From: Verrucomicrobiota bacterium
Lineage (GTDB): Bacteria > Verrucomicrobiota > Verrucomicrobiia > Verrucomicrobiales > DEV007
DNA: 46,116 bases
Direction of reading: 5' to 3'
Assembly (NCBI GenBank): GCA_045046875.1
Contig: JASFYY010000116.1
Location: 1 to 46,116, forward strand
In this document: positions 1 through 46,116 of the stretch, one piece after another
Layout: every line of letters begins with the position of its first letter
Position numbering within the stretch: the first letter of the stretch is position 1
Position numbers and translations under genes: made by a program
Notes under the pieces: generated by a model
The model's input: the letters and a program-made list of their open reading frames with translations, nothing else
Told to the model about the DNA's origin: nothing
The model's database searches: none

Positions 1-138
1 GCGAGCATGGAATCGTACTAATTATCGGGCCGTTTTTCAAAACCCTAAATCGCGATTATGGATCTTTCACGATCAATAATCCAATATTTCCATCGGTCGT
101 AACTCTTGATATTTAAGATATCTACGAACAATCTTAAT

Positions 139-154
139 TTTTGGACACTACGGG
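139..154. mobile_element. IS-type terminal sequence TTTTGGACACTACGGG
   Basis: Near-identical copies at 5870-5884 and 34084-34096. Related to the terminal inverted repeat of the element at 1549-2439 and adjacent to an integrase remnant. Confidence 0.6.
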
Positions 155-159
155 AGACA

Positions 160-290
160 CCACCGGCTCCTGTGGTGATATAAACCTTCTCTCCTCCTAC
201 ATTTCCAACAGGCGCGATTAACTCATTATTCAACGACTGATGATTACGTTCTTCATGATAGTTATCCATGAATTCGGAAATAGCATAAAC
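160..290 (-). pseudogene. C-terminal remnant of an integrase-core (DDE) transposase
   Basis: YAISEFMDNYHEERNHQSLNNELIAP aligns with YVIKEYMEHYHKERNHQGLDSRIIAP at 1683-1877. No catalytic core is present upstream. Boundaries are approximate. Confidence 0.75.
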
Positions 291-408
291 CTCAACCAAA
301 CTTCAGCCCCTCCTTTCATCATAACTCCTTACAGGGCATAGCCTTTCACCTCGAGCTATTTTTTGGACAGGACGCCGTTGCTTTTCTCTTCGAGAAGAAG
401 AAGGGTTT

Positions 409-1497
409 TCATCGAGTCACGAGGTCGGAGATGCTCTTGTCGATGGGGAGGGTGGCGGCTTCTTTGAGGTCACCCTTTTTCGTGATGCGAAAGGCGTGGA
501 GCGTTCCGCCTTTGAAAGCGGCGGTGAGGAGATACTTCGCATCGGGAGAGAAGGCGATGCCCCAGGGGATTTCGCGGGTGGAGGTGTGGCCGAGGTGTTG
601 GAGTTTTCCGTCTTCAAGGACGCGGTAGCGATTGATGCCGTTGGGTAGAGCGGATTCGTCGGCACTACGTTGACCGGTGAAGAGGAATTGGCCGTCCGGA
701 GTGATTGCACAGTCGGAGGCGGAAGCGGCGCTCTCGGGGCGTTCGTCCGTGGGGAACACATCAACGGATTGAATGAATGTGAGGGCACCCGAGGGGGTCT
801 TTTTGTAGACGGAGGCACCAATGCCTTGTTCGTTGCTGAAGTAGACGAAGGGTTTGATCGGATGGTAGGCGATGTGACGCGGGCCGGTGCCTTCGGGTGG
901 ATTGGCGTTGGGCGGGTTGAGAGGAGTGAGCTTGCCAGTGGCGGTGTCGAAGGCATACTGGAGAATGGCGTTGGAATCTTTGACGTAGGGAATGTAAACG
1001 AATTTGTTGTCGGGAGAGGGCAGGACGGCGTGGGCGGCATTTCGGCCTTCATTGAGGAAGGCGATGCGCGTGCCGGGGACACCGTGTTCGTCGATAGGGT
1101 AGACGTCGATGTGGCCGCCACCGTAGTCAGCACCGAGAAGGAAGCGGTTGTCGCGGTCGAGCGAGAGGTAGGAATAGCCGTGTTCGAGGATGAGGGACGC
1201 GTGACTTTTGTAATTGCCGTCAGCATTGAGGGTGACTGTGGCTCCGGGGGAGTTTCCTTCATCGCCTCTGGTGGTGGAGACGTAGAGAAAGGGTTTTTCG
1301 GGGTGAGCGACGATGGTGGCGGCCGTGAAGTCGAGGGCGACTTTTTCGATTACGGAGAAGGAGAGTTCTTTGCCGGTTTCGGTGGCCTTGACGATCCAGA
1401 GCTGGCTGGTGGTGCGGCTCGGGAGGTAGACGTGGAAGTCGGCGGCGGAGCTCGCGAGGGTGAGCGCGGTGGTGAAGAGGATGAGGATTGTTTTCAT
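409..1497 (-). CDS. Exported lactonase-family beta-propeller (6-phosphogluconolactonase/YbhE-like)
   Basis: Signal peptide; motifs ADYGGG, AHAVLPSPD, GTGPRHIAYHP and TPDGQFL are typical of the lactonase propeller family. Confidence 0.85.
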   Translation of the reverse strand: MKTILILFTTALTLASSAADFHVYLPSRTTSQLWIVKATETGKELSFSVIEKVALDFTAATIVAHPEKPFLYVSTTRGDEGNSPGATVTLNADGNYKSHASLILEHGYSYLSLDRDNRFLLGADYGGGHIDVYPIDEHGVPGTRIAFLNEGRNAAHAVLPSPDNKFVYIPYVKDSNAILQYAFDTATGKLTPLNPPNANPPEGTGPRHIAYHPIKPFVYFSNEQGIGASVYKKTPSGALTFIQSVDVFPTDERPESAASASDCAITPDGQFLFTGQRSADESALPNGINRYRVLEDGKLQHLGHTSTREIPWGIAFSPDAKYLLTAAFKGGTLHAFRITKKGDLKEAATLPIDKSISDLVTR

Positions 1498-1682
1498 GGA
1501 ATGGAAATGTGGATATCAGTGGCGTCTCGGCGAAACGAAGTCAATCCCGTAGTGTAGAAAACCTCTGATACTACCTGTTTTGCTTGATTCAATGGCGGGG
1601 TTTTGTTTTTGAAAGTTGTCGTTCTACTTCCCCAGACACATTTTATCTGGGCGTTTGGTGTCGTGACTATGAAGCTAACTGA

Positions 1683-2328
1683 TTAGGCTGCCTCACGGCA
1701 ATAAAAATTGAGCAACCCACCGATACGTTGGCGGCGCTCAATACCCCCTGCCTCTCCCCCTCTAAACTCAGGCGCTATGATTCGGCTATCTAGCCCCTGG
1801 TGGTTACGTTCCTTATGGTAATGCTCCATGTATTCCTTGATCACGTAGCGTAACGACCTCTCACTGAAGAATATCATCCTGTTCAGACATTCAGATTTGA
1901 TGGGTTTAACAAATCGCTCGGCAAACGCATTTAGGTTTGGTGATCTGCTAGGAAGCCTGACTGAGTCAATTCCCTCGTTCCGTAGGGTTTTAAGAAACTT
2001 AGCAGTGTAAACAAGGGGTCGCGGTCATGGATTATGAACTGATAATCATTTAAAAAATCATCGAAGCCATCTGTCAGGTTCCTCCCAATTTGCTCCATCC
2101 ATAAGCCATTAGGTGTGGACGTAATGCCCGCAATATGGACTTCACGGGTTGCCAGTCTGATCACAAACAACACGTGCTAGCGAACGATGCCGCCCAGCGT
2201 CCAAATCTCGACTGTACTTCCTCCCGGAGATATTGGATGACGGACTGCTGCTCTCGGTTAATCCAACCCGCCAGACACAAAAGAACAAAAGAACAAAAGA
2301 ACAAAAGAACAAAATGACATAGATTCAT
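1683..2328 (-). pseudogene. Integrase-core transposase pseudogene (internal deletion, stop and frameshifts)
   Basis: ATG at 2328 reads MNLCHF...LAGWINREQQSVIQYLREE and joins out of frame to TVEIWTLGG...IHDRDPLFT. A further frameshift leads to SPNLNAFAERFV...HYHKERNHQGL...RIGGLLNFYCREAA. Confidence 0.85.
2277..2314. repeat. 8-bp tandem repeat (ACAAAAGA) x4.75
   Basis: Directly visible; lies within the 5' coding part of the transposase pseudogene. Confidence 0.95.
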
Positions 2329-2384
2329 GCACAAAGTGCCACTATTTATGCTAAATCCGATCGAAATATCGGAAAATTGCCCTG

Positions 2385-2439
2385 TCCTAACCTCTTCTAT
2401 TTGGGTCAGTTGTGAACGAACATAGTTTTTCTACACTAC
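2385..2439. repeat. 55-bp direct repeat, copy 1 (copy 2 at 5735-5789); IS left-end sequence
   Basis: Manual ungapped alignment gives 43/55 identity; both copies end in ACTAC. Confidence 0.8.
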
Positions 2440-2471
2440 TGGTTCGAAATTTGTGGGCTTGAAAAAGTCTT

Positions 2472-2524
2472 CAATCACCTTCAGTTCTTCACAAATTCTA
2501 GTTTTCTAAGGCTGCCCCCTCCGC
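2472..2524. repeat. 53-bp dispersed repeat, copy 1 (copy 2 at 20805-20857)
   Basis: CAATCACCTTCAGTTCTTCACAAAT is identical over 25 bp; 46/53 overall by manual alignment. Confidence 0.9.
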
Positions 2525-2682
2525 TGAACCGATATAGGCTGTAAAATCTCGTCATTAATCAAGATTACTTGATCTTAAGCACGGACATTAAAATATTTTC
2601 CCTGCTTGAGACCAGGCGTTTACATCACTGATCACTATGGTATATTCTTCCAACACCAACTCATTTTGCATCACTACCCGCT

Positions 2683-3258
2683 GTGAGAAAAATCCTTCTA
2701 GCCGTCGCCCTCTTATTCGTCCTGCTGATTACGGGAGTCGCCGGCGTAATTTATTATGTTAAAGCTAAGATAAAAGAAGATCCGCGTGGTGTGATCAAAC
2801 AAATGTGGAATTTTGTTGAGGATGAAGAAACGAAACAACAAATTATCAGTAATGAATCGGCTGCGATCAATGCCCTTCTAGTTTATGTTAAAGCCCAGAC
2901 CACTTATAAATCTGAAAAAGGTCATTATGCCAACACGCTTAGCAAGCTGGATCTCCCCGCAGAGATAAAACAGGCAGACATGGATGCTTTCGCATCTGGA
3001 GAAAACAAATCTTTCACCGGCGAAGGTTACAAAGGCTACACCTTTGCCCATGTCCGGAAAAACGGCACACAAGGCATGAATTACGAAAAAGATTTTGTGC
3101 TCTGCGCCTTTCCTGCGATGTATCACATGAGCGGATTGCACACATTCGTTATTGGTCCCAAGGGCATAGTATTACAGAGTGACACCAATGGAATGCCTGT
3201 TCACAATGCAACAATCTTTTCCAATGGTGACTGGATCGCTCTCCCTATTACCAAGTAG
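2683..3258 (+). CDS. Membrane-anchored DUF2950-like protein
   Basis: N-terminal TM helix. NESAAINAL...AQTTY and YKGYTF...FVLCAFPAMYHMSGLHTFVIGPKGIVLQSD resemble the DUF2950 C-terminal region. Confidence 0.65.
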   Translation: MRKILLAVALLFVLLITGVAGVIYYVKAKIKEDPRGVIKQMWNFVEDEETKQQIISNESAAINALLVYVKAQTTYKSEKGHYANTLSKLDLPAEIKQADMDAFASGENKSFTGEGYKGYTFAHVRKNGTQGMNYEKDFVLCAFPAMYHMSGLHTFVIGPKGIVLQSDTNGMPVHNATIFSNGDWIALPITK

Positions 3259-3334
3259 TCCTTACATCACCAAACAAACAGGGGCGTTATTGGGATATCA
3301 TCGGAACATGATGAACGGCCTCAATATGCCCCCC

Positions 3335-5236
3335 CTATTTCTCTGGGACAAAAATATCCAATTGCTTCAGCCTATGTTCAAGATATCTAAGATCATCAAT
3401 GGGAATAGGTTGATCTCTTACTATATTTTCCACCTGTTCAGTGTCTTTACGTTGGTTCCAGAGCCAGACCAGATACACCAACGTGTTCCGACGTAAATCA
3501 TCGTTCCCTAAAGCCATAACCCATTCGAGAGTGTCATCTGGATTGGCAAACCAATTCTTCCCAACCAATAATCCTAGTATTGCGAATGATTGTAATTTCT
3601 TATCTTTGATATCTTCCGCGTAGGTGACTGCGGCGCCTTCATCAATGGTGACCCAAACCGATAAGACCCCTTGAATTGCTCCGTTATATGCAATAGGCCG
3701 CTCCAGTCGCTTCGCAAAGGCTAGCCCCGCATCAACCGTGTCACGCTTGACCAACAATTCCGCCAACCGCTGCGACATATTTTCCAATTGCATTCGCTCC
3801 GGAGTAAATTTCACGTAACTTTTTATCGCTCTATCCAGATCGTAATCCGCCATCTTGAGAGTTGCATCTCGAACGCTGATCCATTGATCCGGCCACCATT
3901 GACCTGCCTCCAGCGCATCGAGAATCCGTCCTGGATCCTCGTTGGCCAAATACTTTCCCGCTGCTCGAAAAAAGGTCACCCTCGTCTTTCTGTCTTTCAG
4001 GTTTTCACCAAATTCCCAAGCCGCCTCGGTGTCGGATTCAATCCATCGCCTGACTAGCCCACTCAGTGCTAGCAGCTTCAAATCGCCGTCAGGCATAGCG
4101 AGGATTTCTTTGGCTAACTCTCCTTCTTTTCCCTTGGTGTGATACGCCGTCCAGTCTTTTTTCTTGGGCGCTTCTTCCTTTGCCTTTTGTTCTGTGGTTA
4201 GTTTTTCCGCATCTTTCTGTGCTAGTAATGTGCCTGAAAATAAAGCAACCGTTATGACCAAAGCGATAAAAATACCAAGCGATGAGGGTAAAGCTTTGCG
4301 GCTATTCGATGTTTTCAAGATTCTCTCAATCCGGCAAAGAAGGTCATCATTGTTCGCTGCCTGAGCCAGTTGTGAAACCTCTTCTAGACGACTACTCTCC
4401 AGACTTGTCAATGCCTTGGCGTAATCAAACCGACTCTCACTTCTTTTCAACACCATGTCATCACATGCAAATTCCCTTTCACGTCGCAGACGTCGCGACA
4501 CCCACCAGACTGCCGGATGAAAGAAGAGAACCGTTTCTGCTATTGTTTGCATAAGATTGATCAAATAATCCTGCCTTCTGATATGAGCTAACTCGTGAGC
4601 CAGTATCAATTCGATCTGCTGGTGTGACAATCCGGCCAATGCGGAGACCGGAAGAAGAATCACCGGCTTCAACCATCCAAATGTTATGGGTGATATAACA
4701 CGGGAGTGTTTTAAAAGAATAACCTTTCTACGAATCCCAATGCGCCCAATCACGTTATCAAATGCCGCGAGAATATTGCCTTCTTCCACGGGAATACTCC
4801 GCTTACGAAGATAGTGGAGATTGAACCACGCGCCGGTGAGTCGTAATGCGAATAAAGCGGCGCCCATGAACCACCCGATTCCTATCCAAATTCGCCATGT
4901 CGACACATTCTTCACTGATACCGAGATGAAAGAATCATCCACGAAAAATCCTTTCTCTAGCAAAGTGTGATTGGGTACACTTCCGCTTGGTGCTGAAATA
5001 GAATGTAACCTCGCAAGGGATGATTGATCTGATCCCTGGCGCATCACTGTTACAACTGGCAATGCGATCATTAGCGCCAACGCAACTGCAGCGGCAGCAG
5101 AGCGAACACGAGGACAAACAAAGGTGTATTGAATCGCTGCATACCCCGCAGCTATCACGACTCCCTGCCAGAGAAAGTGCAGCAATGCGAACCCGGCTCG
5201 GTCAAATAATTCGAGATGTAGAGTTGTGAAATTCAT
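3335..5236 (-). CDS. blaR1: BlaR1/MecR1-family M56 metallopeptidase signal transducer with an alpha-helical C-terminal extracellular domain
   Basis: LLHFLWQG, SPITFGWLKPVILLP, HELAHIRRQD zinc motif, FFHPAVWW and EREFACDD; ATGA overlap with blaI. Symbol is family-level only. Confidence 0.92.
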   Translation of the reverse strand: MNFTTLHLELFDRAGFALLHFLWQGVVIAAGYAAIQYTFVCPRVRSAAAAVALALMIALPVVTVMRQGSDQSSLARLHSISAPSGSVPNHTLLEKGFFVDDSFISVSVKNVSTWRIWIGIGWFMGAALFALRLTGAWFNLHYLRKRSIPVEEGNILAAFDNVIGRIGIRRKVILLKHSRVISPITFGWLKPVILLPVSALAGLSHQQIELILAHELAHIRRQDYLINLMQTIAETVLFFHPAVWWVSRRLRREREFACDDMVLKRSESRFDYAKALTSLESSRLEEVSQLAQAANNDDLLCRIERILKTSNSRKALPSSLGIFIALVITVALFSGTLLAQKDAEKLTTEQKAKEEAPKKKDWTAYHTKGKEGELAKEILAMPDGDLKLLALSGLVRRWIESDTEAAWEFGENLKDRKTRVTFFRAAGKYLANEDPGRILDALEAGQWWPDQWISVRDATLKMADYDLDRAIKSYVKFTPERMQLENMSQRLAELLVKRDTVDAGLAFAKRLERPIAYNGAIQGVLSVWVTIDEGAAVTYAEDIKDKKLQSFAILGLLVGKNWFANPDDTLEWVMALGNDDLRRNTLVYLVWLWNQRKDTEQVENIVRDQPIPIDDLRYLEHRLKQLDIFVPEK

Positions 5237-5619
5237 TTTTTCTTCCCTGTATTTTCCAATTTATCGATAAGTTTCCGGATTTCGCACAGTTCTTCCGGTG
5301 ACGTCGGATTCTCCGACAGTGCCGAAAGAACAAGCTTCGAGGTGGATCCCCCAAACACTTTGTCCTGTAATTCCCCAAGCAATTGACGAGCAGTTTGTTT
5401 TTGATTGTGGTCAGCAGAATAAATATGACTGCGTGCGGATTCATCTCTATTCACAAGTCCCTTTTCATGCATGATTTGCATTAATTTCAGGATTCCGGTG
5501 TATCCCGTTTTTTGTCCCTGTTCCTCCCATACCTGCTTTACCGTTCTTGGCCCTTGCGTCCAAAGGACGTGTAAAATTTCCAGCTGAGCTTCTGTGGGCT
5601 TCTGTTTTTTGCAGTTCAT
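5233..5619 (-). CDS. blaI: BlaI/MecI/CopY-family transcriptional repressor
   Basis: PTEAQLEILHVLW, GYTGILKLMQIMHEKGLVNRD and VFGGSTSKLV; directly upstream of the M56 gene. Symbol is family-level only. Confidence 0.93.
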   Translation of the reverse strand: MNCKKQKPTEAQLEILHVLWTQGPRTVKQVWEEQGQKTGYTGILKLMQIMHEKGLVNRDESARSHIYSADHNQKQTARQLLGELQDKVFGGSTSKLVLSALSENPTSPEELCEIRKLIDKLENTGKKK

Positions 5620-5629
5620 TTAGTGATCA

Positions 5630-5668
5630 TACGAAATATTTCGTAGTATGTCTACGATTATTTTCGTA
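5630..5668. promoter_or_regulatory. Two tandem BlaI-type operators (TACGA-N6-TCGTA)
   Basis: Perfect palindrome TACGAAATATTTCGTA (5630-5645) and TACGATTATTTTCGTA (5653-5668), 10 and 33 bp upstream of the blaI ATG. BlaI-family proteins autoregulate through TAC...GTA dyads. Confidence 0.85.
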
Positions 5669-5734
5669 GTTCTTGCGGCACTCACTTTATTTTTCATACA
5701 CCCAGATCACACTCTCTCTTCAGATCTCACCTTT

Positions 5735-5789
5735 TCCTAACCTCCTCTGTTTTCCCCAGCTGTGCACTAACATAGCTTTTCAATACTAC
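5735..5789. repeat. 55-bp direct repeat, copy 2 (isolated IS left end)
   Basis: 43/55 identical to 2385-2439. Confidence 0.8.
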
Positions 5790-5869
5790 GGCTCCAAATT
5801 TTGATCAAAATAAAAAAATTTGGATAATCCTCAACATTCTAATTACGTGTTAGTCGCGAGCAGTCCTAA

Positions 5870-5884
5870 TTTTTGGACACTACA
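5870..5884. mobile_element. IS-type terminal sequence TTTTTGGACACTACA
   Basis: Shares TAATTTTTGGACACTAC with 135-151; sits near the border of the GC-richer operon. Confidence 0.6.
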
Positions 5885-5974
5885 TTCCTAACACTTATAA
5901 TAACATATATTCTCCCACCCCTCTGCCTCCCTGAGAAAAACTGTCGTCGGACTAACTTCTGTGTCCTTGATCCA

Positions 5975-7828
5975 TCATGTCGAGAGCATCGCCTGAGCCC
6001 GCTGAAGCTCATCGGCGAAATCTGGTGACTTGTAGCGCTCGGGTACCAGCGCGGGGTAGCTGCTGGTGGAGGCGGCGATCAGGGATTGTGCGGTACGTTT
6101 CGCCACGATGCCCTTTGAAGCCGACCAGGTTTCAAGCACACGGGTCACCGTCATTTCCGCAACATCCCGGCGAGCGCTCTTCACTTCACGGATAAGAAAA
6201 TCCAGGTCGCGATTCGAGTACCAGTCGGTGGCTGCCACCACCTGATCCAGCTCCTCACTTTCCAGCACGATTCCCTTTAGGGCGAACATGGCCTTGAAGA
6301 AGTCTTTACGCTCATCGCCCTCCAGATCGAAAATCGGGATTTGTTTCGGTGCGCGGCTGAGCACGTCGGGATCGAGTAGATCGGGCCGGGTAGTCATCAG
6401 GCACCAGACGACTTTTGAGAGCAGTCCCTTGTCGGACATCATCTTGATGATGTTTGCCATCAGGCGCTTCTCAGTAGCGTGGGTTCCACCGGAATGGATG
6501 CTGCCGAAGGCGGCGTGCGCTTCATCGACGAGGATGGCGACCTTGCCGTAAATCTCCACGTAGCGTCGGACCATCTCGAAGAGCCGGTCGGTGCCGCCGA
6601 AATCTGACGAGCGGATCTGCGAAAGCTCGATGACGATGCGTCCGGAGTCCGCGGCGTGGGCCTCGACATTGAAGGTCTTACCGACGCCGTTTGGCCCGGA
6701 AACGACGAAGGCGGAGATGGCGGTGTCCGGGTCCTCGCAGTCGCGGAAGACACGCTTGATGGCATCACGCGGGCCTTGATAGCCGCGCAGATCCTCATCG
6801 CCATGCTGAGGGCGCTTGATGGTCACCACGCCGTCGAGTTGCGCCATCAGGATGTCATTGAGCAGGGCGTTCACCGCCTCGCGAGTGACCGGTTTTTCCG
6901 AGCGGGCAGATTCTTCCAAGAGTGAGGAAATGGCATTCAGCCCGAGTCCGGCGGATTCCTCGGTGAAGTCCCAGGCACTGTCTCCGAAGGCCGGCGTGGC
7001 GGATTCCGGATCCTTTCGGAACTCTTCGATCTTGTGCTCCACAAAATGGCGACGCGTCGCTTCGTCAGGAAAACCGACCTCGATGATCTGACTGGAGGGC
7101 AGAGAATAGATTCGTGAATTCAGCTCGGCGCGGTTGTCGGACACCAAGATGGTGATGTGTCCGCCAGCGTGGTAGCCGGGATCACTCAGCCAGCTGAGCA
7201 AAGTGGCCAGACGGCTGCGGTCGAGCTCGGAGAGCTTGCCGAAATCCCCCGGTGGAAAGAAAGCTCCGGCCAGGCGGACGATGGTGCAGATGGGTTTGAC
7301 CCGGTTGCCGCTCTCGGTCGCTTCGCGCGCCATCTCGGTGAGTTCACGCAGCAGAACGAGCGCCGCGCCAGGGCGTTGTTTGGTGCGTTCGAGCAATTGC
7401 TCCGGCGTGGGGCTGGCCGGCCTATTAGACTTCTTCTTGCCATGGGAACGAGCACGCAGGTGGCGATTGACGATCTCCGATCCGAAGTCGATCAGCCCAC
7501 CAAGTGAATCCACATCCTCCCCGGATGTGCCCGGCAGATTGTTCCTGTTCCAACCAATGGCATCGAAGAGCGACCGGCGCTGGTCGCTATCGTAGAAACC
7601 GACGCCAAGCGATAGATCGAGCCGGATCATGGTGAAGTGTCCGTCGAAGGACTGGCAAAGACGCTCCTCCAGAGGCGCGTAGCCAGGACCGTCACGATCC
7701 GGAAAGATGCCCATGACATCGCCCGTCAGGACGAAAACTCGCTTGCCACGATGTTTCACGCCATCGACCAGCGACTTCATGAAAGGCGGCGTGGGTCCGG
7801 GAGTGAGGGTGGTTGCTGCCGTGCTCAT
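5975..7828 (-). CDS. Classical-clade AAA+ ATPase with a degenerate N-terminal AAA-like domain
   Basis: Walker A GPNGVGKT, Walker B ILVDEAH and SRH-like TTRPDLLDPDVLSR in the C-terminal half. The N-terminal half lacks Walker A but has IEVGFPDEATRRHFV, typical of the end of an AAA module. Confidence 0.85.
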   Translation of the reverse strand: MSTAATTLTPGPTPPFMKSLVDGVKHRGKRVFVLTGDVMGIFPDRDGPGYAPLEERLCQSFDGHFTMIRLDLSLGVGFYDSDQRRSLFDAIGWNRNNLPGTSGEDVDSLGGLIDFGSEIVNRHLRARSHGKKKSNRPASPTPEQLLERTKQRPGAALVLLRELTEMAREATESGNRVKPICTIVRLAGAFFPPGDFGKLSELDRSRLATLLSWLSDPGYHAGGHITILVSDNRAELNSRIYSLPSSQIIEVGFPDEATRRHFVEHKIEEFRKDPESATPAFGDSAWDFTEESAGLGLNAISSLLEESARSEKPVTREAVNALLNDILMAQLDGVVTIKRPQHGDEDLRGYQGPRDAIKRVFRDCEDPDTAISAFVVSGPNGVGKTFNVEAHAADSGRIVIELSQIRSSDFGGTDRLFEMVRRYVEIYGKVAILVDEAHAAFGSIHSGGTHATEKRLMANIIKMMSDKGLLSKVVWCLMTTRPDLLDPDVLSRAPKQIPIFDLEGDERKDFFKAMFALKGIVLESEELDQVVAATDWYSNRDLDFLIREVKSARRDVAEMTVTRVLETWSASKGIVAKRTAQSLIAASTSSYPALVPERYKSPDFADELQRAQAMLST

Positions 7829-8790
7829 GAGGTTCTGTTGCTGTCCGCGTGATCGTGGTCGAAGTTCGCGATATGCTGGCGGTGCTCGGGGTCGAGCACG
7901 TCCTCATGAACCTTACGCCGTAGTTGGCGGAACTCCGGAAAATCAATGACCGAGGTCGGGTGTGGGTAGTTGCCACCGAGGGCAGCGGTCACGTCGCGGT
8001 CAGTGACGATGCGTGCGCCAATCTGTTCGTCTGCGTTATCCGCCGTCCAGTATTGGGAAAGTCCGATAACCCGGCTGCCGAGGAAAAGCGCCTCGTCCAA
8101 ATCGTGTGTTACGAAGACCACCGTGAGCTGGTGCCGCTCGGCCTGCTCCAGGATAAAGAGCTGCATGTCCTCCCGTGTGCTGTGGTCGAGCGCGCCGAAG
8201 GGCTCATCCATCAGCAGCACCTTGGGTTTCATGATGGTGGCTTGCGCGATGGCTACACGCTGCTGCATGCCGCCGGAAAGCTCGTGCGGGAACTTGTTGC
8301 CATCGTCCTCGGTCAGCCCCACGCTTTCGAGCAAGCTGAAGGCTTCCGCCCGCGCCTCACGAAAGACCCGCCGGTAGCGTGGCCCAATGCTGCGAATCAG
8401 CGATTCAAACGGACCGGTCTGCTGAAGAAGCGGGCCAAGCGCGATGTTATTGGCGACGGTGAGGTGGGCGAAAAGCGAGTAGCGCTGATAGACGATGCCG
8501 GTCTTCGGGCTGACGTGCCTCACCGGCTCACTGTCCACCATGACCTCGCCCGCAGTGGGAAACTGTGAACCCAGAATGAGCCGGAAGAGCGTAGATTTTC
8601 CACACCCGCTCGGGCCAACGATGGTGGTAAACTCTCCCTGACGGATGGTCAAATTCAGCCCTTTGAACACGGTGACCGAGTCACGCTGGAGCTGGAAGCC
8701 CTTGTCGAACTTCAGCTTTGGCTTTGATTCATAGGTCACCTCCGTATTCCGGAGTTCGACGACCGCTTTTCTCTCTTCGTTCATGCTCAT
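7825..8790 (-). CDS. ABC transporter ATP-binding protein (NitT/TauT type)
   Basis: GPSGCGKST, LSGGMQQR, LLMDEPFGALD, FVTHD. Confidence 0.95.
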   Translation of the reverse strand: MSMNEERKAVVELRNTEVTYESKPKLKFDKGFQLQRDSVTVFKGLNLTIRQGEFTTIVGPSGCGKSTLFRLILGSQFPTAGEVMVDSEPVRHVSPKTGIVYQRYSLFAHLTVANNIALGPLLQQTGPFESLIRSIGPRYRRVFREARAEAFSLLESVGLTEDDGNKFPHELSGGMQQRVAIAQATIMKPKVLLMDEPFGALDHSTREDMQLFILEQAERHQLTVVFVTHDLDEALFLGSRVIGLSQYWTADNADEQIGARIVTDRDVTAALGGNYPHPTSVIDFPEFRQLRRKVHEDVLDPEHRQHIANFDHDHADSNRTS

Positions 8791-8803
8791 GTCGGTTGTT
8801 AGG

Positions 8804-9652
8804 TCAGCGGCCAGCGAGCCATCTGTAGCGGTACTTGATCCACAGACTGATTGCCAGATCCAGCAGAAACATCAGCAGAGTTAACCAGATTACGTAGACG
8901 ATGGTCGAGTCCATTGCCGTCGTGCGGTAGAATTTAATGAAGATGCGATAACCAATGCCTGCCTCTGCAGAAATGGATTCGCCGGCAATCATCAGCACGG
9001 CCATCACCCCGAGGTTCAGACGAATCGTATTGAGCACGTCTGGCCAGATTTGTGGAAAAACCACGCGCCATGGCAGCTCCAGTTCGCAAGAGCCTAGGCT
9101 CTGCGCCTTGTAGAACTGCTGTCGCGGTAGCGCCTTCGCACGCAGGTAGGTGTCCAGGCAGACCATTGGAAAGACGGCGAGCACAATCAGTCCGACCTTG
9201 GCCACCTCACCGGTGCCGAGGGTCAGGAAAAGAATGGATAACAGGGCCAATGCGGGAACCATGCTCAGGATGACCATGATGGTCTTTCCCAAGGATTCGG
9301 CCCACGGGTAGCTGCCCATCATCACGCCAATAGGCACGGCGAGCAGGATCACTGCCATCGCCCAGCCCATGCGCTTGAAGCTGGCGACAGTGTCCTTGTA
9401 GAGCATGAACTGGCGTTCAAGCCGCAGTTCCTTGCGGCGTGTGCTCTCACTCTCTGCCTCGGGAATCGGCAGAGCTACTTTTTTCGCCGCAGTGACCAGC
9501 TTCCCAGCTGTCGGCATCAGTTTAGCGCGATCAGTATCTGCGAGGTCCGAAGACTTCTTCACATACATAAAGCAGAGGAAGATCACCGGCAGCAGCTTCA
9601 GGACAAGCCTGCCGAGCCAAGGGATCCGTGCATCTGTGCGCAGGTATTTCAC
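8804..9652 (-). CDS. ABC transporter permease (NitT/TauT type)
   Basis: Multiple TM segments; EAA-like loop KAQSLG...RVVFPQIWP; GIGYRI motif. Confidence 0.92.
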   Translation of the reverse strand: MKYLRTDARIPWLGRLVLKLLPVIFLCFMYVKKSSDLADTDRAKLMPTAGKLVTAAKKVALPIPEAESESTRRKELRLERQFMLYKDTVASFKRMGWAMAVILLAVPIGVMMGSYPWAESLGKTIMVILSMVPALALLSILFLTLGTGEVAKVGLIVLAVFPMVCLDTYLRAKALPRQQFYKAQSLGSCELELPWRVVFPQIWPDVLNTIRLNLGVMAVLMIAGESISAEAGIGYRIFIKFYRTTAMDSTIVYVIWLTLLMFLLDLAISLWIKYRYRWLAGR

Positions 9653-9684
9653 TGATTTCGATAAGGTTAATGCTCTCAGGATGC

Positions 9685-10728
9685 TTACTTCGAAGCGCTG
9701 AAATTGAAACGCAGCTTCACGTTGTCCTTTTTGCCAAGGACCTCGCCGTCGGCAAATTGAATGCCGATGTAACCAGCGTCATCCGCGTCTTCACCCAGCA
9801 GTGCCTGATCGAAACAGAAATCACGCACCATCGTGGTCGCCTTCTTGTGAGCCTTGGACTTGAGGGCGTCGCCCATGGTGTCCGGCGTGTAGTAGAAGAA
9901 AGTGGTCTTCAGCTGGGCCTTGGCTTCCGCCGCGGTGACGTTGGCTGCCTGTGCGATGGTCGCGATCAGATCCTCGGCCTCCTTACCTCCGCTACTGAGG
10001 GTGTTCATGGCTTCGAACCATGCTCCGGAGATGGCTTTGGCAAGACGCGGATCTTCCTTCAGCAGGTCGCTGCGCATTACAAAACCGTCCAGGATCTCAC
10101 CGGGGATTTTCGAAGAGTCAAAGACATTGGCCACTCCGGGCTGTTGCATCAGGCCAAGAGCGTGCGGGTTCCACGTGACTGTGGATTTTACCTTTGCGTC
10201 ATCACTGGTGAAACCACTGACGATACCCTTCTCAGCACGGTGGGCGAACTTGAAGTCCGACTCCTTCATGCCGCCAAGGACGATACCTCGATAGGTCAGG
10301 TAGTGGCTCACGGTGAACTCCTCGCCATACACAGTTGTGCCCTTGAGACCGGAGATGGATTTCGTTCCGGTGGCGAGCCACATGTCATTGCCATTCGAAT
10401 AATCTCCGACAACGAAAAACGTACAATCGATCCCCGCCTGACTGATCAGGGTGAGGGCATCCATGGTGGTCACGGGGACCACGTCGATGTTCTTCGCCTT
10501 GAAGGCGTCGATGGAGGCCACGTAGCCGAACTCCTTCACGGAGATCTTGATGCCATTGGCCTTGGCGTGTTTGTCGAGCAGTCCGGTATCAGCGAGGTAT
10601 TTCACTGGGCACCAGCCGATATAGTTACTCCAGCCGAAGGTATAGTCACCATCGGCCTGGGCGTTGGCCGTCATGGAAGCGGCTGCGGTTATGGCCACCA
10701 TCAGGGCGGCAATTGCTATTTTTTTCAT
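9685..10728 (-). CDS. ABC substrate-binding protein, urea-carboxylase-region (guanidine-type, TIGR03427-like) family
   Basis: Signal peptide. WSNYIGW, TMDALT, GDYSNGND, VSHYL, VTWNP, FDSSKIPGEI, GAWFE and GKKDNVKLRF match the family pattern as recalled. Confidence 0.85.
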   Translation of the reverse strand: MKKIAIAALMVAITAAASMTANAQADGDYTFGWSNYIGWCPVKYLADTGLLDKHAKANGIKISVKEFGYVASIDAFKAKNIDVVPVTTMDALTLISQAGIDCTFFVVGDYSNGNDMWLATGTKSISGLKGTTVYGEEFTVSHYLTYRGIVLGGMKESDFKFAHRAEKGIVSGFTSDDAKVKSTVTWNPHALGLMQQPGVANVFDSSKIPGEILDGFVMRSDLLKEDPRLAKAISGAWFEAMNTLSSGGKEAEDLIATIAQAANVTAAEAKAQLKTTFFYYTPDTMGDALKSKAHKKATTMVRDFCFDQALLGEDADDAGYIGIQFADGEVLGKKDNVKLRFNFSASK

Positions 10729-10757
10729 AGTATTGTTCGTTGTTGTTGAGTGGATAC

Positions 10758-11579
10758 TCAGGCCTTGAGTTCGCCTTCGTCATCCGTATTTGTTGATTCG
10801 GTGGTCCCTTCCGGGGTGTCTGCTGCGAGCATCTCGTCAAGCAGGTCGAGCCCGTCCTGCTCGACCATGGTGGCCGCCAGCTCGGTCTCAATTGAGTCAG
10901 CGGATGCGCCTTCCAGATCGGACTTGATCTTCGCCTGCTGCTTCATTGCGGAAATGCGGTTGGTGACCGTGCTCAGGGTCGAGCGGTCGGAGGACTGCTC
11001 AAGTCCGCTGAGGCGGTCCATGAGGGCGGAAGTGGTCTTCGCGTCCACGTAGTCAGCGATGGCCTGGGCCTTCTGATCGTCGAGCGCCTTGATTTCGCGC
11101 TGACGCTTGGCCAGTTGCGTCTTGAGATGGTCGAGGCGGCCTTGACGGTCCTCTAGCTCCGGTTGCACCCGGGCCTGCAGCGTGTCTTCGGTCTGCACCT
11201 TGCCCTGATAATCGATGAAGGCACGTTGCCATTTCATCACATCGGGATCACTCTGTGCGGTCTCACGGGTCAGGCCCTTCTCCTTGAGGACCTTGGCGAG
11301 CCGGAGTTTCGCTGTATCGCGCAGCTTGATGAACTTTTCCTCGCGCTCGAGGCTCTCCTCAAGACGATCCTTGCTGGACTCGACACTGGCGGCAAGCTGC
11401 GAGACGGCGTTGATGAACTCGGCGTGGTCCTTGATCTCCTTGTCCTTCTGGATGTCGAAGGCCATGCCGACCCCCTCGGCGGAGGATGTGAAGGTCTCTT
11501 CGGCGGCTTTATTGACTTTTCCGCCAGCCCACAGCCACTTGAAGGTGAGGAACCGGCCAATTGCTTTAAATAATCCCAT
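10758..11579 (-). CDS. PspA/IM30 (bacterial ESCRT-III-like) coiled-coil protein
   Basis: Likely start ATG 11579 (273 aa). Amphipathic N-terminus MGLFKAIGRFL, long coiled-coil hairpin, then short helices and an acidic tail, as in PspA/Vipp1. Divergent. Confidence 0.7.
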   Translation of the reverse strand: MGLFKAIGRFLTFKWLWAGGKVNKAAEETFTSSAEGVGMAFDIQKDKEIKDHAEFINAVSQLAASVESSKDRLEESLEREEKFIKLRDTAKLRLAKVLKEKGLTRETAQSDPDVMKWQRAFIDYQGKVQTEDTLQARVQPELEDRQGRLDHLKTQLAKRQREIKALDDQKAQAIADYVDAKTTSALMDRLSGLEQSSDRSTLSTVTNRISAMKQQAKIKSDLEGASADSIETELAATMVEQDGLDLLDEMLAADTPEGTTESTNTDDEGELKA

Positions 11580-11598
11580 AGTCGTTTTTGATGTGTGT

Positions 11599-12492
11599 TT
11601 ACAGTATTGTGGATGTCTCATTTCGGACATTCCGGAGGAATTCCTTCATGTCCGTTTCCGCCGCCTCGGCGGCGGCGACCACACTAGACAAGCGTGTGGC
11701 GAGGTTGTCGCTGCTTTCATCCAGAGCGAGATCGGAACGACCTGCGTCTGACATGTAAGCACTTTTCAAGGCTGCTTCCAGCTCATTCGAACGGGCGATG
11801 AGTTCATCGCGTTTCGCCGTGAGCTGTTCGTAGCGGTTGATCTGTTGGGTGTGGGCGCTGATTTTGCTATCCAGCACCGTGTGGTTGGTGTCCGCCTTGA
11901 GCCGCTCGTCGGTCCACCCGGCGAGCTCATGGCGCAGCATCGTGATGTTGATACCCGTGAGCGCCGAGTGGATCTCGGCGGCTTGTCGCAGGTGTTCCAC
12001 CCCGGCCTTGCGGGCAGATTCTGCCAGGCCAAGCCGCTGTCCCACGGCGTTACCGAGCTTCGCTCCGGCCCGTGTTTCCAAAAATTCGGTGTATTGGGAA
12101 TAGGCGTCTGACAGCTCGACGGCTTCCTTGGCCGCCTCCGTGAAGCCAAGTTCGCGACACATCTCGGCGACCTCAGCCAGAGCCGTGCGCCGGTCCTGCT
12201 TGAGTTCCTCCATCATCCAGCGGATGTGGCGTTTGGTCAGGGTCTCACCGCGAATCCACATATTGTAAACGAAGGCTGCGGCTCCCACCACCCCCAGCAC
12301 GACCGCAGCGAAGACCCCGAAGAAACCCCAGCTGAATGCTCCGGTGAGCAGCAGGATTCCTCCGGCCAGAGCCAGCGGTATGATCGTGAATGGTGATTGG
12401 ATGCACTTGTTTCGGACGGCTTTAAAGATGGCTTCCTCATCGGTCAGGCTCTCGAGACTGATTTTCTGACGATTTTCATCCTTATCTGTCAT
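11599..12492 (-). CDS. Hypothetical membrane protein (2 N-terminal TM helices plus long helical/coiled-coil domain)
   Basis: Hydrophobic segments FTIIPLALAGGILLLTGAF and FFGVFAAVVLGVVGAAAFVY followed by heptad-like helices; 18-19 bp from both neighbours. Confidence 0.8.
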   Translation of the reverse strand: MTDKDENRQKISLESLTDEEAIFKAVRNKCIQSPFTIIPLALAGGILLLTGAFSWGFFGVFAAVVLGVVGAAAFVYNMWIRGETLTKRHIRWMMEELKQDRRTALAEVAEMCRELGFTEAAKEAVELSDAYSQYTEFLETRAGAKLGNAVGQRLGLAESARKAGVEHLRQAAEIHSALTGINITMLRHELAGWTDERLKADTNHTVLDSKISAHTQQINRYEQLTAKRDELIARSNELEAALKSAYMSDAGRSDLALDESSDNLATRLSSVVAAAEAAETDMKEFLRNVRNETSTIL

Positions 12493-12510
12493 TTGATGTT
12501 CTATAAAAAT

Positions 12511-14121
12511 TTAGAGTCCTCCGCGTTCGACGAGGATGGCTTCGACGCGCGGGACACGGCCTCGATAGGCTCGTGACCTCGGATTCTCACCTGGTCGGAC
12601 CTCCGGCGGTTGTGAGGAGCCCACGCCCTGGACGAAGAGGCGGTCCTCGTCGAAGCCGTGGATCAGTATCAGCCGCTTCTTCACCACTTCGGCGCGCAGG
12701 CTGGAGAGTTCGCGGTTCTCCTCGCTGTCCTGCCCGCCAGTGTGGCCGCGGATGATCACCCGATAGTTCGGATAGTTGATAGCGAGGAGCTTGGCGATCT
12801 TGTCGGCCTCCTCGGCGGCGCCGACTTCAAATTGCGTCTTGTTACGAAAACGGATGAGGCGGACCTGGAGCTTGGCGACTTCATTGAGCTTGATCCACGC
12901 GTCGGCCTTGAGCGGTTCGAAATCGTAGGCTCCGTCATCGCCCTGTCCGAGCGAACGTGGCGCGGCGTTCTTGAGGGCTTCGAGAACACGGGAGTTCACC
13001 AGACGATAGGGGTCGTTGATTTCCGAAGCACCGATGCGACCAGCGTCCACCAGCACATCGATGCAGGATAAAATGGTATCGATCACTCCTTCCTGTGGAG
13101 CGATGTTCGAACCGTTCATGGCGATTCCAAACTGCTGCTGGCAGTTGTCATGAAGGTCCAGCCAGTCGATCTTGTGTTCGTTCACGATAGCCTCCACGGC
13201 GGAACGATCAATATCCGCCCAGTGGGCCATGTCCGTGGTCAGCTCCTCGGAGTTGCGGCGGTAGTGGTCAAGTGCTCGGAAGTAAGCCTTGAAGTATTTC
13301 AGCACATCACCCTCGCGTTTCGCCAGCGTCTGCTTGTTGACCACGAAGTAGTCGACGATGTAGCCCGCGAATTTGTCCGAGCCCCAGATATAGGTGAGAT
13401 TCGGGTTTTTTTTCAGCGCCCGGGAAATATCAGGTTCCCACATTACGAAGACATCGCCCTGACCGTTCATCGCACGGGTGTAGACCTCCGCGGAGGAACC
13501 CACCGGCTTGCGCCAGTCCCCGCGCTGTGATCCGCCCTGCTCATCGGCGGCGCGGAGGTTGAAAAAATCCAGGTCCTTGACGGTGATGTCCACCAGGAAC
13601 TCGCTCGGGCTCTCGCCGGTATAGACCCACTTCAGCGCGTCATCATTGAGGTTCGCCACATCATTATTGGGCAGCTTGTCCTTGAGCACGACGATGCCGT
13701 CACCGCCATTGGACCGGGCGATGCCCACAACCATTACCCCAGGAAATCCCTTTGCTCTCCCGTGAATCAAATACTCGGCAGCAGGGATGGCGATGATGTC
13801 ATACTCCCCGGTCGCAAGCTTGGAGACCCGCTCGGCGATCACCGCACCGTCATCGACCCATTGAATACCCAGCCCTTGGCGCGCGGCTTCCTTCTTCGTC
13901 TGCTTGGACGAGGCAAAGAAGTATCCGAGGTAGCCATCGCCCGCGATCTTGAGTGTGGAGTTCACCTTGGCGTCCGAGATGTCGCGCTCAAATTGCTCGG
14001 CCTTCTCCTGTTCTGCCTGTTCCTGCTGTTTCCTGAAGAAGGGCTTGATGGCGAACCATGCCCCGGCCACCAGGGCGCAGACAACAAAGAGCAGCACGGC
14101 GATCTTTGATGTGGAATTCAT
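12511..14121 (-). CDS. TM-anchored substrate-binding (NMT1/SsuA-like) domain fused to a C-terminal OmpA-like domain
   Basis: N-terminal TM; RSNGGDGIVV, MWEPDIS and IVDYFVV; C-terminal IIRGHTG...NRELSSLRAEVV...RLFVQGVGSSQP...RVE. Confidence 0.85.
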   Translation of the reverse strand: MNSTSKIAVLLFVVCALVAGAWFAIKPFFRKQQEQAEQEKAEQFERDISDAKVNSTLKIAGDGYLGYFFASSKQTKKEAARQGLGIQWVDDGAVIAERVSKLATGEYDIIAIPAAEYLIHGRAKGFPGVMVVGIARSNGGDGIVVLKDKLPNNDVANLNDDALKWVYTGESPSEFLVDITVKDLDFFNLRAADEQGGSQRGDWRKPVGSSAEVYTRAMNGQGDVFVMWEPDISRALKKNPNLTYIWGSDKFAGYIVDYFVVNKQTLAKREGDVLKYFKAYFRALDHYRRNSEELTTDMAHWADIDRSAVEAIVNEHKIDWLDLHDNCQQQFGIAMNGSNIAPQEGVIDTILSCIDVLVDAGRIGASEINDPYRLVNSRVLEALKNAAPRSLGQGDDGAYDFEPLKADAWIKLNEVAKLQVRLIRFRNKTQFEVGAAEEADKIAKLLAINYPNYRVIIRGHTGGQDSEENRELSSLRAEVVKKRLILIHGFDEDRLFVQGVGSSQPPEVRPGENPRSRAYRGRVPRVEAILVERGGL

Positions 14122-14205
14122 TCGTTGGGGTGGATCTTCGGGATGAGTATCGGTTCGTCTTCGAACACTAATAGGTTGGCGTGGGAGCTTCCACAGGTCA
14201 AGGTC

Positions 14206-14967
14206 TTACAGGTCGCCCGCCGCACTATCGTCGAGTTCGGCGAGGGTCTCCTTCATCGCGCCAAGCAATTCCTGCTCGTCGTTGGCGCTGAAGTAAGCCT
14301 CCGAATATTGGCGTAGCGGGTGGGCGCTCTTGATGTGGAATCCGATCGTGTAGATTGGCACATGGTAGTCGCGTGCGAAGGTGATGCTCTTGTTGAACAT
14401 CCCCTGGTCGCTGGCCCGGCCATCCGTCACAACCACCAAGCGGACATCTCCGTAGCGCAGTTGCTTCTGGAACTGGGCGATCAGTGCCTTTGTTCCGGTT
14501 TGGATTGCCGCGCCAAGAGGGGTGCCGCCGCCGGCATTGATTTGACTGATTTCGGTTGCGAGCTGTTTGCGCTGTGTATCGCCGCGCCCGAGTGCCACCA
14601 CTTCCCGTCCGTCACTGCTGTTTGCATCGAATACGAAGAGCCCGATGTTCAAATTGTCGGGTGCTCCGGCGATGAAGGCGGCGACCGCGCTCTTGGCTTC
14701 CTCTATCGACTGGCCGGTCATACTGCCACTGCCGTCGAAGACGATGTAAACGTTAGAGCTGGGGTCCATTTTCGAACCCGGAGGCGTCGTATTGGCAATC
14801 GGTTCCTGGTCGAACGACCTCTTGCTGGCTTTGGCCGTGACCATCGGGCTTTCGAAAGCTTGTTGGCGTTCCGACGTGGTGAGGGAGCCACTACTTGATT
14901 TTTCACAACCCGTCGCCAGCAGCGCCGCCAGGGCGATGAGCCCCATAGGATAAAGCTTATTCTTCAT
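14206..14967 (-). CDS. vWA-domain lipoprotein
   Basis: Lipobox LATGC; complete MIDAS DGSGS...GGTPL...VVTDG; IPIYTIGF-like end (VPIYTIGF). Confidence 0.92.
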   Translation of the reverse strand: MKNKLYPMGLIALAALLATGCEKSSSGSLTTSERQQAFESPMVTAKASKRSFDQEPIANTTPPGSKMDPSSNVYIVFDGSGSMTGQSIEEAKSAVAAFIAGAPDNLNIGLFVFDANSSDGREVVALGRGDTQRKQLATEISQINAGGGTPLGAAIQTGTKALIAQFQKQLRYGDVRLVVVTDGRASDQGMFNKSITFARDYHVPIYTIGFHIKSAHPLRQYSEAYFSANDEQELLGAMKETLAELDDSAAGDL

Positions 14968-14986
14968 TTTTGTTCGGGGCTAATGA

Positions 14987-16741
14987 TTAAAAATCAATTT
15001 TCACGTCGTCGCCGACCTCGAGCACCTCAAGGCGCTCCAGAATAATCACGCCGCGGCGGTTTTCCGCACGTTTCTTCGGAGTGTCAGCGTTCTCATAAAC
15101 CGGAACGACTGCACCGCGACCAATGGCGACGATGCGGTTCTCGTCCAAGACCAGCCCTTCCGATTTACAATAACTCACAAAAGCATCACGCAGCGCTTCG
15201 GCGCGCTGGGCGGACTTCGTTTTGAGCGAACGCTCCAACAGCGTAGCGGTCTGCTGGGTAGGAGATGAGGACATCTTCAAAACCTTTTGGATCTTGCCGA
15301 GCAGAACATTGTCGTTCCTCTCCAGTGCCTGGAGCAGACGCATCAGCAGATAGCCGTCCGCATGTGCTTCGATAATCATCGTGGTGCCCGCATAGGTGTC
15401 GACCATGCTCATCGCCTGCTTGAAGTAATTCTTCAAATTGGCGTCTTTGGCATCGAAGGAATTCTGGTTCGCTGCGAAGGGAACAGTGAAGTCGAAGAGC
15501 GCAGTATCGCGTTCACTCAGTTCTGGATTTTCCATCAAGAACTGCTCGATCTTCTGCTGTGCTTGCTCGGGGCTTTTGAAGACCGACTTGGCAACCTTTA
15601 CCTCACCGGCGTATTTCAGTCCGGCACCCAGCGCGGCCCAATCCCATCCGGCGACGGGCATATCAAAACGACCGATACCGCGTCCGGCCCTCTCAAAAGC
15701 CACCTGAATCTCCTCGGTCAGCGTTTCCATGCTGCGTGTGGTTCCTTGACCGGTGAAAAAAGCCACGTTGCCGGAATGGCCGACAAGTTCCGCCTCTGAA
15801 AGCATTGCCTCAGTATCGCCTACAAGTCCGGCATCACCCAGCAGCAGTTTGGCAGAAGCGGCCATCACCTTGCGGTGCTCGGCGCTGCGTTTGGCCTTGC
15901 CATCCACCAGATCGCGCAGCGACTCCTGCGCCTTGAGCAAGCTCTTGACGAAACCCTCGACCGTCTTGCGATTGGCGTCGAAGTAATCCTTACGCACGGC
16001 ATAGACGTCGGGAATGATGCGGCTCGCCTGCTTTGAGGTGAAAAAGATCTTTGCTCCCTTCACCGCGTAGTCGCCCTCGGTCAGCGCAGCGGCGTCCGGC
16101 GAGATCACCCACACCGCGTCGATGTCATCACGCACCTCGAACAAGCCGGGAGGCGAGGATATCTTGTCACCCCCGCCGTCGAGCGGAGCGGCAAGTTCGG
16201 GCAGGTAGACAAACTTCACCTTGGAAGGGTCCGCGCCAGCATCCTGCAGGACCTTGATGGCAGGGTGTTCGTGCGGCCCGTAAAGCTGTACGGCCACCGT
16301 CTTGATGTCCTTGAGGGACTTCACCCGATCGCGCACGACCAAGCAGTCGCCACCATTGCTCCACGAGAGTTGATAGATCACCACGAGGTCCGTGCCTGCG
16401 TTTTGGAAGGCCTTCCGGGCCTGCAGAATCATCGGCAGTGTGCCTCGCAAATAGGGAGAGCTGCCGTTCAGGCAGTTGTCCACCTGGGCGGGGAAATTAT
16501 CTTCCCGGTAGAGTTTGGAATCTGGCAGGATTCCGTCCATCACGGCTAACTGGGTAGCGACATCCGCCCCCCAGGCAATCACCGGGATCTTCTTGTCATT
16601 ACTCACCGGTTTAAGTTGGGATTTGGTGATCGTCTCGAGTGGCTTATAGGGCAGAATATCAGCTTTTTGCGCAAAGCTGATTGCGGGCGTGAGGCAGAGC
16701 AGCATGGCAGCGGCTTGTGCTGTAAGTGCGGAAGTCTTCAT
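14987..16741 (-). CDS. Exported substrate-binding (NMT1/SsuA-like) protein with a C-terminal OmpA-like domain
   Basis: Signal peptide; WSNGGDCLVV and IIPDVYAVRKDYF; C-terminal IIEAHAD...SAQRAEAL...RIVAIGRG...ENRR. Confidence 0.85.
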   Translation of the reverse strand: MKTSALTAQAAAMLLCLTPAISFAQKADILPYKPLETITKSQLKPVSNDKKIPVIAWGADVATQLAVMDGILPDSKLYREDNFPAQVDNCLNGSSPYLRGTLPMILQARKAFQNAGTDLVVIYQLSWSNGGDCLVVRDRVKSLKDIKTVAVQLYGPHEHPAIKVLQDAGADPSKVKFVYLPELAAPLDGGGDKISSPPGLFEVRDDIDAVWVISPDAAALTEGDYAVKGAKIFFTSKQASRIIPDVYAVRKDYFDANRKTVEGFVKSLLKAQESLRDLVDGKAKRSAEHRKVMAASAKLLLGDAGLVGDTEAMLSEAELVGHSGNVAFFTGQGTTRSMETLTEEIQVAFERAGRGIGRFDMPVAGWDWAALGAGLKYAGEVKVAKSVFKSPEQAQQKIEQFLMENPELSERDTALFDFTVPFAANQNSFDAKDANLKNYFKQAMSMVDTYAGTTMIIEAHADGYLLMRLLQALERNDNVLLGKIQKVLKMSSSPTQQTATLLERSLKTKSAQRAEALRDAFVSYCKSEGLVLDENRIVAIGRGAVVPVYENADTPKKRAENRRGVIILERLEVLEVGDDVKIDF

Positions 16742-16743
16742 TT

Positions 16744-16893
16744 TTATGAGGAGGTTGGAATCAGTTTGAAACTACTAGGTATTTGCTTTTTCACATCCCC
16801 TGCTCTTCCGTTAGCTAACCGGTGTTGGAGAGGGGTAAGACTTTTTAAATCTTCACCTTTTATTTCTTGGTTAAGATCGTCGTTGTTTTCCAT
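16744..16893 (-). other. Possible 49-aa leader ORF (MENNDDLNQEIKGEDLKSLTPLQHRLANGRAGDVKKQIPSSFKLIPTSS)
   Basis: Hand-translated. Starts just downstream of a predicted promoter and stops 2 bp before the ATG of the first operon gene. No homology recognised. Confidence 0.3.
16771..16830. repeat. 60-bp dispersed repeat, copy 1 (copy 2 at 28210-28269)
   Basis: ACTACTAG..ATTTGCTTTTTCAC...CTTCCGTTA...TTGGAG; 49/60 ungapped identity by manual alignment. Confidence 0.9.
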
Positions 16894-16927
16894 TTTTTAA
16901 CAAGATGGGGTTCTAAATGTGAATCGG

Positions 16928-16964
16928 ATTGTAAGGGCAGCGCTACAATTGACAAGGGTCAATT
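16928..16964 (-). promoter_or_regulatory. Putative sigma70 promoter of the nine-gene operon, overlapped by palindromes
   Basis: Minus-strand TTGTCA-N16-TACAAT (16955-16928). Overlapping dyads AATTGAC-N4-GTCAATT (16947-16964) and ATTGTA-N10-TACAAT (16928-16949). Confidence 0.5.
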
Positions 16965-17375
16965 CATGCACACAATCACTTTGACCGAAAATCACATCCT
17001 AGGCGATTACAAAACTGGTCAACTTTTATAACGCGATGCTTAGTGCTCTATATCGGCACCTAACACGTATCATCTTGTTGCATATTGCTACTCATTCAGC
17101 ATTTCAACTTAGCATTCCTCGCGTGATGTCCAAATATTAGTCCGACCATCAAATGCCTCCAATTCATACATCCAAAAGGAAAGGCGTCAGGAGAATATTC
17201 TTACAATTTATCCTGTCATTTTCTTGAGTAATTTCGCCTGTTTCCCGCTCTTCACAATCTCTGTCATTGCTTGGCGCTCGCATATCGACGCACTCCTGTG
17301 CTTACTCCCATTTCCAATCGTTCGACCAACCCGCAGTGAAACATTGAACCTGCCCTCAACTATTTTAGCTAAAGA

Positions 17376-17834
17376 TCAATCCTGTTTCATGCCAAGCCCC
17401 TGAATGAACTTTCTCAATACCTGTTCGGGACAGAGCCGATAGTTGCGGTGCCCTTCCTTTCGAAAAAATGATCTGAGTTCGGCTTTGGTGACGACAAAAT
17501 CAACCTTTTCGAACACGGCAATCACATCTTCATCGCGCATTCCCAGAGCGATACGAAGCTTTTTGAGAATCTCGTTATTGCTAAGAACCTCTAAAGGCTC
17601 AGGAACCGTGCCATCGGGGCGATCACCTCGTTTTTCAATAATGAGCCCATCAAAAAAACGACAAAGATTCGCATCTGAAATGCTTTTGCAGCCCTGCTCG
17701 TCCTCACGTTTCAACCAGCGGCTCACCTGGGATCGGGTGGTTTCCTGCCCTGTTTTACTAATGATCTCAGCCACCTTTGCATCGTTGATGTCCAAAGCGT
17801 GGCGCAAGCGGCGCAAAATGTCATTATTCGTCAT
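17376..17834 (-). CDS. yehS: DUF1456 (YehS) family protein
   Basis: Duplicated NNDILRRLR/NNEILKKLRIAL halves, FFDGLIIEKRG and FRKEGHRNYR. Confidence 0.92.
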   Translation of the reverse strand: MTNNDILRRLRHALDINDAKVAEIISKTGQETTRSQVSRWLKREDEQGCKSISDANLCRFFDGLIIEKRGDRPDGTVPEPLEVLSNNEILKKLRIALGMRDEDVIAVFEKVDFVVTKAELRSFFRKEGHRNYRLCPEQVLRKFIQGLGMKQD

Positions 17835-18037
17835 GAGATAGTTCCTTTTTAACTGTTCAGATATGATTCAAACTGCCTTCGATTTTTTTTGCATTAGATC
17901 GCAGCCGCAGCGTAGCAAGACAGTCGCGGCATAGTTACCTTAGCCCATGTTATCTTTTCAGCCCCTTTTTTTGAGAAATCAGCTAAACTGTTTCTTTTTC
18001 GTAAGAAGCCTCTGCCCGCCGCGTCCCACCTTTCACC

Positions 18038-19288
18038 ATGACTGACTCCCGCCAAACCCGCATCAAAAACGCTCTCTGGGGACTCTTCGCCGGCGATGCG
18101 CTCGCGATGCCGGCACACTGGTTCTACAAGATCCAGAATATCAAAGACATTTTCGACGGTGGAATCACTCAATACGAAGCGGCCCCGCACCCTCATCCCG
18201 AGAGTTTCATGGTCGGCATGGGCTATCACCCTGACGTCAAGGCAGCGCAATCACTGGGACGTCCCTATGACACCCTTCACGAGCACGCCCGCTTCTACGA
18301 CACCTCCTTTTCGGAGCTCAAGATCGCGACGGGTGAGCGCGAGTCCGAACACGGCAATGCGACTCCGTCGCTCGAAGACCGCTATCACTATCACCACGAC
18401 CTTAAGGCGGGAGATAACACCACCGCCGCACAGCTCGTGCGGGTCTTGCTGCGCTCTGTCGCCACAGAGGGCCGCTATGACGAGGATGCCTTTCTGCGGG
18501 AATTCGTCACCTTCATGACGACGCCCAGAAAGCTCAAAGATCCCTACCAGGAGATCTACCTGCGGAGCTGGTTTGAGAATTTTTCCCAAGGTCGTCCCCC
18601 GCACAGCGCCGCCGAACGACAGCGTCGCGTCTGGTCAATCGGTTCTCACGGAGGCATGATCCGGCCTCTGGTGCTTTCCCTCCTTGGCGAGACCGACTAT
18701 CTCGCTCTCGGCATGGCGGTGGAACATCAAAATCTCACCCACCGCTCGGAGAATGTGGCCGCTGCTCTCGGTATCACCGTGCCGCTGCTACAGGATCTTA
18801 TTACCGGCAAAAACCCCATGCAGGCCGCGACAAAACATTCCGCGTCCCTCCGGGTGCCGAAGATCACCGGAGAGGAAATGTTCGCGATGTATCGCGAACA
18901 CCAGGGCCCCGGTAATATCCCGTCGCGAAAAATGTGGCAACTTCACACCCAGCTCTCTGACACGGGTTTTGACCTCGCCTCCATCGCGCAGCAGTCACCC
19001 GAAGACGTCGTGCTCAAACAGTTCGGCACGGCCTGCTACCCCGAACATGGCCTCCCGCTTCTGCTCTACTGTGCGGCTCATCATCAGTTTGACCCCGAAG
19101 CGGCCCTTCTCACCAATGTGAACGCCGGTGGGGATAACGTGCATCGCAACGCCGTGCTCGGTTTGCTTGTAGGAGCCGCCTGCGAATCTTTCCCGGAGCA
19201 CCTCCGCGAAGGACTTTCCGACGCACAAGCGTTACAGCATGAGATTGATGCCTTCGTCGAAGTCGCCGCTTCAGGGGACGTTTGGTAG
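18038..19288 (+). CDS. ADP-ribosylglycohydrolase-family protein (divergent)
   Basis: ALWGLFAGDALAMPAHWFY, LTH and NVNAGGDNVHRNAVLGLLVGA. Confidence 0.85.
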   Translation: MTDSRQTRIKNALWGLFAGDALAMPAHWFYKIQNIKDIFDGGITQYEAAPHPHPESFMVGMGYHPDVKAAQSLGRPYDTLHEHARFYDTSFSELKIATGERESEHGNATPSLEDRYHYHHDLKAGDNTTAAQLVRVLLRSVATEGRYDEDAFLREFVTFMTTPRKLKDPYQEIYLRSWFENFSQGRPPHSAAERQRRVWSIGSHGGMIRPLVLSLLGETDYLALGMAVEHQNLTHRSENVAAALGITVPLLQDLITGKNPMQAATKHSASLRVPKITGEEMFAMYREHQGPGNIPSRKMWQLHTQLSDTGFDLASIAQQSPEDVVLKQFGTACYPEHGLPLLLYCAAHHQFDPEAALLTNVNAGGDNVHRNAVLGLLVGAACESFPEHLREGLSDAQALQHEIDAFVEVAASGDVW

Positions 19289-19386
19289 AACCCGAGAATT
19301 GGGGGATCAAGTGATCAATCGTGACTATTGTCGTTTTCCCAGATAACACTTACTGGCACGAATGTGTCGAGCGTCTTATTACAGCC

Positions 19387-20727
19387 CTACCTGATCAATG
19401 GCCGTGCCCCTCTTTCACGCTTTGCCTGAAATTTCAGCATCTCTACCAACCGCTGCGCCTCATTTTGTTTCATATCAGTTACCGGAATTACAGCTTTACC
19501 ATTGAGTATAGGAAAATCTATATTGGGAGTAAGCACCGCTTCATCATTTACTAAAATGGCTAATTGCTTGCCAATTGAAGATTGGGTTAATGCAGAAAAC
19601 CGGCGCGCTCCTTCTTCAGTAAATTTAATCGCAATCTGCCAACCGTTTCCTCCGAAAGATACAGATGCGCTATCAATATCAGATAATTCAACTGCAATAT
19701 CAGGTGACACACTTAATCCCTCATGAGCTCGATTTTTCACGTTTATTGCTCCTCCTGAATTTTTCACCACAACAAACCGCCACTCGACTTTGGCTTTTTT
19801 TAAATCTAATTTCGCCCCCCAGTTGCCTGAAGAGGTAGCAGGTTTCGGCAGCGACTTTGCAGACTTTTTCATAAGCGCCGCATGGCTGCTCTTAGTTTCG
19901 CCGGGGTAAAGCTTTTCACCACTCCAGTAGGGCTCAAGAATATCCTTCAGTTCTTTTAAATTCAAAGTATTTTTCTTTGAGGCCTTCTTAAATTTTGAAA
20001 CCTCAGGTAAATTTTGAGCGAGGATTTTAATAATGTCACAATCTGCTTTAATAGAGGAATCACCTGCATCCGTCGCATTGACCTCTGTGTAGTAAGTTTG
20101 CACCACCATATACACAAGATTTGCATAATCGTTTCGATTCAATTTGTGCCCTAAATCGGGGATCACTATATCTTCCAAATACGCAACTAGGTCAATATCA
20201 GCATCGGAAAAATCATCTCTGGAAGAAATCATCTTAAGCGAAGAAGGCTCCCCAACAATTAGAGGTTTGCTTGCTCTCGTCATATTGGTGTGCACCATCC
20301 CCCACCAATCAACTTTGCCGTTATTGAATTGCACCGTGAACCCGTTGAGATGTGTCCCGCTCTCAATCGGAAGCCTTTCCCAAGCCAGATGGTAAGAATA
20401 GGAAAAGCTGCCGCCTTCGTCCGGTTTCATTTTCATTGAAGGCTTACCAAAAAAAGCTACCACTTCATTTACACCCATTTCCTTATTCAAAATCTTATCC
20501 AGTTCCCGCTCAGTATAAGGCCGGTCAAGAAAATAAATGCCGCTCTTCTCCCGCCCAGCCTTTAGCACCTGATATTCCTTCTCAGTATAATAATTAGGTT
20601 CCGGCTGAGCGTCATCATTTTCTGTAACGCTCTGCTGTTCATCTTTTGAATATCCGGGTGTAGCCAGAAACACACCAAGAACAAGAATAGGAAAAATTAG
20701 GTTAAGCTTTGAAATCTTCGTTTCCAT
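19387..20727 (-). CDS. Exported protein with a BamE/SmpA-like segment and a C-terminal SecD P1-head-like domain
   Basis: Signal peptide. EMGVNEVVAFFGKP...FTVQFNNGKV resembles SmpA/OmlA; FTEEGARRFSALTQSSIGKQLAILVND...P.I..PILNG resembles the SecDF head subdomain. AT-rich. Confidence 0.7.
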   Translation of the reverse strand: METKISKLNLIFPILVLGVFLATPGYSKDEQQSVTENDDAQPEPNYYTEKEYQVLKAGREKSGIYFLDRPYTERELDKILNKEMGVNEVVAFFGKPSMKMKPDEGGSFSYSYHLAWERLPIESGTHLNGFTVQFNNGKVDWWGMVHTNMTRASKPLIVGEPSSLKMISSRDDFSDADIDLVAYLEDIVIPDLGHKLNRNDYANLVYMVVQTYYTEVNATDAGDSSIKADCDIIKILAQNLPEVSKFKKASKKNTLNLKELKDILEPYWSGEKLYPGETKSSHAALMKKSAKSLPKPATSSGNWGAKLDLKKAKVEWRFVVVKNSGGAINVKNRAHEGLSVSPDIAVELSDIDSASVSFGGNGWQIAIKFTEEGARRFSALTQSSIGKQLAILVNDEAVLTPNIDFPILNGKAVIPVTDMKQNEAQRLVEMLKFQAKRERGARPLIR

Positions 20728-20804
20728 TTTCTTAAATTAATTTCCTGTTATTCGGCTTTCATTCCTCTCATGATTTTTCACCGTAATGTTAACAAGTAAG
20801 GCTC

Positions 20805-20857
20805 CAATCACCTTCAGTTCTTCACAAATCCTTGTTTTTCAGGACTGCCCCCACCGC
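20805..20857. repeat. 53-bp dispersed repeat, copy 2
   Basis: 46/53 identical to 2472-2524. Confidence 0.9.
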
Positions 20858-20871
20858 GGAGCTGTCGCAGC

Positions 20872-22131
20872 TCATTGCCGTATGCAATAAAGATGCGTTT
20901 TTGTGCGGAGATACAGAGAGTCTCCACTAACAGCAGGAGAAGCCAAACCCCCGTCATCCAGAACATTTTCAGCCAGAAGTTCAAATTTCGGTCCAGCTTT
21001 TACCACTCTTGTCTTCCCATCTATACTGAAGAAATAAATCCTGTCTTTGGAAACAATCGGTGAGGCAGAATATTGGCCCCGGATTCTCTCCGACCATTGA
21101 ACCTCCCCGGTCTTAGCATCCCAGCAAGTTGCCGTACCTTTATCACTCACCGCATAGACATAATTACCCACCAATTGCAAGGACGGCATTTTAGGCACAT
21201 CCTTATTCACCTTCCACTTTACAACCGATTCATCCAGCACCCCTTCCAGCTTTCCAGATAAAGCAACCAGGTAAGGTTTGGCAAAACCCGTCGGCAGGTA
21301 GATCGTTTCTCCGGAAATCACCGGCCGGGTGCTGGCTGAGTGATTGCCATGCTCATCAAAGCGCCATAACTCCTCCCCTGACTGTGGATCATAGCCGTAG
21401 ATTGCCATTGCCCCCTGACTGATCAATACCTTCCGCCCCCCAAGGGTGGCGACATGAGGAGTCGCATAGGCTTTGCGCAAATCTCCATCCATCTTGGGTT
21501 TACCCTCACTATCCAGGTCTTTAAAATCCACCGAGCGCTGGGTTTTCCAACGGGTCTTGCCAGTTTGTTTGTCGAAGGCCATGACAAACTGATGATCGGC
21601 CCCGTCATAATTCAAGATCAATAGATCTTCGTACAAAATCGCAGAGGAACCCGCTCCGCGAAAATGATCGCAGACAATGTCCTCCCTTGTCCAAAGCACT
21701 TTGAAAGTCTCGGTATCCAGGCAGGCCGTGCCCGGCGATCCAAAAGTGACATAAACCCTGCCCTCTTCTATTACCGGAGTCGGAGAAGCATAAGTATTAA
21801 ACTTGTGCGCAAACTGAGGCTCGGTGATGTCAAACAACTTGCGATCCAGAAGAATTTTCCCTGATTGCTTATCCAGGCAGAGAACCGATAGCTCCTTCCC
21901 GTCGGGCGTTGCCGTCGTCAGCCAGACTTGTTTGCCATAAATGACTGGCGAGGACCATCCACGACCATGGATGGCGGTTTTCCAAACCACATTCTTGTCT
22001 TCACTCCAGGTGGTGGCAACGTCTGCATCTTGCGTCGATCCGTCCCCCATGGGACCTCGAAACTGCGGCCAGTTTTCACCTGCCAATAAAACGGTGCAAG
22101 AAAGCAATAAGATGGATAGGGTTAGTTTCAT
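20872..22131 (-). CDS. PQQ-binding-like (BamB-like) beta-propeller protein
   Basis: ENWPQFRGP, GWSSPVI, YASPTP, ASPAV and LYLRTKTHLYCI; a family expanded in PVC bacteria. Confidence 0.92.
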   Translation of the reverse strand: MKLTLSILLLSCTVLLAGENWPQFRGPMGDGSTQDADVATTWSEDKNVVWKTAIHGRGWSSPVIYGKQVWLTTATPDGKELSVLCLDKQSGKILLDRKLFDITEPQFAHKFNTYASPTPVIEEGRVYVTFGSPGTACLDTETFKVLWTREDIVCDHFRGAGSSAILYEDLLILNYDGADHQFVMAFDKQTGKTRWKTQRSVDFKDLDSEGKPKMDGDLRKAYATPHVATLGGRKVLISQGAMAIYGYDPQSGEELWRFDEHGNHSASTRPVISGETIYLPTGFAKPYLVALSGKLEGVLDESVVKWKVNKDVPKMPSLQLVGNYVYAVSDKGTATCWDAKTGEVQWSERIRGQYSASPIVSKDRIYFFSIDGKTRVVKAGPKFELLAENVLDDGGLASPAVSGDSLYLRTKTHLYCIRQ

Positions 22132-22367
22132 AAAGAGGAATGGTCGGAATTTGTTTTTTAAGATTATACCATTTCAACGGCCGGATTGGTGTAAATCTGG
22201 AGGTATTTTCGATCAGGTCAAGCTGATAGGAACGAGCTCCATAGAGGGTAAGCCAACAAATCTTGATTTACGATTAAATTTCACCACCAACCACTACCGC
22301 TGGATTCGAGTTCATCTCAAGCTCGGAAAAGCTTGTGTCCCCATCGAGAGTCTCTAAAATCGCCGCA

Positions 22368-23888
22368 ATGCTCCCTCACTCAATCATACGCTCGCTCCTT
22401 TCCCTCCTCTTTTTCGGGCTAACGGTTTGTGGGTCGGGATACGCCGGGAAGGCAATCTCGATCGGCCATCACCGGCAGATGTTCATCGACGACTTCCTCA
22501 TCGAAGAAAGCGAGAACATCACGCGAAGGCTTTGCCCGGTTGAAAAGCATCCGGAAAACCCCGTCGTGCGCCCGGACCGCCTCTGGGAGGGGCGGCTGGC
22601 CGTGCCACAGGGATCCGTGATCTACGACGAACAAGAAAAGCTTTTCAAGATGTGGTACACCACCAATGTGCAGTCACGCGGAAAGGGCGTAAACTTCAAC
22701 AAAGGCAAGGCACTGGCCTACGCCACCAGTAAGGATGGGGTGCATTGGGATAAACCTGAAATGGACATCGTCATCGAAGACGATCGCAAGACCAATCAGG
22801 TCATCGCACCGATGGAATTCGGCTACATGTACCAACCCTATTTTGTCTTCAAGGACTTGATGGAGAAAAATCCTCAGCGGCGTTACAAAATGGCCTTCCT
22901 ATCCATTCAGCGGAACGTCAATGACCCGAATGTCGCTAATCATGATAACACCCGCAGAGGTTCGGGCGTGGCGTTCAGTGCGGATGGTCTGCACTGGAAC
23001 AAGGTCAAGGATTTCGCCTCCGATGAGCTGATTGATATCAGCCATTTCATGATCGACCCGACGCGTGAGGATAAATACGTCATCTACGGCCGAACGCTGA
23101 AGGTGCTGCCCGAGATTCAGGAGGCCTGGAAGGGATACGATTGGTTCGAGTCCGTCTACGGCGGACGCGCGGTGATTCGTTCAACCAGTCGTGACTTCAT
23201 CAACTGGAAGCCGGCGGAATTTATCCTGGGGCCCGATTTGCAGGACCCGCCCAGCACCGAAATTTATTCGATGAATGTGTTTCCCTACGAGGGAATTTAT
23301 CTGGGCCTGGTGCAACGCTATCTCTGCCGTCTCGACAAAAGCACCATCGATATCCAACTGGCCATCAGTCGGGATGGGGTACACTTCGCGAGACCCTTCA
23401 GGGATGCCTTTTTTTCCCTCGGCTCGATCGGCACCTGGGATCGTTTTCAATTGCACAACATGTCCGGCCCACCGCTTAGTCAGGACGATGAACTGCGATT
23501 TTATTACGGAGGACGAAGCTCCCGCCACCGCCCTAATACCATGACTGATGCCAAAGCGGGCGGAGCCATTGGCCTGGCTACCCTCTTAAGGGATCGCTTC
23601 GTTGCGGTAGAAGCCAGTTTCGACGGCGGACGCCTACTCACCAAGCCGGTAAAATTCGAGGGAGCGGCAATCAAAGTGAACGCCAATACCACATTCGGTA
23701 AAATCGAGATACGCTTGCTCGACGATCAAGGCAATCCACTCAAAGGATATGAGGCAAGCATCGAAGGAATCGATTCGGTTGAGCATACAGCACCCTTTGA
23801 AAAAACGTTGGAGCCGCTCCAGGGACAATCAGTGCAAATTGAATTTAAAATCTACAACGCGCAGTTGTATTCGTTTTCGATTCAGTAA
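22368..23888 (+). CDS. Exported five-bladed beta-propeller glycosidase-like protein (GH32/43/130-like fold)
   Basis: Signal peptide; KHPENPVV, FKMWY, and repeated SxDGxHW boxes (SKDGVHW, SADGLHW, SRDFINW, SRDGVHF). ATG 22368 preferred over GTG 22335. Confidence 0.75.
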   Translation: MLPHSIIRSLLSLLFFGLTVCGSGYAGKAISIGHHRQMFIDDFLIEESENITRRLCPVEKHPENPVVRPDRLWEGRLAVPQGSVIYDEQEKLFKMWYTTNVQSRGKGVNFNKGKALAYATSKDGVHWDKPEMDIVIEDDRKTNQVIAPMEFGYMYQPYFVFKDLMEKNPQRRYKMAFLSIQRNVNDPNVANHDNTRRGSGVAFSADGLHWNKVKDFASDELIDISHFMIDPTREDKYVIYGRTLKVLPEIQEAWKGYDWFESVYGGRAVIRSTSRDFINWKPAEFILGPDLQDPPSTEIYSMNVFPYEGIYLGLVQRYLCRLDKSTIDIQLAISRDGVHFARPFRDAFFSLGSIGTWDRFQLHNMSGPPLSQDDELRFYYGGRSSRHRPNTMTDAKAGGAIGLATLLRDRFVAVEASFDGGRLLTKPVKFEGAAIKVNANTTFGKIEIRLLDDQGNPLKGYEASIEGIDSVEHTAPFEKTLEPLQGQSVQIEFKIYNAQLYSFSIQ

Positions 23889-24180
23889 GGTCTGAGCTAT
23901 TACCGACCTCGTTCAAGTTTAAATGCCCATCATTAGCCAAAGATTTATTGACCCGAATAGCACTACATTAGGCTGATTCGCCGTAAGCCCCCTTCACTAT
24001 TATCTGCAAAACTCCTTGTTCCATCAGTTATTCAGGTCAGTGAATATTTTTATAGCAGTGCTATTCTCTCCTGACTCCTCCTCAGCCACATAACTTACAG
24101 ATTTACACGCCTAATTTATCTGTGTTTACTTTGGTCCATATCAGCAGTGAGGCTAAGTATCTTTTAACCACTTGTTCTAT

Positions 24181-26223
24181 ATGAAAATCCCCTCGTTCAT
24201 TCCTATAACACTCCTATCCACGCTCCTTTTTTCAGCAGCTTCCATTGCGGAGGGAGCTGAACTCATACTAGTGGAAAGCGGAAAACCGAAGACCGTGATT
24301 GTGCTGGCCGATAAACCATCACTCGCTGCGAGGATAGGAGCTGCGGTTTTAGCCGCTCAACTAGAACGCGTCTCGGGCGCGAAGATCCCCATTTTCGCTG
24401 AGCGCCATCTGCAGGGCACAACGATCGCGGATGACAGGATTCGGGCTACTGTGCAAAGCTCCTCTCCGCAGACTTTCATCTTAATCGGAGAAAGCAGTAT
24501 AACCAATAGGCTCGGAGTAAAAGTAGAAAACCTTGGCCCGGGGGGCATTCTCCTTCGCACCTTCCCGAACTCACTGGTGCTGCTCGGGGCAGATGAAAAG
24601 ACCCCGTCCGATTCCAACGGAACGCGATACGCAGTGACAACTTTCCTGGAGGAGGCACTCGGATTTCGCTTTCTCTGGCCTGGAGAACTGGGCCTTGTCG
24701 CACCTCCGCGCAAGACTATACGTGTGCCCGACCTCAACAAAACATTCACCCCGATGATCACTCAGCGGAGGATCCGCAATTCAACTTACAATTCCCGCAT
24801 ACAGGTGGGACTCGATTATCTCGACCTAAACAAGAAGGACTATGACAAGCTCGATACAGTGATAGCCGGCGGAGTCGAGTTGCCAAGTTGGTTCGCGTGG
24901 CAGCGGCTCGGCGGTGACGCCGGACTCGTGTCGGGGCATGCCTACGATTACACCTGGGAGAAATATCATCACAAGCACCCTGAGTGGTTTGCGATGCAAC
25001 GCAACGGATCCCGCGATCTCACCAAGCTAACACCACAACGTGCACGCCTTTGCACATCGAACCTCGATCTTATCGATGCACTCGCAGCAGACAAGATTGC
25101 GGAACTCGATCGAAGCGGTAAAGGAAGCATTTCCTTGTCACCCAGTGACGGAGGGAAAGCAACCTTCTGCATGTGCGCGGAATGCAAAAAACTCGATCCT
25201 GCCGAGGGACGGGTGACGCAGTTGTGGGACTATAACCTCCAGCAACCTGAATACTTTGATTACGTCTCGCTCACCGACCGCATGGTTTGGTTCTGGAATC
25301 AGTTGGCAACACGCATCACCGCGAAACATCCGGACGCTTGGCTCACCCTTTACGCCTACAGCGCCTACCACGCGCCGCCGATACGGGAGAAGTTGCATCC
25401 GAACCTGGCGGTTGGCTTTGTCCAGATGAACTATCGCAAGGAAACCGCACGTCTGCAGGCACGCAAGGACTGGAACGCGTGGGCCATGACGGCGAAGAAA
25501 CTTTACTGGCGTCCGAATCTGCTGCTCTTTGCGCGTCGCGAAGGAACTCCAGCACTCTATGCCCACAAGCTCGGTGAGGACTTGAGTTACTTTGCCCACC
25601 ACTCGCTGATCGGGACAGACTTCGATGCCTGCATGCATCATTGGTCGACGGAGGGGCTCAACTACTACGTGCTAGCCCGTTTGCTGTGGAACCCGGATAA
25701 AAGCGTGGATGCCATTCTCAATGACTACTCCCAGACAGGATTCGGAAAGGGGTGGCGCGATGTACGCCGTTATCTGGCGAAAATCGAACAGCTGACGAAC
25801 GGGATCGCTGAAAAAGAGTCGAGCGTCACTTCACCCTATACACCAACAGTGATCGCCGAATTGCGAGGCATGCTCGACTCAGCCGACAAAGCGGCTGCCG
25901 GAGATAAAATCGTTCGCCGCCGGATTGTTTTCCTAAGATGGGGACTTGAATTCACTTCCCTGCAAAACCGCACGCACAACTACCACGCCCGCCACATCGT
26001 CAAGACGTTGAGCGAGGCTGAGCAAAGAGAGTTGCTCGAGCTCCAGCAGGAAAAGTGGCTCTTGATGCGGCGCATCTTTCGCGAGGATCCTTTGGCGGTG
26101 AACGTTGCCATGGTTGCCTGGGGTAGTGAAGGCGACTTCCGCAAACTTCGCTGGAATGGTGCAAAGAGCGTGCCAAACTCGGTCATCACCGCGGACGAGG
26201 AAGGGCGACCAGAGGGTAAGTAG
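24181..26223 (+). CDS. DUF4838-domain exported protein (GH-like N-terminal domain)
   Basis: Signal peptide; GTRYAVTTFLEEALGFRFLWPG, HPEWFA, LCTSN, CMCAEC, YAYSAY..PP and NYYVLARLLWNP. Confidence 0.85.
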   Translation: MKIPSFIPITLLSTLLFSAASIAEGAELILVESGKPKTVIVLADKPSLAARIGAAVLAAQLERVSGAKIPIFAERHLQGTTIADDRIRATVQSSSPQTFILIGESSITNRLGVKVENLGPGGILLRTFPNSLVLLGADEKTPSDSNGTRYAVTTFLEEALGFRFLWPGELGLVAPPRKTIRVPDLNKTFTPMITQRRIRNSTYNSRIQVGLDYLDLNKKDYDKLDTVIAGGVELPSWFAWQRLGGDAGLVSGHAYDYTWEKYHHKHPEWFAMQRNGSRDLTKLTPQRARLCTSNLDLIDALAADKIAELDRSGKGSISLSPSDGGKATFCMCAECKKLDPAEGRVTQLWDYNLQQPEYFDYVSLTDRMVWFWNQLATRITAKHPDAWLTLYAYSAYHAPPIREKLHPNLAVGFVQMNYRKETARLQARKDWNAWAMTAKKLYWRPNLLLFARREGTPALYAHKLGEDLSYFAHHSLIGTDFDACMHHWSTEGLNYYVLARLLWNPDKSVDAILNDYSQTGFGKGWRDVRRYLAKIEQLTNGIAEKESSVTSPYTPTVIAELRGMLDSADKAAAGDKIVRRRIVFLRWGLEFTSLQNRTHNYHARHIVKTLSEAEQRELLELQQEKWLLMRRIFREDPLAVNVAMVAWGSEGDFRKLRWNGAKSVPNSVITADEEGRPEGK

Positions 26224-26319
26224 TAAGTAGCTACGAACTGGATCATTCATGGCGGACAATGACTTATTGACTTACAATCAAATTTAATCACCAACCAAGA
26301 CTATTTCAGTTTACCTTGA

Positions 26320-28137
26320 TTACTGTGATCCCTCCTCCGAAGGAAGCCATTTTGAAAAATCCCAATCTGGCAGATGCGAAACTTTGCCTTTATAACCTGG
26401 AGCCATCTGCACTCCCCAGTTTTCAAAAAAAGGATGTAGATTTTTTCCTGCGGCATTCGAACATAAAACCATGAAATATCCAGCCCGCTGCCTTTCAATG
26501 GCGAGCTTCTTCGCCCCTGTTACCTTCCCTGCGCCGCCAGGCCACTGATCCATCGGAATCGCCCGATAGTGTCGGAACACTTTCTTGAACAATCCCCAGC
26601 CAAACTCTTTCTCCAGAATCATGTAAAAGGCATTCAGATCCCTGTTGCGGTAAGGGTTTTGTTCCCAGTTTCGCTTCTTCAGAGAACGGCCAAGGTATCT
26701 CCGGATCTTGGCGTTCAGGGCTACAGCGGTGTGCTCCGGATGCATCGGTATCAAATCCTCTCCGTACTTGGCTCGGAGCATTTCCAGAGAATAGCGTGCC
26801 ATGATATTCACCGTGAGCTCGGTTCCATTCTGATAAGTCCAGGCCCATTTTTGATGCTGATGCCCAATTTCATGCGATATGCCGCCACCCGTAGGGCTAC
26901 TGGCATAAAAATATTTCAACCAGCCTTCGTTGAGGATAAGCGGCTGGCCGGCATAGGCTCCGCCCACTGCCACATCCGGCTCGACGACAATCCGATAAGC
27001 GTGAGGCGGTGGAACCGGTCTGCCTGTTAACTCTCCTTGAAAATCACACATATCGCTGTACACCGCGATGGCCAAATCGATATCCGAATGTTTACGCAAA
27101 TCTTCGCTGGACAGGGTGATGATCATTCTCTCGTTTCCAATTTCCGCCGTAGGGGCTGGATAAGAAAGAATCTCCTTCAGCTGACTGGGCTTGTGTCTAT
27201 CTGTCAGATATAGGGGAGCTTGTACCACGCCTTCCATGGTAACAGGAATAATATGATCCTCAAAGGGTGCCGCTTCATCAGTCAAATAGGTCCCATCGCT
27301 GTTAACATATTCGTTATAATAGACATCAAGGTTTTTGGAAGGTTTAGGCAGCAGATAAATAATCCCGCCATAGGCACTGGCGACCTGGGTCTTCGTTGCA
27401 CTGATCTTATATTTCCTGATAAGGTTAGGAGCGCGGAGAATTGTCTTAAACTTCGCTACCGGAGTGCCCTGCTTCAGGTGCCCGATTTGAATAACGTAAT
27501 GCTTGGCGACCAGTTCTTCTGGAACCGTCACGGTGACTATCTTTCCTGCCGGGGCAAACAGGCCCGTGCTGATGATATCTTGGTATGAGCCGAGATTCAG
27601 GTTCAAGGTCCTCGTGACGGTCTTCACCCCTGCAGCTATGATTCCCGGATAACCATCGGCGGCAGGGCGCTTCGCTAACTGGGAGACCGGTAATGAGGCA
27701 TCTACACGGCAGTCATACATCAAGCGCATGGTAACCAAAGGGTCTTCCAGAACCTGAAGAGGATGGTCACGTCCAACCACCACCTGAGGCGCGTTTCGTA
27801 TCCGATCAGGAACCTTTAGTTCCAGCTTGGCATCATGAATAACTTCCGGCTGCGGCAACCACTTCGATTCTTTGACATAACCCGAGTTCTCCCAAAGCAG
27901 TTTATCAAAAGCATAGATACAGCGCCTCACGGTTAATTCATCCGCGTTCCCGGCAGCGACTTTTTTAAAAAGGTCTGCAAAATCCTCCTTTGTAACCTTC
28001 CCCCGCACCTGGAGCCATTGTTGATCAGGAATCCGCCTTGTTATTGGAGATCCGATCAATAATGCCGGAAAAAGCACCGCAAAGATTGTCACGACTAATT
28101 TTATTACTGCTGGCATTCCAAGGACATCATATATCAA
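26320..28137 (-). CDS. M60-like (enhancin/TCAF-type) zinc metallopeptidase
   Basis: STGLFAPAG, YGGIIY, gluzincin motif HEIGH...TELTVN, EFGWGLF and NLHPFFENWG. The start may be ATG 28116. Confidence 0.88.
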   Translation of the reverse strand: MIYDVLGMPAVIKLVVTIFAVLFPALLIGSPITRRIPDQQWLQVRGKVTKEDFADLFKKVAAGNADELTVRRCIYAFDKLLWENSGYVKESKWLPQPEVIHDAKLELKVPDRIRNAPQVVVGRDHPLQVLEDPLVTMRLMYDCRVDASLPVSQLAKRPAADGYPGIIAAGVKTVTRTLNLNLGSYQDIISTGLFAPAGKIVTVTVPEELVAKHYVIQIGHLKQGTPVAKFKTILRAPNLIRKYKISATKTQVASAYGGIIYLLPKPSKNLDVYYNEYVNSDGTYLTDEAAPFEDHIIPVTMEGVVQAPLYLTDRHKPSQLKEILSYPAPTAEIGNERMIITLSSEDLRKHSDIDLAIAVYSDMCDFQGELTGRPVPPPHAYRIVVEPDVAVGGAYAGQPLILNEGWLKYFYASSPTGGGISHEIGHQHQKWAWTYQNGTELTVNIMARYSLEMLRAKYGEDLIPMHPEHTAVALNAKIRRYLGRSLKKRNWEQNPYRNRDLNAFYMILEKEFGWGLFKKVFRHYRAIPMDQWPGGAGKVTGAKKLAIERQRAGYFMVLCSNAAGKNLHPFFENWGVQMAPGYKGKVSHLPDWDFSKWLPSEEGSQ

Positions 28138-28209
28138 TTTGAAACTTTATGGCAACTAATCGCACAGCGATGTGATTCCCGTATCAAATTGCGAGGCAAT
28201 AAACGACCA

Positions 28210-28269
28210 ACTACTAGAAATTTGCTTTTTCACCATCCCTGCCCTTCCGTTATCCGACCGGGCTTGGAG
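28210..28269. repeat. 60-bp dispersed repeat, copy 2
   Basis: 49/60 identical to 16771-16830. Confidence 0.9.
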
Positions 28270-28319
28270 TAAATTAAACTTCTATTTCCCCTGATCCACA
28301 CGCTACCTCATATTAAATA

Positions 28320-29708
28320 ATGCTTAGCGATAAAAATTCAAAACCTACTGCCATCACCCGCCGCAAGATTTTACATCAAACCGGGCTTGGAATTGGCGCT
28401 GCGGCACTCACTCCCCTGCATCGCTCACTTGCCGCAGTTAGCAATGAAAAGCGCAGGGCGGCTACACTGGAAGGTGCTTACAAAATTCTAGGCTTCAATC
28501 CTCACGCCGGTGACAGCTTCACCTCACTCTGGATGGCCGATATTCACTACGGCATTGGGAAAGCGGAAGATATTTTACCACCGATGATCGCGGAAATTGC
28601 ACCGATGAATCCCCGCCCATCATTCATTGGTATTGTAGGCGATCTCATCGTCAGCGCATCACACAGCTTTGGCGTGATCCCCAACGATGCCGACCGCAAG
28701 AAGACGGAGGAAGAGTATCGCATGATGAAACCCCATTACGACGAACTCACTAAACTCGCTCCGGTGAAACTCACTCTCGGCAATCACGACACTTATCCAG
28801 GCGAAAAGGATCTCGGATTGTTTCGCAATGTATACGGGAACACACCCGTCACCCATGCCTTCAAAATAAAAGGCGTGCCGTTTATCATCGCCAATGGAGG
28901 AAGCTGTGGTCTGCTCGGCGACCAACAGCAGAATTGGTTCAACCAGCAAGTGAAAAAACTACATCGACCTGACGGCACACTGGTGGCCGCAATTCATCAG
29001 CCTTCTGTCGGAAAAATCGTCAGGGAACGTGGCATCACCACGGCAGTAAGGGAGGCGTTTGCAGAAACCCAGGGTGACCTCTGGGTCATCGGCGGACATG
29101 TACATAGCAATGGCGACCAGCGCTTCAGGATTCCCAATGGCGACACTTTGACCAATGCGTCGATCACTGCCGCAAACCCCGCGGTCTGGGGGAGAGAACA
29201 ACCCGGTTACTGGATCTGGTGTTTCAATTCAGGACAGCTCGTAGGACGCATTTTTCGTCGTGTGGGTGATGACGCAGGTTATACCGTCTCACCCCCGGAA
29301 ACGGCAACCCCTCAAAAAGCACCGGCACTGTTGCTTCCTTTTGAAAATCGCGAGGATATTCTATGGAAAGTGATGGTGGGTGAAGGCGACGAGAAATTCC
29401 GCCTGACGACCAAGGCCGCCTGGTGCCTGAATTACTGGGCCTACACAAAACAACTCGAATACCGATTCCCCCTTTCGCTGGCTAAAAACAAAGCCCGGCG
29501 ATGTGTGGTGCTGATGGATAGCATGGCTGGCAAAAACAAAAACATGAATCTTTTTGTTTCGGCGGATGGTGACAATTGGCGTGAGACTCAACCCGTCACC
29601 GATGGCTCTTATCACACCATTGACATACCCGATGACTGTGTCACAAGTGGCACGATCGCATTACGTATGGAAAACAGCGCGGTGAGCGGATTCGCCCTAC
29701 TGGAATGA
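28320..29708 (+). CDS. Tat-exported calcineurin-like metallophosphoesterase with a C-terminal beta domain
   Basis: TRRKIL twin-arginine signal; DIH, GDL, GNHD, HQP and GHVH motifs. Confidence 0.88.
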   Translation: MLSDKNSKPTAITRRKILHQTGLGIGAAALTPLHRSLAAVSNEKRRAATLEGAYKILGFNPHAGDSFTSLWMADIHYGIGKAEDILPPMIAEIAPMNPRPSFIGIVGDLIVSASHSFGVIPNDADRKKTEEEYRMMKPHYDELTKLAPVKLTLGNHDTYPGEKDLGLFRNVYGNTPVTHAFKIKGVPFIIANGGSCGLLGDQQQNWFNQQVKKLHRPDGTLVAAIHQPSVGKIVRERGITTAVREAFAETQGDLWVIGGHVHSNGDQRFRIPNGDTLTNASITAANPAVWGREQPGYWIWCFNSGQLVGRIFRRVGDDAGYTVSPPETATPQKAPALLLPFENREDILWKVMVGEGDEKFRLTTKAAWCLNYWAYTKQLEYRFPLSLAKNKARRCVVLMDSMAGKNKNMNLFVSADGDNWRETQPVTDGSYHTIDIPDDCVTSGTIALRMENSAVSGFALLE

Positions 29709-29882
29709 GCTCTCCTGAGCCCTAGATACCACAATCACCACAATCTGCCGCTGAACCCGCTCCGCCGCTGCAAGCAAGTGGAGCTGGCACTTTTTTGTTC
29801 GCATACATAGATCTGGTCTGCCACAAAATCAGCTGATCATACAGCTCTTCTCTTAAACAATCTCAGCCCCCGGATCCGCGAT

Positions 29883-31460
29883 CTATTTTGGCACCGTCCC
29901 AGTGTATCGGCCTTGCACAGGAAGACCTGGATGCACATCCGAAACGAGTTTCTGATCTTTTACCACCAATGTTCCATTCACCAGAACATGGTGCATGCCG
30001 GTGGAAAACTCGAGCCCACTCTCAAACGTTGCGCGGTCGGCTACGGTCTCAGGATCGAACACCACGATATCGGCATCCGCTCCCACTTGCAGTCGCCCCT
30101 TTTTCCTCATCGCCGGCGCCATAGCTACCAGACGATCGGCAGGCATCAAACTCATTTTACCCAGAGCTTTTATGAGAGGGAGCGTCTTGCGTTCGCGGAC
30201 ATAACGCGCCAGCACCCGGCAAAAAGTGCCCGCTGATCGAGGGTGCGCCCCCTGCGCATAGGGCATCGCATCAGAAGCCACCATCACAAATGGTGTCCGC
30301 ATGGCGAGTTCGATCATCTCTTCTTTCATCATATGCAGGATCACCACTCCACCCTGTTTCCGGTAGCGATCAAAAGTTTTTTTTGTCAATCGTTCGCCGC
30401 TGTCCTGCCACTGCACATCTCCGTATGAAATCCCCAGTGTCTCCTGCCAGCCTTCGTCAAAAATGGTCGATTCAATATGTGTCGACGCCGCCGTGTATGG
30501 ATAAGCTTCGGCCGTGAGATCGAGCCCTCTTTCCCGGGCCCCGGCAATCAATTCCAGCACTTCAGGCAATTGCCCCAGGCTCATGCTGTTAACGTGAACA
30601 ATATGCAAAGGCGCACCCGTCGATGCGGCATCGGCGATCACTTCCTGCATCGCACCGATATCCATCTCGCGAACGTGAGTGAAAATAGGCACGTCTTTTT
30701 TGCCTGCAAATTGGAATACCCGATAGACCTCCAGACGACTGGCTCCAGGGTAATACTGGTGAGCCATGCCGATGCCAATCCCGCCTTCCCTGAGACCGCG
30801 TTCGAACATTTTAAACAGATTTCCATAAGCCTCTTGCGGCAATTTTAACGCATTGCGCTTTTCCAAGCCCGGCAGCAAATGAGAGGCATTCAAGGGCTCG
30901 GGAGCACGCATCGCCTGGGCCAATTCGACCTCATTAGGAAGTCGGCCCACCCCTTCCTCATTCGGCATGGCAAGCCCACGTAGTACCATGTGAGAAACCG
31001 ACGCGCCAAAGTTGATGCGTGCCTTTCCGCTACGGGATTCCAGAAATTCTTTCACCCGCGGATAACCCAATTCAAGATCGAGCGCCGTGGTCACCCCATC
31101 CATTGCGCGATATTCAAAAGCCTTGGCGCTCATACCGTGAGCATGCAGGTCAATGAAACCGGGCGCGACCACGAGCCCTTTTGCATCAATCCTTACACCG
31201 CCTTTTTTGACCCGCTCTGCCAATGGTTTTTCCGAGATCGCTACGATCCGGCCATCCCGAATTCCCACATCGCGCAGCGCATCAAGACTCGTTTCCGGAT
31301 CAATGACCCGCCCGCCAATCAGAACCGTATCAAAAGAGTCACCATCTGCAGCTGTCGCCTCAAACGGTGTGGCGCAAATCCACAGACTCGCGCTAATAAT
31401 TGTCGCGCTTACAAAGCGTAGGAAAAACGAGTTCATATCTTTCAAACCGTGCGCAAACAT
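29883..31460 (-). CDS. Amidohydrolase, N-acyl-D-amino-acid deacylase-like
   Basis: [22 protein letters not shown] and [17 protein letters not shown]; signal peptide. The start may be 31436. Confidence 0.9.
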
Positions 31461-32849
31461 TCAAATCAGTTCCTTAATCGGCTTAGCATTTCCGTCCACC
31501 AAAGGCACCGGACGACCTTGCATATCCTCAACCGTATTGGTGGCAACATTGATCCCCAAATTATGATAGAGCGTCGCAAACACCTCGGGAAAGGTAACCG
31601 GCCGATCCACCGCTTCGCCACCGAGACGATCCGTAGCCCCGATGACCTGACCCGTGTTCATCCCCCCGCCAGCCATCAAGGCCATCGCAACACGAGGCCA
31701 GTGATCGCGACCTACCTTATCACTGATCTTCGGCGTGCGTCCAAATTCTCCCCACACCAGAACCGTGGTATCCTTGTCCATGCCTCGATCATGAAGATCA
31801 TCGACGAGCGCCGTGATCGCTTTGTCAAAGATCGGAAAGTCCTCGTTCTCTCGTTTGAAAATTTCATTGCCCTTACCCCCATGCCAGTCCCACTTGCTGT
31901 AATTGACCGTCACCACTCGCGCGCCGGCTTCAACCAATCGTCGTGCAGCAAGAAAACTTTGCGGCACACGCGGAGCACCGTTTCCATCAATGCGCTTCAC
32001 TTCATCCCCGGTGCCGTAACGCTCGAGAACTTTCGGATCTTCTTTCGATAAATCCAGAGCATCGCCAAGCTTGGAAGAGGTTAAAATCCCCATCGCCTGT
32101 TTACTGAAGGTGTCGAGCCCTTCCATCTCACCTCGAGCATCCGTATCACGACGGAAATGGTCGATGCTTTTCAACAATTTTGTGCGGTCAGCCAGGCGAT
32201 CGAGCGTGACTCCCTGCAGAGACATATCCAAACGAGTTGGACCCATCGGGCGAAACGACGCCTCTTTTGCACCGAGCATACCTGGACCAGGTTCATTGTA
32301 AGGCCCATGAGTGCAATCGTAACACATGCTCACAAAAGGCGGCGCCTGTTTGTGAACCGGCCCCTGAAGCGCACCCACAACACTGCCGAATGGCGCAAAT
32401 CCTCCGGAAGGTTTCGGGGTGTCCTGAGGTTTGTAACCCGTATAACATTGAAAAGCATCGTGTCCCGCCTGTGCTCCAACGAGGGATCGAATGATGGCAA
32501 ATTTATCCATCCGCCTGGCCATCATCGGGAACTGCTCGCAAATTTCTATGCCGGGGACATTGGTGCCGATCGGACGATGCGGCCCCGCATACTCAGAAGG
32601 CGCATCCGGTTTCAAGTCAAACATGTCCTGGTGCGGCGGCCCCCCAACGAGGTAAATCAATATCACCGACTTGTGAGACTTGCCGATGCCCGCCTGCGCT
32701 TCGAGTGAGAGCAGGTTCGGCAACGTTAACCCGAGCCCTGAAGCAAGCGTGCCAAGACCACCCACTTGTAAAAAATTACGCCGACTGATCCCGTCACAGA
32801 ACTGTGACGACCGTTTACGGGATCCTCTGGGGGCGAAAATCTTAAGCAT
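31461..32849 (-). CDS. DUF1501 domain protein
   Basis: SRRNFLQVG, GGPPHQDMFDLKP, ARRLVEAG, WDWH, WGEFGRTP, GRDHWP and GQVIGATD. Confidence 0.95.
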   Translation of the reverse strand: MLKIFAPRGSRKRSSQFCDGISRRNFLQVGGLGTLASGLGLTLPNLLSLEAQAGIGKSHKSVILIYLVGGPPHQDMFDLKPDAPSEYAGPHRPIGTNVPGIEICEQFPMMARRMDKFAIIRSLVGAQAGHDAFQCYTGYKPQDTPKPSGGFAPFGSVVGALQGPVHKQAPPFVSMCYDCTHGPYNEPGPGMLGAKEASFRPMGPTRLDMSLQGVTLDRLADRTKLLKSIDHFRRDTDARGEMEGLDTFSKQAMGILTSSKLGDALDLSKEDPKVLERYGTGDEVKRIDGNGAPRVPQSFLAARRLVEAGARVVTVNYSKWDWHGGKGNEIFKRENEDFPIFDKAITALVDDLHDRGMDKDTTVLVWGEFGRTPKISDKVGRDHWPRVAMALMAGGGMNTGQVIGATDRLGGEAVDRPVTFPEVFATLYHNLGINVATNTVEDMQGRPVPLVDGNAKPIKELI

Positions 32850-33180
32850 TAGCAAAATTTGGCTTAAATCGGAAAAAATGTCAATCTTACGAAAGACTGA
32901 CTCGGGGAAATTTCAACATCGCCATGATTTGACCTCCTTGCATTCGCTCTGTTCAAACAATAAGAAAGCTCTGCTTTCACCCTCCGGCAGGAGACAGCTA
33001 TTTATACCTTTCCACAACCAGCAGAGCTCAAGCTGCTTAGCTATCAAACAAGGTAGCTCCTTCTTGAAATGCTATCCGATAAGCCCGAAACGTCGCAATC
33101 CAAAAAAACAAGTTACATAGAATCGGAAAACTCAATCATCCTACTTGGGGCGCAACAATTAATAGACACTTCACCTCGGC

Positions 33181-33945
33181 TCACCCTTCAGGAAGTGGGA
33201 TCACCCGCATGAAGGCCTGTTGTTTGACAGCTCGTTTCTGGTCCGTCGCGTTGAGCTGATCGAGGGGGAAAAGGAATTCCTTATTATTACGCAGGAATCG
33301 GCATTTGCCATGGGCGACTTCAACCAGCTCAGCCAGCATTTTGCGCCCTTTAGTGTCCGACCATTCCGAAGGTTGGGCCCAGGTTGGTTTTGCGATACTG
33401 AGGATTTTGAGATCCTTCTTACCAAAGCCGATATCGTATTTGAAGGTGCCACCAAGGTCGTAGGCGTAGGTACTGACCGGGTCACCTTCTTCGAGAGCTC
33501 CGGCGAGATCCTTGATAAGAACCAAGCCGGAGGCAATTTCCGCCCCTCGTTTGTGATCCGGAGCCTCTTTCTTGGCATCTTCCTTCTCATCCTTTACCAG
33601 ACCCGTGTTGACCACCACGCCGTCTTTTCCCGCTTGGAATACCTCGCCTTGGACCCAGTAGGCTTTGAGCCGTATGTTGTAAAGCGCGTCCTGAAAGCTG
33701 TTACGAATCGTGCCTACTTGAAATTTAGACAAGTCAGCCCAAGGGACGAGCTTGAGACCCTCTGATGTTTTGATATAGGCTCCTTTGGCGCCGAGATCGA
33801 CCATGGAAGCATTGGCATACACACGATCTTTTTTTGCAGTGGATTTGTTGGATTGGGCAAAAGCCGGGGTCAGCCAAAATGGAGCGCCAATCAATACGGC
33901 AGCCAGAAAACAGGCGTGGGGGCATAAAAAAGTGATTCGAAACAT
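33181..33945 (-). CDS. Exported hypothetical protein with a C-terminal SHD1-like domain
   Basis: Signal peptide; WSDTKGRKMLAELV...FPLDQLNATDQ fits the SHD1-like pattern. Confidence 0.7.
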   Translation of the reverse strand: MFRITFLCPHACFLAAVLIGAPFWLTPAFAQSNKSTAKKDRVYANASMVDLGAKGAYIKTSEGLKLVPWADLSKFQVGTIRNSFQDALYNIRLKAYWVQGEVFQAGKDGVVVNTGLVKDEKEDAKKEAPDHKRGAEIASGLVLIKDLAGALEEGDPVSTYAYDLGGTFKYDIGFGKKDLKILSIAKPTWAQPSEWSDTKGRKMLAELVEVAHGKCRFLRNNKEFLFPLDQLNATDQKRAVKQQAFMRVIPLPEG

Positions 33946-34083
33946 AATGAGAATATAGGACCCAGAAAGAGAGCGTCAAGGGAGTCAATCTTTGCCCTTG
34001 TCACACTGTTTTGATTTGATAGCAAATCTCTCCGCAATTCCGACAATCCAACTGTTGAAATGCTATAAGAGCGATCTGAATCA

Positions 34084-34096
34084 TTGGACACTACGG
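34084..34096. mobile_element. Isolated IS-type terminal sequence TTGGACACTACGG
   Basis: Exact 13-bp match to 141-153. A similar subterminal motif (AACTnTTGA...TAAGA) lies upstream of both copies. Confidence 0.55.
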
Positions 34097-34180
34097 ACCT
34101 GCTCTCTGAGACTATACTTGATATTGATTCTCCAACGGAAAGCGGGGCATTTGATTGATTATCGACCCAGTCGCCCAATT

Positions 34181-37100
34181 TCAGAACCGCCACTCTAGTC
34201 CGGTCGATACGCTGTGGCTGAGGTAGTCCTGGCGAGCGAAGTTAGTATTATAGTAAAGGTAGGCACTCCAGTCTCGACTGAATCTGGCGCTGACTCCTGC
34301 GCCGGCCTGAATGCCGTCTTGACCGAGGGCCTCAGTTTCGTAATCGAAGGACGATCCCTTGCCACCATCTAGGGTGGTTCCGATCTCGCGGGAGTCCTGC
34401 AAAAATTCATGTTGCCAGAAAACTCGAAGTTCAGGAATGACAACCAAGTTAGGTCCGAGATCCCAGGCGTAGGCGATGCGCCCCCCTATGTTCGTGCGGA
34501 TACTGTTGACTTCCTGACGGTCGAGCCGCAAGTCGAGGCTCTCGGCTCCGTTCTCGGAGAAAGACGAAATGCCTGCGTAGGTGTACTGTGAGCCGGCTAG
34601 GACACCAATGGTGAAGCCGCCTGCTCTCCAGTCGTAACCAAGATCCTGATAGGCGTTGAACTGTCCGCCGTCGGGAGAGCTGCGAGCGGTTCGATCCACG
34701 GTCGAGAAGGCGATTGAGCGACGCATCCGGTAGTCGTTGTGGCCACCACCAAGGATGGTTTCGGCATAAAAACCGCCGTTTTCGTAGATTGCGTAGGCGC
34801 CAAAGAGAGCACTAGAGATCCTGCTGTTGCTGTCGCCGGCATTGTCGATCCATGTGTAGTCGTAGCCGATATAAGCACCCACGGTCAGCTTCTGATCCTG
34901 GGCTCCGGAACCTGCATCAACGGATTCACCAAAGGTGTGGTCGGCACCGATCAGAACCCCGCCGGTCTGAAAATTGAGGCTCGGCATTTGGCTGGTATTG
35001 GAGAGCTTGGCGAAGATGCCGCTGGCTTGCACCCACGTCGACCATCTAGGAGCATGGGCTGCGGAAATGGGGCCGGATTCTTTGCCGCCCATTACATCTT
35101 TACCGCTTCTGTCGTAGCGCAATGGGCTCGCCTCGATGCCAATGGCACTAAATCCGCGGGATCCGAGACGGATGGCGCTCATTCTCTGGACCAGCATTTG
35201 GTTATGAGCCACTGCCTGCTCAACGATGATGTCGGTCAGATTCTCGTAGAAAGCCGGGGTGATCGCATCAAAGGCCGCCGCATATTGCCCTTCGCTTTGG
35301 ATGTCGAGGGCGATGCTGACCGTTTCGCGGTCATTGCCGCGTTCGGAAATGTAGCTGTCCAGAGCTCTCGCCACGCTGCGTTGATTCGCTGTTTCTGCCA
35401 CCAGTGTGTAGCTCGTTGGGGCGACGAGGAGGGTGCCGGTGCCACCTTCGGCGAGGAATCGACCTCGAAATCGATCAGGATCCGGCATGAGAATGCGGTC
35501 GAAGTCACCGCTGATACTGCCAGCTTGAAGGAAATCAAGTTGCTGTCCGTAATCCAATTGATTGCCTGCGAAGTTGATCGCTTGAAGGGTCCCCGCGAGG
35601 GCTGCGTTGTCTCTGACGACAAGGCGATCGAATACCGATGGGCTGGCGACTTCGATTTGGAGAGTGCCACTGGAACTCTGGGTGAAGTTGCCATTGATAG
35701 TCAGGGTGCCCGGGCTGTTGCCGGGGTTGACGGTGCCGTTGTTGACCACGTTGCCATTGATGATTCCGCTGCCGCCAAGGAGAGCGTTTTGAAAGACGGT
35801 CAATCCACCACCGGTGGTGAAGGTGCCATTGACGTAAAGCGATCCGGCTTTGACCCTGGCGGCACCTGCCACGCTGACGGTATCGTTGAGAATGAGCTTG
35901 CCCGCTCCGTCTTTGTTGAAGTCGCCGGGAACAACAACTCTACCTCCGCTGATCGTTCCGGTTCCGGCATTGACCGTGAAGCGGCCGCTGGTCACGGTCA
36001 GGGTGTTGAAAACCCGCAGCGAGCTGGACGGATTGAAAATCAAACCATTGATGATATTGTTTTCCGTTGGGGTACCCGTAGTGACCGCACCATTTACGAT
36101 GAAGTCGGAAAAAGTCGGGATACCAACTGGCGCGCTGTTTTGCAAAATGGCACCGGCAAAGAATGGCGTGCCAAGAAAATTAACAAAAAGGTCGTTTCCC
36201 GTAATGGAGAAGATGGGATCCAATCCTAAAAGAGCATTACCAAAGAAGTCCGCTGCCGGATCAAAAACCCCCAGGTTGTCGGCATTGAAAATTTTGTAAA
36301 AGGTATTGTTGCTAAATCCAGCCACCTTCGTGAAATCAAACTCACCCGGTGCACCGAGGCTCAGCGAGCCTGTGGCATCGATGAAATCCGTTGTCGTGCC
36401 GATATCAGTTGCGATCGTTCCACCGTTCCAAGTAAAGGCACCGGTGTTGAGCGTGCCGACGGGGTCGAGGGTGCCTGCATTATGGACAACAGATCCGTTA
36501 CCCAAAGCGGTCAGACTGGTTGTGCGCAACGTGCCCGAGTTAATGGTCGTGCCTCCTGAGTAGGCATTGTTAGCGCTGAGGATAAGTGTGCTAGCGCCGG
36601 TCTTGGTGAGGCTACCCACACCGCCAATCACTCCACTGTGAATGAGGTTCGCTCCGGACTGAAAGATACCGCCTGCGGCGTTGAGGGTTGTGGCGCGCGC
36701 GGTGGAAAAAGCCGCGGTGTTTTGCAGTGTGCCGCCGCCGAAGGTCAAAGCACCGGACAAGTCGCCGAGGCTGTTGTCCGCGCTCACGCTCAGAATACCT
36801 CCATTGAGCCGGGTGCCGCCAAGGTAGGTCTTGCTGCCGCTTAGAATGAGAGTGCTAGCGCCGGTCTTGGTGAGGCTGCCCGCACCGCTAATAATACCAC
36901 TGTACGTGAGGACCGCTCCGGTCTGGAATGTGCCGCCTGCGGCGTTGAGAGTCGTGGCGCGCGCGGTGGAAAAAACCGCGGTGTTTTGCAGTGTGCCGCC
37001 GCCGAAGATCAGGCTGCCGGACGAGTCACCGAGGTTGTTGTCTGCGCTCACACTCAAGATACCGCCGTTGAGTTGGGTGCCGCCAAGGTAGCTGTTGCTG

Positions 37101-40027
37101 CCGCTGAGGGTGAGAGAGCTAGCGCCGGTTTTGGTGAGGCTACCCGGGCCGCCAATAACACCGCTGTGCGTGAGGGCCGCGTCGGTCTGGAAGGTGCCGC
37201 CTGCGGCGTTGAGAGTGATGCCGCGTGCGGCGGAAAAAGCCGCCGTGTTTTGTAGCGTCGCACCGTCGATAATGAAACCGCCAGACGAGTCGCCGAGGTT
37301 GTTGTCCGCGCTCACGCTTAGGATACCGTCGTTGAGCCGGGTGCCGCCAAGGTAGCTGTTGTTACCACTGAGGGTGAGCGTGCTAGCGCCGGTTTTGGTG
37401 AGGCTACCCGCACCACCAATGATGCCACTGTGCATGAGGTTCGCACCGGTCCGAAAAGTGCCGCCTGCGGCGTTGAGTGTCGTGGCGCGCGTCATGGAAA
37501 AAGCCGCTGTATTTTGTAGCGTCGCGCCGTTGAAGGTCAAACCGCCGGACGAGTCGCCGAGGTTGTTGTCCGCGCTCACGCTTAGGGTACCGCCGTTGAG
37601 CAGGCTGCCGCCAAGGTAGCTGTTGCTGCCACTGAGGGTGAGCGTGCTAGAGCCAGTTTTGGTGAGGCTGCCCGAACCGCTAATAACACCGCTGTGGGTG
37701 AGATCCGCTCCGGTCAGGAAAGTGCCACCTGCGGCGTTTAGAGTGATGGCGCGCGCGGTGGAAAAAGCTGCGGTGTTTTGCAGCGTGCCACCGTCGAAGG
37801 TCAAACTGCCAAACGAGTTGCCGAGAGTGTTGTCCGCGCTCACGCTTAGGGTGCCGCCGTTGAGTTGGGTGTCGCCAAGGTAACTATTGTTGCCGATGAG
37901 GGTGAGCGTGCTAGCGCCGGTCTTAGTGAGGCTACCCGCACCGCTAATAACGCCGCTGTGCGTGAGATCCGCTCCGGTCTGGAAGGTGCCACCTGCGGCG
38001 TTGAGAGTGGTGACGCGCGCGGTAGAAAAAACCACGGTGTTTTGCAGCGTGCCACCGCCGAAGATCAAATCGCTGGATGAATCACCAAGGTTGTTGTCTG
38101 CGCTCACGCTCAGGATGCCGCCATTGATCCGGGTATCGCCAAGGTAGCTGTTGCTGCCGCTCAAAACCAAGGTGCCCGAGCCATATTTTTCTAAAGAAGT
38201 TCCGCCGGCCAGTCCGCCCCTGATTTCCCCGGAGAAATTTCCCGCTCGCAGCCGCAGCGTGCTGCCAATCGTATTGCTGCTCAGATCCACTTTGCCCAGG
38301 CCGCTGCCGTTGTCACCTAAGCTGGCGATGGTCTCGGAGACATCGCTGCTTACTCCAACTTGAAATTTCCCATCGTCAATGAGGGTGACGGTAGCGCTAT
38401 CCGCGATTTGCTCTCGGGCAACAATAACCAACAGTCCACCACCATTGATAGTAACATCACCGGCGATGGCAATTGAGTTATTACTCTTATTAAGGGACAG
38501 GCTCACGCCCTGCCCAACCACGGTGTCTCCAGCGTAATTATTAGCCAGTGTGCCATCGAGTTGAAAAAACACCGTATTAGGTTGAGGCAGCCCAAGGTCG
38601 GAGGCGAAAGTCAGACCGCCGTTGGAAATCACGCCACCGATATTGACCTGCCCGGATTCGGAGGCATTAAAGTCCATCGTATTGGTGATGACCCGGTTGC
38701 CACCGCCAAGATCCATATTGCCGTCAAGTTCAAAAGCCGTGCTGTTGAATAAGGTTCCACCGGGGAAAATATTAAAGTTCCCGTTGAGCAGGATGTCATT
38801 GGTGATGCGACGGGGAGCGGTGGAGCTGAGAGTGGTGCCGTTTCCGATCGTAAGCGTGCCGCTGCCGAGAGCGTTGTTGTTATCTACAACCAGGGTACCC
38901 TGACTCAGGGTTGTGCCGCCGCTGTAGCTGTTGTTACCGGAAAGAATCAACGTACCGGCACCGATTTTTTCCAATGGACGGGCACCGCCGATTTCGCTGA
39001 TGATGCCGGACTGCGTGGCACTGCCGGTATTGACTCGCACTTGCGTGCCGTTGGAGTTGAGAACGATGGAGTTTGCGATAGCGAGGCCGTCGGCGTATTT
39101 GATGACCGATGATCCGGTGGTGGTGATCGCTCCGGTTCCGACCGCATTATTATGTGCCAGAGAAAGGGTGCCTGCCTGCACGGTTGTGCCTCCTAAGTAG
39201 CTGCTACTCGCCGAGAGAGTGAGGGTGCCAAGGCCTTGCTTGGTCAAGGCTCCGGTGCCGGTAATAGATTCGTCGATCCCGATATTGAAGCCGTCGGTAT
39301 CGATGAAGCCGCCGCCGCCATTGAGGGTCACCGTCACGGTGCCAAGAGCATCGGCTTGGAAAAAATCAGACTCATTGCCAAACGCACGCAAGATGCCGCC
39401 ATCAAAATCGATGATACCAAAATCGGAAGAGGTTTTCGTTTGCCGCAACTGCATCACACCACGATTTCCTGCCGTTCCGTTGAGAATGAGCTTGCCGGTG
39501 CTCACTCCCGTGGTGGGATTGACGGCGTTGTCCCCCCCTAGAAAAACAGCTCCATTTAATATGCGCAATTCCCCCCCGTTCTCTACGGTCACCGTGCCAG
39601 TGGTGTCATTGGCTGTAGTACCTTGGCCAATGCCGAGCGGAACTGTAGCCGAAATGATCACTAGGCTTCCCGTGCCATTGATCGTCATACCGGAATTCGA
39701 AGGACTGGGTCCGCCCCCGACCGAAGATCTGCCGGCGCTCAAGGTTGAACCATTGCTGACGGTAAGTGTAGAAAAGTCGTTGACTATTAGAAATGAGGTG
39801 TTTCCAGCACCTGAATCCAACACAACCACGCCATTGTTATTAATGAATGCGCTTACCGTCGCGCTGGGCAATCCCGCAGTCCAGTTACCACCGTCCTGCC
39901 ACTTATCGTCGACCGCCCCAGTCCAAGAAGTCTGTGAATAGCTGTTTTCTTGCCAAACTAATAGTATCAGCATGACGCACAAAGCTTTGACGATGCCGCT
40001 GAAAATTTTGTTGTTTTCCATATTCAT
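34181..40027 (-). CDS. Type Va autotransporter with passenger-associated beta-strand repeats (adhesin-like)
   Basis: Signal peptide; many LTKxGxxTLxLSGxNSYxGGT repeats; PGNSPGTLTI; C-terminal beta-barrel ending LEWRF. Confidence 0.95.
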   Translation of the reverse strand: MNMENNKIFSGIVKALCVMLILLVWQENSYSQTSWTGAVDDKWQDGGNWTAGLPSATVSAFINNNGVVVLDSGAGNTSFLIVNDFSTLTVSNGSTLSAGRSSVGGGPSPSNSGMTINGTGSLVIISATVPLGIGQGTTANDTTGTVTVENGGELRILNGAVFLGGDNAVNPTTGVSTGKLILNGTAGNRGVMQLRQTKTSSDFGIIDFDGGILRAFGNESDFFQADALGTVTVTLNGGGGFIDTDGFNIGIDESITGTGALTKQGLGTLTLSASSSYLGGTTVQAGTLSLAHNNAVGTGAITTTGSSVIKYADGLAIANSIVLNSNGTQVRVNTGSATQSGIISEIGGARPLEKIGAGTLILSGNNSYSGGTTLSQGTLVVDNNNALGSGTLTIGNGTTLSSTAPRRITNDILLNGNFNIFPGGTLFNSTAFELDGNMDLGGGNRVITNTMDFNASESGQVNIGGVISNGGLTFASDLGLPQPNTVFFQLDGTLANNYAGDTVVGQGVSLSLNKSNNSIAIAGDVTINGGGLLVIVAREQIADSATVTLIDDGKFQVGVSSDVSETIASLGDNGSGLGKVDLSSNTIGSTLRLRAGNFSGEIRGGLAGGTSLEKYGSGTLVLSGSNSYLGDTRINGGILSVSADNNLGDSSSDLIFGGGTLQNTVVFSTARVTTLNAAGGTFQTGADLTHSGVISGAGSLTKTGASTLTLIGNNSYLGDTQLNGGTLSVSADNTLGNSFGSLTFDGGTLQNTAAFSTARAITLNAAGGTFLTGADLTHSGVISGSGSLTKTGSSTLTLSGSNSYLGGSLLNGGTLSVSADNNLGDSSGGLTFNGATLQNTAAFSMTRATTLNAAGGTFRTGANLMHSGIIGGAGSLTKTGASTLTLSGNNSYLGGTRLNDGILSVSADNNLGDSSGGFIIDGATLQNTAAFSAARGITLNAAGGTFQTDAALTHSGVIGGPGSLTKTGASSLTLSGSNSYLGGTQLNGGILSVSADNNLGDSSGSLIFGGGTLQNTAVFSTARATTLNAAGGTFQTGAVLTYSGIISGAGSLTKTGASTLILSGSKTYLGGTRLNGGILSVSADNSLGDLSGALTFGGGTLQNTAAFSTARATTLNAAGGIFQSGANLIHSGVIGGVGSLTKTGASTLILSANNAYSGGTTINSGTLRTTSLTALGNGSVVHNAGTLDPVGTLNTGAFTWNGGTIATDIGTTTDFIDATGSLSLGAPGEFDFTKVAGFSNNTFYKIFNADNLGVFDPAADFFGNALLGLDPIFSITGNDLFVNFLGTPFFAGAILQNSAPVGIPTFSDFIVNGAVTTGTPTENNIINGLIFNPSSSLRVFNTLTVTSGRFTVNAGTGTISGGRVVVPGDFNKDGAGKLILNDTVSVAGAARVKAGSLYVNGTFTTGGGLTVFQNALLGGSGIINGNVVNNGTVNPGNSPGTLTINGNFTQSSSGTLQIEVASPSVFDRLVVRDNAALAGTLQAINFAGNQLDYGQQLDFLQAGSISGDFDRILMPDPDRFRGRFLAEGGTGTLLVAPTSYTLVAETANQRSVARALDSYISERGNDRETVSIALDIQSEGQYAAAFDAITPAFYENLTDIIVEQAVAHNQMLVQRMSAIRLGSRGFSAIGIEASPLRYDRSGKDVMGGKESGPISAAHAPRWSTWVQASGIFAKLSNTSQMPSLNFQTGGVLIGADHTFGESVDAGSGAQDQKLTVGAYIGYDYTWIDNAGDSNSRISSALFGAYAIYENGGFYAETILGGGHNDYRMRRSIAFSTVDRTARSSPDGGQFNAYQDLGYDWRAGGFTIGVLAGSQYTYAGISSFSENGAESLDLRLDRQEVNSIRTNIGGRIAYAWDLGPNLVVIPELRVFWQHEFLQDSREIGTTLDGGKGSSFDYETEALGQDGIQAGAGVSARFSRDWSAYLYYNTNFARQDYLSHSVSTGLEWRF
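36575..38158 (-). repeat. Six tandem 264-bp (88-aa) repeats in the autotransporter passenger
   Basis: Unit GxNSYLG...SVSADNNLGD...TLQNT...LNAAGG...SLTKTGASTLxL occurs six times with an exact 264-bp period. Confidence 0.95.
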
Positions 40028-40102
40028 GTGAATTTATCTAGAGCCAGTCAAAAAAGGCGAGCGAGCGCTAATAGAGATCTTAAAAAATAACTTCCCTGAT
40101 CC

Positions 40103-41197
40103 CTATCTGAAAATCCTCGGCACAAAATCTGCAAGGTAACCACGCCAAACCGGCCAGCTGTGCGTTCCCTCCGTCACCATCCACTCGTGCTTGATTCCGC
40201 TCTTGTTTAACGCAGCAACAAACTCCTTGTTCTCCCCCAGCAAAAAATCCTCTTTTCCACAGGCGATCCAGAGCAGCTTCAGTTGCTCGTTCGTTTTGGC
40301 GGAATCGGCCAGCGCGATTTTTACCGCATCCTGTTCCGGCACCGCAGCACTGAAAGCCCCCACCCAGGCGAAATGGTCCAACTCGTTCAGTCCAATTGTC
40401 AGTGAATGCAACCCACCCATCGATAGACCGACAATAGCGCGATTCTCACGACCTGGCTTCACCCGATAGAGTTTCTCCACCATCGGCAGGGCGGCTTCCA
40501 TCAAATCGCGACGCAACTCCTCGGTGTTCGCCGGATCCCGTCCGTTCCCATAGGATTCCGGGATCGGATGACCGTCCGCCATCAGCACGATCATCGGTTT
40601 CGCTTTGCCGGAAGCAATCAGATTATCGAGAATCCAATGCGCTTTTCCGTAACCCGTCCAGGAAGCGAAGCTGTCGCTGTGACCATGTTGCAAAACCAGT
40701 AGCGGGTAATCCTCTTTGCTCGTTTCATAACCCGGAGGGGTGTAGACCTGTATCTCTCGAACCTTATTAATCGGCTTGGAATGATAACCGTGATAATGAA
40801 CTGTGCCGTGTGGCACCTTGAGGAAATCATAAGTCGCGGTGCCTGGAATATAGAGAATGCTGGTTTTCGGAGAACGCCCGGGTTTGAGACTCATGTTTCC
40901 GGGATCAAGCATGCTCACTCCATCGATATTAATACTGTAACCATAAAGCCCCGGCTTAACCGATTGCAAAGTCACACTCCAAATGCTATCACCGTCACGC
41001 GTCATGATGTGCTTGCCCGCTTCACCCGTGACCGAAACCTTCGTTGCATTCGCCGCCTTGATTCGAAAAGTGACCCTGCCATCGTCGTGAATCGTGGGCG
41101 ATGTGATGGGACCGCCTTTCTTTTTCTGCGCCTCCACCGAAGTGAAAGGCAAAGCCAGAATGACAAGAACAAGGATGAAGCAGTAGCTGAAATTCAT
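40103..41197 (-). CDS. Exported esterase (E-set/CBM48-like N-domain plus CE1-like alpha/beta hydrolase)
   Basis: VTFRIKA, VPHGTV, VYTPPGY, nucleophile GLSMGG and GTHSWPVWR. Confidence 0.92.
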   Translation of the reverse strand: MNFSYCFILVLVILALPFTSVEAQKKKGGPITSPTIHDDGRVTFRIKAANATKVSVTGEAGKHIMTRDGDSIWSVTLQSVKPGLYGYSINIDGVSMLDPGNMSLKPGRSPKTSILYIPGTATYDFLKVPHGTVHYHGYHSKPINKVREIQVYTPPGYETSKEDYPLLVLQHGHSDSFASWTGYGKAHWILDNLIASGKAKPMIVLMADGHPIPESYGNGRDPANTEELRRDLMEAALPMVEKLYRVKPGRENRAIVGLSMGGLHSLTIGLNELDHFAWVGAFSAAVPEQDAVKIALADSAKTNEQLKLLWIACGKEDFLLGENKEFVAALNKSGIKHEWMVTEGTHSWPVWRGYLADFVPRIFR

Positions 41198-41357
41198 GAT
41201 GGAAATTGTAACTATTCACGCAGTGGAAAAACAGCCGGAGCGGTTACCCTACAGTAAGCTCACTTGAAGGGGGATGCAAAATTGTAGGGCGACCGCTTCG
41301 ATTGCCTAGCTGTATCTATATGAAAATCAAGTGATAACAAATGAAATTGTTAGCTGA

Positions 41358-42179
41358 TCATTGGCTCCGGACTTTTAGAATCGGAGTCAGATACTTAGCT
41401 GTCTCAACAGCGATGACATTATACCCTGCCAAATTCGGATGGCGATCACCCGTCCAACCGGGAAGATGGCCAAAAAGCGCATCGAGTTCATTATCCATGA
41501 TCTCCACTCTTCCGCCGTTGACTCGTGGTTTTAACCATTCGTGGAAGGACTCGGGAATTTTATCCAGGGGATAACGACGGTAATTAAGCATGTTCGGGCC
41601 ATTTTCCAGAGCCTTTGCGTAGCCTGGATAAATGTCGAAAACTTTGAGCTTTTCCGCTTTCGCCACTTGGCGAACCAAGTCGTTTATTTCTTTACTGGCT
41701 TCCTCGTTTGAGAATGGAATGACCGTTGTCGGAATGATCAATGCCTGGGGGTGATCCTTGTGCAGAATTTTGATCAGCTCATGAAAGTCCTTGGGGAAAT
41801 TTTCGCTAAAGTCTTTTATTTTCGCCCGGTCATTGAGCCCATAACGAACAAAAATATAATCAATGCCCGGCAACTTGGCTCCGTTTTTCTGATACCTCCC
41901 CTTGTCGAGCAAACGCCGGATGTATTCCCCACTCTGACTTGAATTGATAACATGACAAGCCGGCAGCCCCTCTTCTGCCGCGAGCAGCTTCTCAAGAACC
42001 TGCTCAAGATGCGGCCCCTCCGGCTTTAATCGGCGCGGAACCGAGCCCTCGGTGGTGCTGTCACCCAATAGAAGAATTTGAACTTTCCCTTCATGCTCGC
42101 CTCGAACTGGAAGCGAGGAAATAAGAGCGATGAAAATTAGTAAACAGGCGGATGTCAAATGTTTCATAAAGGGATGCAT
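41358..42179 (-). CDS. SGNH/GDSL hydrolase
   Basis: LLGDST, YGLND and DRHPNLAGY; signal peptide. Confidence 0.9.
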   Translation of the reverse strand: MHPFMKHLTSACLLIFIALISSLPVRGEHEGKVQILLLGDSTTEGSVPRRLKPEGPHLEQVLEKLLAAEEGLPACHVINSSQSGEYIRRLLDKGRYQKNGAKLPGIDYIFVRYGLNDRAKIKDFSENFPKDFHELIKILHKDHPQALIIPTTVIPFSNEEASKEINDLVRQVAKAEKLKVFDIYPGYAKALENGPNMLNYRRYPLDKIPESFHEWLKPRVNGGRVEIMDNELDALFGHLPGWTGDRHPNLAGYNVIAVETAKYLTPILKVRSQ

Positions 42180-42568
42180 GATCCCAATCTAACGAAATTA
42201 CCCTGCTTGGCGACGGAAAGATTCCTCCTGCGAAGAATAAGTTGTTCAGTAGAGCAGAGATCCACTCTCCCCAGCTTCAAAACCTTCACTGCTCGAAAAA
42301 TTCCGTTTAACCGTATAACTGAGATCAGATTGACAACCTTTCACCTTCAGAGCATTTTAAATGCTCATTCCCATACAGAAATCGGATGTAAAACGCCTTG
42401 CATATCAATGGTTTCTATAGCTCGACTAACCACCTAAAATGGCCGCCACCCTAAATCCACAATGTGATTCCCATATCCCGCTCAGCATTTGAATGGCATT
42501 TACTCTTTAACAGGCAAGTTGTTTTCGACAGTAAATATATCTTATTCAGATAGCTCTAACTCCTAACT

Positions 42569-44407
42569 TCACTTGGATAAACTGTTAATAATTTCATCCA
42601 GTTTGAGTCGCAATTCCTGATCCTTTTCCTGAACTCTGATTTTTTGGAATCGTTTTAAATCTTTTGGGGAGGCCGCTTTCTCAACTGCTTCCAGTGCGAA
42701 GCGCTTCTCCCCAACAGAACCTGTCTCAATAAAATCGAATAACAGCGACTTCCCGCTTTGGTTTTTTTCATCGCCGCAAAGAGCCGCTGCCGCCTGCAAC
42801 CGGGTAAACCGGGTATTATTTGCCGACAACTCAGTTAGATGCCTTTGTTGAGCAACTCTTGAACTCTCGACATTTTCTATAACTCTTTCAATGAGCTGAC
42901 GAATAGCCAGATTGACATCTTCATCATCAAAAGTGGTGGGAATAAAACGATCTTTTTCACCATACACCTTGGCCATCACATCGTATTTTCCGCTATGTGA
43001 GACATAACCGGCACCCGCATTAATAGACGCATACTGAACAGCAAAAACTTCATCATCCAGCCCGCCGAGTAAAATCTTTTCCGTCCGTTCATCAACGCTG
43101 TTACCCAAAGCCGTCACAGCAAATAACCTTATCACAGGTGAAGAATCACGGGATAATTCAATCAAAGCAGACACATAATCCGGCGATGGCTGATTTGCAG
43201 AAATCACATTCAGATCGAAAGCGTGATCCTCACTCAGATAAATCATGGCAAGCAGCTTTTTGTGGAGTTTTGTGCTGGTGAGATATTTTATTAGCTCAGA
43301 ATTAAATTCTTTTCCGTCGCCCGACTCCATATACTGCTTCATAAGCAATTCAAGCAGGGCGCTGAATTCCGGATCTGAGCCCAGGTTTTTTCCTTCAACT
43401 GTTTTCAGTTTATCCCAAATCAAAGGCTCTCTCCTCTCCAACTTACCAATCACAATTTTCAACGCTTCTTGACTAAGCGGAATATCAAATTGCTTAATTG
43501 CTGCAATCCGCACCCCTTCATCCTTGTTATCTAAAAGCTTGATCAAAACATCCGGACTAATATGAGCCAGGCTACCAACAATTGCATCAACATCATATTG
43601 GCGTTCTGCAAGCAGTCGAAGCAATGGGGTGCCAGCCTCTTTCGAACCAAGCTTCCCTAAAGCAGCTATCGCGACATTGACAATTCGAGAATCATCCGAG
43701 TCGAGAAGACTCAATAAAGTCTGTTTTGCAGCATCATGCTCAAGATAGCCCAGAGCCTCGATTCGTTTGAACTGCTCAAACTTCAATGAATCATCCAATT
43801 TTGTCAGAATTCGAGCTGTTGCTTTCTGCTTTTGATCAGTACTTTTGCACACGCGCGCTGTTTCCAGAGCCTGCAATCGGACCAGAACATTTTCATCGTC
43901 GAAACACCTGATCACAGCTTCTATTGTCTGGTCTGACAATTCAGGGAACTTTGCCAGGGTGAACAACGCATCTACTTTTACAGCACTGTTTTTGTCGGTC
44001 AAAAGATCCGCCAAAAGCTCTTCAAATTCCGGATCGCCTAATGAACCACTCAAGACAGCTGATATAGCTCGAACTTTCGCGCTAGGCCCTTTCATTAGAA
44101 TCTTAGCTCTCGCGGCAATAGTCCGCTTAAGTTGTTGATCATCCGTTCCAGGTAAGTCATTTTTAATCAGATAAGCAATCCCCAGGTAACAAGCATCGGG
44201 ATCATCAGAATTCATTAATTCGATATAATCATCCGTGTCATAACCCGGTATGTCGATCATAACATATCGTTTCTCGAATAGAAGATCTTCCTCCTGGCAG
44301 CCTATCAGGACAAATGCCATTAAACATACGATAATGATTTTCTTCACCAGACTGGTAAGCACCTTACCTGATCCTGAAGATTGATTTAAATCTAATTCGT
44401 AGTTCAT
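42569..44407 (-). CDS. HEAT-repeat protein, probable lipoprotein
   Basis: Repeated LxDxxxxVRxxAxxAL units; hydrophobic stretch ending LIGC. ATG 44407 preferred over TTG 44461. Confidence 0.85.
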   Translation of the reverse strand: MNYELDLNQSSGSGKVLTSLVKKIIIVCLMAFVLIGCQEEDLLFEKRYVMIDIPGYDTDDYIELMNSDDPDACYLGIAYLIKNDLPGTDDQQLKRTIAARAKILMKGPSAKVRAISAVLSGSLGDPEFEELLADLLTDKNSAVKVDALFTLAKFPELSDQTIEAVIRCFDDENVLVRLQALETARVCKSTDQKQKATARILTKLDDSLKFEQFKRIEALGYLEHDAAKQTLLSLLDSDDSRIVNVAIAALGKLGSKEAGTPLLRLLAERQYDVDAIVGSLAHISPDVLIKLLDNKDEGVRIAAIKQFDIPLSQEALKIVIGKLERREPLIWDKLKTVEGKNLGSDPEFSALLELLMKQYMESGDGKEFNSELIKYLTSTKLHKKLLAMIYLSEDHAFDLNVISANQPSPDYVSALIELSRDSSPVIRLFAVTALGNSVDERTEKILLGGLDDEVFAVQYASINAGAGYVSHSGKYDVMAKVYGEKDRFIPTTFDDEDVNLAIRQLIERVIENVESSRVAQQRHLTELSANNTRFTRLQAAAALCGDEKNQSGKSLLFDFIETGSVGEKRFALEAVEKAASPKDLKRFQKIRVQEKDQELRLKLDEIINSLSK

Positions 44408-44559
44408 GGGTTTTGTTGGTGGAATTGGATACAATTTCAAGCTCAGGGCAGAGTCTAACAAACCAGAGCCTCATTCGCTAAATCAAAAAAACCAATGGAA
44501 TCATCGAGTGGAACGATGCTTATGAAGCTGCGCTTACTGCCGCGGATGTGTTGAGTGCC

Positions 44560-44928
44560 TTATTCCACTTCATCGATTTTTCGCAGGCAGAATATTTGAA
44601 TCGATGGAACAAAAATCTCCTTCAATAATTCATGTATCACCTTCGAGTTCTTCAATGAACCTTCCGACGCAATGAAAATCCCGCCAGGGTTGCCGAAAAG
44701 ATGCAACGCATCAGCCATCTTCTTGACTTCATTGATCGACCGCTTCATGGGTCGCGTCTTTTTATCCGGCAAACCTTTCGTCAATAACAACAAGCCGTAT
44801 ATTGTGATGTGCTCGTTCTTGTGAATATGAATACTAAAACCGTTATACGGATTATCCCAAGAAGTAAGCATCTCAGTCGGTTTATTGGATAACAACATGA
44901 TTGGCGCGACTTGAACCACATTTTTCAT
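44560..44928 (-). CDS. Hypothetical protein (possibly a gene fragment)
   Basis: 122-aa ORF with ATGA overlap on the sialidase-like gene; AT-richer; no recognised motif. Confidence 0.5.
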
Positions 44929-46076
44929 TTTTCAGTCAGCGGCGGCTTCGCAGGCAGACGCGCGCCGTAATAAACCGCCTGATGACGATTGTCATCAAAA
45001 GCAAAGTTCAGTCGTTTCCCGTCAGCACTGACAAAACCATCCGGGTAATTGAGCCGCCCCCCTTTGTCGATAGATTCTGCAACGAGCACCCGGCGGTAAG
45101 GCCAGGTCTTAAGGCCGTCATAGCTGATCCAAAGTGATAGCGGACTGCGGTGTTTGGGATTGGGGTTGTGCAGCAAGGCCACCGTATCACCGCCCAATCC
45201 GTAAAGCGTCGCCTTCGATCCGGGATTGGGAATGTCTGTCTTGCGTGCCATTTCCGGCCAGGTGAGTCCGCCGTCAGTGGATTCCGCATAATAAAGCACC
45301 CCGCCCAAACCATCGCCCCGAATGATCATGGCGATCTTACCATCCGCAAGCTCGACAATATTATTCTCAGCCCAGCCAGAGTAGTTGTCGTTTTTGCTCA
45401 GGCGTATGTCACCATGCACGGTCCAGGTTTCCCCACCATCCTTACTGATAATGACCCCATTGCGAGGGTTACGCGGGGTGTGAAACATCCGCCCCTTGGA
45501 GATCTCCCTAGCCTTCGCGTCTGTACGTTTATAATGCTGGTAAGGCATCATCAAACGACCATCTTTTGTCACAATATGATTACGGATAAAAGTACGCTCC
45601 GCGGTTCGACCTGGCGTTGGAGTTAATTTCGACCAGCTACGCCCCGAATCATCGCTGTGAGTAAAAAAAGTTTTCCAGTCACCAAAACCACCGTTGTGAG
45701 TTGACACCACCATGGTACAACGATCCCCCCTGATCATAAGTTCGCTCGGAACCAATGCGCGATGGCTGTCCTTCGCTTTGACACCCAACTCAACAGGCGT
45801 GACTGGCGACCAGCTCCCGCCCTCGTCGTTACTGCGCGATATACCGATGCGGTTAGCCGGCAATGGCTCCGTATGGCCGAAACACAACATAATCATGGCC
45901 CAGGAACCGTCGGGCATTTTCCGAAGTGTGGTATCACAGGCCAGGCGATCATCTCCACCGCCGGCGAAAATTATTGTTTTATGATCTTCCTTTGCGTCAT
46001 CTGACGGCCCGGCATTTGCGGTAAAAACAATGCTCGCACTGAGCCATACAATTCCGAGGGAGTGGATAAGTTTCAT
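44925..46076 (-). CDS. Exported sialidase-like BNR/Asp-box protein
   Basis: Asp boxes [32 protein letters not shown] and [13 protein letters not shown] and YPD motifs. Confidence 0.9.
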
Positions 46077-46116
46077 CTAAGTGCAACCATACAAGCTTCG
46101 AACATACCAGGTCAAT

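What the first reader, a model, noticed from the sequence alone, without database searches (positions are those of the whole stretch)
5975..16741. Nine-gene operon joining OmpA-fused binding proteins, vWA, an ABC importer, a PspA/ESCRT-III-like protein and an AAA+ ATPase
Seen: nine co-directional genes with gaps of 19, 84, 18, 19, 29, 32, 13 and -4 bp. They look GC-richer than the flanks and include no catabolic enzyme or regulator. Established: PspA/Vipp1 are ESCRT-III homologues that remodel membranes; OmpA-like domains bind peptidoglycan; vWA MIDAS domains mediate metal-dependent protein binding. Inference: this is not a simple nutrient-uptake operon but a trans-envelope machine. Wall-anchored binding proteins would sense a ligand or damage, the ABC unit would transport or transduce it, and a PspA polymer plus AAA+ ATPase would act on the inner membrane, for stress, toxin or phage resistance. 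SBP/OmpA/vWA sets recall Ter/TelA-type stress neighbourhoods from comparative genomics, but I know of no experimental characterisation of this combination.
Basis: partly seen in the sequence, partly recalled or inferred. Interest (0 to 1): 0.88.

Follow-up and report, generated by a model that had tools for sequence, protein, structure and literature searches.

The report
Membrane-repair operon shared with giant phages
These nine genes form a real, widely conserved but untested bacterial cell-envelope unit that couples wall-anchored small-molecule binders and an importer to a membrane-repair protein and its likely recycling motor, and giant bacterial viruses have captured it too.

Summary
All nine genes and all eight gaps are confirmed. 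G5 is a divergent PspA/Vipp1 (ESCRT-III) protein. G9 is a tandem AAA+ ATPase whose first domain is degenerate. The same order recurs in Haloferula, distant Verrucomicrobiota and 14 of 29 metagenome contigs with enough upstream DNA.

The operon class is not new. Ravi et al. 2024 (PMC11237479) noted PspA + TM protein + double AAA + ABC + PBPB-OmpA operons computationally; I found no experimental study.

Added here:
(1) The ABC trio is optional: two lineages lack it cleanly.
(2) G6 is related to urea-carboxylase-linked binding proteins and has a guanidinium-type pocket.
(3) Vibrio plasmids carry seven orthologues, with non-homologous TelA in the PspA slot.
(4) Jumbo phages carry it: three IMG/VR contigs hold all nine genes, and a 595-kb T4-like phage holds G1-G8, apparently from two captures.

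This scan already noted the TelA version, and a phage copy of it, on other DNA.

Best model: a wall-tethered envelope-maintenance complex in which the 2-TM protein G4 positions PspA and the AAA+ recycles it. Binding and function are untested. Verdict: new variant of a known, uncharacterised kind.

The parts
14987..16741 (-). G1, 584 aa: exported SsuA/NMT1-like (class II) binding-protein fold fused to a divergent C-terminal OmpA-like domain
   Evidence: NMT1 E 7e-4; SsuA E 1.5e-6 and weak OmpA-type hits at 510-568; Atlas look-alikes NMT1 and NMT1+OmpA; signal peptide judged by eye
14206..14967 (-). G2, 253 aa: vWA protein with MIDAS motif (DxSxS, T, D); predicted lipoprotein (Cys21)
   Evidence: PF00092 E 1.5e-16; lipobox-type N-terminus also in L005 and Vibrio but not in main-clade examples; lipobox judged by eye
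12511..14121 (-). G3, 536 aa: N-terminal membrane anchor (7-25), binding-protein domain, OmpA-like peptidoglycan-binding domain
   Evidence: PF00691 E 6.4e-12; TIGR03427 E 7.5e-7; hydropathy
11599..12492 (-). G4, 297 aa: two-TM hairpin (35-53, 57-75) with a long helical domain; no family; homologue of the gene preceding telA on Vibrio plasmids (XpaC/PspM-like position)
   Evidence: No Pfam or NCBIfam hit; AF2 all-helical, pLDDT 75; no PDB fold match at E<=1e-3; hhalign to the Vibrio gene prob 94%, E 1e-7; Atlas nearest named family Rv2743c, score 0.90, on 40% of members
10758..11579 (-). G5, 273 aa: divergent PspA/Vipp1 (ESCRT-III) protein with amphipathic helix 0; true start 11579
   Evidence: Profile vs Vipp1 6zvr E 6.9e-10; 29 of 140 family members hit PF04012; AF2 helices and top Foldseek hits Vipp1, E 2e-3; highest hydrophobic moment at the N-terminus
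9685..10728 (-). G6, 347 aa: free ABC substrate-binding protein of the urea-carboxylase-linked (TIGR03427) type; pocket Y36, W39, D109, D115, W186, D214
   Evidence: 321.4 bits vs cut-off 333.9; 40% identity to the uca-linked protein of Asticcacaulis; same six residues in the Vibrio and uca proteins
8804..9652 (-). G7, 282 aa: ABC importer permease (TauC/SsuC-like)
   Evidence: PF00528 E 1.2e-13; TauC E 4.7e-20
7825..8790 (-). G8, 321 aa: ABC ATP-binding subunit (NrtCD/TauB-like)
   Evidence: PF00005 E 1.5e-32
5975..7828 (-). G9, 617 aa: tandem AAA+ ATPase; N-terminal AAA degenerate, C-terminal AAA with intact Walker A and B and an arginine in the SRH
   Evidence: PF00004 at 375-498; best NCBIfam hits CdvC and CDC48 far below cut-off; alignment; N-half vs C-half hhalign E 1.5e-4, prob 52%
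16928..16955 (-). Possible sigma-70-type promoter about 190 bp upstream of G1 (consensus match only)
   Evidence: 10 of 12 matches; 10 sites found vs 4.6+/-2.2 in shuffles; not evidence of function

Best explanation
This is a modular inner-membrane maintenance system built on a wall-tethered chassis. G1, G2 and G3 form a periplasmic complex held between peptidoglycan (OmpA-like domains) and membrane (G3 anchor, G2 lipid), where two binding-protein domains hold small ligands. G4 is the membrane adaptor that positions the cytoplasmic effector at these sites. G5 (PspA) polymerises on and patches or reshapes the inner membrane through its amphipathic helix 0. G9 uses ATP to disassemble or recycle the polymer, as Vps4 does for ESCRT-III. 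G6-G7-G8 is an optional importer for a small organic cation, probably guanidinium-like in this lineage. TelA can occupy the effector slot instead of PspA. Shown: gene identities, order, co-occurrence, modular losses, the TelA substitution and phage carriage. Inferred: every physical interaction, the ligands, the stress role and the action of G9 on G5.
For: G1 and G5 occur in the same 8 of 401 phylum genomes. In two of these the operon is split over two loci yet all nine genes are kept. All nine genes are in 14 of 29 metagenome loci with at least 9.5 kb upstream of G9. G5-G9 pairs without the rest occur in 4 of those 29. G6-G8 are cleanly absent in L005 and L022, where only unrelated stand-alone binding proteins were found elsewhere. 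They are also absent in 3 of 5 loci of a sister subtype. Seven orthologues flank TelA on two Vibrio plasmids; TelA and G5 are not detectably homologous (prob 1.9%). An E. faecium conference abstract ties xpaC/telA to membrane phospholipid organisation (PMC6811118). PF04012 finds no canonical PspA in this 94.7% complete genome.
Against: No interaction was modelled or measured. G9 has no MIT domain hit. The 595-kb phage keeps G5 but G9 was not found in it, and 3 of 29 loci have G9 alone, so G5 and G9 are not obligately paired. An unverified scan note (e1-4607124) says TelA-type clusters also carry an AAA ATPase, which would make G9 not PspA-specific. The window lineage has Asp where other members have the pore-loop Trp. 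It also lacks the C-terminal LP/IP motif found in 67 of 140 G5 homologues. No expression data exist.
Confidence: 0.55

Rival explanations
1. The operon is a high-affinity scavenging system for a nitrogenous solute (guanidine-like). Wall-anchored binding proteins concentrate the ligand for G6-G8, and PspA/AAA merely protect the membrane or assemble the complex. Phages carry it as an auxiliary nutrient-uptake module.
For: G6 groups with a urea-carboxylase-linked binding protein (support 0.989). Its pocket spacing matches the residues docked for the guanidine binder GimA (W59, W62, D135, F205, D233; PMC12704784). G7's best plasmid hits come from the same genera as G6's. All three binding domains are SsuA/NMT1-like.
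Against: The importer is dispensable while the anchored binding proteins persist. There is no catabolic gene in the operon and no Rfam riboswitch at threshold in 7 of 7 loci or at E<=1 in the window region. G1 and G3 pockets differ from G6. G6 was not aligned to GimA itself.
Confidence: 0.22
2. The operon is an anti-phage or superinfection-exclusion system: periplasmic sensors trigger PspA-mediated membrane sealing or depolarisation, and jumbo phages use it against competitors.
For: Patchy distribution (2 of 61 relatives), high GC, flanking genes not shared with relatives, and presence on plasmids and jumbo phages.
Against: No specific PADLOC model matches. No defence-system family appears among the 22 other window proteins scanned against Pfam. 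Several marine contigs have it beside a ribosomal protein cluster, a housekeeping context.
Confidence: 0.12
3. The operon is a vesiculation or periplasm-shaping machine, suited to PVC bacteria with enlarged periplasm: PspA plus AAA+ bud or tubulate the inner membrane at wall-anchored sites to take up or release cargo.
For: The ESCRT-III plus AAA+ pairing. Named carriers are mostly Verrucomicrobiota and Planctomycetota.
Against: G9 relatives also occur in Acidobacteriota, Cyanobacteria and Parcubacteria, and TelA can replace PspA.
Confidence: 0.08

Closest known systems
PspA / TM-anchored 'Snf7' / inactive+active classical AAA+ / ABC ATPase + permease / PBPB+OmpA operons (Ravi et al. 2024 mSystems, PMC11237479; example OGG56892.1)
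   Same: PspA, tandem AAA+ with dead first domain, ABC ATPase, permease, binding protein fused to OmpA and a 2-TM helical protein, with the same proposed link of membrane remodelling and transport (passages and supplement rows).
   Different: The window has three binding-protein domains and a vWA protein; vWA has 0 occurrences in that paper's text and its one held supplement. The order differs; the paper's layout matches a sister subtype found here (L204, L209). G4 shows no detectable Snf7/PspA homology (prob 1%). The passages read mention neither TelA nor phage carriage.
xpaC-telA loci (Enterococcus faecium, PMC6811118) and the TelA-type version of this operon on Vibrio plasmids pSEA2 and pIFO15642
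   Same: A 2-TM helical gene directly precedes the effector. The Vibrio loci share G1-G4 and G6-G8.
   Different: The effector is TelA (PF05816 E 4e-50), not PspA, and no G9 was found on these plasmids. G4 has no XpaC Pfam hit; only a truncated UniRef name for one homologue points to XpaC.
ESCRT-III / Vps4 (CdvB/CdvC) systems
   Same: An ESCRT-III-fold protein encoded beside a classical AAA+ ATPase.
   Different: G9 is a tandem AAA without a MIT hit and scores 31 bits against a CdvC cut-off of 650. A 2025 review states a Vps4-like ATPase appears absent in bacteria (PMC7619361 passages).
Guanidine importer GimABC and urea-carboxylase-linked ABC transporters (TIGR03427)
   Same: G6-G7-G8 are homologous to the uca-linked importer (40%, 31%, 42% identity), with a conserved aromatic/aspartate pocket.
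   Different: There is no carboxylase, hydrolase or riboswitch at the locus, and G6 is just below the equivalog cut-off.
Huge-phage pspA loci (bioRxiv 10.64898/2026.10.24.761521)
   Same: It reports complete ABC transporters beside 15 of 189 phage pspA genes (section 9 read).
   Different: Its main text has 0 occurrences of 'AAA' and does not describe the G1-G9 operon. Its supplements could not be seen and may list these phages.

Membership tests
PspA/Vipp1 (ESCRT-III) for G5 | Sequence homology to PspA/Vipp1 | tested here: met
   Family profile vs 6zvr E 6.9e-10; 29 of 140 members hit PF04012 at E<=0.01, though the window protein itself does not
PspA/Vipp1 (ESCRT-III) for G5 | Helix 0, long helical hairpin, further short helices | tested here: met
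   AF2 pLDDT 78.8, helices 2-31, 34-101, 112-194, 203-222, 242-253; top Foldseek rows Vipp1 at E 2e-3, none at <=1e-3; amphipathic, +4 N-terminus
PspA/Vipp1 (ESCRT-III) for G5 | Polymerises on and remodels membranes | not testable with these tools
   Needs cryo-EM or liposome assays
Ravi-type PspA-AAA-ABC-PBPB/OmpA operon | Tandem AAA+ with inactive N-terminal copy next to PspA | tested here: met
   Degenerate N-terminal motifs; halves align at E 1.5e-4, prob 52%
Ravi-type PspA-AAA-ABC-PBPB/OmpA operon | ABC ATPase, permease and PBPB+OmpA protein | tested here: met
Ravi-type PspA-AAA-ABC-PBPB/OmpA operon | TM-anchored divergent Snf7 protein | tested here: inconclusive
   G4 is a 2-TM helical protein in that role, but hhalign to the G5 family gives 1%, to the sister-subtype 2-TM protein 14%, and Foldseek finds no ESCRT-III match; the wide fold search did not finish
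Vps4/CdvC for G9 | N-terminal MIT domain plus single AAA domain | tested here: not met
   No MIT hit; tandem AAA; CdvC 31 bits vs cut-off 650
Vps4/CdvC for G9 | ATP-driven disassembly of ESCRT-III polymer | not testable with these tools
   Biochemistry needed
TIGR03427 / GimA-type binding protein for G6 | Score above the equivalog cut-off | tested here: not met
   321.4 vs 333.9 bits; relatives 324-331; main-clade G6 122-167
TIGR03427 / GimA-type binding protein for G6 | Aromatic cage plus aspartates of the guanidinium pocket | tested here: inconclusive
   Residues identical to the uca-linked protein and spacing matches GimA, but no direct GimA alignment or binding test was made
TIGR03427 / GimA-type binding protein for G6 | Linked guanidine riboswitch or catabolic enzyme | tested here: not met
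XpaC for G4 | XpaC Pfam match | tested here: not met
   No Pfam hit for G4, its Vibrio homologue or main-clade examples
Known anti-phage systems (PADLOC 2.0) | System-specific HMM matches | tested here: not met
   Only generic ATPase hits for G8 and G9; none for the other 7 of 9

The most novel reading that the evidence does not exclude
G9 is a dedicated bacterial ATPase that disassembles PspA polymers, filling the role of Vps4 that bacteria are said to lack. G1-G4 is a ligand-sensing, wall-tethered recruitment platform, a bacterial counterpart of the early ESCRT adaptors, that accepts either PspA or TelA as effector. T4-like jumbo phages captured the whole machine at least twice to control the inner membrane of the cells they infect.
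Probability: 0.3. Interest if true: 0.87.

Novelty: new variant of a known kind. Interest (0 to 1): 0.62.

Why it matters
How bacterial ESCRT-III (PspA) polymers are placed and taken apart is an open question; a 2025 review says a Vps4-like ATPase appears absent in bacteria. This operon supplies a candidate adaptor (G4) and a candidate disassembly ATPase (G9), and it is present in cultured Haloferula species, so the question is directly testable. The TelA-for-PspA exchange on one chassis offers a handle on TelA, whose mechanism is unknown to me (recalled). Retention by jumbo phages suggests the machine helps manage the infected cell's envelope.

Tried and rejected
- Wide fold search of G4: did not finish. 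Foldseek on G4 gave only generic helical bundles.
- G4 as a Snf7/PspA homologue: not detected.
- TelA as a PspA homologue: not detected, but the TelA profile had only 2 sequences.
- Riboswitch: none at threshold. A twister-sister hit inside G4 (28.3 bits vs 34) was treated as chance.
- No RNA holder was listed.
- Window G9 had no match in plasmids (E 1e-15) or GenBank phages (E 1e-8). The phage copies are about 30% identical and were found with other queries.
- (no G9 in two plasmids, the 595-kb phage and two IMG/VR fragments) had no positive control.
- Terminase PF03237 was found in 0 of 5 IMG/VR fragments and Gp23 in 0 of 2. Their viral identity rests on IMG/VR's call, replication genes, one head-closure hit and an N-terminal motif.
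- G243's weak G5 hit (E 3e-9) was dropped: no operon genes lie near it.
- Whether the G9 sister clade (Acidobacteriota, Cyanobacteria, Parcubacteria) sits with PspA or TelA could not be seen: no viral loci and no way to fetch those genomes.
- TelA PF05816 was over cut-off in 0 of 5 operon-bearing genomes.
- Literature: searches found no experimental study of this operon, but subscription journals are not covered. The 2012 Ter-system paper that I recall was not held and may describe the TelA version. Supplements of the huge-phage preprint were closed.
Full report
Observation. The nine ORFs lie on the minus strand and read G1 (16741-14987) to G9 (7828-5975). The block is 57.8% GC against 51.0% for the genome, with GC3 of 0.69-0.76 against 0.40-0.65 for six neighbours. 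Four flanking genes had no tblastn hit in the related loci L002-L008, so the block sits in a different context in each relative. Homologue names place the host among Verrucomicrobiales near Haloferula.

Gene identities. G1 and G3 are SsuA/NMT1-like binding proteins fused to OmpA-like domains. The OmpA domain is clear in G3 (E 6e-12) and weak in G1. G2 is a vWA protein with a lipoprotein-type N-terminus. G4 has two TM helices and a helical domain with no family or fold match. G5 has no Pfam hit, but belongs to a family of 502 representatives at E<=0.001. Its profile hits Vipp1 structures at E 7e-10, 29 of 140 aligned members hit PF04012, and the model has the PspA helix pattern with Vipp1 as top, sub-threshold fold hit. 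No canonical PspA was found in the genome. G6-G8 form a type I ABC importer. G9 has an intact C-terminal AAA domain and a degenerate N-terminal one.

Conservation. Of 6 close genome loci, 4 hold all nine genes in order, 1 is cut by the contig end inside G4, and 1 (L005) lacks exactly G6-G8. Among 401 phylum genomes, G5 and G1 were found in the same 8, the window's genome included, after dropping one weak G5 hit. The distant copies are 21-44% identical, with conserved order; L022 again lacks G6-G8. Two genomes split the operon over two loci but keep all nine genes. From the best 80 of 235 metagenome hits for G9, 29 had at least 9.5 kb upstream. Of these, 14 hold all nine (11 in order, 1 with G9 in two pieces, 2 with G9 moved to the front), 4 hold only G5-G9 as a pair, 3 hold G9 alone and 8 hold other subsets. 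These loci were chosen by G9 and some are near duplicates. A class-level search found 9 further G9 relatives in 350 genomes. Two show all nine genes and a third shows eight in my listing. Five form a sister subtype (PspA, one anchored binding protein-OmpA fusion, a 2-TM protein and the AAA; vWA listed in 3 of 5), and 3 of these 5 lack the ABC genes. One has no partner gene. The system is patchy: 2 of 61 close relatives with the single-protein query. Named G9 homologues come from Acidobacteriota, Cyanobacteria, Parcubacteria, Planctomycetota and Hydrogenedentes; their neighbourhoods were not seen.

TelA version. A G3 query hit 6 Vibrio plasmids. The two that I opened encode ABC ATPase, G1, G2, G3, a 2-TM protein, TelA, G6 and permease. 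The 2-TM gene is a G4 homologue (HMM E 5e-9, hhalign 94%). TelA sits in G5's slot and is not detectably related to it. G9 was not found on these plasmids (the second search lacked a positive control). In a G1-G4 tree the window lineage, the Vibrio lineage and the main PspA clade are three deep branches. The G6 tree groups the window with Vibrio and a urea-carboxylase-linked protein (0.989). The direction of the exchange is therefore not established. I found this before consulting the scan's notes, which record the TelA version on other DNA; one unverified note reports an AAA ATPase in such clusters.

Phages. IMG/VR contigs G455 (with an identical second record), G456 and G457 hold all nine genes, with extra small genes inserted. 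G454 holds G4, G5, a degenerate G6 and G9. G458 and G459 hold G1-G3 and G1-G4 up to their contig ends, and G453 holds G9 only. The contigs scanned share phage-type recombinase, helicase and polymerase genes, with phage SSB in three of them. G454 has an 11-tRNA cluster and G459 a head-closure gene. An N-terminal motif that I recall as the T4 capsid-targeting signal occurs 25 times in 375 kb against 2 in 1.14 Mb of host DNA. No terminase or capsid gene was found in these fragments, which are 9-67% complete. GenBank record LR756511.1 (595 kb) has a T4-type major capsid gene (E 5e-87) and G1-G8 contiguous, without a detected G9. The IMG/VR copies form one clade (G9 support 0.998; G1-G4 support 0.993). 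The 595-kb phage groups instead with two bacterial contigs (0.996), one of which has a G5 clustering with Planctomycetaceae proteins. This suggests two captures from planctomycete-like hosts (inference; FastTree, midpoint root).

Ligand. G6 scores 321 bits against TIGR03427 (cut-off 334) and is 40% identical to the binding protein beside urea carboxylase in Asticcacaulis. Y36, W39, D109, D115, W186 and D214 are identical in the two, and their spacing matches the guanidinium site docked for GimA (PMC12704784, passages). A guanidinium-like cation is the best guess for this lineage. Main-clade G6 has Ser at 109 and an added Glu. G1 and G3 have different pockets. No riboswitch was found.

Mechanism (inferred). 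The loss pattern gives three modules: a wall-anchored chassis with its adaptor (G1-G4), an effector (PspA with AAA+, or TelA) and an optional importer. Since anchored binding proteins persist without the importer, they are more likely sensors or scaffolds than cargo donors. G4 precedes either effector, as XpaC precedes TelA and PspM accompanies mycobacterial PspA (gene roles recalled; the Atlas lead to Rv2743c is weak). I therefore read the operon as a localised inner-membrane repair or remodelling device recycled by G9 (confidence 0.55). Against this: no interaction was tested, and G5 and G9 each sometimes occur without the other.

Comparison with what is known. Ravi et al. 2024 already describe PspA with a tandem AAA+, a TM-anchored protein, ABC ATPase, permease and a PBPB-OmpA protein, and propose a link between membrane remodelling and transport (passages and supplement rows). 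The window is an expanded variant with vWA and three binding domains, and their Snf7 label could not be confirmed for G4. A 2026 preprint reports ABC transporters beside 15 of 189 huge-phage pspA genes but not this operon (abstract, passages and section 9); its supplements were not visible. I also saw passages of PMC11188069 and PMC7619361 and the whole abstract PMC6811118. Searches found no experimental characterisation.

Verdict. The feature is real, conserved and uncharacterised: a new variant of a computationally known kind. Interest 0.62. The boldest reading, a bacterial Vps4 counterpart with an interchangeable-effector platform captured by jumbo phages, has probability about 0.3 and would merit about 0.87.

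Noticed in passing
L005:4173-4814 (-); also L003, L008, L047, L048, L054: A 213-aa gene with no Pfam hit lies divergently upstream of G1 in three Haloferula-type loci and downstream of G9 in three metagenome loci. It was not found in the window's genome and may be a tenth partner.
   Followed up: partly
L109, L110, L112, L113 between G6/G8 and G9: In the phage copies a polynucleotide-kinase-like ATPase, usually preceded by a gene that looks CinA-like by eye, is inserted just before G9. An ADP-ribosylglycohydrolase lies downstream in two of them.
   Followed up: partly
L123:224-5259, L146:7164-12541, L150:2840-9742: The same phage clade carries a three-gene block (phrog_22605, 19072, 35217) that I recall as PrkA/YeaH/SpoVR-like, plus a heptose kinase/adenylyltransferase gene.
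   Followed up: no
L080:4763-11740: A variant in which G4, PspA and the AAA flank binding proteins of a different class (SBP_bac_11), one fused to vWA, without OmpA domains.
   Followed up: partly
L196:11869-14911 (Vibrio plasmid p380): A lone G1-like plus vWA gene pair beside an integrase, without the other genes.
   Followed up: partly
window 3335-5619: A BlaI/BlaR1-type repressor and M56 peptidase pair directly downstream of the operon, with low GC; not found beside the operon in relatives.
   Followed up: partly
window 34181-40027: A 1948-aa autotransporter with passenger-associated repeats.
   Followed up: no
L089, L090, L096, L097, L099, L106: In marine contigs, one with G5 named from Limisphaerales, the operon abuts a ribosomal protein cluster, and that G5 cluster has 621 members.
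   Followed up: no
L108, L094, L095, L103: A separate clade of G9 without partner genes; L108 is an IMG/VR contig and L095 has similar small-ORF surroundings.
   Followed up: no

Follow-up and report, generated by a model that had tools for sequence, protein, structure and literature searches.

A PspA/Vipp1-type protein and a tandem AAA+ ATPase, a candidate remodeling motor, travel together in a conserved bacterial operon

Introduction

The closest described relatives of the locus analyzed here are operons reported by Ravi et al. 2024 (mSystems, PMC11237479), in which the membrane-repair protein PspA accompanies two AAA modules ("inactive classical AAA + classical AAA"), and whose long form also encodes a TM-"Snf7" protein, an ABC ATPase, a permease and a PBPB+OmpA protein (examples AEY64321.1 and OGG56892.1). 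ATP-dependent membrane remodeling was proposed for them and an analogy with Vps4 was drawn; as the same inference was made there for this operon type, the pairing of PspA with a motor is not new. According to a 2025 review, a Vps4-like ATPase appears to be absent in bacteria (PMC7619361), and a 2021 paper on Vipp1 left open the existence of an equivalent ATPase (PMC8281802). ATP hydrolysis by PspA alone has been reported in vitro (PMC11746142), which means that PspA does not strictly depend on an external motor. Here we analyze an operon from a Verrucomicrobiota bacterium encoded within a stretch of 46,116 nucleotides (hereafter, the window), for which an initial annotation had suggested a bacterial pair comparable to ESCRT-III and Vps4.

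Results

According to their ORF coordinates, the PspA-like and AAA+ ATPase genes are members of one nine-gene operon on the minus strand, to which all the positions given below refer, with three ABC genes (binding protein, permease, ABC ATPase) separating them and a further four genes upstream of the PspA-like gene, reaching position 16741. The first gene of the operon (14987..16741) encodes a 584 aa putative fusion of an NMT1/SsuA-like periplasmic binding protein and a degenerate OmpA-like domain (NMT1, E 7e-4; SsuA_fam, 1.5e-6; weak OmpA-family matches at residues 510-570), with an N-terminal signal-like segment, and has an equivalent position in many of the relative loci. It is followed by the gene of a 253 aa vWA-domain protein (14206..14967; VWA, E 1.5e-16), a probable lipoprotein with a lipobox-like LATGC identified by sequence reading, and by that of a 536 aa protein (12511..14121) combining a putative membrane-anchored binding-protein domain (weak TIGR03427/SsuA matches, hydrophobic residues 1-29) with an OmpA peptidoglycan-binding domain (E 6e-12 at residues 427-511, with matches to OmpA domains in PDB). 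Next come a two-TM helical protein (11599..12492) and the PspA-like protein (10758..11579), both described below. The ABC trio consists of a 347 aa TIGR03427-like substrate-binding protein (9685..10728; 321.4 bits versus a cut-off of 333.9), with no sequence relative found in PDB, a 282 aa TauC/SsuC-like permease (8804..9652; BPD_transp_1, E 1e-13; TauC, 5e-20), and a 321 aa ATP-binding subunit (7825..8790; ABC_tran, E 1.5e-32), whose stop codon lies in a 4-base overlap with the start of the 617 aa AAA+ ATPase gene (5975..7828). Both the PspA-like and the ATPase ORFs were found where the initial annotation had placed them, in the same operon. Promoter and terminator scans of the window gave results near chance, with TTGTCA-16-TACAAT at 16955-16928 as a promoter candidate only, and neither riboswitches nor other ncRNAs were found in the window at Rfam gathering scores. 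The nine-gene order is maintained in relative loci across many phyla, and cultured carriers of the operon include Haloferula luteola, H. rosea, Sulfidibacter corallicola and Acanthopleuribacter pedis.

The PspA-like ORF encodes 273 aa and ends in the tail quoted in the initial annotation; its ATG start at 11579 is supported by the fact that most of its close homologues are also 273 aa long. Its proposed PspA/Vipp1-type identity was borne out at the family level, with a family profile matching Vipp1 with an E value of 1.8e-11 and the best eight profile matches all being Vipp1. PF04012 was matched by 20 of the 140 family members, and the window's protein by itself matched no Pfam family. The AF2 model (pLDDT 80) predicts helices at residues 2-31, 34-101, 112-194, 202-222 and 241-253, which make up an amphipathic helix 0 followed by a long hairpin, short helices at the distal end and a flexible tail; the family additionally has some 20 residues inserted close to the hairpin tip. 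Among non-polar windows, the hydrophobic moment peaks at residues 1-13. Foldseek searches with this model returned Vipp1 in the best four rows, at E values of 0.0016 or worse (above 0.001), and a wide fold search, which is uninformative for a helical hairpin of this kind, placed PspA (4whe; Z 11.5, rmsd 2.8, 121 aligned residues) in a tie with unrelated hairpins. The product of 10758..11579 is, as judged from its family profile and predicted helix layout, a divergent PspA/IM30 (Vipp1-type) protein within the ESCRT-III superfamily; its gene was the only PspA-like one found in a search of its own genome.

Regarding the acidic unstructured tail highlighted in the initial annotation, the lack of structure held, with no helix past residue 253 and low AF2 confidence, and the acidity did not prove to be a family feature. 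The net charge of the last 21 residues is -6 in the window's protein, the family median is -2 (n = 140), and 33 of these 140 members have a neutral or basic tail, a survey that ruled out acidity as the signal. What is conserved is the terminal six residues, preceded by a variable linker. They are of the xELKA type in the window's clade (10761..10778), where they are a candidate ATPase-engagement tag, of the RPxI type in most relatives, and of the KT[LM]G type in others. The best 30 PF04012 loci of Acidobacteriota comprised 10 from ATPase-bearing genomes, of which 5 had the KT[LM]G-type motif, and 20 from genomes lacking the ATPase, none of which had it (0 of 20). In a nested subclade of 11 PspA members, the terminal motif is absent, the long tail and the TM partner are still there, and in 10 of the 11 genomes no full-length tandem ATPase was found; in the sister group, the TM neighbor has been lost, a distant locus encodes the ATPase, and the motif is kept. 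This tracking comes down to one loss among related, incomplete genomes, concerns the KT[LM]G subclade, which is different from the window's, and has two exceptions, genome G349, with a KISS-type tail, where the tandem ATPase was not found, and genome G507, with a distant tandem ATPase. A complex prediction between residues 10-617 of the ATPase and 232-273 of PspA, run without controls, scored 0.29 versus a mark of 0.32. A short C-terminal tag of PspA that follows the presence of the motor suggests a way in which the two proteins may meet.

The initial annotation had also described the ATPase as classical-type, and the sequence agrees with it, with a PF00004 match at residues 375-498 and neither GAFTGA nor any match to sigma54-activator or HTH families. 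Two AAA+ modules were recognized, an N-terminal D1 (about residues 15-331), predicted to be alpha/beta AAA-like and devoid of Walker motifs, and a C-terminal D2 with a Walker A (GPNGVGKT, 378-385), a Walker B (D435/E436) and R492. The catalytic residues of D2 are identical in 47 of 47 aligned relatives. In the window clade the motor is atypical: pore loop 1 of D2 reads S-D-F-G, having lost the first aromatic that most relatives retain; the second region of homology holds a single arginine throughout the subfamily. The best profile and Foldseek matches were p97, Rix7 and Drg1 (12-18% identity), which are threading unfoldases, and a language-model search with D1 gave an AAA lead only, with a score under 0.9. 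On sequence grounds, the protein is a two-module classical AAA+ ATPase, with a dead D1 and an active D2, and is neither Vps4 nor PspF-like.

Membership of the Vps4 family was not sustained, given the tandem D1-D2 arrangement, a branch of its own in the AAA tree and the lack of Vps4-specific domains: no MIT domain was matched in 35 members of the ATPase family, nor Vps4_C in the members searched. Scores against the CdvC and CDC48 models were 31 bits (cut-off 650) and 29 bits (cut-off 803), respectively. An AAA tree of 81 rows was obtained in quick mode, and further analysis used 27 chosen rows, in which all the Vps4-like references were bacterial. There, the family forms one side of a 100/100 branch, and topology tests rejected a grouping of the window clade with the Vps4-like rows (p-AU 0.001), and rejected neither a sister position of the whole family to the Vps4-like rows (p 0.21) nor one to Cdc48 D2 (p 0.30). 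A Vps4 orthologue is ruled out on architecture (no MIT, two modules).

Regarding the co-occurrence of both genes, PspA was detected near 43 of 49 assessable ATPase loci, defined as those with at least 4.3 kb of upstream sequence; the six other close loci had no PspA neighbor. Where the ATPase was detached, PspA was encoded elsewhere in the genome in all five genomes tested. In a set of 301 Verrucomicrobiota genomes, the six carrying PspA of the window's clade were the six best ATPase scorers, with the genes on one contig, and the other five ATPase genomes had a more distant PspA-like gene within the same cluster. PspA is found directly upstream of the ATPase, without the ABC trio, in loci L007, L026, L057 and L066, and 11 of the 16 distant loci have it as a bare partner upstream. 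PspA neighbors were missing from 5 of 16 distant Verrucomicrobiales ATPase loci and from 11 of 31 in Acidobacteriota, and a tblastn search of plasmids gave four distant matches, with no annotated PspA in the two regions inspected. PspA and the ATPase are associated with each other in many phyla, bare pairs included, and PspA is, from these gene neighborhoods, the most constant partner of the ATPase.

The 297 aa product of 11599..12492, with hydrophobic residues 30-80, is a probable membrane adaptor. Operons with the exact gene order of Ravi et al. were recovered among the relatives, and the profile of this two-TM protein matches that of their TM gene (probability 96, E 5e-9), which makes it the positional and profile homologue of the published TM+Snf7 gene. 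Profile comparisons detected no homology to Snf7, PspA or PspM. PspM was the nearest named cluster in a language-model search (score 0.90, family on 40% of the members), a lead that was left unconfirmed by the PspM profile, which missed the TM gene in 5 genomes. One UniRef name suggested XpaC, and no XpaC match was present among the best 25 of 72 Pfam families.

Discussion

Family identities, operon structure and co-inheritance come directly from the computation. The mechanism that we propose for them is an envelope-maintenance module in which a PspA-type ESCRT-III protein would have a dedicated two-ring AAA+ motor. PspA would use helix 0 to bind the cytoplasmic membrane on its inner face and would polymerize, like Vipp1 and PspA, and the two-TM protein would recruit or nucleate it. 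The ABC importer, the vWA lipoprotein and the binding proteins tethered by OmpA would be accessory periplasmic parts through which the site is linked to the wall or to a signal from a solute. The ATPase would form a hexamer in which the dead D1 is a scaffold or docking ring and D2 hydrolyzes ATP; engagement of the short motif ending the flexible tail of PspA would lead to subunits being pulled out, and their extraction to a recycled or reshaped polymer. To say that the pair works like ESCRT-III/Vps4 is reasonable because a PspA/Vipp1-type protein and a classical, non-PspF ATPase travel together across phyla, and we infer that the ATPase probably takes hold of PspA by its tail, with remodeling or disassembly of the polymer as the outcome. 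A more specific form, to which we would give slightly less than even chances, is an ESCRT-III recycling machinery that arose in bacteria independently from Vps4, in which an MIT-less tandem AAA+ ATPase reads a clade-specific C-terminal tag of PspA (RPxI, xELKA, LPE, KT[LM]G), as the functional counterpart of the MIM, with tag and motor co-varying (in the window clade, a changed tag and a changed D2 pore loop) and the module tied to the wall via OmpA-anchored binding proteins.

Other clients for the ATPase were considered. It might act in the assembly or extraction of the two-TM protein or of a membrane-tethered SBP-OmpA/vWA complex, PspA being a co-regulated protector whose tail binds something else. 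In many distant operons the TM gene does immediately precede that of the ATPase, frequently with translational coupling, 19 of the 31 Acidobacteriota loci have it, and vWA proteins are partners of AAA+ chaperones in MoxR systems; we nevertheless regard this explanation as unlikely, given the bare PspA-ATPase pairs without detected TM, vWA or SBP genes (e.g., L066), the persistence of a PspA+TM subclade without the ATPase, and PDB and fold matches that place the ATPase in the classical clade and not with MoxR.

Still less likely, in our opinion, is that the operon is chiefly a machine for solute import or envelope trafficking with PspA and the ATPase as its assembly factors, although six of its nine genes encode ABC, binding-protein or vWA parts in a widely retained order, and the binding protein is only slightly below the TIGR03427 cut-off. 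The trio is missing between PspA and the ATPase, or displaced, in the four loci named above, it is absent from L099-L101, L108, L109 and L112, where PspA and the ATPase are still there, and the window has no Rfam riboswitch. A regulatory role like that of PspA-PspF, with PspA keeping the ATPase inactive until membrane stress frees it to act on other targets, has a precedent in the inhibition of PspF by PspA (PMC7619361), and the hairpin-tip insert could be a binding surface; yet neither a DNA-binding nor a GAFTGA element is present in the ATPase, and no conserved target gene was found downstream of it in the inspected loci, which makes this role highly improbable.

Returning to the preferred reading, extraction of PspA by the ATPase, operons of this type are direct candidates for encoding the missing bacterial Vps4-like ATPase, as already proposed in 2024, and if the tail-tag model were true, ATP-driven recycling of ESCRT-III would have arisen at least twice. 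What is added to the 2024 work is a terminal motif, which is conserved where tail acidity is not, together with the cultured carriers listed above; the examined parts of the text and supplement of Ravi et al. 2024 (PMC11237479) contain no mention of tail motifs. The published operon and that of the window have PspA, the dead-plus-active ATPase, the ABC ATPase, the permease and PBPB+OmpA in common, whereas the window differs in its gene order, its two SBP-OmpA genes, its separate SBP and its vWA protein. Unlike that of the published operon, its PspA is too divergent for Pfam, and the "Snf7" label of the TM protein was not reproduced in the homologous gene.

Compared to the ESCRT-III/Vps4 systems (Snf7/CHMP-Vps4; CdvB-CdvC), the locus likewise couples, genetically, a classical-clade AAA+ ATPase to an ESCRT-III-superfamily protein whose flexible tail has a motif at its end; it differs in that its protein belongs to the PspA/Vipp1 branch and not to Snf7, that its two-module ATPase is of another family on a separate branch, that it would work with no MIT-MIM contact, and that it has periplasmic and ABC partners. 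With the type II AAA+ unfoldases (p97/Cdc48/VAT, Rix7/NVL, Drg1/Afg2) the ATPase shares the D1-D2 architecture, but it has no N-terminal double-psi-barrel domain, its D1 lacks Walker motifs, and it forms its own branch. The enterobacterial PspA-PspF system likewise combines PspA and an ATPase, whereas that of the window has no sigma54-activator features, and the likeness to the mycobacterial PspA-PspM system is in the association of PspA with a two-TM anchor.

Organization of the operon

Examination of the minus strand revealed an operon of nine genes running from 16741 to 5975, separated by 13-84 bases except that the last gene overlaps its predecessor by 4 bases, in the order SBP+OmpA-like, vWA lipoprotein, TM-anchored SBP+OmpA, two-TM helical protein, PspA-like protein, SBP, permease, ABC ATPase and tandem AAA+ ATPase. 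The two reading frames that the initial annotation had proposed as a possible ESCRT-III/Vps4-like pair, encoding the PspA-like protein (10758-11579) and the AAA+ ATPase (5975-7828), are both present. Just downstream, in DNA of lower G+C content, lies a BlaI/BlaR1-type pair (penicillinase repressor and M56 peptidase, 3335-5619), which was not seen to be a conserved neighbour. Upstream are a DUF1456 protein (17376-17834), an ADP-ribosylglycohydrolase (18038-19288) and a SecDF P1-head-domain protein (19387-20727), and short ORFs on either side of a lactonase gene (45-299 and 1931-2173) resemble, by eye, integrase/transposase remnants.

The G+C content of the operon block is 57.8%, compared to 51.0% for the genome, with none of 474 10-kb genome bins as high, and a close PspA together with a close ATPase was found in 2 of 61 genomes in a sample of relatives (own genome counted) and in none of five congeners. 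This high G+C content and patchy presence fit horizontal gain or frequent loss of the operon.

Identity of the PspA-like protein and the ATPase

As a single sequence the PspA-like protein matched no Pfam family, and PF04012 was matched by 20 of the 140 members of its family alignment (fragments and most near-duplicates excluded). With the family profile as query, the eight highest-ranked PDB rows were all Vipp1 structures (best E 1.8e-11), the family having about 20 extra residues inserted near the tip of the hairpin. In an AlphaFold2 model (pLDDT 80), helix 0 is followed by a long hairpin, two short helices and a tail without structure; the N-terminus is amphipathic. Fold searches agreed weakly, with Vipp1 in the top four Foldseek rows (E above 0.001) and PspA level with unrelated hairpins in VIA. 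By its family profile, the product is assigned to the PspA/Vipp1 branch, in agreement with the initial annotation, and not to the Snf7 type; the unstructured tail described there is likewise present in the model, but its acidity is not conserved across the family. No second PspA-like gene was found in the host genome (94.7% complete).

The PF00004 match of the ATPase is confined to residues 375-498; the N-terminal half is AAA-like in topology and has no Walker motifs. Walker A, Walker B and a single arginine show no variation among all 47 aligned relatives, and the subfamily carries one arginine instead of two in the second region of homology. The model matched p97, Rix7, Drg1 and NVL in Foldseek, and the sequence profile preferred Afg2/Drg1, VAT and p97. 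An active-domain tree of 27 rows was computed with bacterial Cdc48 D1/D2, FtsH, TPR-AAA and Vps4-like references, the last being bacterial proteins that match the CdvC model below its cut-off and may not be true orthologues. Grouping of the window's clade with these Vps4-like rows was rejected (p-AU 0.001); placement of the whole family as sister of the Vps4-like rows (p 0.21) or of Cdc48 D2 (p 0.30) was not. The absence of MIT or Vps4_C families in 35 members, the two-module build and the separation of the family from all reference groups by a 100/100 branch indicate that the window's ATPase is not a member of the Vps4 family.

In operons of the order published by Ravi et al. (2024, PMC11237479), the gene just before the ATPase, which they label TM+Snf7, encodes a homologue of the two-TM protein (probability 96). 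Similarity to Snf7, PspA or PspM was not reproduced in the comparisons made, and the protein is probably a membrane adaptor.

Co-occurrence of PspA and the ATPase

A survey of close relatives found 68 loci with the ATPase, and the 49 with at least 4.3 kb upstream were used (L031 and L033 being copies in one organism). The loci span Verrucomicrobiota, Acidobacteriota, Melainabacteria, Planctomycetota, Myxococcota, Nitrospinota, Bacillota and others. As raw counts in which kin are not independent, a PspA gene lay near the ATPase in 43 of the 49 and was absent in six. All five genomes with a detached ATPase had PspA elsewhere; three of them belong to the six PspA-less loci, with loci L011, L020 and L044 outside this check. 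A single draw of 301 Verrucomicrobiota genomes contained 11 with the ATPase (E 1e-40 or better) and six with the window's PspA clade; these six were the top six ATPase scorers, with both genes on the same contig, and the other five had a more distant PspA-like gene inside the ATPase cluster (profile match probability 89). The ATPase family occurred in 32 of 201 Acidobacteriota genomes, with a PspA neighbour at 20 of 31 fetched loci and none at 11; 18 of 25 scanned positional candidates passed the Pfam PspA cut-off. At distant Verrucomicrobiales loci, PspA was directly upstream of the ATPase with no further operon gene detected in 11 of 16, and missing in five. PspA is thus the most constant partner of the ATPase, and the ABC trio (SBP, permease, ABC ATPase) is dispensable.

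Several loci had particular layouts. In Acanthopleuribacter pedis the operon occurs on two scaffolds (L031 and L033) with identical layout and scores, a duplication or an assembly artefact, and at L030 three operon genes are each broken into two frames, probably by long-read frameshift errors. One tandem-ATPase subclade (L123, L125, L128, L130-L132) adjoins a protein of ~500 aa in place of PspA; four of the six genomes encode a PspA elsewhere, with (K/R)ISS as its conserved end. At L133 and L135-L138 a conserved protein of ~215-227 aa precedes pspA, with no Pfam match better than E 0.001 (two scanned).

A terminal motif in PspA

Among 46 locus PspAs, 38 ended in an RPxI-like motif, six, from the window's clade, in xELKA-like, and two in neither. 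Each of the final four positions was identical in 27-33 of 40 paired sequences, with positions -7 to -15 unconserved. Other ATPase subclades had their own ends, LPE, RQKI, KE[LM]GP and KT[LM]G. D2 pore loop 1 has an aromatic residue in most relatives and reads S-D-F-G in the window's clade (six loci plus the window), where this altered loop (SDFGG, residues 407-413; 6674-6697 region) accompanies the altered PspA end; as a paired change in one lineage, this is only suggestive. Locus L044 has the same pore loop, yet no PspA neighbour.

As a control we used the best 30 of 49 PF04012 matches from the same 201 Acidobacteriota genomes, with 10 more fetched later, and a motif pattern derived from ATPase-linked proteins and fixed in advance. 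Of the best 30, ten came from ATPase genomes, and five of these ten had the KT[LM]G-type motif (L200 being one without it), versus 0 of 20 from other genomes. In a PspA tree computed with tails removed, an 11-member subclade (SH-aLRT 100) nested among ATPase-linked PspAs had a long tail and still adjoined the TM gene but lacked the motif; searches of its 11 draft genomes found no full-length tandem ATPase in 10 and a distant one in the remaining genome, G507. Its sister trio had lost the TM neighbour and kept the motif, with the ATPase elsewhere in the genome. This suggests that the tag is read by the ATPase rather than by the TM protein. The tracking represents one event, in draft genomes and in a subclade other than the window's. 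Genome G349, with a KISS-type tail and no ATPase found, counts against a general tag-ATPase link.

Proposed mechanism and alternatives

Starting from the observed family identities and co-inheritance, we moderately favour a model in which PspA would form polymers on the membrane and the tandem ATPase would grip its terminal tag, pulling subunits out through the active ring. OmpA-tethered parts in the periplasm, together with the importer, may localize or cue the response. Every step is modelled on the precedents of Vipp1/PspA and of type II AAA+ proteins. That the TM protein or a periplasmic complex is the client instead seems unlikely given the bare PspA-ATPase loci and the subclade that kept PspA and its TM neighbour where the ATPase was mostly not found. 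A transport-first machine, to which the importer genes would lend themselves, is less probable still, the ABC trio being dispensable. PspF-like regulation we consider very improbable, no HTH family match or GAFTGA element having been found in the ATPase. The tail motif sharpens the test of the PspA-ATPase extraction model.

Comparison with known systems

A different system was found in another Verrucomicrobiota family, at L139 (G077:C75:5691-9743), L148-L157 and L175 (G206, a 6.1-Mb single contig), comprising an FHA protein, a Snf7-like protein, a single-module AAA and a zinc-ribbon gene, with kinase-like genes in G206. Its Snf7-like protein matched PF03357 just under the cut-off (E 9e-6), with PDB matches of its profile limited to yeast Snf7 (E about 0.1), and its AAA protein matched the CdvC model over residues 17-368. 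Of 61 genomes surveyed in that family, 11 carried this ATPase, and eight of the 11 had the Snf7-like gene no more than 1.5 kb away. As a bacterial ESCRT-III/Vps4 candidate, this system comes closer than the window's operon does.

The literature searched yielded no experimental work on the tandem ATPase family, nor did it mention the tail motifs; subscription papers, bioRxiv supplements and the web application of Ravi et al. may hold either. Other sources used were PMC7619361, PMC10936438, PMC8281802 and PMC11746142. The window's operon is real, conserved and functionally plausible, and adds another example to an operon type already described: in Ravi et al. (2024, PMC11237479), PspA is paired with an inactive+active AAA protein, longer operons add an ABC ATPase, a permease and PBPB+OmpA, and the PspA/AAA pair is likened to Snf7/Vps4.
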